In this document: positions 1 to 64,000 of the stretch, in pieces
How the letters are laid out: every line of letters begins with the position of its first letter
How positions within the stretch are numbered: the first letter of the stretch is position 1
Origin: an uncultured Solirubrobacterales bacterium
Lineage (GTDB): Bacteria; Actinomycetota; Thermoleophilia; Solirubrobacterales; 70-9
Direction of reading: 5' to 3'
Length of the DNA stretch: 64,000 bases
Assembly (NCBI GenBank): GCA_963842375.1
Contig: CAWJGB010000013.1
Span: 170,665 to 234,664 of the forward strand
The notes under the pieces: generated by a model
The model's database searches: none
Seen by the model: only the letters and a program-made list of their open reading frames with translations
Told to the model about the DNA's origin: nothing
Translations under genes and position numbers: made by a program

Positions 1-38
1 CGATGAGGTGCGGCTAGGTGCTTTGGGAGTCATCCGGT

Positions 39-52
39 TGTGTGTGTGTGTG
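39..52. repeat. (TG)7 dinucleotide repeat inside a GT-rich tract downstream of the first collagen-like gene
   Basis: Direct reading: tgtgtgtgtgtgtg at 39-52. The paralogous position behind the second copy (about 1100-1135) is GT-rich but degenerate. Confidence 0.9.
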
Positions 53-84
53 ATTTTCGGGTCGTTGTGGTGGTTTGTCGAGTT

Positions 85-101
85 CCCGCCCTCGGGGCGG
101 C
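85..101 (-). terminator. GC-rich hairpin about 10 nt after the stop of the 111..929 gene (no U-tract)
   Basis: The ccgcc/ggcgg stem with a 5-nt loop can be read directly. Its position just 3' of the stop codon fits a terminator, but the U-run is missing, so this is weak. Confidence 0.3.
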
Positions 102-110
102 GGTCACCGC

Positions 111-929
111 CTATGGCACCTGGTTATAGGCGGTGACCGCCCAGGTGCCTTCGCCTTCTATAATTTGTGCTTCACCTTCTGCTCCTTCCGGCCCTTCGAG
201 ATAGACCAGGAAGCCCCAGGGAGAGGCTTCTTCGAAGCTACCGCCGAACCCCTGTGCCTGCCTCTTATGTACTTCGCTGAAGTGGTGAGAAGGACCCACT
301 AAAGACTGGGTGTGCGCTTCGTATACACAGAGCCAGCCGGGGGCTGCGGTCGGGAACTTAATGGTGCCTGTGCATCCTTCTCCGTTTCCGCCGTGTTCTT
401 GTTGTTGTGTCGTGACGAACCGAGCCTGACCTTCTTGGATTCCGACTGGGTTGTTGAAATTTTCTTCAGGGAAGAAGGGTGTCAGTGGGATCGGGTAGGT
501 GATTCCCGCCTTAATATCTACCCCAATGGGGGCATTGCTAATTACACCGGACCCATAATCCGACCAGACACCGGTCTCGGTCTTGCCGGGGGGGAGGGTT
601 TCGGGGTATGAGGCGGGGTTGCCCGGTTCGCCTTTGGGGCCCTGTTCGCCTTTGGGGCCTTCTTTGCCTAGGGCACCGCTTGTTCCGTTGGTTCCGTTGG
701 CGCCGGCGGGGCCCGCAGGGCCGGGCTTGGAGTTCGCCTTGATCAGGGCGAGGACCTGGGCCTTGGTGAGCGCCTTGGCCTTGGAGGCGGTGGCATGGGA
801 GCCGCCTCCGTTCGCCGCGTAGGCGCCGCCGCCGAGGGCGAGGACGATGGCGAGGACGGAGAGGACGAGGCCGGCGGGGCCGAACTGGTCGCGCAGCGCG
901 GCGTAGGACGTGCGTAGGGACTTGGACAT
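111..929 (-). CDS. Collagen-like (G-X-Y repeat) protein with N-terminal signal-anchor and Cys-containing C-terminal globular domain
   Basis: Start reassigned to ATG 929 (MSKSLRTS), with ggaggag about 12 nt upstream. Hydrophobic anchor GLVLSVLAIVLALGGGAYAA. About 12 G-X-Y triplets (GPAGPAGANGTNGTSGALGKEGPKGEQGPKGEPGNP). The C-terminal domain shares GNGEGCTG...PTAAPGWLCVYE...GTWAVTA with the next gene. Confidence 0.85.
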   Translation of the reverse strand: MSKSLRTSYAALRDQFGPAGLVLSVLAIVLALGGGAYAANGGGSHATASKAKALTKAQVLALIKANSKPGPAGPAGANGTNGTSGALGKEGPKGEQGPKGEPGNPASYPETLPPGKTETGVWSDYGSGVISNAPIGVDIKAGITYPIPLTPFFPEENFNNPVGIQEGQARFVTTQQQEHGGNGEGCTGTIKFPTAAPGWLCVYEAHTQSLVGPSHHFSEVHKRQAQGFGGSFEEASPWGFLVYLEGPEGAEGEAQIIEGEGTWAVTAYNQVP

Positions 930-1151
930 GGTTATCTCTCCTCCTGGGAGTTGAGCGTGAAGAGGAGATGCCCTCCACACACGGGCGTGGCGGCGATCGA
1001 GCAGGGGTCGGCGACCCGAGCGATGGCGCTGGGGCGGGACAGCGAGTTGGAATTAGGGGTTTTGGAAGTCATCGGTTAGTCGGCATGTGGGCTTGGGTTG
1101 ATGTGGCGTGTGTTGGTCGTGTGTGCTTTGTGTGGGTCGCGCGCCCGGCTC

Positions 1152-1180
1152 CCGGAGCGGCCCGCGCTTGGCCGCCCCGG
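1152..1180 (-). terminator. Stable GC hairpin downstream of the second collagen-like gene
   Basis: ccgg-a-gcggcc / loop cgcgctt / ggccgc-c-ccgg, read directly. It lies about 20 nt 3' of the stop at 1201. No U-tract. Confidence 0.35.
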
Positions 1181-1200
1181 GAGGGGTGTGGTGAGGTGGG

Positions 1201-1935
1201 CTATTCGGCGGTCACCGCCCAGGTGCCGAATGCCAGCTCCCTTCTTAGTACAGGCGGTCCAGATTCCTGTGTAGAAATCCTGACCGTGGCACCCCATTGA
1301 TAGGCCGATTCGGACTCTTCAGGTCCCCATACTTCCTGGCGTATTGCGCCAGCACCACCGCGTTCGTAGACGCAGAGCCAGCCCGGAGCGGCGGTCGGAT
1401 GACGGTTACTTCCTGTGCATCCTTCTCCGTTACCACCCCCGAATTGTTGAGATGTGGTGACGTACCGAGCTTGCCCGTGTTTGATCCCCACTTCTTCTTC
1501 TTCAGAGATCACGGGGGCGAGCGGAATCGGGAAGGTGATCCCGGTCATGAGTTCTGCGTCGTAGGGTTCTTCAGCATTGGTTAACCCAGCGATCGCCCAG
1601 ACGCCGATCTCGGTCTTGTGGGAGGGGAGGACTTCGGGGTATGAGGCGGGGTTGCCCGGTTCGCCTTTGGGGCCCGGTTCGCCTTTGGGGCCCGGTTCGC
1701 CCTTGGGGCCGGGGGCGCCGTTGGAACCGTTGGCGCCATTCGTACCGTTGGCGCCGTTCTTGCCGGCGTACTTCTTGGCGATCTTTTCAACTTCCTTGCG
1801 CTGGCCGGAGGTCAGCTTGCCGGCGGCGTAGGCGCCGCCGACCATCGCCATGAGAAGGGCGAGGATGGCGACGGTGAGGCCGGCCTTGCCGAAGGGCTCG
1901 CGGATGGCGCGAACGGGGTGCTTGAGACGTTGCAT
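1201..1935 (-). CDS. Collagen-like (G-X-Y repeat) protein, paralogue of 111..929
   Basis: ATG at 1935. Anchor GLTVAILALLMAMVGGAYAA. About 13 G-X-Y triplets, including three perfect GPKGEP units. The C-terminal domain is conserved with the first copy. Confidence 0.88.
   Translation of the reverse strand: MQRLKHPVRAIREPFGKAGLTVAILALLMAMVGGAYAAGKLTSGQRKEVEKIAKKYAGKNGANGTNGANGSNGAPGPKGEPGPKGEPGPKGEPGNPASYPEVLPSHKTEIGVWAIAGLTNAEEPYDAELMTGITFPIPLAPVISEEEEVGIKHGQARYVTTSQQFGGGNGEGCTGSNRHPTAAPGWLCVYERGGAGAIRQEVWGPEESESAYQWGATVRISTQESGPPVLRRELAFGTWAVTAE
1655..1708. repeat. 3 x 18-nt tandem repeat encoding (GPKGEP)3 inside the collagen-like gene
   Basis: The unit cccggttcgcctttgggg is repeated at 1655, 1673 and 1691. 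The last copy has one mismatch. Confidence 0.9.
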
Positions 1936-2000
1936 CAGGTTGCTTCTCCTTGGGTGATGCCCCCCGGGGTGGGCCGGCCGGCCTTGTTTGGCCGTCGCCG

Positions 2001-2303
2001 TTCGATCTGACCATTGAGACCCCCGCCCGCGGCTGCAAACCGGCGCCTGGCGACGTCCTCGGTCGGCCCCATAGCGCTGCTATGAGCCCTCCCTGCGTCC
2101 TTCTGGAGTTTCGGGATTTTTGCCTCGCCCTCGATACTGCGCTTGGGCGACGCCTGCGAATTTCCCCCTGTATTGCCCCCCACCCCCATTGCGGGGGAAA
2201 TTCGTTCCTCGTGCGTGCGTGCGCCCGAAAAATCCCGAAACTCCAGGTCCTTGCCAGGCTTGATTTTCGCTCGCGAGGCGTGCGCCCCAATAGTCAGATC
2301 GAA
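2001..2303. repeat. Nested imperfect palindrome of about 300 nt (three collinear inverted-repeat pairs)
   Basis: Outer pair 2001-2016 ttcgatctgaccattg / 2288-2303 caatagtcagatcgaa (15 of 16). Middle pair 2103-2121 ctggagtttcgggattttt / 2228-2246, a perfect 19-nt complement. Inner pair 2157-2168 cgaatttccccc / 2193-2204 gggggaaattcg (12 of 12). Confidence 0.85.
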
Positions 2304-3386
2304 TGTCTCCAGCCTGGGGATTTTTTGGGTGGTGGGACGAGGGCCTTGCCTAAACATGGGTGCGCTCCCCTCCTTGTCGGGTGTTGGTCGAGTGACTGGT
2401 GCTGCGGAAGACAAGGTGCACCTCCCTGCCCACCTACCTGCATGAGACGAGGCGGAGTCGCGGGCGCCGCAAGCACAGCGCGCGTCGGGCAAGCCCAACG
2501 CTGTAAGGCGAGCGGCTGGCGACTCCTTGGTGGGCAGAGGGGCGGAAGCTGTGAGGGCCTCTCCCCCGCTCCCGAGGGACGAGGTGGAGGTGGTGGTCCC
2601 GGGGTGGTGAGGAGGGACGAAGCGCCTACTGCGAAAAGGGCGGGTAGGTCGGCAGGAGGCGCTGCGCCGGTGGGCTTGTGAGGGTCGGGGGCCTGCGCGT
2701 AAGCAGCGCGCCCTGCCGACCTGAGGGGATTGTGGGCCGCGGTCGCGGTCAAGGCGCTCGCTGCAAATGCTGCGCCACTCGCTCGCTGCGCAAAGGAATC
2801 AGATCGTGATGCTTGCTCGCGCGGGCTTGCGGTCGCTCGGCCTCGGCCTTCGGCCACCCTTCGGGTGAGTGCGGCCCGGCTGGGGGGGGTGGAACAGACG
2901 CGGGCGACCTCTAGACTGGGGATGGGAAGTCCACCAAGCATCGTTGAGGCCGCCCGCGTAACTGCTCCGGTGAGCCCGTCCGGATCGGGCTCGGAAACGG
3001 CCCCGGGGGCCAGGGAAGACTCCGGGTGCCGCCAATGCCGGCGAGGGGACGCGGGCGGCCCTGGCGCCGGGGGCAGGGAGCACCCCGAAGCCTGGGAAAG
3101 GGCCGCCCCTCCTATTGCTCGCCCTTGCGCCACCCACTCAGGAGAGCAGCGGGGGGGCGCAACTTTTAAGGTCGGGACCGGGCACGAGGGTGCGGGAAGG
3201 TGTGGTCGGCGAGGGGCAGACAGCGGGCGCTCGGTGCAGGCCGAGGCTGCTTCGTCGTCCCAACTGCAAGCGTTCACTCAAACTCCCCCTTCTGCCGGCC
3301 GCTTCCCGAGCGGCCCCCGTAGAACTCGGACTTTCTTGTCCCCATCGCGGGCGGACAAGCCAGATCGTGGCAGGAAGGGAGATGAT

Positions 3387-3402
3387 TGTCAAGAGCGGTA
3401 CA
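3387..3402 (+). promoter_or_regulatory. TGTCA-N6-GTACA motif copy 1 (candidate operator), upstream of D1
   Basis: tgtcaagagcggtaca, read directly. Confidence 0.55.
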
Positions 3403-3451
3403 CAAGATTTGTAACGGGAGGTACCGGCTTTGTCAATCCTGGACCCAAATC

Positions 3452-3467
3452 TGTCACCTCCAGTACA
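3452..3467 (+). promoter_or_regulatory. TGTCA-N6-GTACA motif copy 2, 40 nt upstream of the D1 start
   Basis: tgtcacctccagtaca, read directly. Confidence 0.55.
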
Positions 3468-3506
3468 TCCATTTTGTCCTCGCCCTGACTATCGTGAGCG
3501 CCGGAA

Positions 3507-4835
3507 ATGGCGACAACGGACCCTGTGCCGCAGCAGAGCGGGCCACTGCTTCCAAAGCTGAGCCCAGCAAGGGGGCGCCTGACGCCACAGCTAATCGCTC
3601 GCAATCAGCGCGGGCGCCTGCAGTGGGCGATGGTGGAAGCCGTGGCCCAGCACGGCTTCGCCGGCGTAACGCTGCGCGAGCTAGTCGGGCTGGCGGGAGT
3701 GTCGAAGACGACGTTCTATGAGCACTTCGACTCCAAGCAAGACTGCTTTCTCGAGACCTACGACGAGATCGTCTCCCGGGTCACGACGCGAGTCGGCGAG
3801 GCCTACAGGGAGCCGGGCGATTTCCATGCGAGGCTGGTGAGAGCGCTTTCGACCTTCATGGAGCTGGTTGTGGAGGAGCCGGCGGCGGCGTCTTTCGGGG
3901 TGGTCGAATCGCTGACCCTGGGCAGCGCCGGAGTAGCACACCGCGAACAGAGCTCGAGGGCCTTCGAGCTGATGATCCAGCAGAGCTTCGAGCACTCTCC
4001 ATCTGAGGAGGAGGTGTTGCCGATCACGGTGAGAGCGATCGCCGCCGGTATTCGGGGAGTTGTCTACCGGCGGCTGCGGGCCGGCAGCTGCGAGGATCTA
4101 CCCGACCATGTCGAGGAGCTGGTCGATTGGGCCCTCGGCTACCAGCGGCCGGTCAGCGAGTCGGTCCGAAGGGCCATCGAGGCGGCCCAGATTCCGGGTC
4201 TGAGCGTGGAACCAGCAGCCCGCGAGAACGATGCGGACGAGCCTGACTGGGATGAGCCCCCTGACAGCCGCCGCAGCCGGGCTGAGCTGACCCAGCGTGA
4301 GCGGATCGCCAGGGCAGCGGCTCGGGTGGTGGTCGAGAAGGGCTATGAGGCACTGAGCATCCCGGCAATCTCGGCCGTGGCGGGGACCTCCAATCAGACC
4401 TTCTACGAGAACTTCTCCACCAAGCGAGACGCTTTCCTGAGCGCATTTGAGATTCTCACGGAGAAAGCCCTCGCGACCACCGCGGCGGCCTTTGAGGCCG
4501 CGGGCGACCGACCTGAGGCGATCGGTGCCGCGATACGGGCGATGCTGGAGCACATCGCGGCGAACGATCTGTTTGCCCGCCTCGCTTTCTTTCAGCTTCC
4601 GACCGCGGGTCCGGTAGCACTCGATCACGCCGATCCCGTGATGGACCGCTTCAATTCCCTCCTTGAGCCGGGCACCGCGTCGGGTGGGAGAAACGGTCCG
4701 TTGCCGGGCGTGATCTCTGAGGCAGTTGGAAGCGGTATCTGGTCGGTGATTCAGCACGAGATTGCGCACGAGCGGACGGAGTCGCTACCCGAACTGGCGC
4801 CCGAGATCACGAGAGTCGCGCTCGGATCGCGCTAA
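3507..4835 (+). CDS. Single-chain double-TetR transcriptional regulator (D1)
   Basis: 442 aa with two TetR HTH units: TLRELVGLAGVSKTTFYEHF and SIPAISAVAGTSNQTFYENF. The linker is WDEPPDSRRSRAELTQRERI. Confidence 0.9.
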   Translation: MATTDPVPQQSGPLLPKLSPARGRLTPQLIARNQRGRLQWAMVEAVAQHGFAGVTLRELVGLAGVSKTTFYEHFDSKQDCFLETYDEIVSRVTTRVGEAYREPGDFHARLVRALSTFMELVVEEPAAASFGVVESLTLGSAGVAHREQSSRAFELMIQQSFEHSPSEEEVLPITVRAIAAGIRGVVYRRLRAGSCEDLPDHVEELVDWALGYQRPVSESVRRAIEAAQIPGLSVEPAARENDADEPDWDEPPDSRRSRAELTQRERIARAAARVVVEKGYEALSIPAISAVAGTSNQTFYENFSTKRDAFLSAFEILTEKALATTAAAFEAAGDRPEAIGAAIRAMLEHIAANDLFARLAFFQLPTAGPVALDHADPVMDRFNSLLEPGTASGGRNGPLPGVISEAVGSGIWSVIQHEIAHERTESLPELAPEITRVALGSR

Positions 4836-4866
4836 GAACCTGAGCGAGACTGCCTGAACGGCTCGC

Positions 4867-5517
4867 TCAGGCCTGCGCCAGTCGTCTCGCCTCGGCGGAC
4901 CCCAGGTAGGGGGTGAGGAGCAGCTCGAGGAACTCGGGCTCAAGTGTGAGGAGGAGGTCGGCCTCTTCAGCCAAGAGGTGGCCCGAAATGAGTGAGGTGA
5001 TGCCGCCAATGAGGCTCTGCTCAGTCGATTCGGGCAGCGAGGCACCGAGGGGGTAGCGGGCGCGGCCCTCGCGAAGACGAGAGGCAAGTCGCCTGATCAG
5101 GGCCTGTTGGCGCTCGGTCGCCACCGGACCCGACCCAGCCACCTCGACGGTGAAAACCCTGGCATGAACAGGTGCTTCGGTGAGGAAACGAAGGGCAGCA
5201 TCGAGTGCGGCCTTGACCCGAGAAGGCCAGTCGCGCTCGACATCGCAATCTTCCATGGCATGGGCCCAGAGACGCTCGATGAACCTCTCCTGAGCGGCGA
5301 GGAGGGCGGCGCGGATGTCGTCGAAGTGCGCGTAGAACGTGTCCTCGTTGAGGTCCGAACGGCGGAGGACCAGCTCGACGGTGAGGGCGTCGTAGCCATA
5401 TTCGGCGGCGGCCTTGGTCACCGCAGCGATGAGGAGATCGCGCTCCTCCGTGGGGCTCGACGTGGACTCGCTGTGGGCGCCGATCCGGGAGGCTCGCCTG
5501 GGTTGGTCATCGGCCAC
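4867..5517 (-). CDS. TetR-family transcriptional regulator (classical single unit, s1)
   Basis: 216 aa. HTH region LLIAAVTKAAAEYGYDALTVELVLRRSDLNEDTFYAHF. Convergent with D1 and divergent from D2. Confidence 0.9.
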   Translation of the reverse strand: MADDQPRRASRIGAHSESTSSPTEERDLLIAAVTKAAAEYGYDALTVELVLRRSDLNEDTFYAHFDDIRAALLAAQERFIERLWAHAMEDCDVERDWPSRVKAALDAALRFLTEAPVHARVFTVEVAGSGPVATERQQALIRRLASRLREGRARYPLGASLPESTEQSLIGGITSLISGHLLAEEADLLLTLEPEFLELLLTPYLGSAEARRLAQA

Positions 5518-5550
5518 GGTAGAACCAGCTTATGGAGGTATCGAAATCTC

Positions 5551-5566
5551 TGTCAAGCTGAGTACA
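5551..5566 (+). promoter_or_regulatory. TGTCA-N6-GTACA motif copy 3, centred in the s1/D2 divergent intergenic region
   Basis: tgtcaagctgagtaca. There are 33 nt to the s1 start (5517) and 33 nt to the D2 ATG (5600). Confidence 0.6.
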
Positions 5567-5599
5567 CGCTGGCAACCGACGCGGGCTATCGTGGATGGG

Positions 5600-6955
5600 A
5601 TGGCGGCGACTTCAGAGGGTCCTGAATCGCTCTTTCGGAGACTTTCAGGAAGGCCGGGAGGGATTGGGCAGGAGGCGGTCGCCCGCCATCAGCGAGCGCG
5701 ACTCGAGGGAGCGATGCTAGAGGCGGTGAGGCGCCACGGCTATGCGACAGTGACGCTGAGGGAGCTAGTGGGGCTGGCCGGGGTCTCCAAGAGCACCTTC
5801 TATGAGCACTTCGACGATAAGCAGGCGTGCTTCCTGGCGACCTTCGAGGAGATCGTCGCCCTAGGGGTAGAACAAATCGAGGCGGCCTATGGCTCAGAGC
5901 AGGGGCCCGAGAAGCGGCTGCGAACGGCCTTCGAGCGGCTCGCCGAGCTGGTCGCCGAGCAACCGGCGGAGGCCGCACTGGTGATCGTCGACTCGGTCAG
6001 CCTAGGGGCGGCCTCGGTAGAGCCGCGGGCACGCGTCGCCCAGATCTTCGAGTCGCTGATCCACGAGAGCGCGGCGGAGATCGGGCATGGTGGCGGTGTG
6101 ATCTCGAGGGTGACCACACGGGCCATCGTCGGCGGGATCCGCAGCCTCATCTATCGCTCGCTGCGCGCCGGGAATCCCGAGCGTCTCCGAGGGTATGCCG
6201 CCGAGCTGGTGCAGTGGGGGCTGGACTACCAACTCGAGGCGGAACGTCGTGCCGCAGGTGCCGCGGACGTGGGGGCACGGCTAGTGGCGGCGCTTGGCTC
6301 GGATGCAATTGAGAGGGCGGAGAGTCCGGAGGAGTCGTCGGAGGGATCGAGCCTTGCCTGGGAAGAGCCCGCGAACAGCGAACGCTCACGCGCCGAACTC
6401 AGCCAGCGGGAGCGAATGTTGCGAGCCACAGCCCAGGTAGCAGTGGAGAAGGGCTATGCACGGCTCAGCATCCCAGCGATCTCCGCGGCGGCGGGAACCT
6501 CCAACCAGACTTTCTATGAGCACTTCGACTCCAAGCAGACGGCCTTTTTGGCCGCCTATGAGGCACTTGTGCGAAGAGCACTTGAGAGGATCGCCACCGC
6601 CGTCGCGGCGCAAGATGACTGGCTGGAGGGAACGGCGGCCGGGATCGTCGCGCTGCTCGGCTGCTTCGTGCGAGACCCGATGTTGAGGACGCTGGCATTC
6701 GTCGAGAGGCCAGCGGCGGGCGTGGCGGCACTTGACCGGGCCGAGACGCTGCTCGATCTGTTCACGGCGTTCCTGCGGCCGGAGCCGCTCCCCGCGAACG
6801 TTGCCCGGCGCCCGCCCGACGTAGTGATCGAAGCTATGGCCGGAGGGGTTTGGGCCGCGGTCGAGGGCGAGACCACAGGGGGATTGGTCGACTCGGTGCC
6901 GGAGTTGGCCTCAGAGCTGCTGAACATCGTTCTGGTGCCGTTCGGGGTGTTATGA
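5600..6955 (+). CDS. Single-chain double-TetR transcriptional regulator (D2)
   Basis: Start moved from the track's 5414, which overlaps s1, to ATG 5600 (MAATSEGPESLF). An in-frame GTG at 5591 is also possible. HTH units TLRELVGLAGVSKSTFYEHF and SIPAISAAAGTSNQTFYEHF. Confidence 0.88.
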   Translation: MAATSEGPESLFRRLSGRPGGIGQEAVARHQRARLEGAMLEAVRRHGYATVTLRELVGLAGVSKSTFYEHFDDKQACFLATFEEIVALGVEQIEAAYGSEQGPEKRLRTAFERLAELVAEQPAEAALVIVDSVSLGAASVEPRARVAQIFESLIHESAAEIGHGGGVISRVTTRAIVGGIRSLIYRSLRAGNPERLRGYAAELVQWGLDYQLEAERRAAGAADVGARLVAALGSDAIERAESPEESSEGSSLAWEEPANSERSRAELSQRERMLRATAQVAVEKGYARLSIPAISAAAGTSNQTFYEHFDSKQTAFLAAYEALVRRALERIATAVAAQDDWLEGTAAGIVALLGCFVRDPMLRTLAFVERPAAGVAALDRAETLLDLFTAFLRPEPLPANVARRPPDVVIEAMAGGVWAAVEGETTGGLVDSVPELASELLNIVLVPFGVL

Positions 6956-7220
6956 CGATGTCGTGTCATAACACCCCGAATGCCGACCCACCTGGGCGAG
7001 CACCGCCTGGCTTCGCGGTCAAGTGGCCGAAGCCAGCGGCCCGAGCCTTGGTGAGGCAGGCGACCCGGGCGTCGAGGCCGGGACAGCCCCGGCGCCCGAG
7101 GGTCCTGCATCATGGCGCCGTCTCCAGGGAGCAGACGACGGCCGCATGGCTTCGTCCCAGGGAAAGACGGCAGTCGATTTTGCGCCATCCCGTATTCATG
7201 TCGGCCCTCTTCGGGCTCCG

Positions 7221-7256
7221 TGTCAATGACGGTACACCGATGTAAGCACCGGTACA
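7221..7256 (+). promoter_or_regulatory. Two adjacent motif copies (tgtcaatgacggtaca and tgtaagcaccggtaca) upstream of D3
   Basis: Read directly at 7221-7236 and 7241-7256. The second copy has TGTAA instead of TGTCA. Confidence 0.5.
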
Positions 7257-7335
7257 TACATTGTCAACAGGAGGAGCCCGGTGGTCAGCCGCGTCGGCGA
7301 GCGGAGTGGACGGCCGGGTCTATCGTGAGGGGGCG

Positions 7336-8661
7336 ATGACACCGGCCTCCCCCCTTCCCGAGCCGCTGTTCCCGAGCCTCGCAGGACGGCGCGGTGAGAT
7401 CGGGCCCCAGCAGGTCGCGCGCCACCAGCAGGGCCGCCTTCAGGGGGCGATGGTGGAGGCGGTCGCCCGCCATGGTTACGCGACGACGACGGTCGGGGAG
7501 CTGGTGGCTCTGGCGGGGGTATCGAAGAGCACCTTCTACGAGCACTTCGGAGGCAAGCAGGAGTGCTTCCTGGCCACCTTCGATGAGATCGTCACCCAGG
7601 CCAGCGAGCGGGTAGGAGTCGCCTATCGGTCGGAGACGGGATTTCGGGAGCGGCTGAGGGCAGCGATGGAGGCGTTCGTCGAGATCGTCGCCGAGGCGCC
7701 GGCGGCCACAGCGCTCGTGGTCGTCGACTCGCTCAGCCTGGGGGCGGCTGGAGTGGGACCCCGCGAGCGCTCGGTTGAGGCCTTCGAGTTGATGTTCCGC
7801 CAGAGCTTCGCGCAGGCGCCCGAGCGCGGCGAGGTCTCGCAGGTAACGACCCGGGCGATCGTCGCCGGCATCCGGCGGGTCGTCTACCGCTGCCTGCGCG
7901 AAGGTCGGCCCGAAAAGTTCCGCGACCATGCCGAGGAGCTGCTGGAGTGGGCGCTGGCCTATCAACGCCCGGGCGTAGCGCCAGGCTCCGCGGCGACGTC
8001 GATTGCCCTCTCCACCCCCACGAAGACGTCAGCGAAGGAGTCCCAGACGGACGCACCGAGCTGGGATGAGCCCCCTGACAGCCGCCGCAGCCGGGCTGAG
8101 CTGACCCAGCGTGAGCGGATCGTCCGTGCGGCGGCGCTGGTAGCGACGGACAATGGTTATGAGTCGCTCAGCATCCCGGCGATCTCCGCGGCGGCGGGAA
8201 CCTCCAACCAGACCTTCTACGAGCACTTCGCCAGCAAGGAGGAGGCCTTCATCGCCGCCTTCGACGCCCTTGCCGGACAAGCCCTGCGCGCCGGCACCGC
8301 CGCGGCGGCGGCGAGGCGCGGCGACTGGATCGAGTCGGTCGGCGCGGGGATCCGGGGGCTGCTGGAGTTCATCGTAGCCAACCGCCTCTTCGCGCATCTC
8401 GCCATCTTCCAGCTGCCGACCGCGGGGGCAGACGCGCTGGACCACGCCGACGCAACGGCGCGACGCTTTACCTCCTTTCTGGAGCCAGACGCCCTGCCCG
8501 ATGGGCTGGGCGCGCCCGTGCCGGCGGTGGTGATCGAGGCGATCGGCGGCGGGGTGTGGGCGGTGATCCAGCACGAGATCGCGCACGAACGGGTGGCCTC
8601 GCTGCCGCAACTGGCACCACAGATTGCGAGGATCGTGCTGGCACCATTGGGTGCGAGGTAA
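7336..8661 (+). CDS. Single-chain double-TetR transcriptional regulator (D3)
   Basis: Start set to ATG 7336 (MTPASPLPEPLFPSL) by analogy with the paralogues. HTH units TVGELVALAGVSKSTFYEHF and SIPAISAAAGTSNQTFYEHF. Confidence 0.88.
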   Translation: MTPASPLPEPLFPSLAGRRGEIGPQQVARHQQGRLQGAMVEAVARHGYATTTVGELVALAGVSKSTFYEHFGGKQECFLATFDEIVTQASERVGVAYRSETGFRERLRAAMEAFVEIVAEAPAATALVVVDSLSLGAAGVGPRERSVEAFELMFRQSFAQAPERGEVSQVTTRAIVAGIRRVVYRCLREGRPEKFRDHAEELLEWALAYQRPGVAPGSAATSIALSTPTKTSAKESQTDAPSWDEPPDSRRSRAELTQRERIVRAAALVATDNGYESLSIPAISAAAGTSNQTFYEHFASKEEAFIAAFDALAGQALRAGTAAAAARRGDWIESVGAGIRGLLEFIVANRLFAHLAIFQLPTAGADALDHADATARRFTSFLEPDALPDGLGAPVPAVVIEAIGGGVWAVIQHEIAHERVASLPQLAPQIARIVLAPLGAR

Positions 8662-8678
8662 GCCCAGAGCGCCCAGAC

Positions 8679-9329
8679 TCAGGCTTGCGCCAGGCGCGTC
8701 GCCTCCGAGCGCCCTAGGTAAGGGGTGAGGAGGAGCTCGAGGAACTCGGGCTCCAGTGCATGGAGAAGGTCGGCCTCTTCGGCCAAGAGGTGGCCTGAGA
8801 TAAGTGAGGCAATGCCGCCAATCACAGCCTGCTCTGTCGATCGGGGCAGTGTGGCGGCGTCAGGGTAGTGGGCGCGGCCCTCGCGAAGACGAGAGGCGAG
8901 GCGCTCGATCAGGGACAGCTGACGCCCGGTCGCGACCGGGCCGGCAGCAACTACCTCAACCACGAAAACCCTGGCATGGGCCGGCGCGTCGGTGAGGAAG
9001 CCGAGGGCAGCGTCGAGTGCCGCCTTTACCTGGGCCGGCCACTCGCGTTGCACATCGCAAACTTCCATAACGTGGGTCCAGAAACGCTCGAAGAATCTAT
9101 CTTGCGCAGCCAGCAGACTGCGGCGCATGTCGGCGAAGTGCTCGTAGAAGGCGGCCTCCGTCAGGCCCGCGCGGCGAACCACGAACTCAACCGTGAGGGC
9201 GTCGTAGCCGTATTCCGCGGCGGCCTTGGTGATCGCGGCAATCAAGAGATCGCGCTCCCCCGTAGCGCTCGATGTGGACTCGCTGCGGGAATCGATCCGA
9301 GAGGGGCGCTTGGGTTGATCGTCAGACAC
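8679..9329 (-). CDS. TetR-family transcriptional regulator (classical single unit, s2), paralogue of s1
   Basis: Start set to GTG 9329 (VSDDQPKRPSRIDSRSES). This aligns with MADDQPRRASRIGAHSES of s1 and gives the identical 651-nt length. Confidence 0.85.
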   Translation of the reverse strand: MSDDQPKRPSRIDSRSESTSSATGERDLLIAAITKAAAEYGYDALTVEFVVRRAGLTEAAFYEHFADMRRSLLAAQDRFFERFWTHVMEVCDVQREWPAQVKAALDAALGFLTDAPAHARVFVVEVVAAGPVATGRQLSLIERLASRLREGRAHYPDAATLPRSTEQAVIGGIASLISGHLLAEEADLLHALEPEFLELLLTPYLGRSEATRLAQA

Positions 9330-9361
9330 GGCGGGCCAGCTTATGGATGCATGGGAGTTTC

Positions 9362-9377
9362 TGTCAAGCTGAGTACA
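9362..9377 (+). promoter_or_regulatory. TGTCA-N6-GTACA motif copy 6 in the s2/D4 divergent intergenic region
   Basis: tgtcaagctgagtaca, identical to copy 3 and 32 nt from the s2 start. Confidence 0.6.
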
Positions 9378-9458
9378 TGCTGCACAAAGTGTGGTGGCTT
9401 CCCATCTGAGTGCGACGAGCTCGGCCTGACGGGGGCGACGCGGGCTATGGTGGATGGG

Positions 9459-10793
9459 ATGTCGCCAGCGTCGAGGGGCTCTGATAGAAGCCCTGAACCG
9501 ATTTTCCCGGGACTTGCGGGAAGGCCGGGAGGGATTGGGCGTGAGGAGGTCGTCCGCAATCAGCGAGCGAGGCTGGACGGAGCAATGCTGGAGGCGGTGA
9601 GGCGCCACGGCTACCCGGCCGTGACTATTGGCGAGCTGGTGGGGCTGGCCGGGGTCTCCAAGAGCACCTTCTACGAGCACTTTGCCGACAAGCAGGAGTG
9701 CTTCTTCGCTGCTTTCGACGAAGTTATGGCTGCGGTCACCGAGCAGATCGGGCGCGCGTACAGATCAAAGTCCGACTTTCGAGAGCGACTATACGCAGCG
9801 TTCCAGGCATACGTAGAGTTCGTCATCGAAGAACCTGCGGGGACTCATCTGACGCTCGTGGACTCGCTCAGCCTGGGGACTGCGGGGGTGGCCCGGCGGC
9901 GAGAAGCGGCAGAAGCCTTCGAGTTGATGATTCGCCAGAGCTTTGAGCAGACGCCTGAGCGGGGCGATGTCTCCGACCTTACGATTCGAGCGATCGTGGG
10001 CGGCATCCAGCGTGTCGTCTTCCGATGCGTGAGGAGCGGGCAAACCGCGCAGTTGCGCAATAACCTTGAGGACTTAGTCAATTGGGGCCTCTCCTACCAG
10101 CGCCCTGGCGGTGCCGCAGCTTTACAAACACGGGCGGGTGGGTCGACCGCACCGAAGCCCAAGGCCACAGACAGCACAGCCGATGAGGAAGTCTGGGACG
10201 AGCGGCCCGACAGCCTCCGCAGCCGCGCGACGCTGACGCAGCGCGAGCGGATGGTTCGTGCGGCGGCCATAGTGGCTGCCGAAGGTGGCTATGCAAAGCT
10301 CAGCATCCCAGCGATCACGAGCGCTGCGGGAGTCTCCAATCAGACCTTCTATGAGCACTTCACCGGCAAACAGCAGGCGTTTTTGGAGGCCCTCGAAATT
10401 CTTGGTCGGCGCGCCGTGGTCCGAATCGCCGCTGCGACTAAAGCTAAGGAGGCTTGGACTGACTCGGTCGGTGCCGGGCTGGAAGAGCTACTGAAATATT
10501 CTGCCGAATATCCACTGCTTTCCCGGCTCCCGTTCATCGAGGTGCTGGCCGCGGGATCTCCCGGACTTGACCACGTCGATCTGCTGATGGACAGCGTGAC
10601 CGCCTTGATCAATTTCAGCGCTGCCCCCGCGGCGGTGGGCGGACCCCTGTCCGACGTCGTTATTGAGGCGATCGGTGGCGGCATCTACGCGGTGATCCAA
10701 AACGAGGTGGCGGAGGGCCGGACGGAGGCGCTGCCCGGACTCTCGCGGGAGATCACCTTCATTGCGCTAGCGCCGTCGGCATGGCGTAGGTGA
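9459..10793 (+). CDS. Single-chain double-TetR transcriptional regulator (D4)
   Basis: Start at ATG 9459 (MSPASRGSDRSPEPIFPGL) or ATG 9447. The track ORF from 8868 overlaps s2 and is rejected. HTH units TIGELVGLAGVSKSTFYEHF and SIPAITSAAGVSNQTFYEHF. Confidence 0.85.
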   Translation: MSPASRGSDRSPEPIFPGLAGRPGGIGREEVVRNQRARLDGAMLEAVRRHGYPAVTIGELVGLAGVSKSTFYEHFADKQECFFAAFDEVMAAVTEQIGRAYRSKSDFRERLYAAFQAYVEFVIEEPAGTHLTLVDSLSLGTAGVARRREAAEAFELMIRQSFEQTPERGDVSDLTIRAIVGGIQRVVFRCVRSGQTAQLRNNLEDLVNWGLSYQRPGGAAALQTRAGGSTAPKPKATDSTADEEVWDERPDSLRSRATLTQRERMVRAAAIVAAEGGYAKLSIPAITSAAGVSNQTFYEHFTGKQQAFLEALEILGRRAVVRIAAATKAKEAWTDSVGAGLEELLKYSAEYPLLSRLPFIEVLAAGSPGLDHVDLLMDSVTALINFSAAPAAVGGPLSDVVIEAIGGGIYAVIQNEVAEGRTEALPGLSREITFIALAPSAWRR

Positions 10794-10848
10794 AATCCAT
10801 CCTCGGCGATAACAAAGGGAGTCATCGCGCCGGCGGATTGGGGCAATC

Positions 10849-12153
10849 GTGACCGGGCCCGAACCGCTTTTCCCGAAGCTGCCGCCGGGCCGAACCGAAA
10901 GAAGTCCGAAGGAAACCGCCCGCCATCAGCGAGCCCGGCTGATGGGCGCGATGGTAGAGGCGGTCTCTCGTAACAGATACCAAGCGACAACGCTGCGCGA
11001 GCTGGTCTCGCTGGCGGGGGTATCAAACTCGACCTTCTATGAGCACTTCGACTCAAAGCAGGACTGTTTCCTGGCGACTTTTGATGAGATCGTCGCGTTG
11101 GCGAGCGAGCGGATCGAACGCGCCTATAGAGCAGAGTCCGCTCTTCGGGAGCGGCTGCGCGCAGCCTTCGATGAGTTGATGGACATCTTGGCTGAAGAGC
11201 CCGCGGCGACGCATCTGGTGATCGTAGACTCACTCAGCCTGGGTGCAGCGGGGGTGATCCGCCGCCAGCGCATGGCAGAGAAATTCGAGCTGATGTTCCG
11301 CCAGAGCTTTGAGCAGGCGCCTGAGCGCGGTGAAGTCTCCGATCTGACGATCCGAGCAATCGTCGGCGGCATACGAAGTGTCGTCTACCGCAGCATCCGG
11401 GGAGGAGAAACCGGCGAATTACGCAAGCACGTCGGCGAGCTACTCGACTGGGGTCTTTCCTACCAGCGCCGAGGTGGTGCGAGCGCTTCGCGATTGCCGA
11501 CCACAGCGTTCAAGCCGACATTGACAGCCACCGAAGGATCGGACGATGAGCCAGGGTGGGACGAGCCCCCCGACAGCCCTCGCAGCCGCTCGAAGCTGAC
11601 GCAACGCGAGCGGATTGTCCGTGCGGCGGCGAGGGTGGCCGACCAGACGGGCTATGAGTCGCTCAGTATTCCGGCGATCACAAGTGCCGCGGGAGTATCA
11701 AATCAGACCTTCTACCAGTCCTTCCGGAGCAAGCAGGAGGCATTCCTAGCTGCACTCGACATTCTCGGCCCCCGCTCCTGGCCTCAGATCATCGCGGCGA
11801 CTCGAGCTCAGGAGGGCTGGATCGACGCGGTCGGCGCCGGGCTCAGAACGCTCCTGACATCTATCGCAGAAAATCCACTCTTTGCCCGGCTCGCGTTCAT
11901 TGAGGCACTCACAGCAGGGTCCGTCGCGGCGGATCGCGCCATTGGGGGAACTGAAAGAGTCACCGCCCTGTTCAATTTCAGCGCGATTCCCGCCGGCCTG
12001 GGAGCGCGGCCGCCCGACATCGTTGTCGAAGCGATCGGCGGCGGCATCTGGCTGGTGATTCAACACGAGGTAGCGCAAGGGCGGACGGAGTCGCTGCCGG
12101 AGCTGACGCCCGAGATCGCCTACATCCTACTAGCGCCCTTCGGCGCGGTATAG
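10849..12153 (+). CDS. Single-chain double-TetR transcriptional regulator (D5)
   Basis: GTG start. HTH units TLRELVSLAGVSNSTFYEHF and SIPAITSAAGVSNQTFYQSF. It lies only 55 nt after D4 with no motif between them, so the two are probably co-transcribed. Confidence 0.88.
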   Translation: MTGPEPLFPKLPPGRTERSPKETARHQRARLMGAMVEAVSRNRYQATTLRELVSLAGVSNSTFYEHFDSKQDCFLATFDEIVALASERIERAYRAESALRERLRAAFDELMDILAEEPAATHLVIVDSLSLGAAGVIRRQRMAEKFELMFRQSFEQAPERGEVSDLTIRAIVGGIRSVVYRSIRGGETGELRKHVGELLDWGLSYQRRGGASASRLPTTAFKPTLTATEGSDDEPGWDEPPDSPRSRSKLTQRERIVRAAARVADQTGYESLSIPAITSAAGVSNQTFYQSFRSKQEAFLAALDILGPRSWPQIIAATRAQEGWIDAVGAGLRTLLTSIAENPLFARLAFIEALTAGSVAADRAIGGTERVTALFNFSAIPAGLGARPPDIVVEAIGGGIWLVIQHEVAQGRTESLPELTPEIAYILLAPFGAV

Positions 12154-12502
12154 GCCACTCACCGAAGAGCAACGTTCGAGGAAGGTGACGCAAGGATCGA
12201 GAATCAGCGGCTCCCGGCAGCAGCTTTGACAGGAGGGAAGTGTGCCCGGAAAGTCCGCTTGTGGGGGCTCCACATGGCGCTTTGTTGAACTGCCTCTTTT
12301 GGCATGCAAGCGCCCCGAACGCAGAAAGGAAAGAGACCCGCGGCCGGGGGACGCCTGCACTACTCAGCGCCGTCCCAGGGAAAAGACGGCGTTATTGCCA
12401 TTCAAGTCAACCCCTGCCCGACTCTCGCCGATCTGGGGCGACTCTGGATGGACGGTGGGAAGCCGCCACCCGAGGCGGATGATAGGCCGGAGCGAGAGCG
12501 AT

Positions 12503-12540
12503 TGTCAAGGCCTCTACATATAGATGTCAAGGTCGCTACA
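12503..12540 (+). promoter_or_regulatory. Two tandem variant motif copies (TGTCA-N6-CTACA) with no obvious downstream gene
   Basis: tgtcaaggcctctaca at 12503-12518 and tgtcaaggtcgctaca at 12525-12540, read directly. Confidence 0.45.
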
Positions 12541-13119
12541 GATTCCCTTTCACAACCCTGCTCGGCGGTCCAGCCGCTCGATTGCCGGGGTGGCCCGCAC
12601 CTGGGCGTGCGCGCCTCCGTGACTTTGCAGGTGGGTGCGCCCTGCGGAAGCCGATGTCGTGATGCGGATGGACTTGTCGGCTTCGCTTGGCCGACCCCGC
12701 GGCTGCTGGGTCCGGGGATTGGGAATATCGGCGGAAGATCGATTGTTCGATGGCGGGTGAGAGCAGGCGTTCATCTTGTGCTCGGGTAGGTGGGCGGCTA
12801 CGGCCAATACCGCGAAGATCCCCATCAGGACACCGAGAACCAGCGGGCCCATCATTATCAGTTGCGACCGAATGGTCGGCCGGCTCGGTTGAGGTGACAC
12901 AGCGTCTCCCTTGTCGATGCGCCCGTGCCCGGGCTGTGGTGTAGGTCGCGCGAGCGACCCTCTCATCCCCAAGACGCAGAAAGGACGTGGATCGATACCC
13001 CGCTAAACCGGCGAGGGGGATCCTCACCCCAGACCTCAGGTGGAGCCCCCTCCACCTGCGGCGCCAGGCACTCGTCGATGATGGTGGCGACTTCGACGCG
13101 GCGCTCGGGGAACCGACCT

Positions 13120-13435
13120 TCAGAGGCCGAGGAGAACAACGAGGGCCTCGTCGACGGCGCGCAGCTCGGCGGCCCCGAGGCGGCCGGCGAAGTCCTTCGA
13201 GCCGTTCGATGTCGAGCGCGCGCAACTGCTCGACCATCACGCGCGTTCGCTCCCCGGCGAGTACCACCTCGGGGCGGAAGGTGGCTGGCCGTACGCTGCG
13301 TGAGGTGGGCGCGACCAGCACTGTGGAGAGCCCGAGCAGCTCGTCGGTCTGCACGAGCACGGCATAACGGGGGCCGAACTGGTCGCGACCGCGACGCGAC
13401 GGCAGCCGCACGCGGTAGACATCGCCGCGTGTCAA
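13120..13435 (-). pseudogene. mazF: MazF/PemK-family toxin with an apparent +1 frameshift
   Basis: TTG start at 13435. The N-terminal 80 aa, MTRGDVYRVRLP...GPRYAVLVQTD...VLVAPTS...VEQLRALDIERLE, is typical PemK/MazF. The expected C-terminus DFAGRLGAAELRAVDEALVVLLGL-stop is in the next frame and ends at 13120. The span is 316 nt, which is 3n+1. The track ORF running on to 12536 is read-through. Confidence 0.8.
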
Positions 13436-13680
13436 TCTGGCCAGTCAGCGGCGATCGCGTCCATGTCGGCCATAACGCGGGCGACCGCCGCGCGGTCGGC
13501 GGGGTCGGCCGCCAAGCGCTGCACCTCCTCGGCGAGTGCGGAGCGGCTTCGGCGCCTAGCAGCCGCCTCGCGGAGTGCAGTGCGCACGGCCTCGGAGTCG
13601 CTGATTGCGCCACTGCCACGGACGATGTTGAGGGCGGCGACGGAGCTGTCGTCGAGGCGGACGTGGAGGGAGCGGGGCAT
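13432..13680 (-). CDS. Ribbon-helix-helix type antitoxin partner of MazF
   Basis: Start set to ATG 13680 (MPRSLHVRLDDSSVAALNIV...). 82 aa. Its TGA stop overlaps the TTG start of mazF (ttga). Confidence 0.75.
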   Translation of the reverse strand: MPRSLHVRLDDSSVAALNIVRGSGAISDSEAVRTALREAAARRRSRSALAEEVQRLAADPADRAAVARVMADMDAIAADWPD

Positions 13681-13690
13681 GGGAAGTAGC

Positions 13691-13709
13691 GTAGCATGAA
13701 ATGTGCTAC
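13691..13709. promoter_or_regulatory. Palindrome GTAGCA-N7-TGCTAC just upstream of the antitoxin gene (candidate autoregulatory operator)
   Basis: Read directly, 11 nt upstream of the 13680 start and preceded by the direct repeat gtagcgtagc. Confidence 0.4.
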
Positions 13710-14034
13710 ACATGACCATGACATGCGCCGCAAGCGGCGCTGCCTGTAGGGGAAGTTCGCAGCGGCGTCATCTCCACAACTCGCGTGCCAGGCATCCGTC
13801 GAAGTGCGGGGAGAGGTCGACTTCGGTGGGCGAGGCACGCTCGGGCAGGGGGCGGGACGAATCGTTGGACAGAGGGCCATCGCCGGGATAAGGATTGGAG
13901 GTGGGATTTGACCCCCAGGTCCTTTTGGCCGTGCGGGAGCTCGTCAATTCGGCCGAGCCCTGAATCCCACGCGAGCGAACGGGGCGGGGCTAGGCTGGGG
14001 CCGACTCTTATCTGTGTCACGACAGGAGGGAACG

Positions 14035-14628
14035 ATGCTCAAAGGACTCCGCCGCCCCTCGCCGGCGCTGCTCGTCTCGCTGATCGCCCTGTTCGCGGCG
14101 CTGGCAGGGACCGTCTACGCCGCCAGCAAGATCAACGGCAAGACAATCAAGGTGAAGTCGATCCCAGGCAACCGGCTGACACCGGGCTCGCTGCCGGGCA
14201 ACCGCCTGAAGGCGAACTCTGTGACCGGATCGCAGGTCGACGAGTCGACGCTGGGCCAGGTGCCGAGCGCCAACAACGCCCAGAACGCGATTGCGGTCGA
14301 CGGCCACACCGCCGGCTGCCCGGCGGGGACGAAGCCATTCGCCGGCGCCTGCTGGGAGACGACGGCGCGCGGCGCGGCGAGCGAGCCTTCCGCGGCCCAG
14401 GCGTGCACCGAAGCCGGCGGTCAGCTGCCCGACGCGCTCAGCCTGCGTTCCTTCGCGCTGACGCCGGGGGTCACACTCGACGCCGGTGGTGAGTGGTCGA
14501 ACAGCATCAACGAAGTCACCGGCGAAAACGCATACACCGGCGTCACCGTCTCCCCCACCGGAGCCGTCAACCTCGACAATCAGACCGACGCTAAGAAATT
14601 CCGCTGCGTGCTGCCGCTCCTTCGCTGA
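14035..14628 (+). CDS. Secreted or anchored hypothetical protein sharing the N-terminal anchor type of the collagen-like proteins
   Basis: ATG 14035 with aggaggg 7 nt upstream. Anchor PALLVSLIALFAALAGTVYAASK. Repeated PGNRL segments. C-terminal domain contains four Cys. Confidence 0.75.
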   Translation: MLKGLRRPSPALLVSLIALFAALAGTVYAASKINGKTIKVKSIPGNRLTPGSLPGNRLKANSVTGSQVDESTLGQVPSANNAQNAIAVDGHTAGCPAGTKPFAGACWETTARGAASEPSAAQACTEAGGQLPDALSLRSFALTPGVTLDAGGEWSNSINEVTGENAYTGVTVSPTGAVNLDNQTDAKKFRCVLPLLR

Positions 14629-14705
14629 GCGCCGTTGCCCGATATGCAGAATAGCCTCAACGGTCGCCGGGATCGAGGAGCCCAGGAATAGGATGGCGAG
14701 GCCCG

Positions 14706-14831
14706 ATGACGACCCTTGCCGCCATCACCGTCGGCGAAATCGTCGAGATCGTCCTGATCATCGGATTCACCACCCTGTTCACGATCAACCGCGTTCGCCG
14801 CTTCAAAGCCTTGCGCCGTCGCAGGCGCTGA
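14706..14831 (+). CDS. Possible 41-aa single-pass membrane peptide (below the ORF-track cutoff)
   Basis: My translation: MTTLAAITVGEIVEIVLIIGFTTLFTINRVRRFKALRRRRR-stop. Hydrophobic helix followed by a basic tail, with mostly G/C third positions. Confidence 0.3.
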   Translation: MTTLAAITVGEIVEIVLIIGFTTLFTINRVRRFKALRRRRR

Positions 14832-14959
14832 CCATCGCGAGTCAGCCCGAGCCTGCCCCGACCGCGTGGCCACAGTGACGGCTGCGCGGTCGGGCAAGGT
14901 TCTCCCGGACATGAAGGCATGTTCGAATCCGGGCCACCTGACCAAAGCTGACCAGTCCG

Positions 14960-15175
14960 TCAAGGCCGCGTGAACAGGTCCCAGTTCCGGGTCCGACCGT
15001 CGCGCGGTCGAGACATGTACTCGGTTGCCGAGCTGCGGCCGACTCTCTCCTGTAAGGAGGCGAAGGCGGCGTCGCGGGTGAGCCCCTTGCGGTGCCCGAA
15101 TGCTTTCCACTTACCCTGCGCATCGCGGTAGCGAAAGTCGAAGATCACCGCCTCGACCGTAGACGATGTCGGCAT
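14960..15175 (-). CDS. Small hypothetical ORF; the N-terminal half faintly resembles an integrase arm-type DNA-binding segment
   Basis: MPTSSTVEAVIFDFRYRDAQGKWKAFGHRKGLTRDAAFASLQE... No supporting downstream domain was found. Confidence 0.2.
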   Translation of the reverse strand: MPTSSTVEAVIFDFRYRDAQGKWKAFGHRKGLTRDAAFASLQERVGRSSATEYMSRPRDGRTRNWDLFTRP

Positions 15176-15391
15176 CCCTCGCGCAATCGGCGCTCACGCG
15201 TGCCAGGGACTATTCGGGCGTAGGCTTCCGACATCGTCTCCGTATCCGCTTCGACTTCATTCGGCGCTGGAGCCAGACGGCGGCAGCGGGAGATGACTCC
15301 AGAGGCTTGGCGTAGGGCAGCCCTTGCATCACCGGATATCCTTGGCGCAGACCGGCGCCGTGGGCGCGCCAGGCAAACGGAGGGGATGGGC

Positions 15392-15769
15392 ATGGATTCT
15401 TTGGTGAAGTGGCGTGGCGTAGCTGTCTTGGCGAGCGTTGCGGCACTCGTCGCTGCAGCGGTGGCGCTGATGCCCGGTGCGGCGAGCGCGGGCTCGCTCC
15501 AAAGCTGCCCAAATAAGACGGTGCCTGTCGAAGTATCAAACGGGCTTGGTGGAACGACGAAGTACAACGAACACATAAAGTCGATCTCCAGCCAGGGAGT
15601 CTCATGCGCAGCGGCTGACAAGTTCATCGAGAAGCTGCTGAACTCGACGACGGGTAAAGTCGAGGGCTACAAGTGCGAAGTGGGAAAATTCAAAGTGCCT
15701 CTCGGCTATTTCCCTGACTCTTGCAAGCGTCACGGGTCGAAGATCCAATTTGCACGTCACGGCGGTTAG
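15392..15769 (+). CDS. Small secreted Cys-containing hypothetical protein
   Basis: ATG 15392, 6 nt after ggagggg. Signal peptide VAVLASVAALVAAAVALMPGAASA. Four Cys. The local GC content is visibly lower. Confidence 0.7.
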   Translation: MDSLVKWRGVAVLASVAALVAAAVALMPGAASAGSLQSCPNKTVPVEVSNGLGGTTKYNEHIKSISSQGVSCAAADKFIEKLLNSTTGKVEGYKCEVGKFKVPLGYFPDSCKRHGSKIQFARHGG

Positions 15770-15943
15770 CCCAAGGCCGATCGGCCTTGGGCGATACCCG
15801 ACACGGTCGACTTCAGGCAGGTCACATTGACCGCCTGAAGCGTCCTGTGCGCTTACAAGCCTGATCACCGTTTTCACCTCGCAGGGTGACATCGGCCGTT
15901 TCGGCACTCCTACCGATGGATCCTTAATGGGGTCGCCCTGGCA

Positions 15944-16309
15944 CTACGGAAGATGGCGAACCCGGTTTCGCAGCGCATCGTCGGTCGGGCTTGCTTCAAG
16001 GAGCTCCTTCAGCGTCTTCACCCAGAGCGGGATCGACGCCTTGTTGCGCGGCATCGTCACGTCGCTGGTGAAGACCATGCCGTAGTGCTCCTCACCGGCG
16101 GCCTGCAGCTGGTTGTGGATCAGTTGGAAGTCGAGCACGTTGTTGCTTACGATGGCCCGCCTCTCGGCGGCCATACGGCGAGCGATCTCACGGTCAGCGA
16201 CAGCCTCCAGGTCGGGCCGATCACCCTTGATCGCTTGTACGTCCAAGCCCTTGCCGCGCAGCTCGCGAGCGATCTCCGGAGAGATCATCTCGTCGAGCAG
16301 GAGCTTCAC
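15944..16309 (-). CDS. DUF5615-like (PIN/Mut7-C-like) putative toxin
   Basis: 121 aa, MKLLLDEMISPEIARELRGKGLDVQAI... Its GTG start overlaps the stop of the upstream DUF433-like gene (gtga). Confidence 0.7.
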   Translation of the reverse strand: MKLLLDEMISPEIARELRGKGLDVQAIKGDRPDLEAVADREIARRMAAERRAIVSNNVLDFQLIHNQLQAAGEEHYGMVFTSDVTMPRNKASIPLWVKTLKELLEASPTDDALRNRVRHLP

Positions 16310-16732
16310 GCAAGCGCCTCTTGTCCGCGGCGCCAGAGTTCGCGCTCGCGCTCGGCGGCAAGGCGGGAGCGTTCAACCAGCTCGTCGATCTCGTCGGTGT
16401 ACTCGCCGTAGTAGCGCGCCGCGGCCTCCAGCTGCTCGACAGGGATCTTCGAGGTAGTCGGCGGCCTCCTCGACGGAGCCCTCGTTCTGACGAATCGTCG
16501 TGATCGCCTCGGCGACATCGAGGCGGGAGCCGATCAGCGCCGGTCGACGCCCGGCTGCCCCCTCCCGGAAGTAGATCAACGGGTGCTCATCGGAGCGGAT
16601 GCCCTCGTCGATGTAGCGTTCGGCCAGCGCCGTCTGGCCGGCGGCTGACTCAGCGGCGTGATCTTTGAGGCGCTTCACAGTGATCGGGTCGAAGCGAAAG
16701 CTGACGCTCTGCTTGCTCTGCCCACGAGCCAT
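16306..16732 (-). pseudogene. DUF433-like antitoxin with N-terminal RHH-like segment and an apparent +1 frameshift
   Basis: The frame from 16732 reads ...GRRPALIGSRLDVAEAITTIRQNEGSVEEAADYLE and then runs off. The next frame continues IPVEQLEAAARYYGEYTDEIDELV... to the stop at 16306. The span is 427 nt, which is 3n+1. Confidence 0.7.
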
Positions 16733-16754
16733 GATGGATCCTCCGTATTGTTGT

Positions 16755-16784
16755 GTATAGCGTAGTATAGTGAATAGTTATAAT
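16755..16784. promoter_or_regulatory. AT-rich divergent promoter/operator region: GTATAG direct repeats one helical turn apart plus TATAAT
   Basis: gtatag at 16755 and 16765, and tataat at 16779-16784. The region sits between the DUF433-like gene (minus strand) and the 16959 ORF (plus strand). Confidence 0.4.
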
Positions 16785-16958
16785 GAGAGATCGCGTCCGC
16801 TCGCAGCGGGCGCGCCAGGAAGTAGGGGGCGCCGGAAGCGACCTCGCGGCAGTGACACCCGTCGGCGCCGAACGGCTCTGCCTGCCTTTCGCCAAGGCGT
16901 GGAAGCGAAGGCGTCCGGGGAGGCGGGTTAAGTTCATCGTCAACCAAGAGGAGAACCG

Positions 16959-17276
16959 ATGGATGGGCAATTGCGCTACTCGGTGATGGGCGTCCAGGTC
17001 ATCGCAGCTATCGACCGGGGCGCTTCACACGCCGTAGAGGAGCTGCACGAGCAGATCGACAGCGGCAGTCTGTTCCTGTGGCTTCACGACAAGGAGCCGG
17101 AAATCGACCAAAGCCTCTATCAAGATCAGGATCGAGCGGCGATGCTGAAGTTCTTTCAGCGCCTGGGCAACACCGCCGACGCAAAACGCAAGTACGGAGT
17201 CGAGGAGAACGGACTGTGCCTCCTTCTCGCCTACTGCTTCGAGGGACTCCAGCACGAGGCGAGAGCTGATGGCTGA
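16959..17276 (+). CDS. Hypothetical acidic protein (orphan)
   Basis: 105-aa ORF with lower GC. Its stop overlaps the start of the next ORF (atggctga). No recognisable motif. Confidence 0.5.
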   Translation: MDGQLRYSVMGVQVIAAIDRGASHAVEELHEQIDSGSLFLWLHDKEPEIDQSLYQDQDRAAMLKFFQRLGNTADAKRKYGVEENGLCLLLAYCFEGLQHEARADG

Positions 17277-17547
17277 CGAGATAACGATCAGACGCCTGGC
17301 CCAGCGAGCGGGAGTATCGGGCACCGAGTTGCTCTCCACCGCAGGCCAGTCAGGCTTTGGCGATGCGTTGGAGATTCCGCTTGAGGCGAGGATTGACGAA
17401 TTGCTAGATGCGGCTGAATCGTCTGACCGACGAGCTGACAAAGCAGAAGATACGGCGACCCGGCTCTTTCGTGCCCACGCCGAAGAGCTGCGGGCCCTGG
17501 CGCGGCTGTACCTCAGGCGGCTGGCGGCTGCCGGGGAGGAGAGCTGA
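17269..17547 (+). CDS. Hypothetical protein with possible N-terminal HTH
   Basis: 92 aa, MADEITIRRLAQRAGVSGTELL... Translationally coupled to the previous ORF. Confidence 0.5.
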   Translation: MADEITIRRLAQRAGVSGTELLSTAGQSGFGDALEIPLEARIDELLDAAESSDRRADKAEDTATRLFRAHAEELRALARLYLRRLAAAGEES

Positions 17548-17717
17548 TGGCACGCGACACGCTCAAAGTGCCGGCCATCTGCTCACTCGCAGCGACAGCG
17601 CCGGTCGAGAGCTGGCACGGCAAACAGTAGGCCGACAACCGGGGGTCAAGGGAGATCGGCCCGAAGCTGGCGTCGCGCTGGTCAGGGTACGACCCCGGCG
17701 AGAGGCTGTGCTGCTGT

Positions 17718-18296
17718 TCATTTGCCCGTTGGGGACAGCTCATGCGCGACACGGACCAGTAGGGGCCTTATCCCGATGATAGATTCTTGGATGATTATGA
17801 ACAGGTCATTTCGGACTTGTAGGACTACCTCCCCGACGTCAGCTTCCCGGCTGATGAAGCCGTATGCGCGGGTGCCGATCCCGTGAATGGTGTACCGCGG
17901 ACTATTTAAGACGTTAGGCGCGTAGACGGTCAGGTTCTGATTTTTTGTGTGCTTGTAGAGCTGGGGGCCGTACACGCTCAGGATGTCCGAGCCGCCCCCT
18001 TTGGGTTCAGGGTCCGCTTGGGTACGTTCAGGGGGGACGTACTCACAGGTGGTCGTGTAGTTTTCAGTGTCCGCATTTCCTTTTTCAAACGGACTCACAC
18101 TCCCCAAGAGGGGGCCTTCGCTGACCGCCCCGGGAAAGTCGGCGATCGTGAGCAGTCCTTTACACGAGCGGCGAGGCAACAGCTTGGTGGGAGGCTTCGG
18201 CTTGTGTTTTGGCTTCGCGCCTGCACTGGGCGCGTAGATCACCAGACATCCCAAGACCAGCACCAAGATGGACAACATCCATTGTCTGCCGCGCAT
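17718..18296 (-). CDS. Secreted protein or lipoprotein, hypothetical
   Basis: N-terminus MRGRQWMLSILVLVLGCLVIYAPSAGAKPKHKPKPP, which could be a lipobox-like VLGC or an SPase I site after SAGA. Low-GC gene. Confidence 0.7.
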   Translation of the reverse strand: MRGRQWMLSILVLVLGCLVIYAPSAGAKPKHKPKPPTKLLPRRSCKGLLTIADFPGAVSEGPLLGSVSPFEKGNADTENYTTTCEYVPPERTQADPEPKGGGSDILSVYGPQLYKHTKNQNLTVYAPNVLNSPRYTIHGIGTRAYGFISREADVGEVVLQVRNDLFIIIQESIIGIRPLLVRVAHELSPTGK

Positions 18297-18556
18297 CGGG
18301 CGACGATAGCACGCAATCGCAGGCAGGCAGGCGCCAGCGAACGTTCCGACCGTTCCCTGACCAGCTAAGCAGGTTCGATGCTACGGCAGCAAAAATCTTC
18401 TTCCCGTTCACCTGTCTCCGGAAGCCAGCCGTATGTGAGTGTGGACAGCACGGCCCGATCCCCGAAGGATCTCGGATGAGTAAGTAGGTCGTTACGGACC
18501 CATAGGCTTCTTTCACTTCGTCCCCGAAGAGTAGTGGGCGATACGCGCGGACGGCC

Positions 18557-19276
18557 CTATGGGTAGCCGAGGTTCGCCAGGTACTCGATCCTGGCGTTGA
18601 TCGCAGCGCAGAAGTGGCGCCAGTCGAGCTGGAGCGAAGGCTCCTGCGGGCCCGGATCGTCCCGCGACGATACGAGATAGCAAACGGCGTCGTACAGCCC
18701 CTCATCGAGAAAACGCTGACCGGTGACTGAGAACCGCTGTTGGTAGGACTGACCCTGCCAGACCTCCTCCGCCGGGAACGGCCCGTTTCGGAGCCCTACG
18801 GAGTGCCGAGACTCCTCACTATCCTCCATGAAGAAGAAATAACCGAGCCATGGCGGCTCCGCGCCAACTAGCGAGCTGATGTTGGCACGCGACAGATCGG
18901 CGGAACTGCCGAGCGCCTCCTCGATTCTGTTGTTGTAGTTGTTCCCGAACGAGGGCCCGCCAAGCGCCTTTAGCTCGATCGCGGCAACCAACACTCCGCG
19001 GTGGACAACCACGAGGTCCCAATTCTTGGTCGGCCGGTAGAAGGCTGGTAGGACAACTCCCTTGCCCTTCGCCCCGATGGACTCAACCGGGTAGCCAGCG
19101 TCGGTGAAGAAACGTGAAATCAAGTTCACGACTGGATTGAATTGCCCGCCACCCCGGACCGCCTTGGAGGAACCCTCGGCTGTGGACTGGATCGCCTTGG
19201 CTGCCTCAAGCTGGTCATCCCTCGCTTGCCAGTACGCAGCGGTGGCAATCTCCAAGTCTTGACGCGTCGGAGCCAT
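18557..19276 (-). CDS. Type II restriction endonuclease candidate (partner of the upstream methyltransferase)
   Basis: 239 aa. Its ATG follows the MTase stop directly (tgaatg). Size and MTase-then-REase gene order match PaeR7I/XhoI-type systems. That family assignment is from memory only and is not sequence-verified. Confidence 0.6.
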   Translation of the reverse strand: MAPTRQDLEIATAAYWQARDDQLEAAKAIQSTAEGSSKAVRGGGQFNPVVNLISRFFTDAGYPVESIGAKGKGVVLPAFYRPTKNWDLVVVHRGVLVAAIELKALGGPSFGNNYNNRIEEALGSSADLSRANISSLVGAEPPWLGYFFFMEDSEESRHSVGLRNGPFPAEEVWQGQSYQQRFSVTGQRFLDEGLYDAVCYLVSSRDDPGPQEPSLQLDWRHFCAAINARIEYLANLGYP

Positions 19277-20932
19277 TCAGTCTTCGGGCAGCTCGTCGAG
19301 TCCGTACAAGCGAAGCGCCGTTTCAGTCGCTGCTGCCCTATCCCGTGCGTCGAACGCTCGAATGAGCGCCTCTTTGCCATCCACATCAACGGCATCCAGC
19401 TCCGGTACGCGGATTCGCCGAAGATACTGGGCCTGAAAGCGCAGGAAGCCGCCTCGCATCCTCACGGAGTAGGACTCGATGAACAGGTTTGCGACATCGC
19501 TCAACAGGATTCCGCCTAGGACGCGCAGATCCCAGCGATCGGAGGTGACCCAGTAGAGGTTATGGTGTGGATAGGTCTCACCAGCGTCTAGAACCGGAAA
19601 GATCGCCTCCTTGAAGTCCGGAAGGTAGAGCTTGGGTCTCTCAGCCAAACCCTGGACGATGCGGTCTATCGTCTTGTGCCAGGGGCCGTTCTTCGCTGTG
19701 TGGCGCTTGGCCAGCACGGGTCGGTATCGCCCCAGGTACTCAGCTAGTCGGGGCCAGTGGTGAAGATCGACGAGGCCCTCCGCATCCCAGGGATTGGCCA
19801 GCAGTTTCCCCGACCACTCGACCCGGCCTGAAACGATGTCGCGCGGGAGTGCCAGTGGGAGGAGTCTTTGCGGCTCGACGAGATCGGGGTCTTCGACTAT
19901 GAAGACCTTGTCGGCACCCGTTGCAATTCCGATTCCAACTCGGGTTCCAGTATCAGGATCCTCCAGTGGGGGAAAGGATGCCTCCAGATGGGCAAGAGCA
20001 GCAAGTCGCTCGGGGGACCCGCTCGGCCAGCTGGCCTGGCCTTGAAACCAGCCATGAAGGCGGGCGGCACGGTAACCGCGGCCGGCAGCGATCTCGGTGC
20101 TACCGCCACGGGCGAACCCTACGACCTCTCGGGCCTCAGGCTCATCGAAGCCAGGTGTGGCATCGATGACAAGAGGGCCGCGTGTCTGCCCCCCGCGCCG
20201 CAGGACGGTTACCGCAGGGTAGGCATCGACCTCATCCTCGAATGCGTCGACACCGGTCATCGAAACCAAGACCTCGACCGCCCATCCCTCGGTGACCATT
20301 GCGCGGAGGCGTGCGCCATAGGCATTGCGCATCCATCGGTCGGCACAGATGAAGCCAAGCACGCCGCCGTCGCGAAGTGCACGCAGGGCGTGCTCGAAGA
20401 AGCCCACGTAGACATCGGCGCGTCCGCCCATCGTGCCGCAGGCTCGGCGGTATGCGTCCGAACGCTCCCGGGGCACCGACTCCAGCCGGACATATGGCGG
20501 ATTCCCAAGCGCGAAGTCGACGGAGCGTTCGCGCGGCGGGTCCAACAGGAAGTCCCCACAACGAACCCACCGCCTGGAGAGCGCTTCCGCAAGGTTGCTC
20601 TCGACTCCGTCGGAGACCAGTGCGCTCTGGACAGCCAGGCGGCTGCTGTCGACGTTGTCCGGCAATAGGTCGAAGGCGACCAGAGAGTCGTGTGCGTCTT
20701 CGAGGCTCCTCTCATGCTCGCGAGCCGACCGCAGGAGTCGCTCGACCACCGGCACGAGGAAGGCACCCGACCCGCAAGACGGCTCCAGTGCTGTGGACGT
20801 CACCAGATCGCGGTCGGGAACGTAACCGGCAAGGTCGAGGATCAGCTCAACGACCCATCTGCGGGTGAACACCTCTCCGTGCTCCTCTGCACGCTCTCTT
20901 CCGGATGTTGGTAGAGGTCGGCTCGCTTTCAT
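19277..20932 (-). CDS. Gamma-class N6-adenine DNA methyltransferase (Eco57I/TaqI-like family)
   Basis: 551 aa. SAM motif LEPSCGSGAFL precedes the catalytic motif FALGNPPYVRL. N-terminal HGEVFTRRWVVELILD is typical of this family. Confidence 0.88.
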   Translation of the reverse strand: MKASRPLPTSGRERAEEHGEVFTRRWVVELILDLAGYVPDRDLVTSTALEPSCGSGAFLVPVVERLLRSAREHERSLEDAHDSLVAFDLLPDNVDSSRLAVQSALVSDGVESNLAEALSRRWVRCGDFLLDPPRERSVDFALGNPPYVRLESVPRERSDAYRRACGTMGGRADVYVGFFEHALRALRDGGVLGFICADRWMRNAYGARLRAMVTEGWAVEVLVSMTGVDAFEDEVDAYPAVTVLRRGGQTRGPLVIDATPGFDEPEAREVVGFARGGSTEIAAGRGYRAARLHGWFQGQASWPSGSPERLAALAHLEASFPPLEDPDTGTRVGIGIATGADKVFIVEDPDLVEPQRLLPLALPRDIVSGRVEWSGKLLANPWDAEGLVDLHHWPRLAEYLGRYRPVLAKRHTAKNGPWHKTIDRIVQGLAERPKLYLPDFKEAIFPVLDAGETYPHHNLYWVTSDRWDLRVLGGILLSDVANLFIESYSVRMRGGFLRFQAQYLRRIRVPELDAVDVDGKEALIRAFDARDRAAATETALRLYGLDELPED

Positions 20933-21132
20933 CGTCGACTGCTGCTATTCGGCGAACGTCGAGAGCGTATGGGAGTGCGCGGCGGTCGGGAGGTGCACGC
21001 AAAGTTGAGATCGTCGCGACGCACGTTGGCGAATCACCGATGCATCGCATCGCCGAGTGGCTTCAGCCCCAAACAGCTGACTGGACGCCAAATATCGCGA
21101 CTCAGCCATCGACCCAAAGACGGATGCCGCGC

Positions 21133-22056
21133 TCATATCGACCCCCTCACCTCAGAGTCCGCGAGCAGGCGCTCAATTCGCAGCGCCACCGGCGGGTGCT
21201 GGGAGGCATTGAAGAGGAGGCCCGGCTGGGGCGCGTCGAAGGGCAGCTCCTGATCGGTGAGGTGGCGGGCGAGATCCTCGGCCTGGCCGAGCGAGGCGGC
21301 GTAAGCGTCGGCGGCGTACTCGCGGGAGCGCCAGTACGCGGCCCAGAGGGGGCTGAAGAGCCCCTGGGCAAAGCCGCCGCCAGCGAGACGCAGCGCCCAG
21401 CGGGCGCAGGCCCAGGTGAGGGCGCCGCGGGGATCGTCGGGGACTCCCACCCCCTCTCCTCCCCCACTCCCGACCCGCGCCGGGGCGAGCGGGTCGTCCC
21501 ACAGCGCCAGCCGCTGCAGAGCCTCGGTGAGGCGACCGTCGAGGCTGTTGGCATGGCCAAGCTCATGAGCGAGGACCGCGGCAAGGGAGTCGGAGTCGAG
21601 CAGGGCGCGGCTGAGGATGACCGTGGCGCCTCGCACCGTTGCGCCCGGCAGCGGGTCGTCGAGTACGTGGCAGGCGGCCGGTCCGGGAAGGGCCCGATCG
21701 GCGCTGCGCAGCAGGGCGAGGGCGTCGTCGACGGTGGCCGCCTCTTCGGTAGTGAGGCGGCGGGCGCCGAGCTGCCGCCTCCACACCCGGCCGCGGCCGG
21801 GCAGGGCAAGGCCCATGACCGACCAGAGGATAGGCGCGAGAGCAGCGATCCAGGCGAGCGCCTCAGCGCTCAGCCCGAGGGGGATGATCGCCCCCACGAT
21901 CGCGGCGCCGAGGTAGGCGAGGAGCCAGCGGACCGGCACTCCCAACACGGCCTCCCCGGAAAGCGTCAGCACGTAGAGGCCGAGGCCGGCCGCGGTGGGG
22001 AGAATCGCCGTGGCGCGGGCGCGGTGTCCGTGAGCTCTCTCCGCCTGGGTGTGCAT
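21133..22056 (-). CDS. M48-family zinc metalloprotease, membrane-anchored
   Basis: HELGH zinc motif, a later REYAADAYAA segment, and N-terminal hydrophobic helices. The overlapping plus-strand ORF 20905..22119 is a shadow ORF. Confidence 0.85.
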   Translation of the reverse strand: MHTQAERAHGHRARATAILPTAAGLGLYVLTLSGEAVLGVPVRWLLAYLGAAIVGAIIPLGLSAEALAWIAALAPILWSVMGLALPGRGRVWRRQLGARRLTTEEAATVDDALALLRSADRALPGPAACHVLDDPLPGATVRGATVILSRALLDSDSLAAVLAHELGHANSLDGRLTEALQRLALWDDPLAPARVGSGGGEGVGVPDDPRGALTWACARWALRLAGGGFAQGLFSPLWAAYWRSREYAADAYAASLGQAEDLARHLTDQELPFDAPQPGLLFNASQHPPVALRIERLLADSEVRGSI

Positions 22057-22300
22057 GGGCGAGCCAAAACACGCTTGCGTGCCAAGATGCGAGGTCTGTG
22101 CGCCCAGGCGGAGGGATAGACGCGGTCAGGCGGGGGAGCTAGGCCGATTTTCGGACCGCGGCCTCGGGCATTATCTTGGCTGGGCAGGCGGGCCTCAGGG
22201 GGCGGATGGGGGCCAGAAGGTCGCGGGTCTTAAGTCTGGACCTGTTTAAGCCCTTCATCGCGGCGACCGCCCCCTCGACCATCAGCAGTCCAGGCGAACC

Positions 22301-23290
22301 GTGATCCCCTCGGCCTCCGGCGCGGATACCCTCACCCGAGTGCGCGTCCTGGTCGTCACCAACTTAGTGCCCGACGCCTCGGCCCCGCAGCGGGGGCGCT
22401 GGGTGCGGGACCAAGTCGATGAGGTGCGACGACGGGGCGTCGAAGTCGACGTCTTCGCCTTCCCGCGGGGCAGAAGCGAGTACGTGCCGGCGACGCGCCG
22501 GCTGCGGGCGCTGCTGCAGGGCAGACGCTTCGACCTCGTCCACGCCCACTACGGGCTGCCGGGCTGGTGCGCGCTACTGGCCGGGGCCCGGCCGCTGGTG
22601 GTCACCTTCCACGGCACCGATGTCCGCCACGGCCTCGTGGGGCCGCTGTCGCGGCGGCTGGCCTGGCGGGCAGACCTGGTGGCCGGCGTCTCGCGAGCGC
22701 TCTTTGCGCCGGAGGACGGCAGGCCGGGCCTGCCCCGCGTCCCCAGCGCGGCGGTACTTCCCTGCGGGCCGGACCTTGGCCGCTTCGTGCCGACGTTTCG
22801 GGCGCAGGCGCGTGAGGCGCTCAGCCTCGATCCCGACGGGCGCTACCTGTTCTTCCCCGCCGACCCGGGGCGGCCCGAGAAACGCCACGATCGTGCCGCC
22901 GAGTTGGCGGCAGCTTGCGGGGCGGATCTGTTGATCGGCGGCTCGATCGACCCCGACGAGATGCCGCTCTGGATCAACGCTGCCAACACCGTCCTCATCA
23001 CCTCCGAGTACGAGGGCTTCGGCCTCGCCTGTGTCGAGGCCCTGGCCTGCAACGTGCCGGTGCTCTCGACTCCGGTTGGCGTCGCCCCCTACGCTCTTGG
23101 TGGGATCGAAGGCTGCCTTTGCGCCCCGTTCGACGCCGCTATCTGGTGCTCCGCAGTCCGCCCTCACCTGGAGACTGCGGATCCGCGCGTCGCGGGCGCC
23201 AGCCGCGCCGCATCCCTCTCCGCAACGCGAATGGCCGAACGGGTAGTCGAGGCCTATCGTGACGTCGTCGCCAGCTCAGTAATAGATTGA
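22301..23290 (+). CDS. Glycosyltransferase family 4 (GT-B fold)
   Basis: VLVVTNLVP... near the N-terminus and SEYEGFGLACVEALACNVPV near the C-terminus. An alternative GTG start at 22340 (VRVLVVTN) is plausible. Confidence 0.85.
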   Translation: MIPSASGADTLTRVRVLVVTNLVPDASAPQRGRWVRDQVDEVRRRGVEVDVFAFPRGRSEYVPATRRLRALLQGRRFDLVHAHYGLPGWCALLAGARPLVVTFHGTDVRHGLVGPLSRRLAWRADLVAGVSRALFAPEDGRPGLPRVPSAAVLPCGPDLGRFVPTFRAQAREALSLDPDGRYLFFPADPGRPEKRHDRAAELAAACGADLLIGGSIDPDEMPLWINAANTVLITSEYEGFGLACVEALACNVPVLSTPVGVAPYALGGIEGCLCAPFDAAIWCSAVRPHLETADPRVAGASRAASLSATRMAERVVEAYRDVVASSVID

Positions 23291-23301
23291 GTTGGGCGAC
23301 G

Positions 23302-23688
23302 ATGACGATTGAGGGGACGAGCGGAGCAAGTGGCGAGGGCCTCGACGTACAGGTGGAGGAGGCCGAGCTCCGGTTACGGGCAGCAACGGAGGCGGCCGAA
23401 GCGGCCGAGCAACGGGCGATCGCCGAGATCCGCGCCTTGGAGGCCGACCTGGAGAAGGCGCGGCTCAGCGCCGCGGAGGCCGAGGAAGAGCTGAAGCTTG
23501 AGCGCGAGGCCAAGGAGCGAGCGATCGACGCCGCCGAAGGCCGCCTGGCCGAGATCGAGGCCCAGGCCGCGGCGGCGGAAAAACGCGTCGAGGCGGCGGT
23601 CGCCGACGGCGAGGCGCGTGCCCGCGAGGCGGCGGCAGCCTGGCTACGAGGCCAGGTCGAGTCCGTCCGCCGGAAGGCGGGGCGATAG
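23302..23688 (+). CDS. Ala/Glu-rich coiled-coil protein, hypothetical
   Basis: Heptad-like AEAAEQRAIAEIRALEADLEKARLSAAEAEEELKLEREAKERAI. Start at ATG 23302 or TTG 23287. Confidence 0.6.
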   Translation: MTIEGTSGASGEGLDVQVEEAELRLRAATEAAEAAEQRAIAEIRALEADLEKARLSAAEAEEELKLEREAKERAIDAAEGRLAEIEAQAAAAEKRVEAAVADGEARAREAAAAWLRGQVESVRRKAGR

Positions 23689-23714
23689 CCGCAGTCACCG
23701 AGTTCGACGTCGCC

Positions 23715-25130
23715 GTGGTCGGGGGCGGCGCAGCCGGCCTCTGGACGGCGCTGTGCGCCGCCGAGCGCGGGGGCTCCGTCTGCCTCGTCTCCCGCACCTC
23801 GCTCTCACAGAGCGCCAGCTTCTGGGCTCAGGGAGGCCTGGCGGCGGCGCTGGAGTCGGGCGACTCGCCCGCCCGCCACGCCGCCGACACGATTGCAGCG
23901 GGGCGCGGCCTTTGCCGGCCCTCGGCAGTCCAGGCCCTGGTCGAAGAGGCGCCTGCGGCGGTGCGGGAGCTCCGCGAGCGCGGTGTCGCCTTCGACACCG
24001 ACGAGGATGGAGAGTTGGCGTTGGGGCTGGAGGGTGGCCACACGCGGCGGCGCATCGTCCACTCCGGCGGCAGCCAAACGGGGCACGAGATCACGTCGAA
24101 GCTCGCCGCCATGGTCGCCGCCGAGGGGCGGATAGAGGTGCGCGAGCGGACTTCGGCGACAGCCCTGTGGAGCGACGGCAAGCGCTGCCACGGCGTGCTG
24201 AGCGAGACCGAGGCGATAGCCGCGACGGCGACTGTGCTGGCGACCGGCGGTGCTGCGGCGCTGTGGCGGCGAACGACCAACCCCCGCGGCGCGATCGGCG
24301 CTGGGGCTGTCCTAGGCCAGGCGGCGGGGACCGACCTTGCCGACCTCGAGTTCTGTCAGTTCCACCCGACCGCGCTGGCGTTGCCGGGCACCCGCTATGA
24401 CGGGCTGTTGATAACCGAGGCGGTGCGTGGCGAGGGAGCGACTCTGCTCGACGCCTCCGGCAGGCGGTTCACCGACGAGCTTGCCCCGAGGGACGCGGTC
24501 ACAGCGGCGATCCTCGACCGCATCGAGGCCGACGGCACGGCCCACGTCGAACTCGACCTGTGCGATGTCGACCCGACCCACTTCCCCAATGTGTTCGAGC
24601 TGCTGGTAGAAGCAGGGTTGGAGCCGAGCTCGGCGCCGGTGCCGGTGGCGCCGGCGGCACACTACGTGATGGGGGGGATCGCGGTCGACCTCGACGGGCG
24701 CTCCTCCCTGACGGGGCTCTACGCGGTCGGCGAGTGCTCCTGCACCGGCTTGCACGGCGCCAACCGGCTGGCCTCCAACTCGCTCAGCGAGTGCTTCGTT
24801 TTCGGCGGGCGGGCGGCGCGGGCGGCGGTGGAGGAAAGTGCGACCACACAGCGTCCCCCGCTGCCCGATTGGCGCTTCGACCCTCCCACCGAGGAGTCGC
24901 GGGACGCGGTCTGGCGTTCGGCCGGGCCGCTGCGGCGCGCGGAGGCGCTGAGCGAACTGCGTGGCGACCCCTACCCGCTGGCCCGCGCGATCGCCACCTG
25001 CGCCCTGGAGCGACGCGAGTCTCGCGGCGGACACTTGCGCATCGACTTCCCCGGCACCGACCACGAGTTGGACGGCGTCCACCTCGTTCTTTCCCCCGGC
25101 GGTGACATCCGCCGCGAGCAGTGGCGCTAA
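23715..25130 (+). CDS. nadB: L-aspartate oxidase
   Basis: GGGAAGL dinucleotide-binding motif, GLYAVGECSCTGLHGANRLASNSL, and ESRGGHLR near the C-terminus. The first canonical start (GTG 23715) falls inside the Rossmann beta1 strand; see finding. Confidence 0.85.
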   Translation: MVGGGAAGLWTALCAAERGGSVCLVSRTSLSQSASFWAQGGLAAALESGDSPARHAADTIAAGRGLCRPSAVQALVEEAPAAVRELRERGVAFDTDEDGELALGLEGGHTRRRIVHSGGSQTGHEITSKLAAMVAAEGRIEVRERTSATALWSDGKRCHGVLSETEAIAATATVLATGGAAALWRRTTNPRGAIGAGAVLGQAAGTDLADLEFCQFHPTALALPGTRYDGLLITEAVRGEGATLLDASGRRFTDELAPRDAVTAAILDRIEADGTAHVELDLCDVDPTHFPNVFELLVEAGLEPSSAPVPVAPAAHYVMGGIAVDLDGRSSLTGLYAVGECSCTGLHGANRLASNSLSECFVFGGRAARAAVEESATTQRPPLPDWRFDPPTEESRDAVWRSAGPLRRAEALSELRGDPYPLARAIATCALERRESRGGHLRIDFPGTDHELDGVHLVLSPGGDIRREQWR

Positions 25131-25161
25131 ATGTCGCTCCGAGTCCGGTTAGCTTCAAACG

Positions 25162-27144
25162 ATGCTGCTCGGGGTTGACGTAGGCGGGACCTTCACCGAT
25201 GCGGTCCTCTTCGACGGGGCAACGCTGCATACAGCGAAGGTCCCGACCACCTCCGGAGAGGAGTCGGCCGGGGTGATGACTGCGATCGGGGAGGTGCTGG
25301 AGCGCGCCGGAACGGGCACCGTGGAGGTGGAGGCGTTCGCGCATGGGATGACGGTGGGCACCAACGCGCTGCTGGAGGAACGCGGGGCACGGACGGCGCT
25401 GGTCGCGACGCGCGGCTTCGCCGATCTGCTGGAGATCGGCCGCCAGGGACGGCCCGACCTCTACCGGCTCTGCGAGCCGAAGCCGGCACCGCTCGTCGAG
25501 CCGGAGCTGCGCTTCGAGGCCGACGAGCGGATCGGGCCCGACGGCGTGATCGAATCGCTCAGCGTGGAAGAGCCGGAAAGACTCGCCGCGCTGATCCGCG
25601 AGTGTGGCGCCGAGTCAGTGGCCGTCTGCCTACTCTTCTCATACCTTGATCCCTCCCACGAGCGGCGCGTCGCCGAGTACCTACGCCGCGAGTTGCCGGG
25701 GGTGCACGTCTCCACCTCCCACGAGGTGCTGCCCCGCTTCCGCGAGTTCGAGCGCTGCTCGACGACCACGATCGACGCCTACCTCTCCCCCTTGCTCGGC
25801 CGCTATCTGGGCCGGCTCAGCGATGCCGCGATCGCGGCGGGCCTCCCCCGGCCCCTGGTGATGCAGTCCTCGGGCGGCGTCGCCACGGCAAAGGAAGCGG
25901 CGCGCTCTGGCGCCTGGAGCGTGCTCTCCGGGCCGGCGGGCGGCGCGGTGGGGGCCGGCCTTCTCGCCCGGGTGAGCGGGAACGGCAACGCGATCGGCTT
26001 CGACATGGGAGGGACCTCGTGCGACGTCTGCGTGGTCGAGGACGGCGAGGTGCGTCGCACCGACTCGCGGCGGATAGGTGGCCGCGTTATCCAGCTGCCA
26101 ATGGTCGACGTGCACACAGTCGGGGCGGGCGGCGGTTCGGTCGGCTGGCGCGACCAGGGCGGAGCGCTGCGAGTCGGCCCCCGCTCGGCGGGTGCCGATC
26201 CCGGTCCCGCCTGCTTCGGGCACGGCGGCGTCGAACCGACTGTCACCGACGCCAACCTGCTGCTCGGCTACCTGGCATCGGACACGCGGCTCGCGGGAGG
26301 CGTTGACCTCGACGAGGACGCCGCACAGGCGGCGGTCGCCCGGCTCGCCCGCTCGCTTGGCCTTGGTGAGCTGGACACCGCCGAGGGGATCGTCCGCGTC
26401 GCCAACCAAGAGATGGTGCAGGCGCTGCGCGTCGTAACTGTCGAGCGCGGCGTCGACCCGCGCCGCTTTGCGTTGCTCCCCTTCGGTGGCGCCGGCCCGA
26501 TGCACGCCGCCGCGATCGCCGCCGAGCTGGAGATCGAAACTATCCTCTGCCCGCGTGCCGGCGGAGTCCTTTCAGCGCTCGGCCTCTGCGCCTCAGACCG
26601 CCGCCGCGACACCACCCGCACGGTGATGCTGAGCGGTGAGAAGCTGAGCGGCGAACGGATCGCCCGCGAGGTCGAGGAGCTGATCGACCGGGCCGGACGC
26701 GACCTGCCCAACGCGACGCCCGAAGTCGCCTACGAGATGCGCTACCGGGGGCAGGCCTTCGAGCTGACCGTCCCGGGGCCGCTCGACCCCGACCCGGCCG
26801 ACCTGCTGGAGAGATTCGCCGCCGCCCACGAGGAGCGCTACGGCTACAGCGACCCAGATGGCGAAGTCGAGTTGGTCCATATCGACTTGGGGATGGTTGT
26901 CCCCGGCTCGCAGCCGCGACCCGCAGCGGCCACAGAGGAGGGCCTGTCCAAGAGCGGGCGGAGCGCGCGCTTCGGCGGCGAGTGGCTCGACGCCCACGTC
27001 CTGCGCGGAGAGCCGCACGCCGGCGACCGGACCGAGGGGCCGGCGATCTTTGAGCTGCCCGAGTCGACGCTGTTGCTGCCGCCAGGCTGGCGGGCCGAAG
27101 TCGACGGCGCAGGGACGATCGTGGCGCAGAGGAGCGGCTCCTGA
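25162..27144 (+). CDS. hyuA: Hydantoinase/oxoprolinase family, A subunit
   Basis: MLLGVDVGGTFTDAVLFDG N-terminus. 660 aa. Followed directly by the B subunit. Confidence 0.88.
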   Translation: MLLGVDVGGTFTDAVLFDGATLHTAKVPTTSGEESAGVMTAIGEVLERAGTGTVEVEAFAHGMTVGTNALLEERGARTALVATRGFADLLEIGRQGRPDLYRLCEPKPAPLVEPELRFEADERIGPDGVIESLSVEEPERLAALIRECGAESVAVCLLFSYLDPSHERRVAEYLRRELPGVHVSTSHEVLPRFREFERCSTTTIDAYLSPLLGRYLGRLSDAAIAAGLPRPLVMQSSGGVATAKEAARSGAWSVLSGPAGGAVGAGLLARVSGNGNAIGFDMGGTSCDVCVVEDGEVRRTDSRRIGGRVIQLPMVDVHTVGAGGGSVGWRDQGGALRVGPRSAGADPGPACFGHGGVEPTVTDANLLLGYLASDTRLAGGVDLDEDAAQAAVARLARSLGLGELDTAEGIVRVANQEMVQALRVVTVERGVDPRRFALLPFGGAGPMHAAAIAAELEIETILCPRAGGVLSALGLCASDRRRDTTRTVMLSGEKLSGERIAREVEELIDRAGRDLPNATPEVAYEMRYRGQAFELTVPGPLDPDPADLLERFAAAHEERYGYSDPDGEVELVHIDLGMVVPGSQPRPAAATEEGLSKSGRSARFGGEWLDAHVLRGEPHAGDRTEGPAIFELPESTLLLPPGWRAEVDGAGTIVAQRSGS

Positions 27145-27146
27145 GC

Positions 27147-28646
27147 ATGGACCCGATCGCCCTGCAAGTGATGACCGGCGGACTTCGTGCCGCCTGCGAA
27201 GAGATGGGGGCGGTCCTGATCCGGGCCTCTCACTCGGCCAACATCAAGGAGCGCCGGGACTGCTCGACCGCGTTGTTCGACGCCGCCGGGGAGATGGTCA
27301 TGCAGGCCGAGCACATCCCGGTCCACCTCGGCTCGATGCCGGAGGCAGTGGCTGCAGTCCTCGACCGTGATCACCGACCAGGCGATGCCTGGATTCTCAA
27401 CGACCCCTACCAGGGCGGCACGCACCTGCCGGACATCACCCTGATCAGCCCCGTCTTCGCCGCCAGCGCCCTGCTCGGCTTCGCCGCGAGCCGCGCCCAC
27501 CACGCCGACGTCGGCGGGCCGACGCCCGGTGGGATGCCGGCCCACTCCATCCGTCTTCAGGAGGAGGGTGTCGTGATCCCCCCGACTCGAGCCGACGAGG
27601 AGACACTGCGCGAGCTTGCAACGCGGATGCGCTCTCCGCGGCAGCGACTCGCCGACCTGCGCGCCCAGCGCGCCGCCAACCGGATCGGCGCGAAGCGGCT
27701 CGCAGCGCTGGCGGAGCACCACGGCCTGGGCGAGCTGCGCGCCGGAATGGCCGCGACTCTCGATTACGCGGAGCGGCGCACCCGCGCCGCGCTCGCTGCC
27801 CTGCCCGACGGCGCCTACGAGGCCGAGGATGTGCTGGAGGACGACTTCGGCGGCGTCGCGCGGGACCTGAGGCTTCGAGTTCGGGCGATAGTCGCGGGCG
27901 AGAGTCTGAGGCTCGACTTCGGCGGCACCGACCCACAGGTCGAGGGCAACCTCAACTGCCCACTGCCGGTGACCAGGTCAGCGGCCTTCTTCGCGGTGCG
28001 AGCGCTTCTCGATCCCGACGCGCCCCCCTCGGCCGGAGCCTATCGGCCGATCGAGGTGATCGCCCCACCGGGCTGCCTGCTCAACGCCCTCTCTCCTGCA
28101 GCCGTGGCGGCGGGAAATGTCGAGACCTCCAGCCGAGTCGCCGACCTGACGATCGCGGCGCTCGGCGGCGCCCGCCCGGTGCCCGCGCAGGGCCAGGGGA
28201 CGATGAACAACCTCATCCTTGCCGGGGAGGGCTTCACCTACTACGAGACGCTAGGCGGCGGCCAGGGGGGCTGTCCAGACGCCGACGGGCCAAGCGCAAT
28301 CCACGTCGCGATGTCGAACACGCTCAACACCCCGGTGGAGGCGCTGGAGGCCGAGCTGCCGTTGCGGGTGCGCGAGCTCTCGGTCCGGCGGGGCAGCGGC
28401 GGCGCCGGGCTACACCGGGGCGGCGACGGGATCGCCCGCGAGATCGAGGCCCTGGCGCCAATGCGCTTCACCCTGATCGCCGAGCGCCGCCGCCACCCCC
28501 CTCGTGGCCGCGAAGGAGGCGCCGACGGGGCACCGGGACGCGACTTCTTGAATGGCGAGCCGCTGCCAGGCAAGGCTGAAGGGACACTGAAGCCCGGCGA
28601 CGTGTTGCGGATCGAGACGCCCGGCGGCGGCGGGTACGCCCGATAG
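27147..28646 (+). CDS. hyuB: Hydantoinase/oxoprolinase family, B subunit
   Basis: MDPIALQVMTGGLRAACEEMGAVLIRASHSANIKERRDCSTALFD is typical of the HyuB N-terminus. Confidence 0.88.
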   Translation: MDPIALQVMTGGLRAACEEMGAVLIRASHSANIKERRDCSTALFDAAGEMVMQAEHIPVHLGSMPEAVAAVLDRDHRPGDAWILNDPYQGGTHLPDITLISPVFAASALLGFAASRAHHADVGGPTPGGMPAHSIRLQEEGVVIPPTRADEETLRELATRMRSPRQRLADLRAQRAANRIGAKRLAALAEHHGLGELRAGMAATLDYAERRTRAALAALPDGAYEAEDVLEDDFGGVARDLRLRVRAIVAGESLRLDFGGTDPQVEGNLNCPLPVTRSAAFFAVRALLDPDAPPSAGAYRPIEVIAPPGCLLNALSPAAVAAGNVETSSRVADLTIAALGGARPVPAQGQGTMNNLILAGEGFTYYETLGGGQGGCPDADGPSAIHVAMSNTLNTPVEALEAELPLRVRELSVRRGSGGAGLHRGGDGIAREIEALAPMRFTLIAERRRHPPRGREGGADGAPGRDFLNGEPLPGKAEGTLKPGDVLRIETPGGGGYAR

Positions 28647-28667
28647 ACACATTTAAGAAGGTTTAAT

Positions 28668-28696
28668 TTGGCGATTCGGCCGAGCTCGTCTAGAAT
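28668..28696 (+). promoter_or_regulatory. Sigma-70-like promoter candidate (TTGGCG - 17 nt - TAGAAT)
   Basis: Read directly in the only AT-rich patch between hyuB and the next gene, about 90 nt upstream of ATG 28790. Confidence 0.4.
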
Positions 28697-28789
28697 CTCC
28701 AACCTGGGCGGACCTACTGCCCAGACGGGGTTCGAGGCGTCCTCTCCCAGTCACCGGATTCACCGACCTTCTCAGGTACAGCTTCCCAA

Positions 28790-29422
28790 ATGCCGATCGC
28801 TTTCAAGGAATGGGCCGTAACGGTGCGTGCGCTCGCCGAGGGTGAGCAGCTGCTCACCCTCCGCAAGGGCGGAATCCGCGAGGAGAACAAGCATTTCGAG
28901 CTCGAGCACGAGCGCTTCTTCCTCTACCCGACCTTCGACCACCAGCGCAACGACCTGGTGCGTGAGTCCCACCACCCAGAGCTGCGCCGCGCGCTCGAAG
29001 AGGGCGTCTGGCCGGACGAGGAGCCGCCGCCCCGGGCGCTGATCCAAGACGGCGGCATATCCCAGCCCGACCGTGTACGCCTTCGGGCCTGGGCCGAGGT
29101 GACCGACCACTTCACGATCACCGACCGCCGCGCGCTCGACTCCCTCTCCCCCTTTTACGTCTGGACCCCCGACTACGCCGAGAAACGGCTTAACTGGAAG
29201 CGGCGTCACCCGCTGCACGTCCTCCTACTGCGGGTCCACCGCATCCCCCGTCCGGTCACGGTGCGAGTCCGCGACGAGTACCACGGCTGCCGCTCCTGGG
29301 TTGAGATCGACCGCGACCTTCCTTTCGAGGGGACGCCGGTGATGGCCGACGAGGAGTTCGACCGGGCCCGGCAGGAGATCCAGTCGGTCTGCGCCGTCAA
29401 CGCCGAGCCGGTGCTGGTCTAA
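28790..29422 (+). CDS. DUF1802-like protein
   Basis: MPIAFKEWAVTVRALAEGEQLLTLRKGGIRE...FFLYPTFDHQ matches my recollection of the DUF1802 N-terminal signature. Confidence 0.7.
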   Translation: MPIAFKEWAVTVRALAEGEQLLTLRKGGIREENKHFELEHERFFLYPTFDHQRNDLVRESHHPELRRALEEGVWPDEEPPPRALIQDGGISQPDRVRLRAWAEVTDHFTITDRRALDSLSPFYVWTPDYAEKRLNWKRRHPLHVLLLRVHRIPRPVTVRVRDEYHGCRSWVEIDRDLPFEGTPVMADEEFDRARQEIQSVCAVNAEPVLV

Positions 29423-29439
29423 GACCGCCTTAGACACGG

Positions 29440-29577
29440 CCCCCAACGCTTCTCGTTGAGCATTCTGACCCGCGGCGTTGTCTCGCTTCCTGGGGCAAAC
29501 CGCGACCGCAGCGACCACCCCACTCTGCACAGCCCAACGCGATCACCCTCAGAATGCTCTGTTAGATGCGTTGGGGG
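29440..29577. repeat. Long-range inverted repeat (10 bp + 11 bp helices) enclosing about 80 nt
   Basis: cccccaacgc 29440-29449 pairs with gcgttggggg 29568-29577. gagcattctga 29458-29468 pairs with tcagaatgctc 29549-29559. Both pairs are perfect. Confidence 0.75.
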
Positions 29578-29601
29578 GGACACGGCTAGTACGCTCGGCT
29601 C

Positions 29602-30357
29602 GTGTCCTGGGTCGAGACGAAGTCCCTCGGTTTCACCGCACGTCACGACAGCGGCGACACCGCTTTCGCCGAGCGCACGCTCGACCGGATGGAGGACCTG
29701 CGGCTGCGCCTCGAGGACCGCTTCGAGCTCGTGCCCGGAGACGTCACCGTCGTCGTCCACACCAACCCGGCCTGGCTGGCGATGGCCCACCCCTTCCTGC
29801 CGGCGGCGCGCTGGTCGGCGGCGCCAGCCGGGCGACGCTACCTGGCCGGCTGGGCGATGGCGACTGAGCTGCACGTCCTCAACGACCCCCACATGGAGCG
29901 CCGCGCTGCGGGGGACGACTCGCGCGAGGCGCTGCGCGGCACCGCCGAGCGGCTCTACGCACAGCTCGTGATCGCCGCCAACAACCCGGACCTCCCACCC
30001 TCCTGGACGCCACGCCGCTTTGCCCGCTACCTGAGCTGGGCCTGGCTGGCGGAGGGCGGCGCCCAGTACTTCGCCCGCCAGGTCGGGCTCTACCGGGCGG
30101 CGGTGATCCGCCGGCTAAGGGAGAGCGCCCGCCCTTCCTTTCCCCCCTCGCGCCGGGACGCGGTGATCCTCGGCGGCACGATCTTCGACCTGCTGGAGAA
30201 CGAACGCGGCCCAGAAGCCTGCCGGCAGCTCGCCTTGCGACTGCTACCCGGCGGCGCGAAGCCGACTCTGGAAGCCGCCTTCGAGGCCCGCATCGGCGAG
30301 ATCGAGTCGGCCTGGCGCGACCACCTGCGCGCGATCGCCCGGCCCAGCGTCGACTAG
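29602..30357 (+). CDS. Hypothetical protein
   Basis: 251-aa ORF with a GTG start and good third-position GC. No motif recognised. Confidence 0.65.
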   Translation: MSWVETKSLGFTARHDSGDTAFAERTLDRMEDLRLRLEDRFELVPGDVTVVVHTNPAWLAMAHPFLPAARWSAAPAGRRYLAGWAMATELHVLNDPHMERRAAGDDSREALRGTAERLYAQLVIAANNPDLPPSWTPRRFARYLSWAWLAEGGAQYFARQVGLYRAAVIRRLRESARPSFPPSRRDAVILGGTIFDLLENERGPEACRQLALRLLPGGAKPTLEAAFEARIGEIESAWRDHLRAIARPSVD

Positions 30358-30677
30358 CTGCCGCCCGGAGTTCCCTCGAGCACTTCGCGCGCTCTTCTCA
30401 CCGCCTCTTCGGCGACGAACACTTGGCGAGGCCCGACCGGCATGAACTCCGGCACGTCGAAACCAGGCCCCCGCTTCAGCATGCTGGGAATACCGTGCTC
30501 AGAGAGCAGGCCCTGAATCATTTCGGCCTCCACCTGGCTTGGGGCGAAAGCGATTTTGACCAGCTTGCCGCCGCCACCGCCGCCGCCACCGTCGTCGTGC
30601 TCGTCCGAGCCGCCACCACCATTGGCGCCCGTGGCACGGGAACCGCGACTGTGGCTATGAGATAGCGACCTCGGCAT
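30354..30677 (-). CDS. DUF2007-like small protein with a Gly-rich N-terminal tail
   Basis: KLVKIAFAPSQVEAEMIQGLLSEHGIPSMLK... core. It overlaps the mec stop by 23 nt. Confidence 0.65.
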   Translation of the reverse strand: MPRSLSHSHSRGSRATGANGGGGSDEHDDGGGGGGGGKLVKIAFAPSQVEAEMIQGLLSEHGIPSMLKRGPGFDVPEFMPVGPRQVFVAEEAVRRAREVLEGTPGGS

Positions 30678-31071
30678 CGGCGATCCTCAGATCCCTTAGA
30701 AGGTACGCCTTCACGTCCGGTGCGTCATCGTCGGCCAGCGAGACGATCAGATAGATCTGTTCGGGCCAGGCAACCGCCAGGTTGACGTCGGTCTGCGACG
30801 GATAGGCGGCGCTCTTGGTGTGAGAGTGGTAGATCGCCAGCAACTCGCCACCCTCATCTTCGATCGCTTTCAGTGCGTTGTACTGCTCCTGCGGATCCAT
30901 TTCGTAGCGCAGCGGGCTCGCCGCCGCATTGGAGACCGGGATGACGACGTTTGCCTCGCCGTCCCTTCCGCCAACCAACCCGCAGCACTCGTCGGGGAGA
31001 TCCTCCCGCGCGTGGGCAACCATCTCGTCGATCAGCTGCTGCGAAATCCGCACTAATTCCCCAGCTACCAC
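30655..31071 (-). CDS. mec: JAMM/MPN+ metalloprotease (Mec-type CysO-processing hydrolase)
   Basis: CCGLVGG...HSHTKSAAYPSQTD JAMM motif. The start was set to GTG 31071, which overlaps the cysM stop (gtggtag). Confidence 0.85.
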   Translation of the reverse strand: MVAGELVRISQQLIDEMVAHAREDLPDECCGLVGGRDGEANVVIPVSNAAASPLRYEMDPQEQYNALKAIEDEGGELLAIYHSHTKSAAYPSQTDVNLAVAWPEQIYLIVSLADDDAPDVKAYLLRDLRIADAEVAIS

Positions 31072-32030
31072 CAGACGGTGGAGTCCAAGTTCTCGATCTC
31101 CTCGATCGGCTTGGTGTAGACCCCCGAGGAGAGGTACTTCCAACCATCGTCGGGGATCAGGAAGACGACGTTGCCACCCTCCAGCTCGCCAGCGATCCGC
31201 ACCGCGATCGTGGCAATCGCACCGGAGGAGACGCCGGCGAAGACCCCCTCCTCGTCGAGCAGCCGCCTGGTCCAGACGATCGCGTCGCGGTTGGAGACCA
31301 TGATCTTGCGGTCGAGGATGGAGAGGTCGATAATCGGCGGGATGAAGCCATCGTCGAGAGATCGCAGGCCGTGCACCATCTCCCCCTGCATCGGCTCGGC
31401 GGCGACGATCAGAGTCGCGGGGTTGGCCTCCTTGAGGCGCCGGCCGTTGCCCATCAGCGTTCCACCGGTGCCGAGCCCGCCGACGAAGGCGGTCACCTCG
31501 TCCAGCTCTTCGAGGATCTCGACCGCGGTGCCCTCGTAGTGGGCGCGGGGGTTGGCCTCGTTGCCGTACTGGTACGGCATATAGTAGGCGGGGTCCTTGG
31601 CCATCTCCAGCGCCACCTCGACCGCGCCGTTGGAGCCCTTGGCGCCCTCCGAGTAGACGATCTCCGCCCCGTACATCCGCAATAGCTGAGTGCGCTCCTT
31701 GGTGACGTTGTCCGGCATCACCACCTTCAGCGGGTAGCCCCTGCGGCGACAGATCATCGCCAGCGAGATGCCGGTGTTGCCGGAGGTCGGCTCAAGGATC
31801 GTCTGCCCTGGCTCGATCAGCCCCTCGGCCTCGGCCGACTCGATCATCGACTTGGCGACCCGGTCCTTGACAGACCCGGTCGGGTTGCGGCCCTCGAGCT
31901 TGGCGTAGATCCGCACCTGGGGCTTGGGCGAGAGGCGTGGCAGCTCGACTAAAGGGGTGTTGCCGATCGACTCGACGATGCTGCCGAAGCGCCCCCCACA
32001 GGGTCGTTTCTGAAGGCCCTCCAGCGTCAC
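31065..32030 (-). CDS. cysM: Cysteine synthase, CysM type (PLP-dependent)
   Basis: IGNTPLVELPRL...KLEGRNPTGSVKDR...EPTSGNTGISLA. GTG 32030 is the only canonical start that does not overlap cysO. Confidence 0.9.
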   Translation of the reverse strand: MTLEGLQKRPCGGRFGSIVESIGNTPLVELPRLSPKPQVRIYAKLEGRNPTGSVKDRVAKSMIESAEAEGLIEPGQTILEPTSGNTGISLAMICRRRGYPLKVVMPDNVTKERTQLLRMYGAEIVYSEGAKGSNGAVEVALEMAKDPAYYMPYQYGNEANPRAHYEGTAVEILEELDEVTAFVGGLGTGGTLMGNGRRLKEANPATLIVAAEPMQGEMVHGLRSLDDGFIPPIIDLSILDRKIMVSNRDAIVWTRRLLDEEGVFAGVSSGAIATIAVRIAGELEGGNVVFLIPDDGWKYLSSGVYTKPIEEIENLDSTVWW

Positions 32031-32045
32031 TTCAAAAAGTATAGC
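32029..32045 (-). promoter_or_regulatory. AT-rich 17-mer gctatactttttgaagt (coding-strand reading) abutting the cysM start codon
   Basis: Identical to the 17-mer at 33560-33576. It contains TATACT ending 7 nt before GTG 32030. Confidence 0.45.
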
Positions 32046-32073
32046 CCGGTTGCTGGACCGGCTTGCAGACGCC

Positions 32074-32346
32074 TCAGCCGCCGGCCATCGCCGGCAGGAT
32101 GACCACGGTGTCGCCGTCGGCGACGGCGGTGTCAAGGCCATCGAGCACGCGCACGTCCTCGTCGTTTAGGTAGACGTTGACGTAGCGGATGAGGCCGCCG
32201 TCGGGGTCAAAGAGCTGGCCCTCGGTGTCGGGGTGCTCGGCGGTGAGTGCGCGCAGGATCTCACCAACGCTGGAGCCGCCGACCTCGACCTCGGGCCGAC
32301 CGCCAGTCTGAGGGCGTAGGACCGGTGGGATGCGGACGGTAGCCAT
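32074..32346 (-). CDS. cysO: MoaD/ThiS-family sulfur-carrier protein with C-terminal GG (CysO type)
   Basis: 90 aa ending ...VVILPAMAGG. It sits between moeZ and cysM. Confidence 0.88.
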   Translation of the reverse strand: MATVRIPPVLRPQTGGRPEVEVGGSSVGEILRALTAEHPDTEGQLFDPDGGLIRYVNVYLNDEDVRVLDGLDTAVADGDTVVILPAMAGG

Positions 32347-32365
32347 CGAGCCCCGAACCTACCGG

Positions 32366-33532
32366 CTAACCGGCGCAGAAGAGCTCGTAGTCGGGGAACT
32401 TGCCCAGCTCGGACTCGGGGATCTCGGGCGCGTTCTCTCCGCAGATCGGGCAGTCAGGGTCGCGCCGCACTTTCAGCTCGGTGAAGCGGGTGCTGAGCGC
32501 CTCGAAGAGGAGGAGGCGGCCGACCAGCGGCTCGCCGACGCCGAGCACCAGCTTGATCACCTCGTTTGCCTGGAGCAGGCCCATCGTCCCGGCCATCACC
32601 CCAAGCACGCCGTTGGCGGAGCAACTCGGCGCCAGCTCGGCAGGCGGCGGGGTCGGGTAGAGGCAGCGGTAGCAGGGTCCCTCGAAGGGGAGAAAGGTGG
32701 AGATCTGCCCATCGAAGCTGAGGATCGAGGCGGAGACGACCGGCTTGCGGAGGCGCACCGAAGCATCGTTGAGCAGATAGCGGGTGGGAAAGTTGTCGGC
32801 GCCATCGACAATCACGTCGTATTCCTCGATGACGTCGAGGATGTTGGAGGCGTCGAGGCGCATCCGATGCTCGACTACGTCGACATCCGGGTTGAGCGCC
32901 TCAATCGTGAGGCGCGCCGACTCGGTCTTCGGCATCCCGATCCGCTCGGTGTTGTGGATCACCTGACGCTGGAGATTGGAGGCGTCGACCACGTCGTCAT
33001 CGACAAGCCCGAGCGTACCGATGCCGGCCGCCGCCAGGTAGAGCGCAGTGGGGGCGCCGAGCCCACCGGCGCCGACCAGCAGGACCTTCGCGTTCAGCAG
33101 CTTCAGCTGACCGTCGACGCCGACCTCGGGGAGAAGCGTGTGGCGGGAATAGCGGTCGCGCTGCTCGGCGGTCATTCCCTGGGCGGCGAGGACCGGCAGC
33201 CCCTGTTCCTGCCAGGCGAGAATGCCGCCTGCCATCGAGGCGACGTCCTCGTAGCCCAGCTCCTGCAACTGAGCGGCGGCGATCGCGGAGCGGTTGCCGC
33301 TGCGGCAGTAGAGGATTGTGCGGGCCGAACGGTCGGGAGCGCCGGAGGCGATCTCGCCGACGAGCAAGCCCGGCGGTACGAGCTTTGCTCCCTCAAGGTG
33401 GGCCTCCCGGTACTCGTGCGGCTCGCGAGTGTCGATCAAGACGACGTCGCCGCCTTCGATCTCCTCCGCGGCCTCGAACGGCTCGATCTCCTCGATCTGG
33501 GTCTGGGTGCCCACCTCGGCGCTGGTCGCCAT
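32366..33532 (-). CDS. moeZ: MoeZ/MoeB-like adenylyltransferase/sulfurtransferase with the rhodanese domain at the N-terminus
   Basis: Rhodanese loop YCRSGNRS at about aa 75. ThiF core LLVGAGGLGAP...DDDVVDASNLQRQ. Two CxxC pairs (CYRC, CPIC). Confidence 0.88.
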   Translation of the reverse strand: MATSAEVGTQTQIEEIEPFEAAEEIEGGDVVLIDTREPHEYREAHLEGAKLVPPGLLVGEIASGAPDRSARTILYCRSGNRSAIAAAQLQELGYEDVASMAGGILAWQEQGLPVLAAQGMTAEQRDRYSRHTLLPEVGVDGQLKLLNAKVLLVGAGGLGAPTALYLAAAGIGTLGLVDDDVVDASNLQRQVIHNTERIGMPKTESARLTIEALNPDVDVVEHRMRLDASNILDVIEEYDVIVDGADNFPTRYLLNDASVRLRKPVVSASILSFDGQISTFLPFEGPCYRCLYPTPPPAELAPSCSANGVLGVMAGTMGLLQANEVIKLVLGVGEPLVGRLLLFEALSTRFTELKVRRDPDCPICGENAPEIPESELGKFPDYELFCAG

Positions 33533-33559
33533 TGAATCTCCTAAATCCGGATCGGCTTT

Positions 33560-33576
33560 ACTTCAAAAAGTATAGC
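33560..33576 (-). promoter_or_regulatory. Second copy of the AT-rich 17-mer, 27 nt upstream of the moeZ start
   Basis: Identical sequence, read directly. It is followed by ggatttaggag (RBS) and ATG 33532. Confidence 0.45.
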
Positions 33577-33682
33577 GAGACCGGCTCCGACATCCATGTT
33601 CTGATTCATGTTCGTGGAGCCAAGGAGAGCGACCGGACACGCGATTGCCGCCATTCCCCGGACGCGAGCGAAGAGGCGATGG

Positions 33683-34543
33683 CTATAGAGAGGGGCGCAT
33701 CTGTCGAAGGCGCTTGACGCGCTCCTCGATCGGCGGATGGGTGGAGAAGAGACCGGCTATGCCCTTGCTGGAGAAGGGCTTGACGATGTAGAGCGGCTCC
33801 GCCGCCTGGTTGACCCGCATCGGCATCTGCGCCGCTCCCTGGTCGAGCCGCAACAGGGCGCTGGCCAGCGCCTCGGGGTTGCCGCAGATTTCGGCGCCCC
33901 CGGCGTCGGCGGCGAACTCGCGCTGGCGCGAGATCGAGAGCTGGATGATCGTCGCCGCGATCGGAGCCAGCAGGACCAGCGCCAGCGAGGAGATCAGGCC
34001 GAGGGGCGAGTTGTTGTCCTCGCCGCCGAACCAGATCAACATGTAGGCGAGGTAGGTGATCGCCGCGCCGATCGTCGCCGCCACCGACTGGATCAGGATG
34101 TCGCGGTGCTTGACGTGGGTGAGCTCGTGGGAGAGCACGCCGCGCAGCTCTTCGTCGGAGAGGAGACTGAGGATGCCGCGGGTGACGGCGACTGCCGCGT
34201 GCTGGGGGTTGCGGCCGGTGGCGAAGGCGTTGGGCTGGTCGACGGGAATCACGTAGAGGCGCGGCATCGGCAAATCGGCGCGCGTGGTGAGTTCGCGGAC
34301 GATCTGGTAAAGCTTCGGCGCTTCGGCTTCGGAGACCGGCTTGGCGCCGCTCATCGTCAGCGCCAGCTTGTCGCTGAAGTAGTAGGAGCCCATGTTCATC
34401 AGGGCCGCCATGAAGAGGAAGAGCAGCGCCGTTGAGGCGCCGCCGATCGCGAAGCCGATCACGACGAGCAGGCCCGAGAGAGTCGCCAGCAGGATCGTCG
34501 TGCGGAGGGTCGCTCCGAAGTTCGATTGCTTGGTGGTGGTCAT
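33683..34543 (-). CDS. htpX: Protease HtpX homologue (M48, membrane)
   Basis: HELTHVKHRD zinc motif, four hydrophobic segments, and a C-terminal STHPPIEERV segment. Confidence 0.9.
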   Translation of the reverse strand: MTTTKQSNFGATLRTTILLATLSGLLVVIGFAIGGASTALLFLFMAALMNMGSYYFSDKLALTMSGAKPVSEAEAPKLYQIVRELTTRADLPMPRLYVIPVDQPNAFATGRNPQHAAVAVTRGILSLLSDEELRGVLSHELTHVKHRDILIQSVAATIGAAITYLAYMLIWFGGEDNNSPLGLISSLALVLLAPIAATIIQLSISRQREFAADAGGAEICGNPEALASALLRLDQGAAQMPMRVNQAAEPLYIVKPFSSKGIAGLFSTHPPIEERVKRLRQMRPSL

Positions 34544-34618
34544 CGCTGTCGTGCTCCTAGTCGGGTGCTCTGCAAATTATGACGCACACCCATAACCGAC
34601 CGCTTCGGTAGGATTTAG

Positions 34619-35095
34619 GTGATGCTGTTCTCGACCAAAGCCGAGTACGGGGTGCGACTAATGGTCGAGCTGGGGCGGCAGCCCGGCTCGGTCCCGGTTT
34701 CCCTCAGCGCCGTCGCCGAGGCGGAGCGGCTGCCGCTCTCCTACCTCGAGCACCTAGTCGCCAAACTGCGCAAGGCCGGCCTCGTCACATCCACTCGCGG
34801 TGCCCACGGCGGCTACCGCCTGGCCAAGCCGGCGGAGGAGATCACGATGGACGCGGTGGTCGAGGCGCTCGAGGGGCAGATCGCCCCGATGGAGTGCTTC
34901 CACGAGACACCCGAGGGCAAAGTGCTGTGCTCACACGAGAGTGACGGCGATCGCGCCTGCGCGACGAAGCTGCTGTGGACGCGGGTGCAAGGCGGCGTGA
35001 CGAAGGCGCTAGCCGGCACGACTCTGGCCGAGCTGGTGGAGTTCGCCGGTCCCGAGGTGTCTCGCAAGACCGTGGCGCTCGGCAGCGCCGCCTGA
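34619..35095 (+). CDS. Rrf2-family transcriptional regulator (IscR/CymR-like, three clustered Cys)
   Basis: MLFSTKAEYGVRLMVEL... HTH region. Cys cluster MECFHETPEGKVLCSHESDGDRAC. Located directly upstream of sufC. Confidence 0.88.
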   Translation: MMLFSTKAEYGVRLMVELGRQPGSVPVSLSAVAEAERLPLSYLEHLVAKLRKAGLVTSTRGAHGGYRLAKPAEEITMDAVVEALEGQIAPMECFHETPEGKVLCSHESDGDRACATKLLWTRVQGGVTKALAGTTLAELVEFAGPEVSRKTVALGSAA

Positions 35096-35114
35096 CTTAA
35101 ACCCAGAAAACGGA

Positions 35115-35891
35115 GTGAAATTGGCTGAGCTGGAGATTCGCAACCTGCATGTGAGCGTCGAGGACAAGGAGATCCTGCGCGGACTCGATCTCGACGTCGA
35201 GAAGGGCAAGGTGCATGCGCTGATGGGCCCGAACGGGTCGGGCAAGTCAACTCTAGCCAACGCGATCATGGGCCACCCGGCGCTGGAGGTAACCGAGGGG
35301 ACGATCGTATTTAAGGGCGAGGACATGACCGAGGCCGATCCCGACGAGCGCTCGCAGGCGGGCCTCTTCATGGCCTTCCAGTACCCGGTCGCGATCCCCG
35401 GCGTCTCAATCAGCAAGTACCTGCGGATGGTGATCAACGCCCACCGCGAGGCGCGCGGCGAGGAGCCGATCAAGATTAAGGATTTCGCCAAGATCGCCCA
35501 GGCGGCGATGGAGCTGGCGAATATCCCCAAGGACTTCTCCAGCCGCTACCTGAACGACGGCTTCTCCGGCGGCGAGAAGAAGCGGATGGAGCTGCTCCAG
35601 CTGGCGCTGCTGCGGCCCGAGATCGCGATCCTCGACGAGACCGACTCGGGCCTTGACATCGACGCGCTGCGAACCGTCGCCGAGGGCGTCAACCGCTTCG
35701 CCGGCCCCGAGATGGGCGTACTGATCATCACCCACTACCAGCGCATCCTGCACATGGTCAAGCCAGACTTCGTCCACGTGATGTTCGAGGGGCGGATCGT
35801 CAAGGAGGGCGGTCCGGAGCTGGTCAGCGTGCTCGAGGAGAAGGGCTACGGCTGGATCCGCGAGGAGGTGGAGGCGGGCGCCTCAGCCTAG
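35115..35891 (+). CDS. sufC: Fe-S cluster assembly ATPase SufC
   Basis: Walker A GPNGSGKST, signature FSGGEKKR and Walker B AILDE. Confidence 0.92.
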   Translation: MKLAELEIRNLHVSVEDKEILRGLDLDVEKGKVHALMGPNGSGKSTLANAIMGHPALEVTEGTIVFKGEDMTEADPDERSQAGLFMAFQYPVAIPGVSISKYLRMVINAHREARGEEPIKIKDFAKIAQAAMELANIPKDFSSRYLNDGFSGGEKKRMELLQLALLRPEIAILDETDSGLDIDALRTVAEGVNRFAGPEMGVLIITHYQRILHMVKPDFVHVMFEGRIVKEGGPELVSVLEEKGYGWIREEVEAGASA

Positions 35892-35901
35892 CCTCTGGAC
35901 G

Positions 35902-37167
35902 ATGGAGCCGGCGAGCACCACGGGCCAGGCCCCGACCGCGGCGTTCCCGATCGAGAAGGTCCGCTCCGCCTTCCCGGCGCTTGAGCGCGAGGTGCACGGG
36001 CGGCCGGTCGCCTACCTCGACAGCGGCGCCAGCTCCCAGCGGGTGCTGGCCTCGATCCAGGCGGTCGACCGCTACGAGCGCCGCCACCACGCCAATGTCC
36101 ACCGCGGCTCCCACACGCTGTCGGCGGAGGCGACCGAAGCCTTCGAGGGGGCGCGGGCGACGGTCGCCGACCACATCGGCGCCGCCGACCGGCGCGAGGT
36201 TGTCTTCGTCCGCAACGCGACCGAGGCGATCAACCTGGTTGCGCGGGCCTGGGGCGACGCCAACGTCGGCGCGGGCGACCGGATCGTCCTCACCGAGATG
36301 GAGCACCACTCCAACATCGTTCCCTGGCAGCAGCTGGCCGAGCGGGCCGGGGCGGAGATCGATTGGGTGCCGATCGACGGCGAGGGCCGACTCGAGATGG
36401 AGGCGCTCGCCGGGCTGCTGGAGCGCGGGCCGAAGCTCCTCGCCGTAGCCCACGTCTCCAACGTGCTGGGGACAGAGAACCCGGTGGCGGAGATCGCGCG
36501 GCTGGCACATGAGGCGGGTGCGCTGATGCTGGCCGACGGGGCGCAGGCAGCGCCGAAGCTGCCGCTGGACGTGGCTGCGCTGGGGGTCGACTTCTACACG
36601 CTGACCGGGCACAAGATCTACGGGCCGACAGGGGTCGGAGCGCTGTGGGGGCGACTAGAGCTGTTGCGGGCGATGCCGCCGTTCATGGGGGGCGGCTCGA
36701 TGATCCGCAAGGTCACCAAGGAGGGGACAACCTACGCCGACCCGCCCGCGCGCTTTGAGGCCGGGACGCCGGCGATCGCGCAGGCGATCGGGATGGCCTC
36801 GGCGCTGCGCTGGCTCGACGGGCTCGGAATGGACGCTGTGCGCGAGCACGAGCGCGGGATCGCCGACTACGCGCTGGAGCGGCTGGCCGAGGTGCCGGGG
36901 CTGCGGGTCTTCGGTCCGCCGCACGGGGCCGAGCGGATCGGCCCCGTCTCCTTCGAGATCGAGGGCATCCACGCCCATGACGTCTCCGAGATCCTCGACC
37001 GCCACGGCATCGCGGTCCGCGCCGGCCACCACTGCGCCCAAGTCCTGATGGACCGCCTCGGCGTCCCAGCCACCGCCCGAGCCAGCTTCGCCGTTCACAC
37101 TACTCCCGAGGAGATCGACCGCTTGGTCGACGGCCTCCATGACGCCCGAAAGGTGTTCGGCCTCTGA
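35902..37167 (+). CDS. sufS: Cysteine desulfurase SufS (class V aminotransferase)
   Basis: HHANVHRGSHTLS, TGHKIYGPTGVG (PLP Lys) and RAGHHCAQ (catalytic Cys). Confidence 0.92.
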   Translation: MEPASTTGQAPTAAFPIEKVRSAFPALEREVHGRPVAYLDSGASSQRVLASIQAVDRYERRHHANVHRGSHTLSAEATEAFEGARATVADHIGAADRREVVFVRNATEAINLVARAWGDANVGAGDRIVLTEMEHHSNIVPWQQLAERAGAEIDWVPIDGEGRLEMEALAGLLERGPKLLAVAHVSNVLGTENPVAEIARLAHEAGALMLADGAQAAPKLPLDVAALGVDFYTLTGHKIYGPTGVGALWGRLELLRAMPPFMGGGSMIRKVTKEGTTYADPPARFEAGTPAIAQAIGMASALRWLDGLGMDAVREHERGIADYALERLAEVPGLRVFGPPHGAERIGPVSFEIEGIHAHDVSEILDRHGIAVRAGHHCAQVLMDRLGVPATARASFAVHTTPEEIDRLVDGLHDARKVFGL

Positions 37168-37592
37168 TGGACGAGCTTTACCGGGACCAGATCCTCGAGC
37201 ACTACAAGCGGCCGCACAACTTCGGGCGACTGGAGCACCCCGACCTGGAGTTCGAGGACACCAACCCGTTCTGCGGCGATGAGCAGCACGTGACGATCCG
37301 GCTGGATGAGGATGGCAAGGTCGCCGAGGTTGCCTTCGAGGGCAAGGGGTGCGCGATCTCCACCGCAGCGACCTCGCTGCTCACCGATGAGCTAGTCGGC
37401 AAGACGCGGGAGGAGCTGCTGCGACTACCCAAGGAGTACGTCCTTGACCTGCTCGGGATCGAGATCTCGGCGACGCGGATGAAGTGCGCGATGCTGGGTC
37501 TGAAGGTCGTGAAGAGCGCCAGCCTCGGCGAGCCCGCCGAATGGGAGGAGGAGGGCGAGGCAGGCGACCCGGCCGAGGCGACGACGATCTGA
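37167..37592 (+). CDS. sufU: SufU/IscU-like Fe-S scaffold or sulfur acceptor
   Basis: NPFCGDE, GKGCAIS and MKCAML Cys motifs. The ATG overlaps the sufS stop. Confidence 0.9.
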   Translation: MDELYRDQILEHYKRPHNFGRLEHPDLEFEDTNPFCGDEQHVTIRLDEDGKVAEVAFEGKGCAISTAATSLLTDELVGKTREELLRLPKEYVLDLLGIEISATRMKCAMLGLKVVKSASLGEPAEWEEEGEAGDPAEATTI

Positions 37593-37628
37593 GCACGCGG
37601 CTCCGATCTCGCCGCCCCGGCGGGAGCG

Positions 37629-38420
37629 CTATGCCGCAGCACTCTCCTCGGGCATCTTGATCACGGCGAACATCGCGCCGTGGGGGTCGTGGACCACGGC
37701 GAAGCGGCCGGCCATGATGTCGATCGGGCCGAAGGCGACACCGCCGCCCAGCTCCTTCACCTTCTCGATCGCCGCGTCGGTGTCATCGACCGCGAAGTAG
37801 GTGAGCCAGTTGGGCGGCACCTCGTCGGGGACGCGGCCGCGCATGTCCATCATCCCGCCCATCGGATCCTCGCCGATCTTCCACTCGACGTAGGTGCCCA
37901 TCTCGCCCATGTTGTGCTCGGCGGGCTCCCAACCGAAGACGGCGCCGTAGAAGTCCTTGGCGGCGTCGGGGTCGCGGGTGTTGAGCTCGTTCCAGGTGAA
38001 GGCGCCCGGCTCGTTGACGAGGCCCGCGCCAGGGAAGGCGCGCGGCTGCCAAATGCCGAACACGGCTCCCGCCGGGTCGGAGAGAACCGCCATGCGGCCG
38101 ATGTCGAGCACGTCCATCGGGTCCATCATCACGTTGCCACCGGCCTCGCGGACCTTTGCCGCTGTCGCGTCGGCGTCCTCGACCGAGACGTAGGTCATCC
38201 AGGCTGGCGGCTGGCCCTCCTGCATCAGCTTCATCACGCCGCCGATCGCTTTCCCCCGCAGCGTCGCGGTGCGGTAGCCACCGGTCTGCTCGGGGTTCTC
38301 CCCCTCCTGCACGTCCCAGCCGAACAGGGCGCCGTAGAACTCGGCCGCCGCATCCTGGTCGGGGGTGCCGAGGTCGACCCAGGACGGGGTGCCCGGCTTG
38401 TAGCTCGTCCTCTCACTCAT
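37629..38420 (-). CDS. Two-domain VOC (glyoxalase/bleomycin-resistance fold) protein
   Basis: Start set to ATG 38420 (MSERTSYKPGTPSWVDLGT). Two repeats of the ...FYGALFGW / ...FYGAVFGW module. Confidence 0.85.
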   Translation of the reverse strand: MSERTSYKPGTPSWVDLGTPDQDAAAEFYGALFGWDVQEGENPEQTGGYRTATLRGKAIGGVMKLMQEGQPPAWMTYVSVEDADATAAKVREAGGNVMMDPMDVLDIGRMAVLSDPAGAVFGIWQPRAFPGAGLVNEPGAFTWNELNTRDPDAAKDFYGAVFGWEPAEHNMGEMGTYVEWKIGEDPMGGMMDMRGRVPDEVPPNWLTYFAVDDTDAAIEKVKELGGGVAFGPIDIMAGRFAVVHDPHGAMFAVIKMPEESAAA

Positions 38421-38589
38421 ACTGCTTCCTTTCCTCGAAGGTTCCGGCGATCCTCTCACCTGAGAGGGGCCGGTGGTCAACCGCTTGTTACGAGGGCGGG
38501 GCCGATCCGGTTCGGCCGCTAAAATCCGACTGTAGCAGTAGGATTAAGTCTAAAGTCGCACGAGCCACCGTGGGAGAGCACCGATTCCC

Positions 38590-38919
38590 TTGCCAGATAC
38601 CGCCAGGACATCCATCTCCGTCTGCCCCGTCGCCGAGCTGCCGCCCGGCGGGATGCGCCTGATCGAGCATGAGGGGCGCAAGATCGGGGTCTTCAACTGC
38701 GAGGGGGCGCTGTACGCGATCGAGGACCGCTGCTCCCACGACGACGGGCCGCTCGCCGAGGGGGAGTTCGATCCGAGAACCTGCACGGTCGAGTGCCCCC
38801 GCCACGGCTCGCTCTTTGACCTGAGCACCGGCAGGCCGAAGACGCTCCCCGCCTATGCTCCGGTACAGACGTTCCCGATAGCCGTCGAGAACGACACCAT
38901 CGTCTTGGAGGTCGATTGA
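38590..38919 (+). CDS. Rieske [2Fe-2S] ferredoxin-like protein
   Basis: CSHDDGPL ... CPRHGSLF Rieske motifs. Its stop overlaps the sufB start. Confidence 0.88.
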
Positions 38920-40355
38920 CCGTGGCAACGCCCGAGGTAGTCACTGAGAAGAGAGAACTAGCCGGCATCAACGCCGACTACAAGGAGAAGTTCGGCTTCC
39001 ACGACCCCGAGACCGGCTACGCCTACAAGGCCCCGAAGGGCCTCTCGCGGGAGGTGGTCGAATCGATCTCCTCCTACAAGGACGAGCCGCAGTGGATGCG
39101 GGCTTTCCGGCTGAAGGCGCTGGAGCACTTCAAAGCGCGCCCGACCCCGACCTGGGGCGGCAACCTCGCCCAGATCGACTTCAACGACATCCACTACTTC
39201 GTGCGCGCCTCAGAGAAGAACAGCCGCGACTGGAGCGAGGTCCCCGAGGACATTAAGAACACCTTCGATCGGCTCGGCATCCCCGAGGCGGAGCGCAAAT
39301 TCCTCTCTGGGGTCGGCGCGCAGTACGAGTCCGAGGTCGTCTACCACCAGGTCAATGAGAAGCTCGAGGCCCAGGGCGTGATCTTCACCGACATGGACAC
39401 CGCGCTGCGCGAGCATGAAGACCTCCTCCGCGAATACTGGGCTACGGTGATCCCGCCCAACGACAACAAACTGGCGGCCCTCAACTCCGCGGTGTGGTCG
39501 GGAGGCTCTTTCGTCTACGTGCCGGCCGGGGTCAAGGTAGAGATGCCGCTCCAGGCCTACTTCCGGATCAACACCGAGAACATGGGCCAGTTCGAGCGAA
39601 CCTTGATCATTGCCGAGGAAGGCGCCGACGTCCACTACATTGAGGGGTGCACGGCGCCGGTCTACTCGAGCGACTCGCTGCACTCCGCGGTGGTCGAGAT
39701 CGTCGCCAAGCCCAGCGCCCGCGTCCGCTACACGACCGTGCAGAACTGGTCGCAGAACGTCTACAACCTGGTCACCAAGCGAGCCGTCGCCCACGAGAAG
39801 GCGACGATGGAGTGGGTAGATTGCAATCTCGGCTCGAAGCTGACGATGAAGTACCCGTCGATCTACCTGCTCGGGCCCGAGGCCCACGGCGAGATCCTCT
39901 CGATCGCCTTCGCCGGCGAGGGTCAGCACCAAGACGCCGGCGGCAAGATCATCCACGTCGCGCCGCGCACTTCCTCCTCGATCTTCTCCAAGTCGATCTC
40001 CAAGGACGGCGGGCGGGCGACCTACCGGGGGCTGCTAGAGGTCGCCGACGGCGCGACCGAGGCGCGCTCGAAGGTCGTCTGCGACGCGCTGCTGCTCGAC
40101 GAGGACTCGCGCTCGGACACCTACCCGACGATCCGCATCGACGAGAACGACGCCGATGTCGGCCACGAGGCGACCGTCTCCAAGATCGGCGACGAGCAGC
40201 TCTTCTACCTGCAGAGCCGCGGGCTGAGCGAGGAGGAGGCCTCGAAGATGATCGTCAACGGCTTTATCGAGCCTGTCACCAAGGAGCTGCCGATGGAGTA
40301 CGCGGTGGAGCTGAACCGACTGATTGAGCTGCAGATGGAGGGGAGTATTGGCTGA
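38916..40355 (+). CDS. sufB: Fe-S cluster assembly protein SufB
   Basis: 479 aa with typical SufB segments, ...[23 protein letters not shown]... and ...[20 protein letters not shown]. Confidence 0.92.
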
Positions 40356-41508
40356 GGTCGCGACCGAACCTGCTTGGCTTTCAGAGAGGCGCCAGAGAGG
40401 CGCCTCTCTCGCGCAGAGCCTTCCCCTCCCCGACCAGAAGGCGAGGGGGTGGGAATTCACCGACCTCTCCGGGCTGGAGATCGACGCCTATGAGGCAGCC
40501 GCGCCCGAGGCGGATGTCGGCGGTGCCGAGGGGGCGACGGTTATGCCTCTGGCCGAAGCACTCTCCTCCCACGCCGAGTTGCTCCATGAGCACCTCGGGT
40601 CGCTGGTGCCGATCGAGGACCCCTTCGTCGCCCGCAACGAGTTGGCCTGGCGGGACGGTGTTCTGGTTCATGTTCCCACCCGGGTCAAGGTCAAGGAACC
40701 GATCCGGGTTAAAATCCCGCTCGACCAAAACGGCGCCGCCGTTAGCTGGCGCACCCTGGTCGTGCTGGAGGAGGGCGCCGAGGCTGAAGTCTGGGAGCAC
40801 TGCTCCTCCGCCGCCGACGACGTCGACGCCCTGCTCAACTCGGTGGTCGAGCTGGCGGTCGGGCAGGCCGCGACGCTGCGCTACCTCAGCATCCAGGACA
40901 TCTCAGAGTGCGCCTGGATCTTCTCCTCGCAGCGTGCGCAGGTGCAGCGCGACGGGCGGCTGGAGTGGACTGCGCTTGGATTCGGCTCGGCACGGGGCAA
41001 GGTGCGAATGGAGACGAAGCTGGCGGGACCGGGCGCCGAGGCGCGGGTCACCGGCGGCTATGCGGGTGGCGCCGGGCAGCATCTCGACTACGACACGACG
41101 CAGGAGCACGCAGCGCCCAACACTAGCTCCGATCTCGCCTTCCGCGGCCTCCTCGCTGCCGGCTCAACCGCCGTCTGGCGCGGGATGATCAAGGTCGACC
41201 CCGGCGCCCAGCAGACCGACGCCTTCCAAGAGAGTCGCAACCTCCTGCTCTCCACCGATGCTCACGCCGACGCGATCCCGGGTTTGGAGATTCTCGCCGA
41301 CGATGTTCGCTGCACCCACGCTGCGGCGATCGCACAGATCGACCGCGACCAGCTCTTCTACCTGATCTCGCGCGGGCTCGACCAGGCGGCGGCAAAGGGG
41401 CTGATCGTCGAGGGGTTCCTGGAGTCGCTGGTCAAGCGGTTGGCTGAGGGGTCCATGCGAGACGAGGTCTCAGCGGCGCTCGAGCAACGGCTCGCCGAGA
41501 TCCTCTGA
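40348..41508 (+). CDS. sufD: Fe-S cluster assembly protein SufD
   Basis: C-terminal ...[23 protein letters not shown] is SufD-like. The start is TTG 40348, overlapping the sufB stop, or TTG 40324. Confidence 0.88.
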
Positions 41509-41521
41509 TCCAACGGGAAGA

Positions 41522-41962
41522 TCACGGCGAGATCCGAAGGTCGGCGATGCCGATGTGAGAGGCGGCGACGATAACCGGAAACTGGCCTGCGCGACGCGCC
41601 CTGAAAGAGACGACTCTGCCGGATTCGACCGTCTCTGAGATCCCGTAGCCGGGGACTTCAATCCCGACCGGAGCATCGGTGTCGATACGAAAACGGATGC
41701 GGCCTCCCAGGTGGAAACGGAGTCGGACCGGGCCGGCGGATGGCGGAGCCCCGCCAATCACCCGGACGACCGGGATGCCGTGCGAAGGGTGTGGCTTGGG
41801 GGCGGGCTTGCCGGTGTCGACGCCGGATATCCGCGGCGCATCGATGGTCCCCTCGCTGCCGAAGAAGACGAATGCGACGACAACGCCGACTCCGAGCACT
41901 ATGCCGAGCGTGATCCCGACCGCTAAGTCAACTCGGCGGCCGCCCCGCTTAGGTCCTGACAA
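41522..41962 (-). CDS. Membrane-anchored protein with small beta-rich (cupredoxin-like?) ectodomain
   Basis: Start set to TTG 41962 (MSGPKRGGRRVDLAVGITLGIVLGVGVVVAFVFF). The domain assignment is uncertain. Confidence 0.55.
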   Translation of the reverse strand: MSGPKRGGRRVDLAVGITLGIVLGVGVVVAFVFFGSEGTIDAPRISGVDTGKPAPKPHPSHGIPVVRVIGGAPPSAGPVRLRFHLGGRIRFRIDTDAPVGIEVPGYGISETVESGRVVSFRARRAGQFPVIVAASHIGIADLRISP

Positions 41963-42014
41963 GTCCCCCCCTGCGCCGCAGCCTTGACACAGCGGCCCAG
42001 GATAACGTCCGCGG

Positions 42015-42839
42015 GTGCGCCCGGACCGGGACAGCATCGCAGCACCGGACCTGCCGGTGGGGATTGAGTGGGTCGGCGTGGAGCCGGAGTCAATGCCGGC
42101 ACTGACGGCGGGTGGGCCGGCGCTCGTCCACTTCCTCGACTTCGCCCAGCTCAACAGCGTGCGGACGCTGACCTACCTCACCGAGTGGAACCGCCGCTAT
42201 CGAGACGCCGGCCTCAGCATGATCGGGATCCAGACCCACCGCTTCCCGTTCGGTGCCGATCCCGACGTCGTCGCAAATGGGCTGGGACGCCTCGGCGTCG
42301 ACTTCCCGGTCGCGATCGACGCCGAGCGGCAACTGTGGCATGCCTATGGCTGCCGGGTCTGGCCGAGCCTCTTCCTCTGGAGCCTCGGCGGCGCTCTCGC
42401 CTGGTTTCACTTCGGCGAGGGCGAATACCTCGGAACCGAGGAGGCGATCCAGGCCGAGCTGCGCGAGATCGACGCCCTGCGCGAGCTGCCAGCGCCAATG
42501 ACCCCGTTGCGCCCGACCGACGGCCCAGGCACCCGAGTCATGGTCCCCAGCCCAGAGATCTTCCCCGGCGGCTCTTGGGAGCGACCATGGACCGCCGGCG
42601 AGGACGGCGATGAGCTGAGAGTCTCCTACGAGGCGGGCGGCGCCTACGCGACCGTCGAGGGCTATGGCACAATCGAGGTGGAACTCGACGGATCGAGCAA
42701 GGCAGCGATTACTGTCGGCATCCCGGCGCTCTACGCACTCGCCGAGCACGAGCGCCACGAGAGCCACTCCATCGCCCTCCGCCCCACTCCGAGCCTCCGC
42801 ATCTGGTCGATCGGCTTCGCCGCGGGCGTGCCCGGATGA
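42015..42839 (+). CDS. Thioredoxin-fold (DipZ C-terminal-like) protein lacking the CXXC active site
   Basis: LVHFLDFAQLNSVRTLTYL occupies the position where related proteins carry F-W-x-x-x-C-x-N-C. WPSLFLW is conserved. Confidence 0.7.
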   Translation: MRPDRDSIAAPDLPVGIEWVGVEPESMPALTAGGPALVHFLDFAQLNSVRTLTYLTEWNRRYRDAGLSMIGIQTHRFPFGADPDVVANGLGRLGVDFPVAIDAERQLWHAYGCRVWPSLFLWSLGGALAWFHFGEGEYLGTEEAIQAELREIDALRELPAPMTPLRPTDGPGTRVMVPSPEIFPGGSWERPWTAGEDGDELRVSYEAGGAYATVEGYGTIEVELDGSSKAAITVGIPALYALAEHERHESHSIALRPTPSLRIWSIGFAAGVPG

Positions 42840-43080
42840 TCGACCCTACTCCGTATCTCCACCCCTCCGGTGTACGGCCCTTCGGTCCAACGCTCGTTGC
42901 CCTGATGAAGTGGGAAACCGCCACCATACGGCGCCCCGGCGACCAACCCGTCTCACTATGCATCGCGGTTGCGGCGGCGCAATCGACGGCACGCTGCACT
43001 GCGACCGCAGCGGTGAGCAGGTCGACTTCGACGCAATCGACCTCCAGCTCGCCAGAAGCTTCCACTAGGCTCGCGGAATC

Positions 43081-43485
43081 GTGTCGAGGCGCGGTTTGAT
43101 GCTGGTCAATGTCATCTTCCGCATGGGTTACGGCGTGGGCGGCTTGGTAGCGCCCGCGACGATGGCCAACCTGAGGCTGACGCCGGACATCCGGGAACAC
43201 CCGGAAGCCCGGCTGTTCGTTCGCGGTTTCAGCGCTCATCAGATAGCCGTGGCGACCCTCGGCCTCGCCAGCTTCCGCTGGCGGCGACTAGAGCGACCGG
43301 CCGTGCTAGCCGCCGTGGCGATCGACGCCGCCGACATGCTCTCGGCTGTGGTCGAGACATGCGAACGAGGGCAGCTGGATGACGACCTTGCCGGTGGTCT
43401 CGTCTTCTCAGCGGCAGGCATCGCCACCGCTTCGCCGACTCTGCGCGCCCGGCGGCTGAGCTGGCTACTCAACAGCCGGCGGTGA
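43081..43485 (+). CDS. Hypothetical membrane protein
   Basis: Several hydrophobic segments. An alternative ATG start lies at 43099. Confidence 0.55.
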   Translation: MSRRGLMLVNVIFRMGYGVGGLVAPATMANLRLTPDIREHPEARLFVRGFSAHQIAVATLGLASFRWRRLERPAVLAAVAIDAADMLSAVVETCERGQLDDDLAGGLVFSAAGIATASPTLRARRLSWLLNSRR

Positions 43486-44028
43486 AGGGCCGTGACGCAC
43501 CATGCCGAGCTGGAGCTCAACGGCGGCAATGCGCTCAACCGGGATGCGCGGGCCGTCGGGCGGCGGCTGAAGCCATGGCCACTCGGCGGGCTCGGAGAGC
43601 GCCCGGACGTAGTCCTCGATGCCGGCCGGCGTCGAGAGGATCAGCGCCCGCGCGGTGTCGGACTCGACACGGAAGGTATGAGCGGTCCCTCCGGGCGCGA
43701 AGACAACCGCGCCAGCGCCGCAGCGCTGCCCGCGCTCGGCCACCCATGCCGGCGGATCGCCCTGCTCGTCGGCAAGCCCGGGCTCGACGATCCAGGCGGT
43801 GAGCTCGCCGTCGAGCACATAGAAGGTCTCGTCCTGGGGATGGGAGTGCAGAGGCGGAGCCGCGCCTTGGGGGAAGAGCACCTCGATTAGGCCGAAGCGT
43901 CCGGCGGTCTGGGAGCCGTCGAGCTTGATCCTCGCCAGCGTGCCGAGAAACCACAGCGCATCGCCGCCTGAGGAGGCGACCTGCGGCTGTGCGTTTGGGT
44001 CGGACACGTCTCGGCTCTCGGTGCTCAT
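43465..44028 (-). CDS. Cupin-domain protein
   Basis: Start set to ATG 44028 (MSTESRD). Cupin motifs PLHSHPQDETFYVLDGEL and GGTAHTF. Confidence 0.8.
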   Translation of the reverse strand: MSTESRDVSDPNAQPQVASSGGDALWFLGTLARIKLDGSQTAGRFGLIEVLFPQGAAPPLHSHPQDETFYVLDGELTAWIVEPGLADEQGDPPAWVAERGQRCGAGAVVFAPGGTAHTFRVESDTARALILSTPAGIEDYVRALSEPAEWPWLQPPPDGPRIPVERIAAVELQLGMVRHGPSPPAVE

Positions 44029-44334
44029 TTCGGAGAAGGTCCCCCACCCTACAGCGGGCGGCATCGCTGGGAAGACGTGAACGTCGAGGGAACCACGCGC
44101 TGGCTCTACACTTTTCGCCGTAAGTGGGTAGGCGAAGGAGACGAGAGGTGTTCTTGTGCCGTTAAATGGCGCCACCGTAGTTGGTTGAATCGCCGCAGCG
44201 ATGACTTCGGCCATGCCCGGCCTATCTTGACGGACGGCAAGGTCTGCGACTCACGCCCTGAGGATTAGGTCTTACCCGAGGAGCGGTGCATCCCCACGCG
44301 GAGGTCGCGGCAGACAACCGGGTCTCCCTTGCAA

Positions 44335-45303
44335 TCAGCCCCGTGCGGCCAGTTCCTCGCGAAGCTCCCTGGGGAGCATGAAACGGACGTCCTCGTGGAC
44401 GGTGCGCAGCTCTGAGACATCATCGGCGCCGCGGTCGCGGAAAAAGGAGACGAGGCGCTCGACCAGCTCCTCGGGCGCGCTGGCGCCGGAGGTAATGCCG
44501 ATCGTCTCCACTCCCTCCAGCCACTCCTCATCAACCTGGTCGTGGTTGTCGATCAGGTGGGAGGCGGCGCCGTGCTCGCGCGCCACCTCGACTAGGCGGT
44601 TGGAGTTGGATGAGTTGGTGGAGCCGATCACCAGCACCAGGTCGCACTCACGGGCGAGCTGCTTTACCGCGATCTGGCGATTGGTCGTCGCGTAGCAGAT
44701 GTCGTCGGACTTGGAGCTGACGATGGCGGGGAACCTGACGCGCAGGGCCGCGATGATCTCGGCGGTCTCGTCGACCGAGAGCGTCGTCTGGGTGATGAAG
44801 GCGACCCGCTCGGGATCGACCACCTCCAGAGCGTCGACCTCCTCCACGGTCTGTACCAAGACGATGTTGTCCGGCGCCTCCCCTGTGGTCCCCTCCACCT
44901 CCTCGTGTCCGGCGTGGCCGATCATCACGATCGTGTAGCCCTGGGCAGCAAAGCGACGCGCCTCGACGTGGACCTTGGTGACCAACGGGCACGTAGCGTC
45001 GATCGTACGCAAGCGGCGGGCGGTGGCGTTGTCGTGGACGGCGGGGGCGACACCATGGGCGGAGAAGACAACCATCTCCCCTTCTGGCACCTCGGTCTCC
45101 TGCTCGACGAAGACCGCGCCGCGCTCAGCAAGCTGCTCGACCACGTGCTTGTTGTGGACGATCTCCTTGCGGACGTAGACCGGAGCCCCGAAGAGGTCGA
45201 GGGCGCGCTCGACCGTCTGCACGGCGCGGTCGACGCCGGCACAGTAGCCGCGCGGGGCGGCGAGCAGGACCCGCTTGGGGCCGGCGGTTGCGGTGGAGGC
45301 CAT
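44335..45303 (-). CDS. ispH: 4-hydroxy-3-methylbut-2-enyl diphosphate reductase
   Basis: [31 protein letters not shown] and [11 protein letters not shown]. Confidence 0.93.
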
Positions 45304-45386
45304 GGGTTGCAGGGTAGCGGTGACGAGTTTGCGGGCGGCGGTGCATGGTGGCCAGCGGCGCAGGGCGAAGCTACTAGCCTTGCGAC

Positions 45387-46799
45387 ATGAGCACCGACGG
45401 ACACCACCTCGACCGGCTGACCGCCATCGACGCTTCCTTCCTGACCAACGAGAGCTCCACCAGCCACATGCACGTAGGGGCGATCCTGATCTTCGAGGGG
45501 CCGCCGCCCCGCTATCTCGACCTGGTCGACCACGTGCGGGGGCGACTGAGTCAGGTGCCGCGCTTCCGCCAGCGGCTCGTGGTGCCGCCGCTGGAGGCGG
45601 GCCGGCCGCTCTGGGCCGACGATGTCAATTTCAACCTCAGCTACCACATCCGCCACACGGCGCTGCCCGAACCAGGTGGCGAGGAGGAGTTGCGACGGCT
45701 CGCCGGCCGCGTCTTCTCCCAGCAGCTCGACCGCTCCAAGCCGCTCTGGGAGCTGTGGCTGGCGCAGGGACTGGAGCGGGACCGCTTCGCGATCCTGACC
45801 AAGACCCACCATGCGATGGTCGACGGAATCTCCGGAGTCGACATCGGGACCGTGCTGTTCGATCTCGAACCGGTGCCAGAGCCGGCTGCGGTCGATGACG
45901 GCTGGGTGCCGCACCCCTCCCCGACGACGGCCGAGCTGGTGGGGCGAGGTGCGATCGACGTCGCGCTGGCGCCGGTGAAGCTGGCCGGGCGGGCGGTTGA
46001 GGCGGTGCGCCACCCCGAGTCGGCTGCGAAGCGGTTGACCGAGGCGCTGGAGGGGGTGAGCGAGGTCGTCGGAGCGTTCGCCAATCCGGCGCCCGACGTG
46101 CCGCTGAACCGACCGATCGGACCGCACCGGCGCTTCCTCTGGGTCCGCTCGGAGCTGGTGACCTTCAAGCGAATAAAGGACGCCCTGGGCGGGACCGTCA
46201 ACGACGTTGTGCTGGCAAGTGTGACCGGCGCGCTGCGCGGCTGGTTGCACGAACGCGGCGTCCGCACCGAGGGGCTGGAGCTGAGAGCGCTGGTGCCGGT
46301 CTCTATCCGCAGCGAGGATGAGCGGGGCAACCTTGGCAACCGGATCGCCGCGATGCGCGGACCGCTGCCGGTCTACGTCGAGGATCCGGTGCGGCGGCTA
46401 CGGGTGGTCAGCGAGCAGATGGAAGGACTGAAGCGCTCAAAGCAGGCACTGGGGGCGGAAGTGATCTCCCGCTTCAATGACTTCGCTCCTCCGACCCTGC
46501 TTGCCCAGGCCTCGCGGATCAACTTCTCGACCCGGCTCTTCAACCTGATCGTCACCAACGTTCCCGGGCCCCAGATCCCCCTCTATGTCCTAGGGCGAGA
46601 GCTTGAAGAGGTCTTCCCTGTCGCCTTTCTGCCCCAAGACCACGCGCTGGCGGTTGCGATCATGAGCTACAACGGCCGCATCGGCTTCGGCCTGCTCGCC
46701 GACTACGACTCGATGGACGACGCCGATGCGATCGCCCGCGGCATCACCGAGTCGCTGGCCGAGTTGGAGGCCGCGGCCACGGCAGCCGCGCAGGCCTAA
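45387..46799 (+). CDS. Wax ester synthase/diacylglycerol acyltransferase (WS/DGAT)
   Basis: [10 protein letters not shown] active-site motif. 470 aa. Confidence 0.9.
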
Positions 46800-46838
46800 G
46801 CGCTCGCGGGGCCGAACGGGCGCCAAGGCTAGGCTTCG

Positions 46839-47321
46839 ATGGTGGCCCTGCTGGTCATTGTCTTGATCGTCATGCCGATCGCGGAGCTGTACGTGATCGT
46901 CCGAGTCGGCGAGCTGATCGGCGTGCTGCCAACCCTGGCGCTGCTTCTCGCAGGCGCACTGCTCGGCGCTCTGCTGCTTCGCCTCCAGGGGCGCGGCGCC
47001 TGGAGGCGCTTCAACGCAGCGCTCTCCGCACGCCGCTTCCCCGGTCGCGAGGTCGCCGACGGCCTGATGATCGCGGTCGGCGCCACGTTGCTGTTGATCC
47101 CGGGCTTCATCACCGATCTCTTCGGCTTGATCTTCCTGGTCCCGCCGACGAGGGCGATCGCAAGGCGGCTGATGCGCATCTACCTAGGGCGCCGTTTCGT
47201 GGTGGTCGGCGTGGCCGATCGAACCATGCGGGGCAGAGACGAACGGGGCAGCAGCCGGCCCTATGACTTCGACGCGACCGCCGAGGAGGTCGGACCCGAC
47301 GATCGCCAGCTGCGCCGCTAA
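46839..47321 (+). CDS. fxsA: FxsA-family membrane protein
   Basis: PIAELYVIVRVGELIG and LLLIPGFITDLFGLIFLVPPTR. Confidence 0.85.
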   Translation: MVALLVIVLIVMPIAELYVIVRVGELIGVLPTLALLLAGALLGALLLRLQGRGAWRRFNAALSARRFPGREVADGLMIAVGATLLLIPGFITDLFGLIFLVPPTRAIARRLMRIYLGRRFVVVGVADRTMRGRDERGSSRPYDFDATAEEVGPDDRQLRR

Positions 47322-48235
47322 ATCTCCTCCACCTCGCTCGAGAGCCCCTGCCGCAACATGGCGAGGCCGAGCAGACCGCCGAGGCCCGGAACCCAGAAGG
47401 CGATTGCGTGGTAGACGAGCACCGCCGCGGCAGCATCGATCGGCGAGATGCCGTAGATGACGAGCGTGCCGACCAGACCGCCGTCGAGCACCCCGACTCC
47501 ACCCGGGACCGGGATCAGGTTGGCGAGGTAGCCGATTATGTAGCCGAGGGTCAGGGGCGCCAGCGGTGGGCGGGTCCCAAGGGCCCCAAACGCCGCCCAG
47601 AGCACGGCGATGTCGAAGAGCAGGTAGCCGAGCGCGCCCCAAAGGCGCCAGCTGGGCCGCCGCAGCGCGTACTCGGCGTCGCGGATCCCCTCGATCAGGT
47701 CGCTGATCCATGCCCGCCCGCCGGGGCGGGAGGTCCTGCGGGGCTGGCGCGCCGGGAGCGCCCAGACCACCACCGTCGCCAAGGCGCCGGCGACGATCGG
47801 CAGTGCCGCCCGCAGGAAGTCCCCTGGTCCCGCCGAGAGCCCGGTGAGCAGCAGGACCCCGGCCGCGATCATCGCGGCGACGCTGGCGGCGCTAGTGATC
47901 AGGAACAGGGCGCTGGAGCGCTGCACGATGGAGCGCGTGGACATGCCGGCGAGGTGCAGGAGCCAGCCGCCGATTGCCAGCCCGCCGACTCCTCCGCCTG
48001 GAAGCAGCACGCCGGAGGCAAGCTCGACCCAGGCGAGGCGGCGGGCTTGGCGGGGCGGGACGGGGGCAAAGAAGAGCCGGAAGACGACGACGAAGCTCGC
48101 GCAGGAGGCCAGCTCAAGCGCAATGGCCACCGCAATCCAGCCGGGGCTCATGTGGCCGATCGCCTTCAGCACCTCGCGCAGCGGGGGTACCGCGAGCAGC
48201 AGACCGAGAATGAAGACCCCCAGCAGCAGCGCCAT
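47318..48235 (-). CDS. Lysylphosphatidylglycerol-synthase-TM-like (UPF0104) membrane protein
   Basis: Start set to ATG 48235 (MALLLGVFILGLL). Multiple TM helices. IPVPGGVGVLDGG motif. Confidence 0.75.
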   Translation of the reverse strand: MALLLGVFILGLLLAVPPLREVLKAIGHMSPGWIAVAIALELASCASFVVVFRLFFAPVPPRQARRLAWVELASGVLLPGGGVGGLAIGGWLLHLAGMSTRSIVQRSSALFLITSAASVAAMIAAGVLLLTGLSAGPGDFLRAALPIVAGALATVVVWALPARQPRRTSRPGGRAWISDLIEGIRDAEYALRRPSWRLWGALGYLLFDIAVLWAAFGALGTRPPLAPLTLGYIIGYLANLIPVPGGVGVLDGGLVGTLVIYGISPIDAAAAVLVYHAIAFWVPGLGGLLGLAMLRQGLSSEVEEI

Positions 48236-48300
48236 GGCCAGGCGGCGCAGGACGGCGTGTCGGTCGATCGGCGAGGTGCCTTCGATCGACTGCGTCTTCC

Positions 48301-49185
48301 TCAGGAGAGCACCCGACGGCGGAAGTTGCGCAGGCCGAGCGACAGGAACACGGCGCAGAAGCCGGTCAGCACCGGGAAGACGACGTACAGTGGCATGTGC
48401 GAGGCTTCTGTCAACCCCGCGCGCATACCCTCGGCGACGTAGATCAGCGGGTTGACCAGAACCAGGACCTGCAGCCAGTGAATGCCGTCCACCTGGACCG
48501 GCGATAGTTTCGTCCACTGGTAGTAGGTGCCACCGAGGAAGGTCAGCGGCAAAACGACGAACCCGAACATGAGCCCGATATTGCGTGGCTCGAACGTCGT
48601 CCCAAGCAACAATCCGAGCGAGGTCATGGCGACGCATGCGAGAGGTATCAGGGTGACGACAACCCACCAGTGGATCGAGAGATGGGCTTCCACGCCGGGG
48701 GCATGAATCACCGCGGCCATCGGGAAGACAACAACCGCCGCGAGCACTCCCTGGACGGACCCAGACATCACCTTCGCAACGGCGACGAGCCAGATCGGGC
48801 AGGGGGCTTGGACGCGATCCTCGATCTCACGGGTGTAGCCGAACTCGGTGGACAGCTGCAAGGCGACAGCTTGGATTCCCTGGAACATGATCGAGATCGC
48901 GACGACGCCGGGGACCAGCACAGTCGCGAAGGCCGACTCGGCGATCGACCCTCCGCCCCCGCCGACGCCCTGGCCGATCGAGGGGAATACGTACAGGAAG
49001 ACGAAGACGAGCAGGAACGGCTGGATGAGGGTGCGAACCAGGAACTCGGCGAAGTTCTTCCTCAGCACCAGTAGGTCGCGCAGGATCAGCGCTCGCAGCG
49101 CCAGACGGCTCGCCTGTGCTGTGGAGCGCGCCGGTCGCAGCTCGATATCGGCGCCCACCAGGGCTGGCTGAACAGCACCTGCCAT
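48301..49185 (-). CDS. ABC-2 type transporter permease
   Basis: Six hydrophobic segments. Its start overlaps the ATPase stop (atga). Confidence 0.85.
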   Translation of the reverse strand: MAGAVQPALVGADIELRPARSTAQASRLALRALILRDLLVLRKNFAEFLVRTLIQPFLLVFVFLYVFPSIGQGVGGGGGSIAESAFATVLVPGVVAISIMFQGIQAVALQLSTEFGYTREIEDRVQAPCPIWLVAVAKVMSGSVQGVLAAVVVFPMAAVIHAPGVEAHLSIHWWVVVTLIPLACVAMTSLGLLLGTTFEPRNIGLMFGFVVLPLTFLGGTYYQWTKLSPVQVDGIHWLQVLVLVNPLIYVAEGMRAGLTEASHMPLYVVFPVLTGFCAVFLSLGLRNFRRRVLS

Positions 49186-50219
49186 CAGTCGCGAAGCGCC
49201 TTCCCGGTGAGATTGATGAACACGGTCTCAAGACTGGGCTTGGAAACGGAAAGATCGGCAACCTCAAAGCCGCCGCTCTCGGCGGCGTTCACCACTCGCG
49301 GCACGAGCCGCTTGGCGCCCTGCACGTGAAGCTCCACGCCTCCGTCGACCACGCGGGTGCGGGTGACACCATCGATCTCACTCGTGAGCCGATCGATGAG
49401 CGCGGCGCTGTCCCCGGCGGCCCTCACGGTGACGATCTCCTCGGCGCCAACCGACTGCTTGAGCGCAGCTGGCGTATCGAGCGCAAGGATCTTGCCGTGA
49501 TCCATGATCGCCACTCGGTCGCAGAGCTGGTCGGCCTCCTCCATGTAGTGGGTGGTGAGCAGGATCGTCTGCCCCCCGCGATTGAGCTCCCCTAGAACCT
49601 CCCACAGCGCGAGGCGGCCCTGCGGGTCAAGACCTGCGGTCGGCTCGTCCATGAAGAGAACGGCAGGGCGGTGAAAGATCGCCCGCGCGACCATCAGCCG
49701 CTGGGCCATCCCCCCCGAGAGCGCAAACACCGAGGCCTTCGCCCACTTGGATAGCTGGAACTGCTCGAGCAGATCATCGGCGGTGCGGCGCGACTGTGAT
49801 GCGGGAACTCCGAAAAGGCGACCGTGAAAGTAGAGGTTCTCCCACACCGTGAGCTGGCGATCCAGGGTGTTCGTCTGCGAGACGGTGCCAATCAGCTGCT
49901 TGGCCAGCGCCGGATGGGCCACGACGTCGATCGCGCCCACATACGCGGACCCCGAGGTGGGGACCACCCGCGTGGTGAGCATTCCTGCGGTCGTCGTCTT
50001 GCCGGCGCCGTTGGGCCCAAGCAGGCCGAAGATCTCACCGCCGCGCACGCTCAGGTCGAGCTTGTCGACAGCGGCGAAGTCGGTGCCGGCATAGACCTTG
50101 GTGAGCTCGACCGTACGGATGACCTCACCACCGTCATGCCTTGTCGGTGTCGCGGGTTCGCCCGCCCCGGCCCCAGGATGGGCCGACGACGGCGGGTCAG
50201 CTGGCCCGGTGGTTGCCAT
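49185..50219 (-). CDS. ABC transporter ATP-binding protein (DrrA-like exporter type)
   Basis: GPNGAGKTT, LSGGMAQR and LFMDEPTAGLD. Confidence 0.9.
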   Translation of the reverse strand: MATTGPADPPSSAHPGAGAGEPATPTRHDGGEVIRTVELTKVYAGTDFAAVDKLDLSVRGGEIFGLLGPNGAGKTTTAGMLTTRVVPTSGSAYVGAIDVVAHPALAKQLIGTVSQTNTLDRQLTVWENLYFHGRLFGVPASQSRRTADDLLEQFQLSKWAKASVFALSGGMAQRLMVARAIFHRPAVLFMDEPTAGLDPQGRLALWEVLGELNRGGQTILLTTHYMEEADQLCDRVAIMDHGKILALDTPAALKQSVGAEEIVTVRAAGDSAALIDRLTSEIDGVTRTRVVDGGVELHVQGAKRLVPRVVNAAESGGFEVADLSVSKPSLETVFINLTGKALRD

Positions 50220-50806
50220 ACGGGGCCTAGAAGCCCAATGCGAACTTGGCGTCCCCGGTCATCATCTCCAGCGGTTGCGGGCACGATTGGCCTGCAATTC
50301 GACCACTTCTGCCTGGCCGTGGGGACGGAGGTGGGGACGCTGGACCCCTAAACCGAAGCGCTATGGAGCGGCGTAGTGCCACCGGTTTTCCTGACGCAGT
50401 ATGCCTTCCATCTCCGCCTGAATCTACCGTAAGCCGCAGATGACTCACGCGTGGAATGGACCAATCACCTGAGCTGCCTGGCCCCCTCTAAAACTTTGGT
50501 CAATGGCCGACGCGACCGCGTAATCCATTTCGCTCCGGCTGCCTATGACCGCTTTGCTCGCGAGGTTGGGCTCAGGACCTGTCAACGGGATCAAGGTCTG
50601 CAAAGCCGTTTACACCGGTTCGATTCCGGGTAGGCGTCTCTACAATTTCCAAGGGAACATGATCCCGAATGGGTGCCGAAGGGCGGCGGCGCGGCCCGCA
50701 CGCGCGGATACACTCACAGAGATCGAAGTGGTGATACGGCGAGCCCAATTCCGAGGTCCAGTCGCGCCTTCGCGGACAGCGCTCGATCGCTGCAAGCACG
50801 CGCTCG

Positions 50807-52348
50807 ATGCTCGATAGCTCTCGCTCCCGTGCCGCCGCAGCGGTACTCGCGGGTGTCGTGGGCTATGACCTCCTTCAGCGTCGGCGCGCGATCCTGCGCA
50901 ACTTCCCGATTGCCGGCCATCTTCGCTACGCGCTGGAGGCATTCGGCCCCGAGTTGCGCCAGTACATCGTCACCTCCAACAACGAGGAGCGCCCGTTCTC
51001 ACGCGATCAGAGGCGATGGATCGGCGCCTCCGCGGAGGGAAAGCCGAACGTGTTCGGGTTCGGCACCGACGATGAGATGGAGGCGGTCGAGAGCCTGCTC
51101 ATCATCAAGCACTCGCCGTTTCCGGCCCCTGAGCCCCTCGCCGGAGAACCCGGTGGGCCGACCCAGTACGCAGTCCCAGCCGCCAAGGTGCTCGGAGCCA
51201 GCCATGGACGGCGCCACGCCTTCCGCCCGGCCTCGCTCGTGAACCTCTCCGGCATGAGCTACGGCTCGCTCTCGCCAGTCGCGGTGCAGGCCCTCAATCG
51301 CGGCGCCGGGATCGCCGGCTGTCTGCAGAACACCGGTGAGGGTGGCCTAGCACCAGCGCATTGCCATGGCGGGGAGCTGATCTTTCAGATCGGCACCGGC
51401 TACTTCGGCTGCCGCGATGCGCGGGGTCGCTTCAGTCTCGCGAAGCTCCGCGAGCGAGCGGAGCAGGCGCCCGTGCGCGCGATCGAGATCAAGCTCTCTC
51501 AGGGCGCCAAGCCCGGGCTCGGAGGACTGCTTCCTGCGGTCAAGGTGACCCCCGAGATCGCCGACATCCGCTGCGTTCCCGCCGGCCAGGACTGCGTCAG
51601 CCCGCCGGCGCATTCGGAGTTCTCAGACGTCGACGGCATGATCGAGTTCATCGAGCTGATCGCTTCAGAGACGGGCCTGCCGGTAGGGATCAAGTCCGCC
51701 GTCGGGGAGGTCGACTTCTGGAAAGAACTCGTCGAGCGAATGGGGGCCGCGGGGGGTGGGCCCGATTTCGTCACCGTCGACGGCGGAGAGGGAGGGACCG
51801 GCGCGGCACCGCTTTCCTTCTCCGATCACGTGGCGCTGCCGTTCAAGCTGGGCTTCGCGCGCGTCTACGACACATTCGCGCGTGGCGGCCTGGCTGAGGA
51901 TGTGGTCTTCATCGGCTCGGGGCGGCTCGGATTCCCGGACTCAGCCCTGTTCGCCTTCGCCCTGGGCTGCGACATGATCAACGTGGGTCGCGAGGCGATG
52001 ATGGCGATCGGCTGCATCCAGGCCCAGCGCTGCCACACCGGCCGCTGCCCGACCGGAGTCGCCACGCAGTCGCGCTGGCTCATGCACGGACTCGACCCTG
52101 AGTTGAAGTCGAGCCGCGCGGCCAACTACCTCGTCGCCTTCCGGGCCGAGCTCCTCGCCTTGGCGCGATCCTGCGGGGTGCCACATCCCGCCCTGGTCAC
52201 CCCCGAACACATCGAGATCGTCTCCGAGCGCTACGGATCGGCGCCGCTCATCGACGTGTTCGGGTACAAGCCCGACTGGCCCGTGCTCTCGGCTCCCCGA
52301 CGCCGGGAGCTGGAGTGCCTCCTGTCTCAGCCGGGCCAGGCCGCATAG
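50807..52348 (+). CDS. FMN-binding glutamate-synthase-family protein
   Basis: ...LRNFPIAGHLRYALEAFGPELRQY..., ...EIKLSQGAKPGLGG... and ...GGEGGTGAAP... Confidence 0.88.
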   Translation: MLDSSRSRAAAAVLAGVVGYDLLQRRRAILRNFPIAGHLRYALEAFGPELRQYIVTSNNEERPFSRDQRRWIGASAEGKPNVFGFGTDDEMEAVESLLIIKHSPFPAPEPLAGEPGGPTQYAVPAAKVLGASHGRRHAFRPASLVNLSGMSYGSLSPVAVQALNRGAGIAGCLQNTGEGGLAPAHCHGGELIFQIGTGYFGCRDARGRFSLAKLRERAEQAPVRAIEIKLSQGAKPGLGGLLPAVKVTPEIADIRCVPAGQDCVSPPAHSEFSDVDGMIEFIELIASETGLPVGIKSAVGEVDFWKELVERMGAAGGGPDFVTVDGGEGGTGAAPLSFSDHVALPFKLGFARVYDTFARGGLAEDVVFIGSGRLGFPDSALFAFALGCDMINVGREAMMAIGCIQAQRCHTGRCPTGVATQSRWLMHGLDPELKSSRAANYLVAFRAELLALARSCGVPHPALVTPEHIEIVSERYGSAPLIDVFGYKPDWPVLSAPRRRELECLLSQPGQAA

Positions 52349-52505
52349 TGGACCGGCATGAGATACACCTGATCTACGCAGTGATCGGTAGGAGTTTCTC
52401 CGGCGACTCCGTCACCTGTGTTCATGCCGGCGGCTCGCCAGGGTCAAAGGGTATGCCGGAACCCGGCTCGGTGAGGAAATAGCGTGGGTGAGAAAGAGAG
52501 TAACG

Positions 52506-53018
52506 ATGAGACATCTCCGTTTCCACATCCACGCCGACCTCCAAAGTCGGTCCTTTCTGCTGCAACGTGTCCAGCCGGGCCTGGCCGGCTTGATGGATGG
52601 CTCGCTCTCGACCCTGGCTCCGATCTTCGCCGTGGTCCTGGCCACCCATCGCCCGCTTACCGCCTTCTACACCGGCTTGGCAACGGCGCTCGGTGCCGGC
52701 GTCAGCATGGCGTTCTCCGAGGGCCTTTCGGATACCGGCGATCTGACCGGGCGTGGTAAACCGTTGGTTCGCGGCGCAATAACCGGCGGTGGGACGTTCC
52801 TTGGGGGCGTCTTTCACACCTTGCCCTTTCTGATCTCGGACTACCGGGTGGCCATCGTGCTTGCAGTTATCGTCGTCTCCATCGAGCTAGTTGTCCTCGC
52901 CTGGCTGCGGTGGAAGTTCTTCGAAACCAACTTCATCCGCTCGTTCGTATCGATCACCGTCGGTGGGGCAATCATCGCCAGCCTCAGCGCGGCCCTTGGT
53001 GTCGCGGCAGGCGGGTAG
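52506..53018 (+). CDS. VIT1/CCC1-family membrane protein (short form)
   Basis: GLMDGSLSTLAPIF and SMAFSEGLSD. Start is ATG 52506, or 52488 as in the track. Confidence 0.75.
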   Translation: MRHLRFHIHADLQSRSFLLQRVQPGLAGLMDGSLSTLAPIFAVVLATHRPLTAFYTGLATALGAGVSMAFSEGLSDTGDLTGRGKPLVRGAITGGGTFLGGVFHTLPFLISDYRVAIVLAVIVVSIELVVLAWLRWKFFETNFIRSFVSITVGGAIIASLSAALGVAAGG

Positions 53019-53292
53019 TCGATCGTTGCTCCTCGGGAATCTGGCTTCGCCGGCGAGAGTCGAAACGGATCGGAACGTGATGCTGCCCGCACTCGGACTC
53101 GGCCAGGAGTAGGCGCGCCTGCGAGGTAGGTATCACCTCTTCTGCCAGCTCGGCCCGAGCCGCGACGGCGGCGACATCCAGTGCGGTGCGGGGCGGCACG
53201 GTCGTCGTCAGCCGGGCCCTGACCCTCTACCCACTGCTGGATATGTCCGAACGAGGAGAGACGCAAGACAGCGCGGCGCCTCCGCCCGGCCC

Positions 53293-54148
53293 TCAAGCGC
53301 GAGCTGCGCGAGGTTTACGTGAGTGCGGCCGGCTGTGAGCGGGTTTCGGGTCTGTCGTGCCGGTGGGTTGTCGGCCTATCTGCCACACCCCGGCATCGTG
53401 CTGCGCATCAAGCCAGCGCTCGGCGTCGCGTCGGCCGAGCGCGATCAACTCATCGATGAACTCGCGAGCGAGGAACAGGTAGCTGAGCAGCTCGCCGTGG
53501 ACCGCGCTGCGCTCCGCGTTGACCATCCGCCCGAACAGCGCGAGGTTGGTGTCGCGCACGAGGCCGCCGATCCCGGCGTAGTGACGCTTGTATACATCGC
53601 GCGCGAGGTGTCCGATCTTGAGGCGATCGCTCGGCGCTACGAAGATGTAGGGAATGGTTCGGCGGGGTCTTTTGCCGGCGTCTTTGCCGTCTGCGGATGA
53701 CCCGGCCGGGGTGAGCGTCTCGTTGACGGCAGCAAGCTTCGCGACGTCGTCGGCGAGCTGATCGGCGAGCACGACCTGCAGCAGCTGCGCGTGAGGACGG
53801 CACCTCGGCCTCCCTCGCGGTCTCCACCACCGGCAGCGTTCCGCTCTGGACGCGCACGAGACGCCCAAAGCCGGTCGGCCGGATGTCTTTGGGATCGGGG
53901 TAGCTGCCGAGGCTGGGGTCCACGGGCAGGGCTCGCCGCCACACTTCGGGGTTACCGCATACCCGGCCCCACTCGCGCCCCACGCTACGCAGGACGCCAA
54001 GCTGGCTCGCGTCGAGCGTCGCCAGCTGTGCATCGGGACTTGGAGCGCCCGGACCGTCCTCGCCGGCGCGCTCGCCCGGATCGCCGCCCGTGACAGCCTC
54101 GCCGGTGCCAGGCGAGCCGGGCCGAGATCCGTGGCGGCGAACGTCCAT
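53293..54148 (-). pseudogene. Frameshifted gene remnant; the C-terminal part resembles the conserved tail of large patatin-related proteins (uncertain)
   Basis: The frame from 54148 reads ...GRLVRVQSGTLPVVETAREAEVP and then goes off-frame. The next frame continues AQLLQVVLADQLADDVAKLAAV...HGELLSYLFLAREFIDELIALGRRDAERWL. The span is 856 nt, which is 3n+1. No GxSxG or GGxxG region is present. Confidence 0.45.
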
Positions 54149-54536
54149 CAGCTACTCGCTCGCCTCATGACGCGGAGAAGCTACCCGACGAAGACCGCAA
54201 GGGGCGCGTCGTAGGATCCATGGACTTCCCCGGACGCAATGTCGCCGGCGGCGGGCGCAACACCTGAGGGACGTCCCAAGAAGCCCTTGGCTGACGTTCT
54301 CAACGCGAGAAGCGCTACCTCTCCTCAGGCACGAGGTGGTTGCGTTGCGCAGCTGGCCTGACCACTATCGCTCGCGCGTGACTCGGAGCTGGTAAAGACA
54401 GCCAGACGTAGACGCTCCCTCCGGGACGAGGAGCGCACGTGTCCGCCGGTGCTCAGCACGTCCCCGTCGACGAGGCGATCCAACTACGGCGTCAGCTGCC
54501 GTCGGAACCTACGACTAGTTGGATCAACTCCGACTG

Positions 54537-54722
54537 TCAGCGCCTCCGCAGAATGCCTTCCACCTCATGGTGGCGAAGACCCGATGCCGTGGCGATCTGG
54601 GCGGGAGGAACGTTGGCCTTGGCTGCTGCAATGACTGCAAGCCGGACTGCCTCAGTGTCATCGTCGCGGAGCTGAGCAGCCTCCTCCAGCTTGCGGATCG
54701 CTTGCTTGTGCTCCTCGCTCAT
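54537..54722 (-). CDS. Small HTH-like protein (61 aa), hypothetical
   Basis: Start set to ATG 54722: MSEEHKQAIRKLEEAAQLRDDDTEAVRLAVIAAAKANVPPAQIATASGLRHHEVEGILRRR. Confidence 0.4.
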   Translation of the reverse strand: MSEEHKQAIRKLEEAAQLRDDDTEAVRLAVIAAAKANVPPAQIATASGLRHHEVEGILRRR

Positions 54723-55118
54723 CGTCGATCGGGACGCTACTGAATCACCCCAACCGCAGGCAACCAGGGGGTCAATACTGGGCTCAAGCGCAACGGACGG
54801 TCTGTCAATCACGCGCGAAGACGGGCTTGAGCGAGGCTCCGACAGCGTCTCGGGTGCGGTCTCCAACGGGATCCCCCTCGCTCGCGATCCGCTCGGGATG
54901 GATTGCGCCGTCGCCGATCACGCGAGCAAACGTGGGAGGTGCGCCCCCGCGTTCCCGCAGCCCGTGTGGAAGCGCACCCCGCGGATTGCCTTCGGGAAGT
55001 GCGGCAAGCACAAGCTACTCGCTCCGCCGAGCGCTTTCCGGGCAACAGCCCTACCAGGGACGCGCTGAGATTCTAGCCTAGGCTTTTCTCGAAAGGGATT
55101 AGCAGCAATACCGTAAAC

Positions 55119-55797
55119 TTAAGCGGCCAGAACATTGATGGCGTCCTTGGCCAGTGTGGTGGGTTGAGGCCAGTTGCGGTGCTCGGGGCGCTTGACGCCC
55201 CAGCCCGACATCTTGCGCTTGATGACGCGTGGGTTCCTGCGGGAGCGGCGTTCGGGGAGCGCTTCAGCCCCGATCTCCGCGATCACCTGCTGATATGCGG
55301 CCTCGATGCTGTGGGGGGGGAAGACCCGGCTGGGTGCGGGTTGAGCGGCGGGCGGCCCGCAGGCCGCGGATGAACGACAATCGGTGGGGGATGAGCTCGG
55401 CGGCGAGCGCGGCGTCGTGCATCACGCGCCGGATCGCGTAGTGGGTGCACAGGTATGCGTAGGCCTCCTGGTAGACGCCATCGGGACGCTTTGAGCGCAG
55501 CACCACCCGCGGCCCCCGCTGGTGGGTCTTCAGCTCATCGAGGGTGCTCTCGAACTCCCAGCGCTGCGGGTATAGCGCGGCCAGCTCCCCTGCCGGCGCC
55601 GCCTGTGGGTCGAGGATCGTCGTGATCAGCCGGTAGCGCTTCTCCTCCGCGGGGAGGGCGGGATCCTCAAGCCGGTACTCGACGACGCGCACCTGGAGTC
55701 CACGCCGCCGTGTGCGGCCATCGTTCCGCTTATAGATATGCGTCAGATATGAGTCTCGATGTGGCCTTCGTGACGCAATTTTGCGCGGCGATACCAC
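55119..55797 (-). mobile_element. IS4-family DDE transposase remnant (5'-truncated and frameshifted)
   Basis: YPQRWEFESTLDELK (Y-x2-R-x3-E) signature. The C-terminus IEAAYQQVIAEIGAEALPERRSRRNPRVIKRKMSGWGVKRPEH...stop(55119) is in another frame. The shift is at a run of 8 G (plus strand) near 55313-55320. About the N-terminal half of the protein is absent. Confidence 0.8.
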
Positions 55798-55961
55798 GAG
55801 CCGCCAGACCCTCTCACCGAGCGAATATAGAGATCATCGCCGTGTCGGACGACCCAGATCCTCACCGGGTCTCGCAGCGTCCCATCAGCCCGAAGCGACG
55901 CAAACTCCAGCTCGTGTGCTCCCTCGATCTTGGCTAGGTCCTCGGTTGTCCATGTCCCCAT
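55743..55961 (-). pseudogene. DUF2255-like gene truncated at its 3' end by the IS remnant
   Basis: ATG 55961 with aggagg upstream: MGTWTTEDLAKIEGAHELEFASLRADGTLRDPVRIWVVRHGDDLYIRSVRG...WYRRAKLRHEG. It then runs into transposase-derived sequence at about 55740-55770. Confidence 0.6.
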
Positions 55962-56167
55962 TGGTGCTCCTCCTTTGGGCTGCAAGTGGGTTGGTTTGGA
56001 CCTGCCCTTGCGGTTTCAACCAACCCCGCCCTCGCCCCCGCCAGGCCCAGCCCGTGCCGAGGCGCGGGCTTGCCAGGTCAACCCCCGTCTCACCGGCCGA
56101 AACCCCGCCTAACCCTCGCCGAACCGCGGGCCTGCGGAGATTCGTCGGAAGGTGGAACTCTCGGCAC

Positions 56168-56464
56168 TTAGGCGGGGGTCGCCTCCGGGTCGGGGCGAAC
56201 AATTACCGTGTCGGCTACTGAGATAATCTCGTCAACGGGGAGGTCGGCTCGCGAGGCATGGTCGCGAATCGCCTCAGGGCTGCTCGCCTGATAAATGCAA
56301 ACCGTCCCGACGCTGCCCCCGTCCTCTTGCAAGACGTAGCTGCGGATCCAGCGAATGTCGTCCGACATCTCCTCATCGCCAACCTTTGTCGAGCGCTCGG
56401 CAGCAGCCTGCAGGTCCTCTGGCGACTGCCAGCCGCCACGCCGCAGGATCACGTAGGTATCCAT
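56168..56464 (-). CDS. DUF4242-like protein
   Basis: 98 aa, MDTYVILRRGGWQSPEDLQAAAERS...IRWIRSYVLQEDGGSVGTVCIYQASSPEAIRDHA. Confidence 0.75.
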   Translation of the reverse strand: MDTYVILRRGGWQSPEDLQAAAERSTKVGDEEMSDDIRWIRSYVLQEDGGSVGTVCIYQASSPEAIRDHASRADLPVDEIISVADTVIVRPDPEATPA

Positions 56465-56704
56465 TGATGCGTCCTCCTTCTTTGGTCGTGTTCTTCGATC
56501 CTAACCGGAGGCGCCGCAGATTCAAACGGCCGACCCGTGGTCGGGCCCGACCGCGGCCCTGAGCCAAACCGCGGGCCTGGGCAGGGGCAGGGTGATGGGT
56601 GGGTGGGGCGGCGGCTCATTCAGCGAACCAAGGGAAGCGGCGGCGACGCGTGGGTCGGGTAGCGGCGTGGACTCGACCGCCCTCCCTACGGCACGGATGA
56701 TTAG

Positions 56705-56959
56705 TCAGCTGCGCTTTCGGTCGCCTAGCAGCGCCTGGCGACGCTTTTCAAACTCCTCCACGTCGATAGACCCCTCGGCCAAGCGCCGCTCGAGGATCTC
56801 GTGCGCGCCTCCCTTAGATGTCCCGCCGGTCCTGCGCCTTATCAGGAACCAAGCCAACGCTGCGGCAAGGGCCGCGACGAGCGCCACCAAGAATCCCACT
56901 ACCAGCACCGCCAACCAGCGCAGTCTGTGCGGGCCGCTGACTTCGATCCTGCGTTCCAC
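56705..56959 (-). CDS. SHOCT-domain membrane protein
   Basis: One TM helix followed by ILERRLAEGSIDVEEFEKRRQALLG. Confidence 0.75.
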   Translation of the reverse strand: MERRIEVSGPHRLRWLAVLVVGFLVALVAALAAALAWFLIRRRTGGTSKGGAHEILERRLAEGSIDVEEFEKRRQALLGDRKRS

Positions 56960-57216
56960 CGCCGGGCTGGGTCCGAATTCCCAGGGACCCTGTACCCGCG
57001 AACCATCGGACCTGCCCCGCTTTTGGCTACCCGCACAGTTCTTGCCACCTGTGCCGCTGGTGGTTGAGGCGATGCAACCACCGACACGGTGCTACCTGCC
57101 CGTAGCGCTGCGACCAAGGCAACGACAGAAAAAAGCGCCGCCAAGGCTGCCACAACAATTCCCGAGACAACCCACCTGCGAGCCCTTGGCGTCGAAATCG
57201 TTCGCATCGTTTTCAT
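56899..57216 (-). CDS. Possible membrane-anchored hypothetical protein
   Basis: N-terminal TM RWVVSGIVVAALAALFSVVALVAAL. The 3' part overlaps the SHOCT gene by 61 nt and looks less protein-like. Confidence 0.3.
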   Translation of the reverse strand: MKTMRTISTPRARRWVVSGIVVAALAALFSVVALVAALRAGSTVSVVASPQPPAAQVARTVRVAKSGAGPMVRGYRVPGNSDPARRWNAGSKSAARTDCAGWRCW

Positions 57217-57459
57217 CTCGTGGCTCTGCTTGGCTTCCTGGAGCGTTGGCTGGATTCCCTCTTATACGCAGTCATGCATATCACGTCCGTAATCCCGTTA
57301 TGCAGGCGTTATGTGAGACCGAACTGCCTTAGAGCTTTAACGCTGCGGCGGGACGCCGACGACCCTCGGAAGATCCGTCTCCAACATCTAGTCCAAGGAT
57401 TCTGAGCCTACGCCAGCCTTTGAATTCAAGGTCGGTCAGGAGGGGTCGATATCGGTGTT

Positions 57460-57717
57460 ATGGCAGTAGGTGTTGTGGAAATCGTGGTCGGATTGACAAT
57501 GATCCTTGCTGCGCTCATTGCTTGCCTCAAGGGTCGTTACGGATTGGCCGTAGCAGGCTTCGTCGTATTGCTCGGAATTCCGGCGGTGATCGCCTCGATG
57601 CGCCTGGCTCGGGTCGACTCTTGGTGGGCTAAACGGTTCTACGATGAAGACAAACTACGCCGCTCTGCCGAGCGCTATCCGGGCGACAACCCGGACAGGG
57701 AAGCGCTGAGGTTCTGA
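57460..57717 (+). CDS. Small two-TM membrane protein, hypothetical
   Basis: MAVGVVEIVVGLTMILAALIACLKGRYGLAVAGFVVLLGIPAVIASM... Confidence 0.55.
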   Translation: MAVGVVEIVVGLTMILAALIACLKGRYGLAVAGFVVLLGIPAVIASMRLARVDSWWAKRFYDEDKLRRSAERYPGDNPDREALRF

Positions 57718-57738
57718 TATCGCCGTCGGCGGCGCCGC

Positions 57739-58164
57739 TCAAGGTCGCGGCTGGACAACCACAGGGCAGCTGACGCTGTTGGCGATGAAGCAGCGCTCGT
57801 GGGCGCGATGGTGAAGGTCCATGATGCGCTCGGTGCCGGGATCGTCGGCAAATGAGACCCGGGGGTGCAGCACGACGCCGGTGAAACGGGTGGCGTCCAT
57901 CGTGCCCTCCGCCTCGTCCTCGTAGGCAGTAACCCGCAGTCGCTCCGCCCGCGCCAGGGAGATGAACCAGAGCATGTGGCAGCTCGAAAGCGATGCCACG
58001 AACAGCTCCTCTGGGTCGACCTTGGCGGGGTCTCCGCCGAGCGCAGCGGCGCCGGAGGCCTCAAGCCTCTGATCGGCCAGCTCGATCGTGTGGGCGCGCA
58101 GGTCCTCGCGGTCCCCGTTCCATCTAACTCGCGCATGGTGAGTGCTCCTTACCGTCTCAGCCAT
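57739..58164 (-). CDS. OsmC/Ohr-family peroxiredoxin-like protein
   Basis: Start set to ATG 58164 (MAETVRS). SLSSCHMLWF and HERCFIANS Cys motifs. Confidence 0.82.
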   Translation of the reverse strand: MAETVRSTHHARVRWNGDREDLRAHTIELADQRLEASGAAALGGDPAKVDPEELFVASLSSCHMLWFISLARAERLRVTAYEDEAEGTMDATRFTGVVLHPRVSFADDPGTERIMDLHHRAHERCFIANSVSCPVVVQPRP

Positions 58165-58278
58165 GCCTCCATCTTCGCCCAGCGCGACCCTCTGCGCTGC
58201 TGAGACCCGACCTCCTCCGTCGCCGGCTTTGCAGCCGCGAAGCCGCATGGCACTGGCGTCGAGCCCCGCAAGCCCCGT

Positions 58279-59598
58279 CTATGCCCGCCGGGGATTGAGC
58301 TTCACCTTCTCGGTCGCCGGCGTGGGATCGAGACCAGCTGAATTGTAGGCGCGGACCTCGAACCTGTAGGTCCCCGGCCACAGGTGCTTGTAGGTCTGTG
58401 GCGACATGCACGGCGAGAAGGTGGCCCCGGGGGTCTCGTGGTGCTTTCGCCGTGGACTGAACAGCTCGCAGTCAAAGCCGGCGGCCGTTCCTTCGCTTGC
58501 CTGGAAGCTGAAGCTCACCCTTCTCCTGTTGCGGCTGATCGTCGTCTTCGTGATCGTCGTGTCGGGGGCGCTGAGGTGGGTCTGAATCGGCGGCGGGCAA
58601 GGTGGAAGAGGCGGCTGGTACTCATAGGCACCGATATCGGTCAGCGCCGGTCCTCCGCTGCCGGGCGGTTCACAGGGGTGCGTCGGATAGGTGCGCGCGT
58701 TGCCTTCGAGGTCGGACGGGCCGTTCGCGGCTTCGGTGATCCCGGCGTCAATCGTCGGCGAGCCTGCAAGCTCGTGGTGGTCGGCGCTTAGCAGCGGGGC
58801 GGCGGTCTGGTTGGTGGCGCTGCCCGCCGGAGTCGTCGTGGCGCCTCCTGAGTCGACCGTCGTCGCGTAGTTGGAGTGATCGAAGCTCAAGGTCGCAGTC
58901 GTGCCGGTGGCCCCGGCATTGATGTCGGCCACCGCGCCACCGGGTCCGCGCGCGATCACGTTGGTGAAGTCAAAGGCCACCGGCGAGCCACCCCCCAGGT
59001 CGACGTAGACGGCGTTGGCCCCGCCAGAGCCGATCAGCGTGTCGTTGCGCAAGCTCAGCGTGGTAGGGCCGCCGACTTTCCCATTCGCATAGAGGGCGCC
59101 GGTGAAGCCCGGGAAGGTGGCGTGGCAGAGGCTGTTGCTTATGGCGCCGGAGACCCCGACACAGGGACTGCCGCCGTTGACGATGTCCTGTTCCATGCTC
59201 GCGCCCATCACGTCCACGCCGAAGGAGGCTCCCGATCCCTCGTTGACTTCTGCGCGTCTAAGCGTCGCCCCGGTATCGAGGGCGATCCCGCTCGTGCCGA
59301 TGAAGATCCGCGGCAGCGGCCCGCTCGGCGGTCCCTGGATCTCGGTCGGCGTCGACACCGTGAAGGCCGCCAGCGGGGCCGCCTCGGTTCCGTATTCACC
59401 GCTCGCAAGATCGACTTTGCTCGGTGAGCCTGCGAGTGCCGTCGGCAGTTCGCAGGCATTCTGCGCGCTCAGACAGTCGTGGGTCCCCTGGTTCGTCGGT
59501 GCGGCGAAATGCGTCAACGCGCTTGCAGTCGGCGGTATAGCCAGACACGCCAGGAGCGCTGCGAGCACGACGACACCCGATCGCATTCGGCGGATCAC
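58279..59598 (-). CDS. Secreted right-handed beta-helix protein (choice-of-anchor-Q-like) with C-terminal Ig-like domain
   Basis: Signal peptide VVVLAALLACLAIPPTASA. Gly/Asn/Thr-rich repeats. LTDIGAYEY segment. Confidence 0.8.
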   Translation of the reverse strand: MIRRMRSGVVVLAALLACLAIPPTASALTHFAAPTNQGTHDCLSAQNACELPTALAGSPSKVDLASGEYGTEAAPLAAFTVSTPTEIQGPPSGPLPRIFIGTSGIALDTGATLRRAEVNEGSGASFGVDVMGASMEQDIVNGGSPCVGVSGAISNSLCHATFPGFTGALYANGKVGGPTTLSLRNDTLIGSGGANAVYVDLGGGSPVAFDFTNVIARGPGGAVADINAGATGTTATLSFDHSNYATTVDSGGATTTPAGSATNQTAAPLLSADHHELAGSPTIDAGITEAANGPSDLEGNARTYPTHPCEPPGSGGPALTDIGAYEYQPPLPPCPPPIQTHLSAPDTTITKTTISRNRRRVSFSFQASEGTAAGFDCELFSPRRKHHETPGATFSPCMSPQTYKHLWPGTYRFEVRAYNSAGLDPTPATEKVKLNPRRA

Positions 59599-59841
59599 GC
59601 CGCAATCGTAGCCGTCGGCTGCCGCTCAATCGATGCGCTGACCTCGAGCATCGCAGTCGCCGATCCACCGACCTCCCCTGTCGCCGGCTTTACGGCCGCG
59701 AAGCATGGCACCGGCCGTCGAGCCCTGCAAGCCCCTGACGGGGCTCCAGCTGGCGCTGGCCCTCCCCTTCGGCTCGGGTTCCGGGCTCGCGTCCGGCGCC
59801 TTTCGCGGCCTCCGTCAAAGCCAGCGACGGAGGAGGTCGAT

Positions 59842-60056
59842 ATGTACTCCAGCATCACCGAGCAGCGAAGGAGCGCCCAGGTCCAGGCGCTCGCCGACCG
59901 GCTCTACGCCGAGCGCCGCGAGTACCTCTTGCACATCGCCCGGCGCAACGGCGCCAACGGTGAGGACGCCGAGGAGGCGCTTCAGGACTCCTTCGTTCTC
60001 TTCATCAATCATTTCGACCCTGAGAGCGATTCGCCACCGTTCGCCTGGCTCACCTT
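59842..60056 (+). pseudogene. ECF-like sigma-70 factor, 5' part (region 2), interrupted by the RIT element
   Basis: ATG 59842 with ggaggagg upstream. ...EDAEEALQDSFVLFINHFDPESDSPPFAWLT, then the element terminus follows. Confidence 0.8.
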
Positions 60057-60138
60057 TTATGCCGACCTCTGCGTTATGCCGACCTTGCCTCGCAAACCCG
60101 CCCCACAAGCGGAAATCGTGCCGATGAGGTCGGCATAA
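60057..60138. repeat. Left terminal inverted repeat with three copies of the 11-mer TTATGCCGACC (two direct, one inverted)
   Basis: Copies at 60057-60067, 60074-60084 and, inverted, 60128-60138. Confidence 0.9.
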
Positions 60139-60194
60139 TCCGCCGCTCCTGAAGACGCAGCGAAGCTCTTCCTCCCACAACAGAGGAGGAGTAG

Positions 60195-61415
60195 ATGTTC
60201 ATCGTCGATCCATCGCGGGTACGGGTGACCGGACCTCTGACGCCGTTCAAGGACGGCTTCGTCGCTGAGCTTCAGCGACAGGGCTACACCCCAAGCGGCG
60301 CGAGTCATCAGGTGCAACTGATGGCCCACCTGAGCCGCTGGCTGACTGGCGAGGGCGTGGATTGCCAGCGACTCTCGCCGACTGAAGCAGAGCGGTTCCT
60401 GCAAGCCCGCCGCGCCGCCGGCTATACCCACCATTTCTCAAGCAAGGGCCTGGCGCCGCTGCTCGCCTACCTGCGGGGGCTCGGAGCCGTGCCGGCTCCT
60501 CCGCCTGCTCGGGTGCCCGCAGGCCCGGTGGGGGAGCTGCTTGACCGCTACCGGCTCTACCTGATCCGCGAGCGCGGCTTCGGGGAGCAGACCGCACGAC
60601 GCTACGCGCGCATGGTCCGGCCCTTGCTCACCAACCTCGCCTCGACCGAGGGCCTGGACCTCTCCCAGCTCGGCAGCGCCGAGATCAGCGCCGCAGTGCT
60701 CGCCGCCTGCCGCCAGCTCTCCATCAGTGGGGCGCGGCTCACGGTCACTGCCACGCGCTCGCTGCTTGGCTTCCTGCACCACGAAGGCGAGATCGAGCGG
60801 CCGCTCTCGGGGGTCGTCCCTTCGATCGGGAGCTGGCGCGGGCAGAGCCTGCCGAAGGGCCTTGAGCCAGACGAGGTGCAAAAGCTCCTCGGTTCCTGCG
60901 ATCGCGCCACGGTGACCGGCCGGCGCGACTTCGCGGTCCTCACCCTGCTCAGCCGGCTCGGGCTGCGGGCCGGCGAGGTGGCCGGGCTTGCGCTCGCGGA
61001 CATCGACTGGCGCGCGGGAGAGATCCTCGTGCGCGGCAAGGGCCGGTGCGAGGAGCGCCTGCCGCTGCCCGCCGACGTCGGCGAGGCGATCGCCGCCTAC
61101 CTGCGAGCCGGGCGGCCGCCGAGCGTGGTGAGCCGGGCGGTCTTCGTCGCGAAGGCCGCCCCGCACCAAACGCTCAGCAACGCCGCGATCAGCAATATCG
61201 TCGCCGCGGCGGCGCGGCGAGCCGGGCTCGGCACCATCTTCGCCCACCGCTTGCGCCACACCGCCGCGACCGAGGCGCTTCGCGCCGGCGCATCTTTGCC
61301 TGAGGTCGGACAGCTGCTGCGCCACAACCGGATCGAGACGACGGCGATCTACGCCAAGGTCGACCGCGAGGGGCTGCGGGCCCTCGCCCGCCCCTGGCCG
61401 GCAGGTGCCCGATGA
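60195..61415 (+). CDS. Tyrosine recombinase, first of trio (RitA-like)
   Basis: 406 aa with C-terminal HRLRHTAATEALRAGASLPEVGQLLRHNRIETTAIYAKV. Confidence 0.88.
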   Translation: MFIVDPSRVRVTGPLTPFKDGFVAELQRQGYTPSGASHQVQLMAHLSRWLTGEGVDCQRLSPTEAERFLQARRAAGYTHHFSSKGLAPLLAYLRGLGAVPAPPPARVPAGPVGELLDRYRLYLIRERGFGEQTARRYARMVRPLLTNLASTEGLDLSQLGSAEISAAVLAACRQLSISGARLTVTATRSLLGFLHHEGEIERPLSGVVPSIGSWRGQSLPKGLEPDEVQKLLGSCDRATVTGRRDFAVLTLLSRLGLRAGEVAGLALADIDWRAGEILVRGKGRCEERLPLPADVGEAIAAYLRAGRPPSVVSRAVFVAKAAPHQTLSNAAISNIVAAAARRAGLGTIFAHRLRHTAATEALRAGASLPEVGQLLRHNRIETTAIYAKVDREGLRALARPWPAGAR

Positions 61416-62333
61416 GTCCGCTGCGATCGGCCCTTGCCGACTACCTGACCGTTCGCCGCGCCCTCGGCCACAAGCTGGTCAAGGTCGAGCCGCTGCTCGA
61501 GGCAGTTCGTGACCTACCTCGAGGAGCGCGGTGCGCAGACGATCAAGACTGAAGATGCGCTCGCCTGGGCGACGGCGCCAGGCGGGACCGGGGCCTGGCA
61601 CTACGTGCGGCTCTCGGCCGTGCGCGGCTTCGCCGCCTACCTGGAGGCGATCGACCCGGCCTGCGAGGTGCCGCCGAACCTCTTCTCGGCCCGGCTTCCC
61701 CGTGCCACCCCCTACATCTACTCCGAGCGCCAGCTCACCGAACTACTCGAGGCGACGGCGACCCTGAGCACGCCCCACCGGGCAGCGACCTACCGGACGC
61801 TGATCGCGCTGCTGGCGGTGAGCGGGATGCGGATCGGCGAGGCGATCCACCTCGACCGCAGCGACGTCGACTTCAAGGCGGAGCTGCTCCTGATCAGGGA
61901 CACGAAGTTCGGCAAGACCCGCGAGCTGCCGCCTCACCCCAGCACCGCGGCGGCGCTGCGTCGCTACCGGCACCGCGGTGATCGACCGCGACGCCGAGGC
62001 GGCAGCGATGCCTTCTTCGTCTCCATCAAAGGCTCCCGGCTGGACTACCGGTCGGTGCAGTGGGGGTTCAAACGGCTCCTGGGGGAGGCGGGAATCACGG
62101 CGCGCTCGGCCGAGTGCCGGCCGCGGCTCCACGACCTGCGCCACACCTTCGCGGTGGCAACGCTGCTTGGCGCCTACCGCGAGGGCGCCGACGTGGAGGG
62201 TCGCCTCGCGGCTCTCTCGACCTACCTCGGTCACATCGAGCCGGCCAACACATACTGGTACCTCTCGGCCGCTCCGGAGTTGATGGAGCTGGCCGCCCAG
62301 CGGCTTGAGCGCCACCTTGGAGAGGGCTCGTGA
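61412..62333 (+). pseudogene. Tyrosine recombinase, second of trio (RitB-like), apparent +1 frameshift near 61502
   Basis: ATG 61412 overlaps the first recombinase stop (atga). MSPLRSALADYLTVRRALGHKLVKVEPLLE is followed in the next frame by QFVTYLEERGAQTIKTEDALAWA...HDLRHTF...YWYL. The span is 922 nt, which is 3n+1. Confidence 0.8.
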
Positions 62334-63319
62334 GCGCCCTCGCGCCGACGCTTCAGGCGTTCTTCACCGAGCGCCTGATCGCCCAGCGCCAGGCCAGCCC
62401 CAACACGCTCGCCGCCTACCGCGACACGATGCGGCTGCTGCTGGGCTTCGCCGCGGAGCAGACCGCCAAGCAGCCGAGCAGCCTGGAGGTCGATGACCTC
62501 GACGCCCCGCTGATCGGCGCGTTCCTCGATCACCTCGAAGCTGAGCGGGGCAACGGGGTGCGCACTCGCAACGCCCGCCTGGCGGCGATCCGCTCGCTGT
62601 TTCGCTTCGCGGCGCTGCGCCACCCCGAGCACGCCCAGACGATCGAGCGGGTGCTGGCGATCCCGTCCAAGCGCTTCCAGCGAAACCTGGTCACGTTCCT
62701 GACCGAGGCGGAGATCGAGGCGCTCCTCGATGCCCCGGATCGCGGCACCTGGACGGGCCGGCGCGACCGGGCGATGCTGATGCTCGCCGCCCAGACGGGA
62801 CTGCGGGCGTCGGAGCTGACCGGACTCACCTGCGGTGACGTTCGGCTCGGTCGAGGTCCTCACGTCGACTGCATCGGCAAGGGTCGAAAGCAGCGGATCA
62901 CGCCGCTGACCAGCGCCACGGTCAGGGTGCTCGGGGTCTGGCTCGATGAGCGCGGCCGCCAGGAGGGCGATCCACTGTTTCCCACCCGCGTCGGCGGGCG
63001 GCTCAGCCGCGACGGGCTGGAGCGTCGGATCGCCACGCATGCGGCGAGCGCCGCCGTCGCCTGCCCGTCGCTGGCAGAGAAGAAGGTGACGGCACACGTG
63101 CTGCGCCACACCGCCGCGATGCGGCTGCTGCAAGCGGGCGTCGACACCTCGGTGATCGCGCTCTGGCTCGGCCACGAGCAGGTCGAGACCACCCAGATCT
63201 ACCTGCACGCCGACCTTGAGATCAAGGAACGAGCGCTGGCCAGGACCGCACCCACCGGCGCGAAGCCGGGTCGTTATCGACCACCGGACCAGCTTCTCGC
63301 CTTCCTCGAAGCGGTGTGA
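62330..63319 (+). CDS. Tyrosine recombinase, third of trio (RitC-like)
   Basis: The GTG start overlaps the previous stop (gtga). HVLRHTAAMRLLQAGVDTSVIALWLGHEQVETTQIYLHAD. Confidence 0.88.
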   Translation: MSALAPTLQAFFTERLIAQRQASPNTLAAYRDTMRLLLGFAAEQTAKQPSSLEVDDLDAPLIGAFLDHLEAERGNGVRTRNARLAAIRSLFRFAALRHPEHAQTIERVLAIPSKRFQRNLVTFLTEAEIEALLDAPDRGTWTGRRDRAMLMLAAQTGLRASELTGLTCGDVRLGRGPHVDCIGKGRKQRITPLTSATVRVLGVWLDERGRQEGDPLFPTRVGGRLSRDGLERRIATHAASAAVACPSLAEKKVTAHVLRHTAAMRLLQAGVDTSVIALWLGHEQVETTQIYLHADLEIKERALARTAPTGAKPGRYRPPDQLLAFLEAV

Positions 63320-63426
63320 TTATGCCGACCTCATCCGGCCGATCACCGCCTGCAGAGCGGAATAACGAGTCAGGTCGGCATAACGCAGAGGTCGGCATAA
63401 AGCGTCCTATGTCGACGTCGGCATAA
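63320..63426. repeat. Right terminal inverted repeat: one direct and two inverted 11-mer copies, plus one extra 10-of-11 inverted copy
   Basis: Copies at 63320-63330 (direct), 63373-63383 and 63390-63400 (inverted), and 63417-63426 (inverted, 10 of 11). Confidence 0.9.
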
Positions 63427-63438
63427 CACGCTGACCTT

Positions 63439-63766
63439 GAAGCGCCGCTCCTGGGCGCTTTACCGGCTTCAGCGGCGGGCCTGGCAGCGGCGCGCTAAGC
63501 GTGACGGCGATTACTGCTCAGACGCCGCCTTGCCTGGCGGCCCGAACCAACACCCCGACGATCTCCTCGACCTCGCTGAGGAGATCGCGGTGACCCGCAG
63601 CCACCTGGCCGCGTTGAAGCGGGACGAGCGACGGGCACTCTCACTGCTCGCCCTCGGCTACAGCTACAGCGAGATCTGCGAGCTGACCGAGTGGTCCTAC
63701 ACGAAGGTAAACCGCTGCCTCGCCGAGGGCCGCGCGGCTCTCCGGAGAGGCCAGCGTGCCGAGTGA
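63439..63766 (+). pseudogene. ECF-like sigma-70 factor, 3' part (region 4)
   Basis: ...LKRRSWALYRLQRR... LKRDERRALSLLALGYSYSEICELTEWSYTKVNRCLAEGRAAL is the region 4.2 HTH. Confidence 0.8.
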
Positions 63767-64000
63767 AGCGGGGCCAGCTACCGCCCTTCGGATGCCGCCG
63801 CTGGCGAGGTGCCGACTGGCTCCCGCCTCGAATTGAAGGGAGCAACAGGCTGACGTGATCGCGGCGCTCCTACTCGTCGTCCGGAGCATCAGCGCCGACC
63901 AAGCCGACGAAGACGCCTGCTTCCCCCGGGCCGAGCGGAAGCAAGGAGAGCGACGCCACCGCCTGCCGGTGACGTTCCATAGCAGCACCCTCAGCCAGCT

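Follow-up and report, generated by a model that had tools for sequence, protein, structure and literature searches.

A gene-free spacer between divergent genes

The analysed window comprises 64,000 nucleotides from the metagenome-assembled genome (79% complete, assembly of 2.68 Mb) of a soil actinobacterium of the class Thermoleophilia. Positions 1936-3506 (1571 nt) of this window are the spacer between divergent genes, a collagen-like surface-protein gene on the minus strand and an array of TetR regulators on the plus strand. Directly in front of the collagen-like gene, 1936-1989 (minus strand) holds the ribosome-binding site; the start codon is at 1935-1933. This 5' flank is unique in the genome, as nhmmer returned the self-match only. 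At the opposite end, the promoter/operator region of the first double-TetR gene (3321-3506, plus strand; gene start at 3507) is also unique in the genome. The first-pass annotation, which was made from the sequence alone, let the region end in two operator-like motifs, and both can be read in the sequence as TGTCA-N6-GTACA at 3387-3402 and 3452-3467. A promoter scan of the region found no sigma-70-like site, and terminator-like sites occurred at chance level.

The annotation had also called the size of this gap unusual and the gap itself devoid of a gene, and both statements hold. In a crude codon-periodicity scan, it is the sole stretch of at least 900 nt without codon periodicity inside the window, and it ranks among the longest of about 60 such stretches in the 2.68-Mb assembly. 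The spread of GC content between codon phases is 0.02-0.20 over 1936-3506 compared to 0.3-0.5 in the flanking genes, and the nine longest ORFs of the region gave zero Pfam matches. The Pfam controls were positive, with the collagen-like gene matching the Collagen repeat (E = 6e-8) and 3507-4832 matching TetR_N (E = 6e-21).

One of the two candidates put forward earlier, the remnant of a decayed protein-coding gene, is highly improbable. It would account for the long open frames of 327, 252, 243 and 187 aa, and for a minus-strand ORF from 2358 to 1935 that has a good SD, ends with TGATG on the start codon of the collagen-like gene and runs open through module A and a 150-nt insertion, both described below. 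However, P, A and R abound in the translations, which is the composition that GC-rich non-coding DNA would give, and an intact homologue was found in none of 40 relatives. The matches of the 327-aa ORF in these relatives were repeat copies inside the genus only, and their translated identity of 38-48% is below the DNA identity of 70-76%. In the 37 genomes from other genera, the translated search recovered no intact relative. In a six-frame tblastn search against the sister loci, every frame matched alike wherever the DNA was homologous, and therefore this test is uninformative on coding. Frames in block E are not conserved between the window and the sister genome G001. The ORF from 2358 to 1935 was ruled out as a conserved gene based on its even substitutions by codon position (24/25/28). 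An ORF of block F starting at a conserved SD and GTG was likewise rejected, since this block shows no coding signal, with substitutions of 28/35/32 by codon position between the sister genomes G001 and G003 and a 1-nt deletion in the window.

Module A and the nested 144-bp element

Positions 1990-2314 are a long copy of module A, a hairpin repeat widespread in Thermoleophilia; a 144-bp element interrupts this copy at 2103-2246. The left arm and core (1990-2102, plus strand) contain box 1 (GTCCTCGGTCG, 2055-2065), the apical stem (2065-2090) and box 2 (CTGCGTCCT, 2093-2101). The right arm lies at 2253-2314 on the plus strand, with the run GGGGATTTTTTGGG after, and the continuation behind the insert, GTCCTTGCCAGGCTTGATTTTCGCTCGC, agrees with the consensus of uninterrupted module-A copies. 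The module has a unit length of 115-170 nt and consists of two direct GCGTCCT boxes, located in internal loops, around a variable apical stem. The family is characterised by the AGGACGCAGG box, by placement at gene ends and by a covarying central hairpin. Copies with 73-90% identity occur in many genomes of several families, and the core pattern was found on at least 120 contigs of Solirubrobacterales, Gaiellales and Thermoleophilaceae. About 15 copies are present in the window's own 79%-complete genome, and each relative genome has 5-8 or more matches.

Covariation and conservation had been suggested as a check of the region, with a divided result. Compensatory changes were found in module A, but the region is conserved only piecewise, with a copy number and a taxonomic range specific to each module. 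In an alignment of 80 module-A copies, the pair 88-157 is GC in 29, AU in 20, CG in 19 and UA in 3. Six copies have 14-16 pairs changed on both sides, and the outer arms co-vary with the orthologue in the sister genome G002. All 98 scored copies lie between ORFs, and 89% of them touch at least one gene end. The gene end is on the left in 74%, and only 11% are located in a divergent spacer. The copy in the window thus belongs to a minority class, as it lies in a divergent promoter spacer; it is also the target of a second element and part of a larger mosaic.

This second element is MITE-like, with perfect terminal inverted repeats (CTGGAGTTTCGGGATTTTT, 19/19 bp) and a perfect inner hairpin of 12 bp. 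Its three copies in the genome (2103-2246 in the window, C11:179639-179782 and C11:189810-189953) are 100% identical, occur in both orientations, one being inverted, and lie in diverged flanks. Each of the three follows CTGCGTCCTT of a separate module-A copy and is bordered on both sides by GTCCTT, a 6-bp target duplication located at 2097-2102 and 2247-2252 (plus strand) in the window. Uninterrupted module-A copies of the same genome read CTGCGTCCTTGCC. In the G002 orthologue, module A lacks the insert, and its box has diverged.

The element is far too short for a transposase gene and was judged non-coding by its size. Neither the element nor an autonomous partner turned up in 200 genomes of the order. 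No further terminal-repeat site with up to four mismatches forms an element, and thus an autonomous partner, in the own genome, and a metagenome scan for a longer element sharing these terminal repeats returned single chance 19-mers on low-GC contigs. No transposase able to move any of the region's elements was found in the 79%-complete genome: neither RAYT (PF01797, Y1_Tnp; controls positive) nor TnpB had a match, and due to this degree of completeness the absence of RAYT is not proven. Plasmid and phage collections gave no match, and nothing relevant to the box sequences, or to REP in Thermoleophilia, came up in a full-text search of the literature.

Further modules, helices and folding

In three blocks, 779 of the 1571 nt recur elsewhere in the same genome. 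The single-copy half consists of 2315-2544, 2901-3210 and 3321-3506, and these segments are accounted for only as spacer or regulatory DNA. The first of them folds at chance level (z = +0.4 for 2315-2540), and 2254-2395 shares 75% identity with the corresponding stretch in G002.

The genus-level module C1/D (2545-2892, plus strand) consists of 2545-2763 and 2833-2892 and is interrupted by the dispersed repeat C2 (2764-2832, plus strand, about 58-70 nt). It has a conserved hairpin at 2646-2722, the stem of which is conserved in sequence and shows few compensatory changes. Its own-genome copies are C7:159019-158725, C7:155808-155646, C3:64090-63883 and C7:238957-238739, and copies with 70-76% identity are present in G001 (six or more), G002 and G003. 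C2 is present 11 times in the own genome (identity 77-97%) and is found in other genera with 85-90% identity. It is also able to occur in tandem, and its presence or absence varies at one same point of C1. Modules A, C2 and C1 co-occur in the own genome at C13:136.3k, C10:53.4-53.8k, C10:70.3k and C3:67.3-67.9k.

Two paralogous hairpins follow on the plus strand, E' (2888-2962, stem 2898-2911/2946-2959) and E (3024-3115, stem 3049-3062/3099-3112, z = -2.3), which have the stem motif ACGCGGGCGGCC in common and match the same segments of the G001 locus L009. E is nearly identical between G001 and G003, and its conserved loop (3063-3098) carries an almost invariant GGAGCAGGGAGCACCCCGA run at 3070-3088. 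Conserved counterparts of block F (3211-3320) are found at the orthologous loci in G001 and G003 and at a paralogous locus of the own genome, C3:63149-63256. The hairpin at 3297-3314 lies within the block, and its minus strand reads an SD-like GAAGGGGGAG and then GTG.

According to the first-pass annotation, the region is packed with long perfect helices. All listed helices exist, with coordinates off by no more than 1 nt: 2646-2656/2712-2722 (11 bp), 3053-3062/3099-3108 (10 bp), 2972-2978/2986-2992 and 3335-3341/3353-3359 (7 bp each), 3297-3302/3309-3314 (6 bp) and a nested palindrome with the arms 1990-2027/2277-2314, 2103-2121/2228-2246 (19 bp, perfect) and 2157-2168/2193-2204 (12 bp, perfect). 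The packing applies to the long helices, whereas those of 6-7 bp are at chance level. Compared to 200 dinucleotide shuffles, seven perfect local inverted repeats of at least 9 bp were observed where 1.24 +/- 1.08 are expected, and none of the shuffles reached seven; the 24 observed stems of at least 7 bp (17.2 expected) were reached by 15 of the 200 shuffles. If the nested palindrome is excluded, five perfect helices of at least 9 bp contrast with 0.95 expected, and for this reason E', E and C1 may be under some selection for structure.

Folding better than the shuffles is confined to the repeat bodies at 1990-2314 (-153 kcal/mol, z = -9.0), including 2103-2246 (z = -8.9), and at 2640-2728 (z = -4.4). 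The values for 2540-2900 and 2900-3400 are z = -1.0 and z = -0.7, and the small hairpins range from z = -1.7 to -2.8.

The enriched helices of at least 9 bp, the strong z-scores of two hairpins and the conservation of pieces in relatives are also what the other earlier candidate would lead one to expect, namely that the whole 1.57 kb is a single large structured non-coding RNA of a new class. This is very improbable for several reasons. Rfam 15 covariance models gave no match in the window at 1-8000 (E <= 1), and at the same threshold four related loci gave spurious miRNA-model matches only. Three of four sub-segments fold like shuffles, and the strongest helix is the 144-bp insertion found in this genome only. 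Elsewhere, the modules are also found independently of one another, in either orientation and in different contexts. The orthologous spacers in the three sister genomes of the genus vary in both length and content, with whole modules missing or toxin-antitoxin cassettes in their place. This lack of collinear conservation argues strongly against a single large RNA. ARAGORN detected no tRNA or tmRNA, and a tRNA identity suspected from a 73-nt conserved core was discarded on this basis.

Origin of the spacer and possible regulatory roles

The "long perfect helices" are the palindromic bodies of repeat elements, and these elements are judged to be REP/BIME- and MITE-like. Like the REP, BIME and REPIN elements of proteobacteria (PMC3333891, PMC2817692, PMC3116915), module A is a multicopy extragenic imperfect palindrome with covarying pairs, and in both cases the elements are found mostly at gene ends and form mosaics with other short motifs. 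In contrast, REP units have 20-40 nt compared to the 115-170 nt of module A, and they occur in hundreds (at least 100) of copies per genome compared to about 15 in the 79%-complete genome. The two direct GCGTCCT boxes in internal loops, the host class Thermoleophilia and the lack of a match to the cognate RAYT (Y1/HUH transposase) in this 79%-complete genome further distinguish module A from REP.

Bacterial MITEs (Correia, RUP, ERIC, Nezha; PMC3184786) resemble the 144-bp element in their small size, perfect terminal inverted repeats, target-site duplication and non-coding nature, as well as in their identical copies, in nesting within other repeats and in transcripts that form hairpins, which are predicted here. 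Unlike these, the 144-bp element has three copies only, all in one genome, its 6-bp duplication is of the specific sequence GTCCTT, and its parent IS family is unassigned. IS1397, ISPpu9/ISPpu10, ISPsy8 and ISRm22 are insertion sequences targeting REP elements (Tobes and Pareja 2006, PMC1525189). As with these, the 144-bp element occupies one fixed position in an extragenic palindrome, here in three of three copies; in contrast to them, it is a non-coding sequence of 144 bp that has terminal inverted repeats but lacks a transposase gene, and an autonomous partner was found neither in the genome nor in the metagenome scan.

Taken together, it is very likely that the spacer is filled with small hairpin-shaped repeat elements, one nested in another, and that it grew to 1.57 kb through the accumulation of these small non-autonomous elements. 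The odd 1.6-kb gap without a gene can thereby be explained without a new RNA class or a pseudogene. The hairpin repeats would have spread as selfish DNA and persisted mostly where harm is small, as suggested by the high proportion of the 98 copies abutting at least one gene end, where they may act as RNA 3'-end hairpins. The 144-bp element inserted into the right-hand module-A box, duplicating GTCCTT, and independently into two other module-A copies in the same manner; it is presumably moved in trans by a transposase recognising the GCGTCCT box. The use of the same six bases in three different repeat copies is the sole point beyond the ordinary, and it points to a highly target-selective enzyme, comparable to the transposases of Pseudomonas and E. 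coli that recognise REP. Thermoleophilia have hardly been studied, and the coordinates and consensus cores of at least four of their repeat families are now available for masking and annotating MAGs of this class.

A more far-reaching reading is doubtful. It takes the GCGTCCT boxes as the site of a putative Thermoleophilia recombinase or transposase, with the 144-bp element as a non-autonomous passenger of this or a second enzyme, and separately E and F as cis-regulatory RNAs. If true, the box-recognising enzyme would be a REP-targeting system in a Gram-positive soil lineage, and E and F could control the surrounding accessory cassettes of collagen-like surface proteins, TetR regulators and toxin-antitoxin pairs.

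E and F are probably part of the regulatory region of neighbouring accessory genes, and a long leader or antisense RNA may extend over several modules. One reading proposes a structured minus-strand leader of about 1.3 kb with a promoter near 3300, which would control the collagen-like gene and include F, E, E', C1 and perhaps the module-A hairpin. Such a leader is unlikely, although all four genomes of the genus have E and F conserved at this locus, in each case upstream of the collagen-like gene, and the SD-like motif and GTG of F are conserved on the minus strand. C1 copies usually have a divergent collagen-like or secreted-protein gene as neighbour, and a change in the E hairpin of G001 and G003 yields a G-U pair on the minus strand only. 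However, one-sided changes in C1 give G-U pairs on the plus strand and thus point in the opposite direction, the distance from F to the gene ranges from about 850 to 1340 nt with the intervening sequence replaced, and 2900-3400 folds at chance level. Furthermore, G003 has a plus-strand VapBC-like cassette between C1 and E.

In G001 and G002, toxin-antitoxin cassettes are located 146-186 nt downstream of E, and C1/E modules precede two-gene cassettes in G001:C12. With regard to an integron attC reading of these modules, no GTTRRRY core was seen by eye. The spacer appears to be a hot spot for change, with toxin-antitoxin cassettes filling the same slot in the sister genomes.

Repeat composition of the divergent spacer

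The spacer at 1936-3506 is divergent, since the collagen-like gene (1201-1935; Pfam Collagen, E = 6e-8) lies on the minus strand and the first gene of the TetR array (3507-4835; TetR_N, E = 6e-21) on the plus strand. The first-pass annotation had read no coding frame in it, and this was borne out by a flat codon-phase GC difference of 0.02-0.20 compared to 0.3-0.5 in the flanking genes. It had also described the gap size as unusual, which holds, but it is not unique. A crude periodicity scan of the genome, a 2.68-Mb MAG of 13 contigs with 79% completeness in which the window covers C13:170665-234664, found about 60 periodicity-free stretches of at least 900 nt, several of which are loci sharing repeats with the spacer.

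The listed helices are present to within one base. The description of a region packed with long perfect helices applies to stems of at least 9 bp, with seven perfect local inverted repeats observed where 200 dinucleotide-preserving shuffles gave 1.24 ± 1.08 (leaving out the nested palindrome, five where they gave 0.95), but not to stems of at least 7 bp, whose number (24 against 17.2) does not depart from chance. Only 1990-2314 (z = -9.0) and 2640-2728 (z = -4.4) fold better than shuffled sequence. The remaining segments gave z = -1.0 (2540-2900), -0.7 (2900-3400) and +0.4 (2315-2540), and the small hairpins -1.7 to -2.8.

These helices are parts of separate repeat elements that are inserted into one another and into the spacer. 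In an own-genome search, 779 of the 1571 nt were found again elsewhere, in blocks at 1936-2287, 2573-2892 and 3211-3317. Own-genome copies number at least five for module A (about 15 by profile), three for the 144-bp element nested in it, at least three for module C1, 11 for C2, and two each for D and F. The segments 1936-1989, 2315-2540, 2901-3023, 3116-3210 and 3321-3506 occur once each. The last of these, directly upstream of the TetR start and unique in the genome, carries two TGTCA-N6-GTACA motifs; both of the reported operator-like motifs at the spacer end are present in the sequence. In its way of working, the region is like REP/BIME mosaics and MITEs.

Of the earlier observation, the absence of a gene and the reality of the helices stand, whereas its two explanations do not. 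A single large structured RNA was rejected due to the lack of an Rfam match on the window or the sister loci, the mostly chance-level folding, and a module content that is not collinear across G001, G002 and G003, three other genomes of the same genus. The orthologous spacer lacks C1/D in G002 and contains only D, E and F in G001. In G003, a VapBC-like pair lies between C1 and E (PIN/VapC-like, excerpt locus L019 4161-4906), and in G002 a MazEF-like pair follows E (MazF/PemK-like, L020 4924-5507), each with a small antitoxin ORF; both pairs were named by eye from translations. A decayed gene was rejected as well, since the spacer ORFs contain no Pfam domains and a translated search with the 327-aa ORF matched only the repeat copies of the genus. 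These matches are less alike as protein (38-48% identity) than as DNA (70-76%), and 37 genomes from other genera gave none.

Module A and its nested element

Module A (1990-2102 and 2253-2314) has a 73-nt core (2029-2102) with many matches of 73-90% identity in genomes from several families of the order. A tRNA was rejected, as neither ARAGORN nor Rfam reported one. In the alignment, the direct boxes GCGTCCTCGGTCG and CTCCCTGCGTCCTTG flank an apical stem in which pairing is kept while the sequence varies, with more outer stems beyond it. Among six copies from six genomes, 14-16 pairs are changed on both sides. With 80 copies, drawn from as many contigs, pair 88-157 occurs as GC (29), AU (20), CG (19) and UA (3), and pair 92-153 as GC (41), UA (16) and AU (8). 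The exact pattern GTCCTCGGTCG-N18-34-CTGCGTCCT matched at least 120 contigs, which bear the titles Solirubrobacterales, Gaiellales, Thermoleophilaceae and Conexibacter. A literature search found nothing on this family.

A gene end lies to the left of 73 of the 98 scored copies; 38 lie between convergent genes and only 11 between divergent genes, as in the window, where the module sits in the rare context of 55 nt upstream of a start codon. Module A is unlike REP elements in its size and copy number; a RAYT was looked for in the 79% complete genome and not found. It appears to behave as a REP/MITE-type selfish hairpin, which would persist mainly at gene ends and may also act there as an RNA 3'-end hairpin. 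After the window hairpin, within 2305-2330, the plus strand reads GGGGATTTTTTGGG, which is terminator-like, with no plus-strand gene upstream.

In uninterrupted copies, the right-hand box runs on as ...CTGCGTCCTTGCCATGCTCGG...; the window sequence is ...CTGCGTCCTT [CTGGAG...CTCCAG] GTCCTTGCCAGGCTTG... The 144-bp element inserted here (2103-2246) is bounded by 19-bp terminal inverted repeats without a mismatch and flanked by a duplicated GTCCTT. Its three own-genome copies are 100% identical across 144 bp. One duplicated segment was rejected as their origin: the host module-A copies, from two sub-families, are only about 70-88% alike, and one insert (C11:179639-179782) is inverted relative to its module A. 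Three separate insertions therefore occurred at the same six bases. At least eight other own-genome copies keep an intact CTGCGTCCTTG. In the G002 orthologue, module A lacks the insert, and the outer arms there and in the window have changed in concert (GATCTGACCATTG/CAATAGTCAGATC against GATCCGGATATTG/CAATACCCGGATC).

Searches of the three other genus members and of 200 genomes from the order gave no copy of the element, and its 19-mer gave eight metagenome matches, all single chance matches on low-GC contigs. It has the features of a MITE except for a known autonomous parent; no longer element with its ends is present in the 79% complete assembly. The closest precedent is found in REP-targeting insertion sequences (PMC1525189), although the passenger here is non-autonomous. 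It probably depends on an enzyme supplied in trans, which would recognise the GCGTCCT box and move it. This site-specific nesting is the only aspect that goes past routine repeat biology.

A minus-strand ORF (2358 to 1935) with a good SD is not interrupted by module A or by the 150 nt (144+6) of the insertion, a multiple of three that keeps it in frame. Its final TGATG lies on the start codon of the collagen-like gene, and an equivalent ORF without the insert is present in G002. The substitutions in this ORF (24/25/28 by codon position) show no codon-position bias.

Modules C1/D, C2, E and F

C1/D with C2 spans 2545-2892. Further own-genome copies of C1/D lie at C7:159019-158725, C7:155808-155646, C3:64090-63883 and C7:238957-238739, and those in sister genomes are 70-76% identical. 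C2 (2764-2832), a unit of about 58-70 nt, occupies a single fixed position within C1 in the window, two C7 copies and two G001 copies (C12:7840-7907 and locus L149), and is absent from that position on C3, at C7:238k, in G002 and in G003. The C1 hairpin (2646-2722) is retained in twelve copies, mostly by sequence conservation, with repeated two-sided changes at only one pair and one-sided changes giving G-U pairs on the plus strand.

Some stand-alone C2 copies form tandem pairs and some adjoin module A. Tandem pairs, often right beside module-A cores, give a BIME-like mosaic look at C13:122700-122816, C10:53449-53571 and C13:131629-131943. Three ORFs, very large at 1917, 1140 and 1178 aa, lie at C13:122856-132031 and 136767-140303 in a region rich in C2 and module A, 30-50 kb upstream of the window.

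E', E and F occupy 2888-3320. The hairpins of E' (2898-2911/2946-2959) and E (3049-3062/3099-3112) have the stem motif ACGCGGGCGGCC in common, and both modules match the same segments of one G001 locus. E and F are kept at the orthologous loci on contigs C1 of G001, C5 of G003 and C11 of G002 (76% over 390 nt between G001 and G003), and F also at a paralogous own-genome locus on C3, with low copy numbers of one to five matches per genome. Conserved on the minus strand of F are an SD-like motif and a GTG. The ORF that follows was rejected as conserved coding sequence due to even substitutions between G001 and G003 (28/35/32 by codon position), single-base indels and a 1-nt deletion in the window.

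Collagen-like surface-protein paralogues occur at several loci (C7:159169-159696, C3:69484-69700, C13:170439-171617; excerpt loci L148, L018, L019 and L020). In most, C1 lies divergently upstream, with TetR genes close by, which suggests that the combination is a duplicated accessory gene unit. C1, E and F seem to move together with accessory genes for collagen-like proteins, TetR regulators and toxin-antitoxin pairs, whose promoters or leaders they may contain.

On contig C12 of G001 (L009/L144 6300-10000), a run of two-gene cassettes encoding 72-123 aa proteins appears reminiscent of a cassette array. Every cassette has C1-D-E modules ahead of it in the same orientation, with E ending 180-186 nt short of the first start codon.

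Follow-up and report, generated by a model that had tools for sequence, protein, structure and literature searches.

A directional 16-bp motif as the predicted operator of a family of double-TetR proteins in Thermoleophilia

Introduction

Mce3R (Rv1963c) from Mycobacterium tuberculosis is the prototype of the double TetR-family repressors and forms a single-chain asymmetric pseudo-dimer (PMC11667970). Its two non-identical HTHs bind a non-palindromic operator (PDB 9b7y), a basic residue of each head enters the major groove, and control regions contain more than one site (PMC11667970). Here, we describe an asymmetric 16-bp motif and its surrounding genes in a window of 64,000 nucleotides (64 kb) from an uncultured Solirubrobacterales bacterium (GCA_963842375.1, CAWJGB010000013.1:170665-234664), and its recurrence in related loci. 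Like Mce3R, five of the proteins encoded in the window, referred to as D1 to D5, carry two TetR units in a chain of about 400-450 aa. To our knowledge, Mce3R is so far the only double TetR with a characterised operator, which is long and poorly defined.

Results

A repeated motif in an array of TetR genes

The repeated 16-bp motif is real. A pattern search of the whole window for TGTMA-N6-STACA returned 8 copies, all on the plus strand and all inside the TetR array (Table 1), against a chance expectation of 0.03 per window, and none of 100 shuffled sequences yielded 8. The stricter pattern TGTCA-N6-GTACA was matched 5 times with 0.02 matches expected. These figures agree with the initial annotation, which had listed the same 8 copies on a single strand and had put the chance occurrence of the stricter pattern well below one by a hand estimate. 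Its warning that copies might have been missed was justified: a position-weight matrix (PWM) trained on the wider family added a single weaker in-phase copy at 3410 (TGTAACGGGAGGTACC), and sub-threshold copies of the left half only were found by eye at 3431 and 7262, the latter following the 7221/7241 pair. Outside the TetR array, the PWM detected no site with a score of at least 10 in the 64 kb. The statement that the motif occurs only at the TetR locus was thus correct for the window but not beyond it, where the motif is most likely an operator common to a large family. A megablast search of the locus against a plasmid collection gave no matches.

The two halves of the motif are not mirror images of each other. 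Position 5 is always A, whereas position 12 is occupied by G except in one clade, which has C/T there, and the complementarity of positions 5 and 12 that a palindrome would need was absent from essentially all 157 classified sites. The motif therefore lacks the two-fold symmetric half-sites of a classical homodimeric TetR operator, and the asymmetric, non-identical half-sites noted at first reading were borne out.

Table 1. Genes, motif copies and the non-coding element at the TetR locus (positions in the window)
Feature	Position	Strand	Remarks
D1-divergent neighbour, 327 aa	2294..3277	-	No Pfam match
Predicted operator site TGTCAAGAGCGGTACA	3387..3402	+	Top-scoring copy, PWM 27.3
Weaker in-phase site TGTAACGGGAGGTACC	3410..3425	+	PWM 14.5; 23 bp after 3387
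Predicted operator site TGTCACCTCCAGTACA	3452..3467	+	Ends 22 nt before D1 -10-like box TATCGT (3490-3495)
D1, double-TetR, 442 aa	3507..4835	+	Head 1 GVSKTTFY (K-type), head 2 GTSNQTFY
s1, single TetR-like, 216 aa	4867..5517	-	Convergent with D1; weak TetR_N match
Predicted operator TGTCAAGCTGAGTACA	5551..5566	+	Common to divergent s1/D2 promoters; 33 nt from either start codon
D2, double-TetR, 451 aa, K-type	5600..6955	+	
Tandem pair TGTCAATGACGGTACA + TGTAAGCACCGGTACA	7221..7256	+	Starts 20 bp apart; precedes D3
D3, double-TetR, 441 aa, K-type	7336..8661	+	Protein used for modelling
s2, single TetR-like, 216 aa	8679..9329	-	74% identity to s1
Predicted operator TGTCAAGCTGAGTACA	9362..9377	+	32 nt from s2 start
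D4, double-TetR, 444 aa	9459..10793	+	Head 1 K-type, yet branch adjoins N-type clade
D5, double-TetR, 434 aa	10849..12153	+	Sole N-type paralog, head 1 GVSNSTFY
Non-coding element, ~200 nt, candidate small RNA	12294..12501	- (predicted)	Conservation
Tandem pair TGTCAAGGCCTCTACA + TGTCAAGGTCGCTACA	12503..12540	+	22 bp apart; window's only C12 sites

The array contains five double-TetR genes and two single TetR genes (s1 and s2), in agreement with the seven TetR proteins counted earlier, and no additional D or s homologs were found in the 64-kb window. All seven proteins scored above the Pfam gathering cut-off of 24 bits for TetR_N (PF00440) and belong to the TetR family: D1-D5 reached 73-80 bits and each matched in two stretches, at residues of about 42-83 and 256-318, and s1 and s2 reached 24.9 and 34.2 bits. 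A recent tandem duplication was rejected as the origin of the array, the 5 paralogs being 42-60% identical and falling into different old subfamilies. Neither was a decayed sixth D gene found to the right of 12540, nor a relic to the left of 3500 (E <=1). The gap of 55 bp between D4 and D5 contains no site, so that D5 is probably co-transcribed with D4. The site at 3387 opens the series of copies between D1 and the divergent gene at 2294-3277, which heads a leftward cluster with collagen-repeat proteins and is a possible regulated target. More generally, the D genes of soil Solirubrobacterales adjoin genes for large surface-repeat proteins.

The motif in related loci

To quantify the recurrence of the motif, we used 77 related loci from MAGs of Solirubrobacterales/Thermoleophilia, all of which were retrieved by peptide patterns from the two recognition helices. 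A position-weight scan of the 77 loci placed 233 sites on the D-gene strand and 4 on the opposite one, and 96 of 98 exact motif matches, from different MAGs, were likewise on the D strand. The extended consensus is tT-TGTCAAG-N3-GGTACA-yRa. Of the 233 sites, as many as 192 are immediate neighbours of a D or s gene. Most are located upstream of D genes, often arrayed at 21-24 bp (spacings of 42-47 bp also occur), with half-site centres about 10 bp apart, and others accompany a convergent single TetR gene, s, at a distance of 31-35 nt from its start. The tandem pair upstream of D3 has a counterpart in locus L063 (1276/1295). D loci without an s gene inside 6 kb retain sites, for example L004, L020, L030, L039, L061, L066-68, L073 and L075, and for 34 of 95 D genes no site scoring at least 12 lies within 300 bp. 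On the basis of these comparisons, the motif most likely serves a large family of double-TetR proteins as a common operator, a family that extends beyond the locus in the window.

Searching metagenome contigs with the DNA pattern yielded mostly low-GC chance matches; among at least 120 loci listed, 9 had a GC content of at least 0.60, and 2 of these 9 carry D or s. The other listed high-GC loci include an unrelated TetR/P450 pair (L150) and a pair of genes for an iron repressor and a metallo-beta-lactamase (L118). In another listed high-GC locus (L093, a metagenome contig), an s-like TetR is located next to the site with no D in view.

Position of the sites relative to promoters

Beside s genes, the left half of the motif also supplies the s promoter with its -35 box, TGTCAA being the reverse complement of TTGACA. 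At 5551, this -35 box of s1 is followed after a spacer of 18 by the -10 box TAAGCT (5532-5527), and the s2 promoter at 9362 has the same composition, TTGACA-N18-TAAGCT (9343-9338). The logo of the s-side sites includes TA at -19/-18, and a -10 box on the minus strand was enriched beside s only (73% versus 24%). Each left half of the sites at 12503 and 12525 likewise provides the TTGACA -35 box of a leftward promoter. The right half, GGTACA, is as strongly conserved as the left one. An origin of the asymmetry as a by-product of the -35 box was rejected, since A5 against G12 is seen in 100% of sites, those upstream of D genes with no s nearby as well as those beside s.

On the D side, D2 has a -10 box, TATCGT, at 5587-5592 and is probably leaderless because its ATG is only 7 nt past this box. 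The initial description of the site at 5551 as 33 nt from both start codons holds provided that s1 starts at GTG 5517 and D2 at ATG 5600; for the paralogous site at 9362, the corresponding distances are 32 nt to s2 (start at 9329) and 81 nt to D4 (start at 9459). D3 has a -10-like box TATCGT at 7321-7326, and the D4 box TATGGT (9446-9451) is 68 nt rightward of the site at 9362. Overall, the sites cover the -35 regions of predicted leaderless or near-leaderless promoters or are found immediately upstream of them. At D3 and D4, the -10 box follows the sites only after 64-68 nt, off the -10/-35 geometry, and hence simple occlusion cannot account for all sites. The site of D2 is centred at about -41.5, a position that is also used by class II activators.

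Sites of the CRP/FNR type, TGTGA-N6-TCACA, have a 5-6-5 geometry, and the 16-bp layout of our motif, with its centre at about -41.5 between D2 and s1, resembles class II CRP sites. Together with the match to a -35 box and a -10 box located 18 bp further on in 73% of the s-side sites, this would fit a role of the motif as a promoter element, or as the binding site of some unrelated global regulator, rather than as a TetR operator. We consider this highly improbable. The motif is confined to the D/s loci, as the 64 kb contain no further copy and 192 of the 233 sites adjoin D or s; it is never palindromic, unlike CRP sites, and its core differs (TGTCA/GTACA); the equally conserved GGTACA plays no part in the s-side promoter; D-upstream sites without a leftward -10 box retain the full motif; and the motif covaries with a residue of D, as described below. 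Palindromic sites at many unrelated promoters, as expected for a regulator of the CRP/FNR type, were not seen in the window or in the 77 loci.

Fold and conservation of the double-TetR proteins

An AF2 model of D3 (pLDDT 89.9, pTM 0.88) contains about 20 helices in two TetR-like halves. A Foldseek search with this model yielded DNA-bound Mce3R (9b7y) as the top match and the sole full-length match, with an alignment to 9b7y_A of 438 columns (E = 3e-8), a moderate TM score of 0.49/0.54, an rmsd of 8.6 A and 15% identity. The predicted structure is an intramolecular pseudo-dimer that resembles the solved Mce3R. In a profile search against the PDB, D residues 259-310 matched 9b7y at residues 16-67 only (E = 6.5e-7, with no stretch passing alone), and homology to Mce3R past the generic HTH, as expected from common descent of the fusion, was not found for D. 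Since the similarity is confined to the HTH and head 2 of D best resembles the M1 head of Mce3R, the two may be independent fusions. By analogy and from the model, we infer that D works like Mce3R. The best structural matches to single halves of D3 were FadR of Bacillus and FasR of M. tuberculosis (TMt of about 0.7-0.83), and the likeness of each half to acyl-CoA-sensing TetR proteins is a hint at a lipid-like ligand.

Both recognition helices of D are nearly invariant (0.0-1.3 bits), in part an ascertainment effect since the loci were retrieved via helix peptides, whereas that of s is hypervariable (2.2-2.9 bits). The DNA-binding domains of the D paralogs in the window are 69-73% identical and the ligand-binding domains 44-53%. 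The recognition helices of D1-D4 are identical and their ligand-binding cores have diverged, which suggests several sensors with one operator code.

The suggestion made at the outset that a fused double-TetR reads the non-palindromic site is supported by the polarity of the sites, their presence in D loci that lack s, the fold, the conservation of the helices and the covariation, the reader itself being predicted. From the sequence comparisons and the model, we regard it as likely, with good confidence, that D reads the motif and that the motif is the polar operator of the double-TetR proteins.

Covariation of residue 64 with position 12

Residue 64 in head 1 of D covaries with position 12 of the site. 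Of 52 genes that encode Lys or Arg at residue 64 (K-type), 50 go with a G12 site, and Asn (N-type) is paired with C/T12 in 9 of 9 genes, while head 2 and the left half-site remain constant. The association has a Fisher p value of 3e-9, inflated by shared ancestry, given that the N-type proteins form one clade and the covariation amounts to about two independent evolutionary events. D4, which adjoins the N clade in the tree, is of the K-type and has a G12 site. The N-type loci also have no s, so that the change of the right half-site is confounded with the loss of s. The only CTACA sites in the window, at 12503 and 12525, come after D5, the only N-type paralog, and probably represent a separate specificity class cognate to D5, as judged from the sequences.

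Single TetR proteins as possible alternative or additional readers

The s proteins are homologous to both halves of D (23-28% identity), and their convergent pairing with D is kept in most K-type loci. It is conceivable that homodimers of s1 and s2 read the site as an imperfect palindrome, TGT-N10-ACA, and regulate their own genes, with the asymmetry arising as a by-product of the promoter. The fixed distance of 31-35 nt between the best-placed sites and the s start codons would fit such a role, as would the textbook layout of an operator in the promoter of the TetR gene itself, the status of s as a genuine TetR homolog and the contig of L093, where only the s-like gene is seen beside the site. 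However, the recognition helix of s varies across genomes at a constant site and is acidic in the window (LNEDTFYAHF in s1; LTEAAFYEHF in s2), sites remain in D loci without s, including the entire N-type clade, the asymmetry is just as strict at sites outside the s promoters, and the change in the right half follows the residue in D rather than any residue in s. We therefore judge it very unlikely that s is the reader.

Another reading is that D and s both act at the same sites, s being a competitor, a titrating protein or an anti- or co-repressor, so that each D-s pair forms a two-component switch. The conserved pairing and the homology of s to both D halves are in line with joint action, as are the wiring of s expression to a D-type site and the higher-order dimers formed by Mce3R. 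Nothing specific points to contact between the proteins, the hypervariable helix of s speaks against a common DNA target, and the D-only loci operate without s. We hold this reading to be unlikely, if less so than s acting by itself, and favour D as the reader.

A conserved non-coding element

The element at 12294-12501 stands where other modules have s, and a D-type site always adjoins it. Judging from the sequence, its transcription would run leftward from the predicted promoter TTGACA (12508-12503)-N18-TATCAT (12484-12479). A search of window positions 1-20000 on both strands against Rfam gave no match at E <=1. RNAalifold analysis of six copies of the element on both strands revealed a few compensatory pairs but an unfavourable covariation term (+1.65 and +1.06). 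A conserved plus-strand gene downstream of the element and its site was absent from six loci.

Discussion

Our results are consistent with a model in which each D chain acts as a pseudo-dimer and would read DNA with two dissimilar heads separated by about one helical turn, which would give the site a direction. The C-terminal head (G[T/V]SNQTFY) would read the constant left half, TGTCAAG; the right half, GGTACA, would fall to the N-terminal head (GVSK[S/T]TFY), whose Lys/Arg64 would correspond to G12. At s genes, bound D would block RNA polymerase at the TTGACA -35 box, as expected for repression rather than activation. At D genes, one to four sites with a phase of about 21 bp would provide autoregulation, which is probably cooperative, and a ligand would free D from the operator. 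Several sensors, D1-D4, may thereby converge on a single operator code, and D5, with Asn64, may use the CTACA sites at 12503/12525, which would drive the leftward promoter into the conserved non-coding element. A more elaborate version is a multi-input hub in which D1-D4, with different pockets, compete for one directional operator, the change from K64 to N with that from G12 to C/T gives D5 and its clade an orthogonal channel, and a hitherto undescribed sRNA of about 180-200 nt, governed by this channel, replaces s. This is a tentative proposal that we consider possible but doubtful. If true, the family would make it possible to read asymmetric TetR operators by a head-by-head recognition code, and Thermoleophilia would have a new class of regulator-controlled sRNAs.

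The mechanism itself, a double TetR on an asymmetric operator, is rare but already known, so far from Mce3R only, and the D family would be a clear new example. Natural sites number in the hundreds in this family, are strictly polar and consist of two sharply defined, unlike half-sites, and the natural switch between K/R64-G12 and N64-C/T12 would assign each head to its half-site. The recognition logic of single-chain TetR proteins thus becomes testable with a few oligonucleotides and point mutants. For synthetic biology, such proteins could yield compact, orientation-dependent and mutually orthogonal repressor-operator pairs that form no unwanted heterodimers. The predicted operator also gives a first handle on gene regulation in uncultured soil Solirubrobacterales.

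Among described regulators, FadR and FasR are single-domain homodimers, unlike the double D proteins. TetR/tetO and QacR share with D the TetR_N heads, half-sites one helical turn apart, an operator that overlaps divergent promoters, autoregulation and ligand-induced release, the first two of these three being predicted and the third assumed for D. In contrast to their operators, the D site is never palindromic (A5 versus G12) and its orientation is fixed, and its reader is probably a single chain. Engineered single-chain TetR and tandem TetR fusions also have two units per chain with a specificity for each head (PMC3711444). Those synthetic fusions join complete dimerising repressors that bind two palindromic operators (PMC3711444), whereas D is natural and would bind one composite asymmetric site.

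The closest counterpart is Mce3R, with which D shares two TetR units in one polypeptide, a predicted asymmetric pseudo-dimer and control regions with more than one site, putative in the case of D. Whereas Mce3R uses asymmetric regions of 25 bp that are 53 bp apart, the putative D operator is compact, with two clear half-sites in 16-21 bp. The D genes furthermore occur as tandem arrays of ancient paralogs, together with a conserved convergent single TetR gene or a non-coding element, in Thermoleophilia rather than mycobacteria, and their neighbours are genes for surface-repeat proteins instead of the mce lipid-transport genes.

The motif in the window and in related loci

A pattern search of the window recovered exactly the eight copies of TGTMA-N6-STACA in the initial annotation with coordinates, sequences and plus-strand orientation all correct, and the observation of a repeated motif is confirmed. 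The mean chance expectation was 0.03, and none of 100 dinucleotide-preserving shuffles of the window reached eight matches. The stricter form TGTCA-N6-GTACA occurs five times against 0.02 expected. Scoring with a matrix built from the wider family added a weaker in-phase copy at 3410, and two left-half-only copies lie at 3431 and 7262; apart from the known sites, nothing in the window scored ≥10. The claim that the motif is seen only at the TetR locus thus holds within the window but not beyond it, where the motif is found family-wide across 77 loci.

These loci (L001-L077), found by scanning one genome for each species, were each turned so that the gene for the double-TetR protein (D; two TetR units in one chain) is on the plus strand, and all are from Solirubrobacterales, Thermoleophilia or Conexibacteraceae MAGs. 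Public data hold at least 858 homologs of D3, one of the five double-TetR proteins of the window, chiefly in soil metagenomes. In the 966 kb of these loci the pattern has 98 matches (96 on the D strand), compared with about 0.5 predicted by scaling up the window shuffle rate. An iterated matrix yielded 233 sites on the D strand versus 4 on the opposite strand of the 77 loci, with the logo tT-TGTCAAG-N3-GGTACA-yRa. Most sites (192/233) are direct neighbours of a D gene or of a single TetR gene (s); at least one lies within 300 bp upstream of 61 of 95 D genes, and 48 of 62 s genes have a site on the side of their promoter, in most cases 31-35 nt from the start. What recurs is a divergent pair with s, or a non-coding element, on the left, D on the right and the shared site or sites between them. 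All sites lie on one strand because D and s are always convergent.

Most adjacent sites are spaced at 21-24 bp and a second group at 42-47 bp, so that the arrays occupy one helix face. The second site within an array is typically TGTAAA or TGTAAG instead of TGTCAAG, as upstream of D in L003 (5872-5938), L010, L012, L017, L019, L063 (1276/1295) and the window (7221/7241). The pair TGTCAAnGACGGTACA and TGTAAGCACnnGTACA is nearly unchanged in distant genomes (TGTAAGCACCGGTACA in the window, TGTAAGCACTCGTACA in L063), so that the arrays keep their internal order of strong and variant sites. An exact motif also lies at 8587-8602 of L150, an unrelated high-GC metagenome contig (Ga0070730_10005919), between a cytochrome P450 gene and a divergent ordinary TetR gene (TetR_N and TetR_C_8, 205 aa). 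No D homolog was in view on this contig, and the match may be due to chance or to a single-domain TetR with a similar site.

The TetR array and its surroundings

Genes were called from codon-position G+C and Pfam matches in the G+C-rich window (0.60-0.72). The window has no further D or s homologs, nor do the flanks of the array hold decayed copies.

Coordinates of the array genes, flanking ORFs and copies of the non-coding element
Feature	Location	Position	Strand	Content
D1	window	3507-4835	+	two TetR_N stretches
s1	window	4867-5517	-	one weak TetR_N stretch
D2	window	5600-6955	+	two TetR_N stretches
D3	window	7336-8661	+	two TetR_N stretches
s2	window	8679-9329	-	one weak TetR_N stretch
D4	window	9459-10793	+	two TetR_N stretches
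D5	window	10849-12153	+	two TetR_N stretches
Leftward cluster	window	111-980	-	
Leftward cluster	window	1201-1935	-	
Leftward cluster	window	1935-2498	-	
Leftward cluster	window	2294-3277	-	
ORF right of array	window	12536-13435	-	
ORF right of array	window	13432-13719	-	
ORF right of array	window	15944-16309	-	
ORF right of array	window	18557-19276	-	
Non-coding element	window	12294-12501		
Element copy	L068	7346-7541		
Element copy	L075	7335-7537		
Element copy	L039	10036-10241		
Element copy	L020	8421-8619		
Element copy	L066	7344-7550		
Element copy, partial	L061	5707-5854		

The unit formed by s1, the intergenic region and the first ~80 codons of D2 resembles that of s2, the intergenic region and the start of D4 (4866-5165 versus 8678-8977 and 5525-5625 versus 9336-9484), with 78-85% DNA identity and 60-82% identity in protein blocks, while the remainders of D2 and D4, except for the second DNA-binding domain, are just 26-42% identical. 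The pattern points to a promoter-proximal part that is of mosaic origin or has undergone gene conversion.

Of the proteins encoded by the leftward cluster, two are paralogs with collagen repeats and two have no Pfam match, one of the latter being 327 aa long. Elsewhere in the family, the product of the gene divergent from D is often very large and carries NHL, Fn3 or beta-propeller repeats; in one locus it is an MMPL transporter. The large proteins form one homologous cluster (up to >1900 aa), encoded on the minus strand just upstream of D in loci including L002, L003, L010, L012, L015, L018, L021 and L025. D may regulate these genes and the leftward cluster. Right of the array are a PemK/MazF-like toxin ORF, a small upstream ORF in the antitoxin position, a DUF5615/PIN-like gene and an XhoI-type restriction endonuclease. 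The PemK/MazF-like domain fills only the first 80 of 299 residues of the toxin ORF, possibly reflecting a fusion or read-through. The G+C content of the first 20 kb (0.60-0.68) is lower than at 20-28 kb (0.69-0.72), and the region may be an island.

Recognition of the site

Several independent computational lines support the proposal in the initial annotation that a fused, non-symmetric double TetR reads the site, and D, rather than s, is probably that reader. Sites are still present in D loci without s within 6 kb. The s proteins number 62, s1 and s2 plus 60 homologs from L001-L077; in their recognition helix the four positions that read bases have entropies of 2.2-2.9 bits beside a constant site, and the helices in the window are acidic (NEDTFY in s1, TEAAFY in s2). 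Both D recognition helices have entropies of 0.0-1.3 bits, although the loci were fetched via peptides from these same helices.

The left half-site TGTCAAG and the C-terminal HTH of D (head 2, SNQTFY) are constant, whereas the right half varies with the N-terminal HTH (head 1). Proteins with GVSK/R(S/T)TFY in head 1 (K-type) go with GGTAC and those with GVSN(T/S)TFY (N-type) with (G/C)CTAC or (A/G)TTACT, at gene level 50/52 versus 0/9, a table whose p-value is overstated because only about two independent events lie beneath it. The N-type proteins form one clade, adjoined by D4, which is K-type with a G12 site (G at site position 12). A contact of Lys or Arg to guanine is chemically ordinary. 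The assignment of head 2 to TGTCAAG and of head 1 to GGTACA is, in our view, somewhat more probable than not. D5 is the sole N-type paralog in the window, and the only two C12 sites (12503 and 12525) come after it, a layout also seen in L039, L068 and L075.

TGTCAA is the reverse complement of TTGACA, and the asymmetry could have been a side effect of a -35 box. A leftward -10 box is enriched beside s only (73% versus 24%), but A5 and G12 are just as strict in the 116 D-upstream sites without s on the left, which rules this explanation out.

Promoter geometry and a model of regulation

As initially noted, site 5551 is 33 nt from the start codons of both s1 and D2; site 9362 is 32 nt from the s2 start and 81 nt from the D4 start. 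At both sites the minus strand reads TTGACA, 18 bp, TAAGCT and then the GTG of s1 or s2. D1-D4 have a -10-like box (TATCGT or TATGGT) 7-11 nt 5' of the ATG, so that their mRNAs are probably leaderless or nearly so.

We propose that a single D chain would occupy the polar operator, with head 2 at TGTCAAG and head 1 at GGTACA. It would cover the -35 hexamer at s promoters and cover or flank the -35 region at D promoters, often from a phased array, such that s would be repressed and D autoregulated until release by a ligand. The recognition helices of D1-D4 are identical and their DNA-binding domains 69-73% identical, compared with just 44-53% for the ligand-binding domains, and several sensors could thus converge on one operator code. 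The model has three weak points: a third of the D genes have no recognisable site, 64-68 nt separate the -10 boxes of D3 and D4 from the sites upstream of them, and the D2 site is centred near -41.5, a position that also suits an activator.

D5 and site 12503 are separated by 350 bp, part of which is a conserved non-coding element of ~200 nt; a decayed piece of it precedes the 7221 pair (~7140-7200). The copies differ by indels of lengths not divisible by three, nothing in Rfam matches the element, and no convincing structural covariation was seen in six copies. The element is always adjacent to a D-type site, no conserved plus-strand gene lies downstream, and it takes the slot of s within the N-type clade, which has no s. 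The best sigma-70-like promoter of the locus (11/12), TTGACA (12508-12503), 18 bp, TATCAT (12484-12479) on the minus strand, is aimed into the element. We regard a small RNA under the control of D as a plausible guess.

Relation to known double TetR proteins

The AlphaFold2 model of D3, built from an alignment of 61 sequences, is confident (pLDDT 89.9, pTM 0.88). Its best PDB match, and the only full-length one, is Mce3R bound to DNA (9b7y; E 3e-8, 438 columns, TM 0.49/0.54, 15% identity), while single halves resemble the acyl-CoA-sensing TetRs FadR and FasR. The sequence match to Mce3R is confined to one HTH, with head 2 of D pairing with the M1 head. Since the full-length match is structural and the sequence match HTH-only, D is predicted to work like Mce3R, but there is no support for a fusion inherited from a common ancestor.

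Among the literature searched on double, tandem or fused TetRs, only two papers were relevant, neither of which describes the D family or its operator. For Actinomycetes, a 2013 prediction put the number of double-TetR proteins at more than 200 (PMC3711444). The asymmetric TetR Mce3R is one chain with two non-identical HTHs that binds non-palindromic 25-bp sites, placing Arg53 and Lys262 in the major groove, and its dimer is able to hold two DNA sites (PMC11667970).

With a sharp site, one polarity throughout the family and a residue-base switch, the recognition code of single-chain TetRs becomes testable, which gives the finding its value. The type of mechanism is already known: D would join Mce3R as a new member of the natural double TetRs that read an asymmetric operator.

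Follow-up and report, generated by a model that had tools for sequence, protein, structure and literature searches.

An 8.7-kb region of the window (the whole 64-kb stretch of DNA that was analysed), at positions 3507-12153, encodes seven TetR-type regulators, five double (D1 to D5) and two single (T1 and T2), and nearly every promoter of this array carries the same 16-bp site, so that the regulators most likely control each other. The region appears to be a tandemly expanded cluster of paralogous transcription regulators from a Solirubrobacterales-type actinobacterium, and on balance it is probably an auto- and cross-regulating one, in which the 16-bp site would be the common operator, the D proteins its binders, and other targets would lie elsewhere. 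What is new here is the site itself, an oriented and asymmetric motif, TGTCAAG-N3-GGTACA; the regulator parts are known in kind, comparable clusters are frequent in this lineage of soil actinobacteria, and the array is not a new kind of system.

ORF listing, translation and Pfam searches agreed on the gene content given in the preliminary description, namely seven TetR genes, 12 HTH units (Pfam TetR_N, two per D protein and one per T protein) and no further gene in 3507-12153; the remaining long ORFs there overlap with those seven and were not counted as genes. All seven proteins pass the gathering threshold of PF00440 (TetR_N). The double regulators are encoded on the plus strand: D1 (3507..4835; 442 aa, two TetR_N stretches, 74 bits), D2 (5600..6955; 451 aa, with an in-frame GTG at 5591 as alternative start), D3 (7336..8661; 441 aa, identical to database protein P0001), D4 (9459..10793; 444 aa from ATG 9459) and D5 (10849..12153; 434 aa). 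The single TetR-like proteins, both of 216 aa, are encoded on the minus strand: T1 (4867..5517; TetR_N 24.9 bits for a cut-off of 24) and T2 (8679..9329; 34.2 bits). For D4, ATG 9447 and GTG 9450 are alternative in-frame starts (length about 444-448 aa); ATG 9459 lies 7 nt past a TATGGT hexamer, with the same geometry as in D2. T1 and T2 are indeed divergent from D2 and D4, as had been described (head-to-head, 82 bp and about 120-130 bp apart, respectively), and they stand tail-to-tail with D1 (31 bp) and D3 (17 bp). D5 follows D4 after a gap of 55 bp and has no 16-bp motif of its own, and is therefore probably co-transcribed with D4.

The D proteins had been described as fusions of two TetR units, and Pfam finds TetR_N in both halves of each of them (around residues 40-80 and 260-315; 73-80 bits for a cut-off of 24). 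The two halves share 21-30% identity over 150-190 residues. The AF2 model of D3 (pLDDT 90.8, pTM 0.89) contains 9+9 helices, the two units being joined by a roughly 30-residue low-confidence linker (residues 211-240). It forms one compact fold, whose top full-length match in the PDB is the pseudo-dimer Mce3R (9b7y_A; 438 columns, E 1.9e-8, TM 0.48/0.53, rmsd 9.7 A, 15% identity in the structural alignment), in keeping with the pseudo-dimer of the preliminary description, the similarity being only moderate. The pTM indicates a confident relative placement of the halves, but it comes from a monomer prediction, with which a dimer swapped between chains may also be compatible. Pfam, the AF2 model and the half-to-half identity all point to two complete nine-helix TetR units on one polypeptide, as defines a double TFR, and the prediction of one compact fold has high confidence. 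The family is further recognised by an N-terminal (E)PLFP arm and a WDEPPDS..RSR..LTQRER junction. The conserved strings reported earlier stand in general, with small exceptions: D1 has GVSKTTFYEHF in its first-half HTH and a deviating N-terminal arm, and the linker reads WEEPANSERSRAELSQRER in D2 and WDERPDSLRSRATLTQRER in D4.

Double TetRs have already been described as a class, including a solved structure and an operator that is not palindromic (PMC11667970, PMC3711444); about 200 were predicted in 2013, and Mce3R (Rv1963c of M. tuberculosis; PDB 9b7y) is the prototype "double TFR" repressor (PMC11667970; PMC3711444). Like Mce3R, each D protein combines two different complete TetR units, whose HTHs are not identical, in a chain of about 400-450 aa, and in both cases the halves resemble acyl-CoA-type TetRs. 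Unlike Mce3R, they have their own arm and junction, and no specific sequence relationship links the two: the profile hit to 9b7y (E 1e-6, 31 bits) is non-colinear, the C-terminal half of D aligning with the first half of Mce3R. Moreover, Mce3R is a single gene by the mce3 operon that it represses, whereas here five paralogues and two single TetRs stand without cargo. Membership of the D proteins in the Mce3R orthologous group was rejected on this non-colinear match and on the annotated parts of the window, where no mce/yrbE genes were seen. Taken alone, each D half matches FadR, FasR, DarR or EthR2, with TM values relative to target that reach 0.84. FadR/YsiA of Bacillus (3whb, 5gp9), FasR of M. 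tuberculosis (6o6n-p) and DarR (8sua, others) superpose on the halves with a TM relative to target of 0.6-0.84 and give the best PDB and NCBIfam sequence matches; unlike D, they are single-unit proteins that form symmetric homodimers. Assignment to a named NCBIfam equivalog (FasR, FadR, BetI, MftR and others) was also rejected: all scores are far below the family cut-offs, the best being FasR with 61-80 bits against 330, and the D proteins are thus not members of these families.

The 16-bp motif has the half-sites TGTCAAG and TGTACC and is symmetric at the outer TGT/ACA only. The 64-kb window contains six exact copies and one with a single mismatch, all on the plus strand and all in intergenic DNA of the array, for an expectation of 0.34 (one-mismatch copies included); none of 100 shuffles reached 7. 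They are situated in the promoter regions of D1, D2, D3, D4, T1 and T2 and otherwise only just after D5, and this shared motif gives real in-silico support to the cross-regulation that had been proposed for the array. The non-redundant related loci and the window together (2.14 Mb) gave 63 exact copies on the D strand versus none on the opposite one, where 0.2 would be expected for each strand, and 45 versus 5 one-mismatch copies; at about 108 sites, the six inner positions show a consistent asymmetry of constant polarity. Relative to D starts, the position modes are -121, -54 and -12; at -121, D promoters usually have an additional copy, and where two D genes stand in tandem, a copy at -12 covers the start. 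The distance to T starts is 33-39 nt. A distance of 51 bp separates the -121 and -54 sites, a spacing like that of the Mce3R operator, which has two non-palindromic sites 53 bp apart (PMC11667970); the Mce3R site measures 25 bp, versus 16 bp for the predicted D site.

Upstream of D1, a predicted operator cluster (3387..3467, plus strand) consists of an exact copy (3387-3402), an inverted copy with two mismatches (3420-3435) and a copy with one mismatch (3452-3467), the direct copies being at -120 and -55 (family modes -121 and -54). The predicted cluster upstream of D3 (7221..7266, plus strand) likewise combines an exact copy (7221-7236), a two-mismatch copy (7241-7256) and an inverted two-mismatch copy (7251-7266). 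The divergent region T1/D2 carries the predicted operator TGTCAAGCTGAGTACA at 5551..5566 (plus strand), and the same sequence is found at 9362..9377 (plus strand) between T2 and D4, in 47 nt of surroundings that are 85% identical to the T1/D2 region (family D16). Two tandem exact copies, also predicted operators, follow D5 (12503..12540, plus strand) with no adjoining TetR gene. A -10-like box (TAnnnT), CTATCGTG, lies 11 nt before the ATG of D1 (3489..3496, plus strand), with further copies at 5586-5593 (D2) and 7320-7327 (D3) and the variant octamer CTATGGTG at 9445-9452 (D4); three of the four CTATCGTG copies of the window belong to array promoters, and the box is taken as a DNA-level signal because it is out of frame in D1 and D3.

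Read on the minus strand, the TTGACA of the T1/D2 operator is the -35 box of T1 (TTGACA, 18 nt, TAAGCT, 9 nt, GTG 5517), and part of the conservation of the motif could be promoter constraint, since its left half matches a -35 hexamer perfectly when read on the T strand. The motif might be mainly a promoter element, made of back-to-back -35-like hexamers (TTGACA leftward, GGTACA rightward) or targeted by a dedicated sigma factor, and the array a set of co-expressed paralogues. This distinctly improbable reading would account for the T1 promoter, for a minus-strand promoter match (TTGACA-18-TATCAT, 11/12) at 12508 to 12479 beside the orphan operators, and for the -54 sites, whose right half abuts the expected -35 of the D promoter, given the position of the CTATCGTG box. 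However, the copies at -121 and, in tandem D-D pairs, at -12 cannot all be -35 boxes, inverted extra copies are present upstream of D1 and D3, and the motif is found at essentially no other promoter of the 64-kb window or of the 2.1 Mb of loci, a restriction that makes a general promoter element unlikely. With three registers relative to D and the opposite orientation relative to T, a protein-binding site fits better than a fixed promoter element.

As D and T genes nearly always co-occur, the loci do not separate the two as binder of the motif. In D genes that have the motif upstream, the N-terminal recognition helix almost always reads VSK(S/T)T and the C-terminal one (T/V)SNQT...FYEHF, and close homologues lacking the motif mostly differ there (VSKSA, SNKT/SNVT, FYDHF), although the N-terminal heads of four loci (L029, L032, L033, L036) look unchanged, yet have no motif. 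That motif presence follows the D helices speaks against a common T repressor, acting as homodimers (or as Ta/Tb heterodimers in relatives) while the D proteins use other sites, which we regard as unlikely. Such a repressor would agree with the exact location of the motif on the -35 of every T promoter, with the joint occurrence of D and T in most motif-bearing loci, and with the T/D spacing: a TetR protein controls its divergent neighbour when the two genes are less than 200 bp apart (PMC3511530), a "200-bp rule" that applies to both T1/D2 and T2/D4 and fits a repressor of itself and its neighbour. A homodimer would, however, be expected to bind a palindrome, not a site with an asymmetric core of fixed polarity. 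The recognition helix of the T proteins also starts with acidic residues (NEDT in T1, within LNEDTFYAHF, and TEAA in T2) and their TetR_N scores are marginal, as in T1, the related Tb of L087 having no Pfam hit; T1 is 75% identical to T2 and 48% to this "Tb" type gene. Finally, two loci (L018, L022) have D genes with the motif but no intact T within 10 kb.

We infer that D rather than T binds the motif and represses by binding. The two different TetR units of each D protein would be packed as an intramolecular pseudo-dimer, as in Mce3R, with two DNA-reading heads that differ from each other and a composite region for ligand binding, and would recognise the asymmetric site, predicted to lie over or just upstream of the -35 region at D promoters and exactly on the -35 box (TTGACA, opposite strand) at T promoters. 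The HTH segments of D1-D5 are 75-78% identical, versus 44-53% for the ligand-binding parts; as their recognition helices are nearly the same and their ligand-binding halves diverged, these proteins may compete for the same sites and answer to different small molecules. The units D1, T1/D2, D3 and T2/D4-D5 would make up an auto- and cross-repressing circuit of four to six transcription units, whose mRNA leaders are short or absent, and ligands would release the repressors. Fold resemblance to acyl-CoA-binding TetRs and the sub-threshold FasR hits suggest that the ligands are probably lipid or acyl-CoA-like. No target besides the regulators themselves was found; the genes ultimately controlled would lie apart from the array, presumably with the same site, in other parts of the genome. 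Locally, the one candidate for an output is the orphan operator pair with the conserved non-coding module after D5.

Clusters of gamma-butyrolactone receptors and pseudo-receptors in Streptomyces (ScbR/ScbR2, AvaR1-3, JadR2/R3) also bring together paralogous TetRs with related operators, auto- and cross-repression and different ligands. Those receptors are single-unit homodimers with roughly palindromic operators, and are tied to an autoregulator synthase and an antibiotic cluster; here there is neither a synthase nor a biosynthetic cluster. Engineered scTetR and tandem TetR fusions are artificial, and usually pair two units that are either identical or unrelated, each retaining its palindromic operator. 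The D proteins are like them in that a linker, flexible in the fusions and of low confidence in the D3 model, joins two TetR units (PMC3711444); with the units covalently joined, one chain supplies both DNA-reading heads.

The absence of a cargo gene was confirmed, with no transporter or enzyme gene adjoining the array borders; to the left, the first genes reached are collagen-repeat ORFs, and to the right they are toxin-antitoxin pairs together with a restriction-modification pair. A classical TetR/target pair ("TetR paradigm", PMC3511530) was rejected, as no pump or enzyme gene is divergent from the array within 200 bp and its only divergent neighbours at this distance are other TetR genes. 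PADLOC anti-phage defence models gave no meaningful match for D1, D3, T1 and the unannotated neighbours. Both flanks had been called ORF-poor. This is correct for 1936-3506, where no codon-position GC periodicity, Pfam hit or TetR remnant was found; on the right, no recognisable gene was found from 12154 to about 13100, but a PemK/MazF-like toxin ORF on the minus strand starts at 13435 and reads through to 12536, so that this flank is not strictly ORF-free.

At E<=1e-30, a profile of the D proteins matched 1,414 clusters formed at 50% identity, most of which come from soil MAGs of Solirubrobacterales. In 37 of 136 related loci there are TetR-only runs of 4-8 units; array size varies continuously among loci, the 12 units of the window being the largest. 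In the closest relatives (L085/L087), the first D is 68% identical to D1, and the order is a D1 orthologue, two convergent T genes and a D3 orthologue (a D, T, T, D core); a tail-to-tail T is present within 150 nt of 25 of the 63 close D genes. The observation made in the preliminary description is confirmed and its interpretation only partly supported: with double TetRs known from Mce3R, a large family and TetR-only runs common in the lineage, the array cannot be called an undescribed system, and it largely corresponds to the ordinary paralogue cluster named there as an alternative. The other alternative, relatives consistently carrying a transporter lost here, holds for a part of them. In some, an MMPL transporter or a GT2 glycosyltransferase is encoded nearby; the window has neither. 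About 18 of about 80 loci have MMPL at a distance of 10 kb or less, and in one place it is directly divergent from D.

The accessory surroundings (toxin-antitoxin, restriction-modification and collagen-repeat ORFs, long non-coding stretches), the IS elements and HicA adjoining relatives, the continuous range of array sizes and the decayed copies elsewhere (L004, L038, L167) could also suit redundant, drifting recent tandem duplicates in a variable genomic island, without coherent joint function. This seems very improbable against the seven intact ORFs, which keep the invariant residues of the family, and against the operators and -10-like boxes conserved at each promoter. In addition, the paralogues are old: D3 shares 70-71% identity with proteins from other genomes, but only 52-60% with D1, D2, D4 and D5.

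If the operator assignment is true, the D proteins provide a natural series (five paralogues that share their heads but differ in their pockets, besides hundreds of homologues) for asymmetric DNA reading by single-chain TetR pseudo-dimers, and a second, apparently independently fused family (at least 1,400 clusters) beside one solved example, Mce3R. Such single-chain proteins would also be attractive for synthetic biology as compact, non-cross-dimerising sensors. For annotation, the roughly 440-aa "AcrR/TetR family" proteins of Solirubrobacterales form a distinct double-unit family with what would be a predictable binding site, usable for regulon mapping in complete genomes.

The module after D5 (12305-12540, including both operator copies) is 74% identical over 242 nt to positions 12428-12663 of a related locus (L014), which carries an apparent D5 orthologue with the common LFPKLPPGRTERS N-terminus. 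In this comparison of two sequences, frame-breaking indels exclude that the module is coding; its part 12305..12502 folds better on the minus than on the plus strand, which weakly suggests a candidate small structured RNA of the minus strand. There is a slim chance that the array is a self-contained hub, in which five single-chain asymmetric repressors of the same DNA specificity, with different pockets, integrate metabolite signals through competition for common operators and have a conserved structured RNA of about 200 nt on the minus strand as output. This RNA would be under the double operator 12503-12540, an arrangement close to the control of non-coding flanks evoked in the preliminary description.

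The array at 3507-12153 was found to contain seven intact genes and no other recognisable one. From ORFs and their translations, the double-TetR proteins (two TetR units per chain) were assigned to D1 (3507-4835), D2 (5600-6955), D3 (7336-8661), D4 (9447/9459-10793) and D5 (10849-12153), all on the plus strand, and the two 216-aa single TetRs to T1 (4867-5517) and T2 (8679-9329) on the minus strand; gene calling based on GC3 was dropped, since it missed T1 and T2. Pfam counts of two TetR_N domains per D protein and one per T protein give 12 HTH units, which agrees with the regulator-only stretch reported in the preliminary description. No NCBIfam equivalog was reached, the best being FasR (61-80 bits, for a cut-off of 330). 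The conserved strings described earlier could be confirmed, D1, D2 and D4 showing slight deviations. Across 79 homologues, positions P10, F12, P13, L15 ... H30, Q31, R34 and L35 of the N-terminal arm, and W243, E245-S249, S252, R253, L256 and Q258-R261 of the junction, are near-invariant or fully invariant, so that arm and junction are considered as family hallmarks and not as local quirks.

The N-terminal halves of D1-D5 share 45-62% identity with each other and the C-terminal halves 46-64%, while N- and C-terminal halves share only 21-30% (with occasional short local matches to 39%). The T proteins are 20-29% identical to either D half over essentially the full length of the unit, and T1 and T2 are 75% identical to one another. 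At the DNA level, T1 and T2 (compared over 4866-5165 and 8678-8977) and their promoter regions (5525-5571 and 9336-9382) are 80-85% identical, whereas their D neighbours, D2 and D4, share only about 50% as proteins, which suggests gene conversion, a stronger constraint on T, or a fast divergence of the ligand-binding parts of D.

The AlphaFold2 model of D3 (pLDDT 90.8, pTM 0.89) consists of two nine-helix TetR units separated by a low-confidence linker of about 30 residues. Its top Foldseek match in the PDB is the cryo-EM structure of Mce3R (9b7y_A; 438 columns, E 1.9e-8, TM 0.48/0.53), and the remaining matches are single TetR chains aligned on one half, led by FadR, FasR, DarR and EthR2. The D proteins are therefore likely to be single-chain pseudo-dimers, as had been proposed from the fused architecture. 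Mce3R has been described as an asymmetric single-chain TetR fold with an unusual "double TFR" motif, which binds two non-palindromic 25-bp sites located 53 bp apart (PMC11667970), and a 2013 study predicted 204 double-TFR proteins among Actinomycetes (PMC3711444). Double TetRs being thus already in the literature, the earlier view of an undescribed system was not retained. At the sequence level, the link between Mce3R and the D family is generic and non-colinear, which makes the D fusion either independent or very old.

The D family is large: homology searching yielded over 858 full-length D homologues (55-71% identity), which, where named, are designated "AcrR/TetR family transcriptional regulator" and come from Solirubrobacterales, and a profile built on 79 of these retrieved 1,414 clusters at the 50% identity level (E<=1e-30) from 1.84 billion representatives. 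Scanning a single genome for each species gave 277 relatives, all from Solirubrobacterales, Thermoleophilia, Conexibacteraceae or unclassified Actinomycetota MAGs. In several related loci (L005, L010 and similar), adjacent co-directional genes of the two T subtypes, Tb and Ta, align end-to-end with D queries as a single D would; the double TetR may therefore have arisen by fusion of a Tb-Ta pair, and unfused pairs of this kind could act as heterodimers. Unfused ancestors corresponding to separate N- and C-terminal halves were also considered, and this candidate was rejected: the sole half-length match examined (P0179, in locus L167) resembles a decayed D gene more than one member of a split pair.

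Runs of D and T genes recur in other genomes, with arrangements such as DDtt (L001, L002, L021, L025), DDtDt (L012), DDD, tDTtTT and others, and a tail-to-tail T gene lies within 150 nt in 25 of 63 close D genes. Uninterrupted runs of at least four TetR units occur in 37 of the 136 related loci, with a maximum of 8; the 12 units of the window exceed all of them. The closest relatives, loci L085-L087, carry, in this order, a D1 orthologue (68%), two convergent T genes of the two subtypes and a D3 orthologue (70%); an IS1595 transposase and HicA border these clusters. As D3 is nearer to its orthologue in these loci (70%) than to the D neighbours of its own array (52-60%), the paralogues are considered old, and the window is taken to contain an expanded form of a conserved core. 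The array is a lineage-specific, unusually large cluster of widespread Mce3R-like double TetRs, accompanied by single TetRs. In about 18 distinct related loci an MMPL transporter is encoded at up to 10 kb, in L082 in direct divergence from D; a GT2 glycosyltransferase just past the D/T genes was also found in about 18 distinct loci, and a trio of unannotated genes also recurs near the relatives; the 64-kb window contains none of these three.

A repeated TGTCAA-N6-TACA sequence was first noticed by reading the intergenic regions of the array. Its extended consensus is the 16-bp TGTCAAG-nnn-GGTACA (one such site being TGTCAAGCTGAGTACA), in which symmetry is limited to the outer TGT/ACA. Scanning of the window gave six exact copies and one with a single mismatch (3387, 3452, 5551, 7221, 9362, 12503 and 12525), all on the plus strand, for 0.34 expected. 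These copies are placed upstream of D1, D2/T1, D3 and D4/T2, and also after D5; the D1 and D3 sites are accompanied by weaker and inverted copies. In 2.14 Mb comprising the non-redundant related loci and the window, 63 exact copies were counted on the strand of the D genes and 0 on the opposite one, for 0.2 expected on each, and one-mismatch copies numbered 45 and 5, respectively. Most "orphan" copies in other loci adjoin truncated T or D genes, and the motif is therefore essentially private to the D/T gene family.

The motif is located at -121, -54 or -12 from D starts and at 33-39 nt from T starts. The T strand reads it as TTGACA, followed in T1 by 18 nt, TAAGCT, 9 nt and GTG; from its sequence, this TTGACA-18-TAAGCT arrangement is a putative promoter of canonical type, whose mRNA would have no leader or almost none. 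Starts with a short leader or none are predicted at ATG 5600 and 9459 and at GTG 5517 and 9329. An octamer, CTATCGTG, is conserved 7-11 nt ahead of the ATG in D1, D2 and D3, and D4 carries CTATGGTG in its place. In D1 and D3 it does not lie in the reading frame of the gene, and the octamer is thus considered as a DNA signal, which would most simply be a -10 box of the TAnnnT type.

The strict polarity of the motif and its asymmetric inner bases, which hold at about 108 sites, together with its several registers, point to the site of an asymmetric protein rather than to a fixed promoter element. By analogy with Mce3R, the D pseudo-dimer is the obvious candidate. The two sites of D promoters are separated by 51 bp, a spacing similar to that of the Mce3R operator (53 bp). 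D genes with the motif nearly always encode VSK(S/T)T and (T/V)SNQT...FYEHF in the two recognition helices, and close D homologues without it mostly differ at these positions. Within D1-D5, HTH segments are 75-78% identical versus 44-53% for the ligand-binding parts; in T proteins, the recognition helix begins with acidic residues and HTH scores are marginal. Taken together, these features argue for D rather than T as the motif binder.

For motif binding, direction of regulation and ligands, we infer the following scheme. The D paralogues would compete for common operators at the D1, T1/D2, D3 and T2/D4(-D5) promoters and would repress by occluding the -35 region, different ligands releasing different paralogues. 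These ligands are probably lipid or acyl-CoA-like, given the fold neighbours and the association of relatives with MMPL and GT2 genes. For the divergent pairs T1/D2 and T2/D4, regulation inside each pair is independently predicted by the rule that a TetR regulator located less than 200 bp from a divergent neighbour regulates that neighbour (PMC3511530). The cross-regulation suggested in the preliminary description is plausible as mutual regulation among the array regulators, backed by a specific motif at their promoters. The array offers a predicted operator and a natural series of paralogues; it overturns no expectation.

Candidate targets other than regulators were seen in relatives. A class II fumarase gene is divergent from the outer T gene in four of them (L001/L081, L002, L021 and L035), with a one-mismatch motif copy in the fumarase/T intergenic region of L001 (L001/L081 12595-12729), and is a possible non-regulator target of the D/T family. 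In L038 (12725-13230), an exact copy lies 89 nt upstream of a minus-strand ORF of 133 aa with good codon bias, whose product we guess to be SnoaL/NTF2-like and which is a possible further non-TetR target.

The operators at 12503 and 12525, after D5, end a module of about 240 nt (12305-12540) that is 74% identical to positions 12428-12663 of L014, downstream of an apparent D5 orthologue, and in which every reading frame is broken by single-base indels. Alignment of three regions (the D2-D3 spacer, the DNA after D5 and that upstream of D1) revealed no common element beyond the operator block and a short hairpin loop (CCAGGGAAA). Because the post-D5 block resembles that upstream of D1, it is possibly a promoter left behind by a lost D gene. 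In a second reading, a lead drawn from two sequences, these operators may drive a minus-strand structured RNA, predicted to start near 12472 and to cover 12305-12470: positions 1900-13800 contain just two sigma-70-like matches, and both are located here and on the minus strand (TTGACA-18-TATCAT is the better one), although L014 does not keep the -10 box. The fold of the minus strand beats shuffles (z -2.8, versus -0.76 for the plus strand), and in the consensus of the two sequences all 47 pairs are retained, 4 changes being compensatory and 11 one-sided, versus 38 pairs for the plus strand. Known copies of the module are limited to these two: nhmmer over 166 loci returned only the window and L014, and a gapped pattern scan of metagenome contigs gave none. 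A D5-based metagenome scan likewise contained no close D5 orthologue (best 53% identity).

The absence of an adjacent cargo gene, claimed from the sequence, holds for the window. Hidden cargo was rejected, Pfam searches on the long flank ORFs giving only collagen repeats and a PemK domain, as were TetR pseudogenes: when 1-3506 and 12154-14700 were compared by blastx with every D and T half, nothing fell below E 0.1. With tblastn of all flank frames against 80 related loci, no conserved neighbour was found. Searches with Rfam gave nothing credible, either over the whole window at the gathering threshold or at E<=1 in 1900-13500, and no tRNA was detected in the window. A role as a defence system was discarded, D1, D3, T1 and the unannotated neighbours having no meaningful PADLOC match.

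To the left, two adjacent minus-strand ORFs (111-980 and 1201-1935) encode collagen triple-helix (G-X-Y) repeats, one just over and the other just under the Pfam threshold. To the right, 350 bp of non-coding DNA are followed by a MazE/MazF-like pair, a DUF5615 pair and a restriction-modification pair, all on the minus strand. The first comprises a MazE/RHH-like antitoxin ORF (13432-13719) and then a PemK/MazF-like toxin ORF; the second, toxin-antitoxin-like (15944-16732), a DUF5615 (PIN-like) protein (15944-16309) and a small upstream partner ORF; the third, of type II, a XhoI-family endonuclease (18557-19276, E 1.8e-43) and its Eco57I/N6_Mtase-type methylase (19277-20932). Beyond lie ordinary chromosomal genes (glycosyltransferase, hydantoinase/oxoprolinase, cysteine synthase-like, Suf). 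From its collagen, toxin-antitoxin and restriction-modification surroundings, the array is therefore located in a variable, accessory patch of the chromosome. The PemK/MazF-like ORF has no stop after its domain of about 80-110 aa and continues to 12536, giving 299 aa with an Arg/Pro-rich tail, which may reflect the loss of a stop codon, a frameshift or a true extension of the protein. The stretch of about 1.5 kb between the collagen-repeat ORFs and D1 is devoid of codon periodicity, Pfam match and TetR remnant. It contains a near-continuous long hairpin of about 325 nt (1990-2314) with a perfect 19-nt inverted repeat (2103-2121/2228-2246) and an RNA fold energy of -156.5 kcal/mol (z -7.4 versus shuffles); this hairpin, for which neither the window nor the related loci showed a second copy, is possibly a MITE-like element or else a structured RNA.
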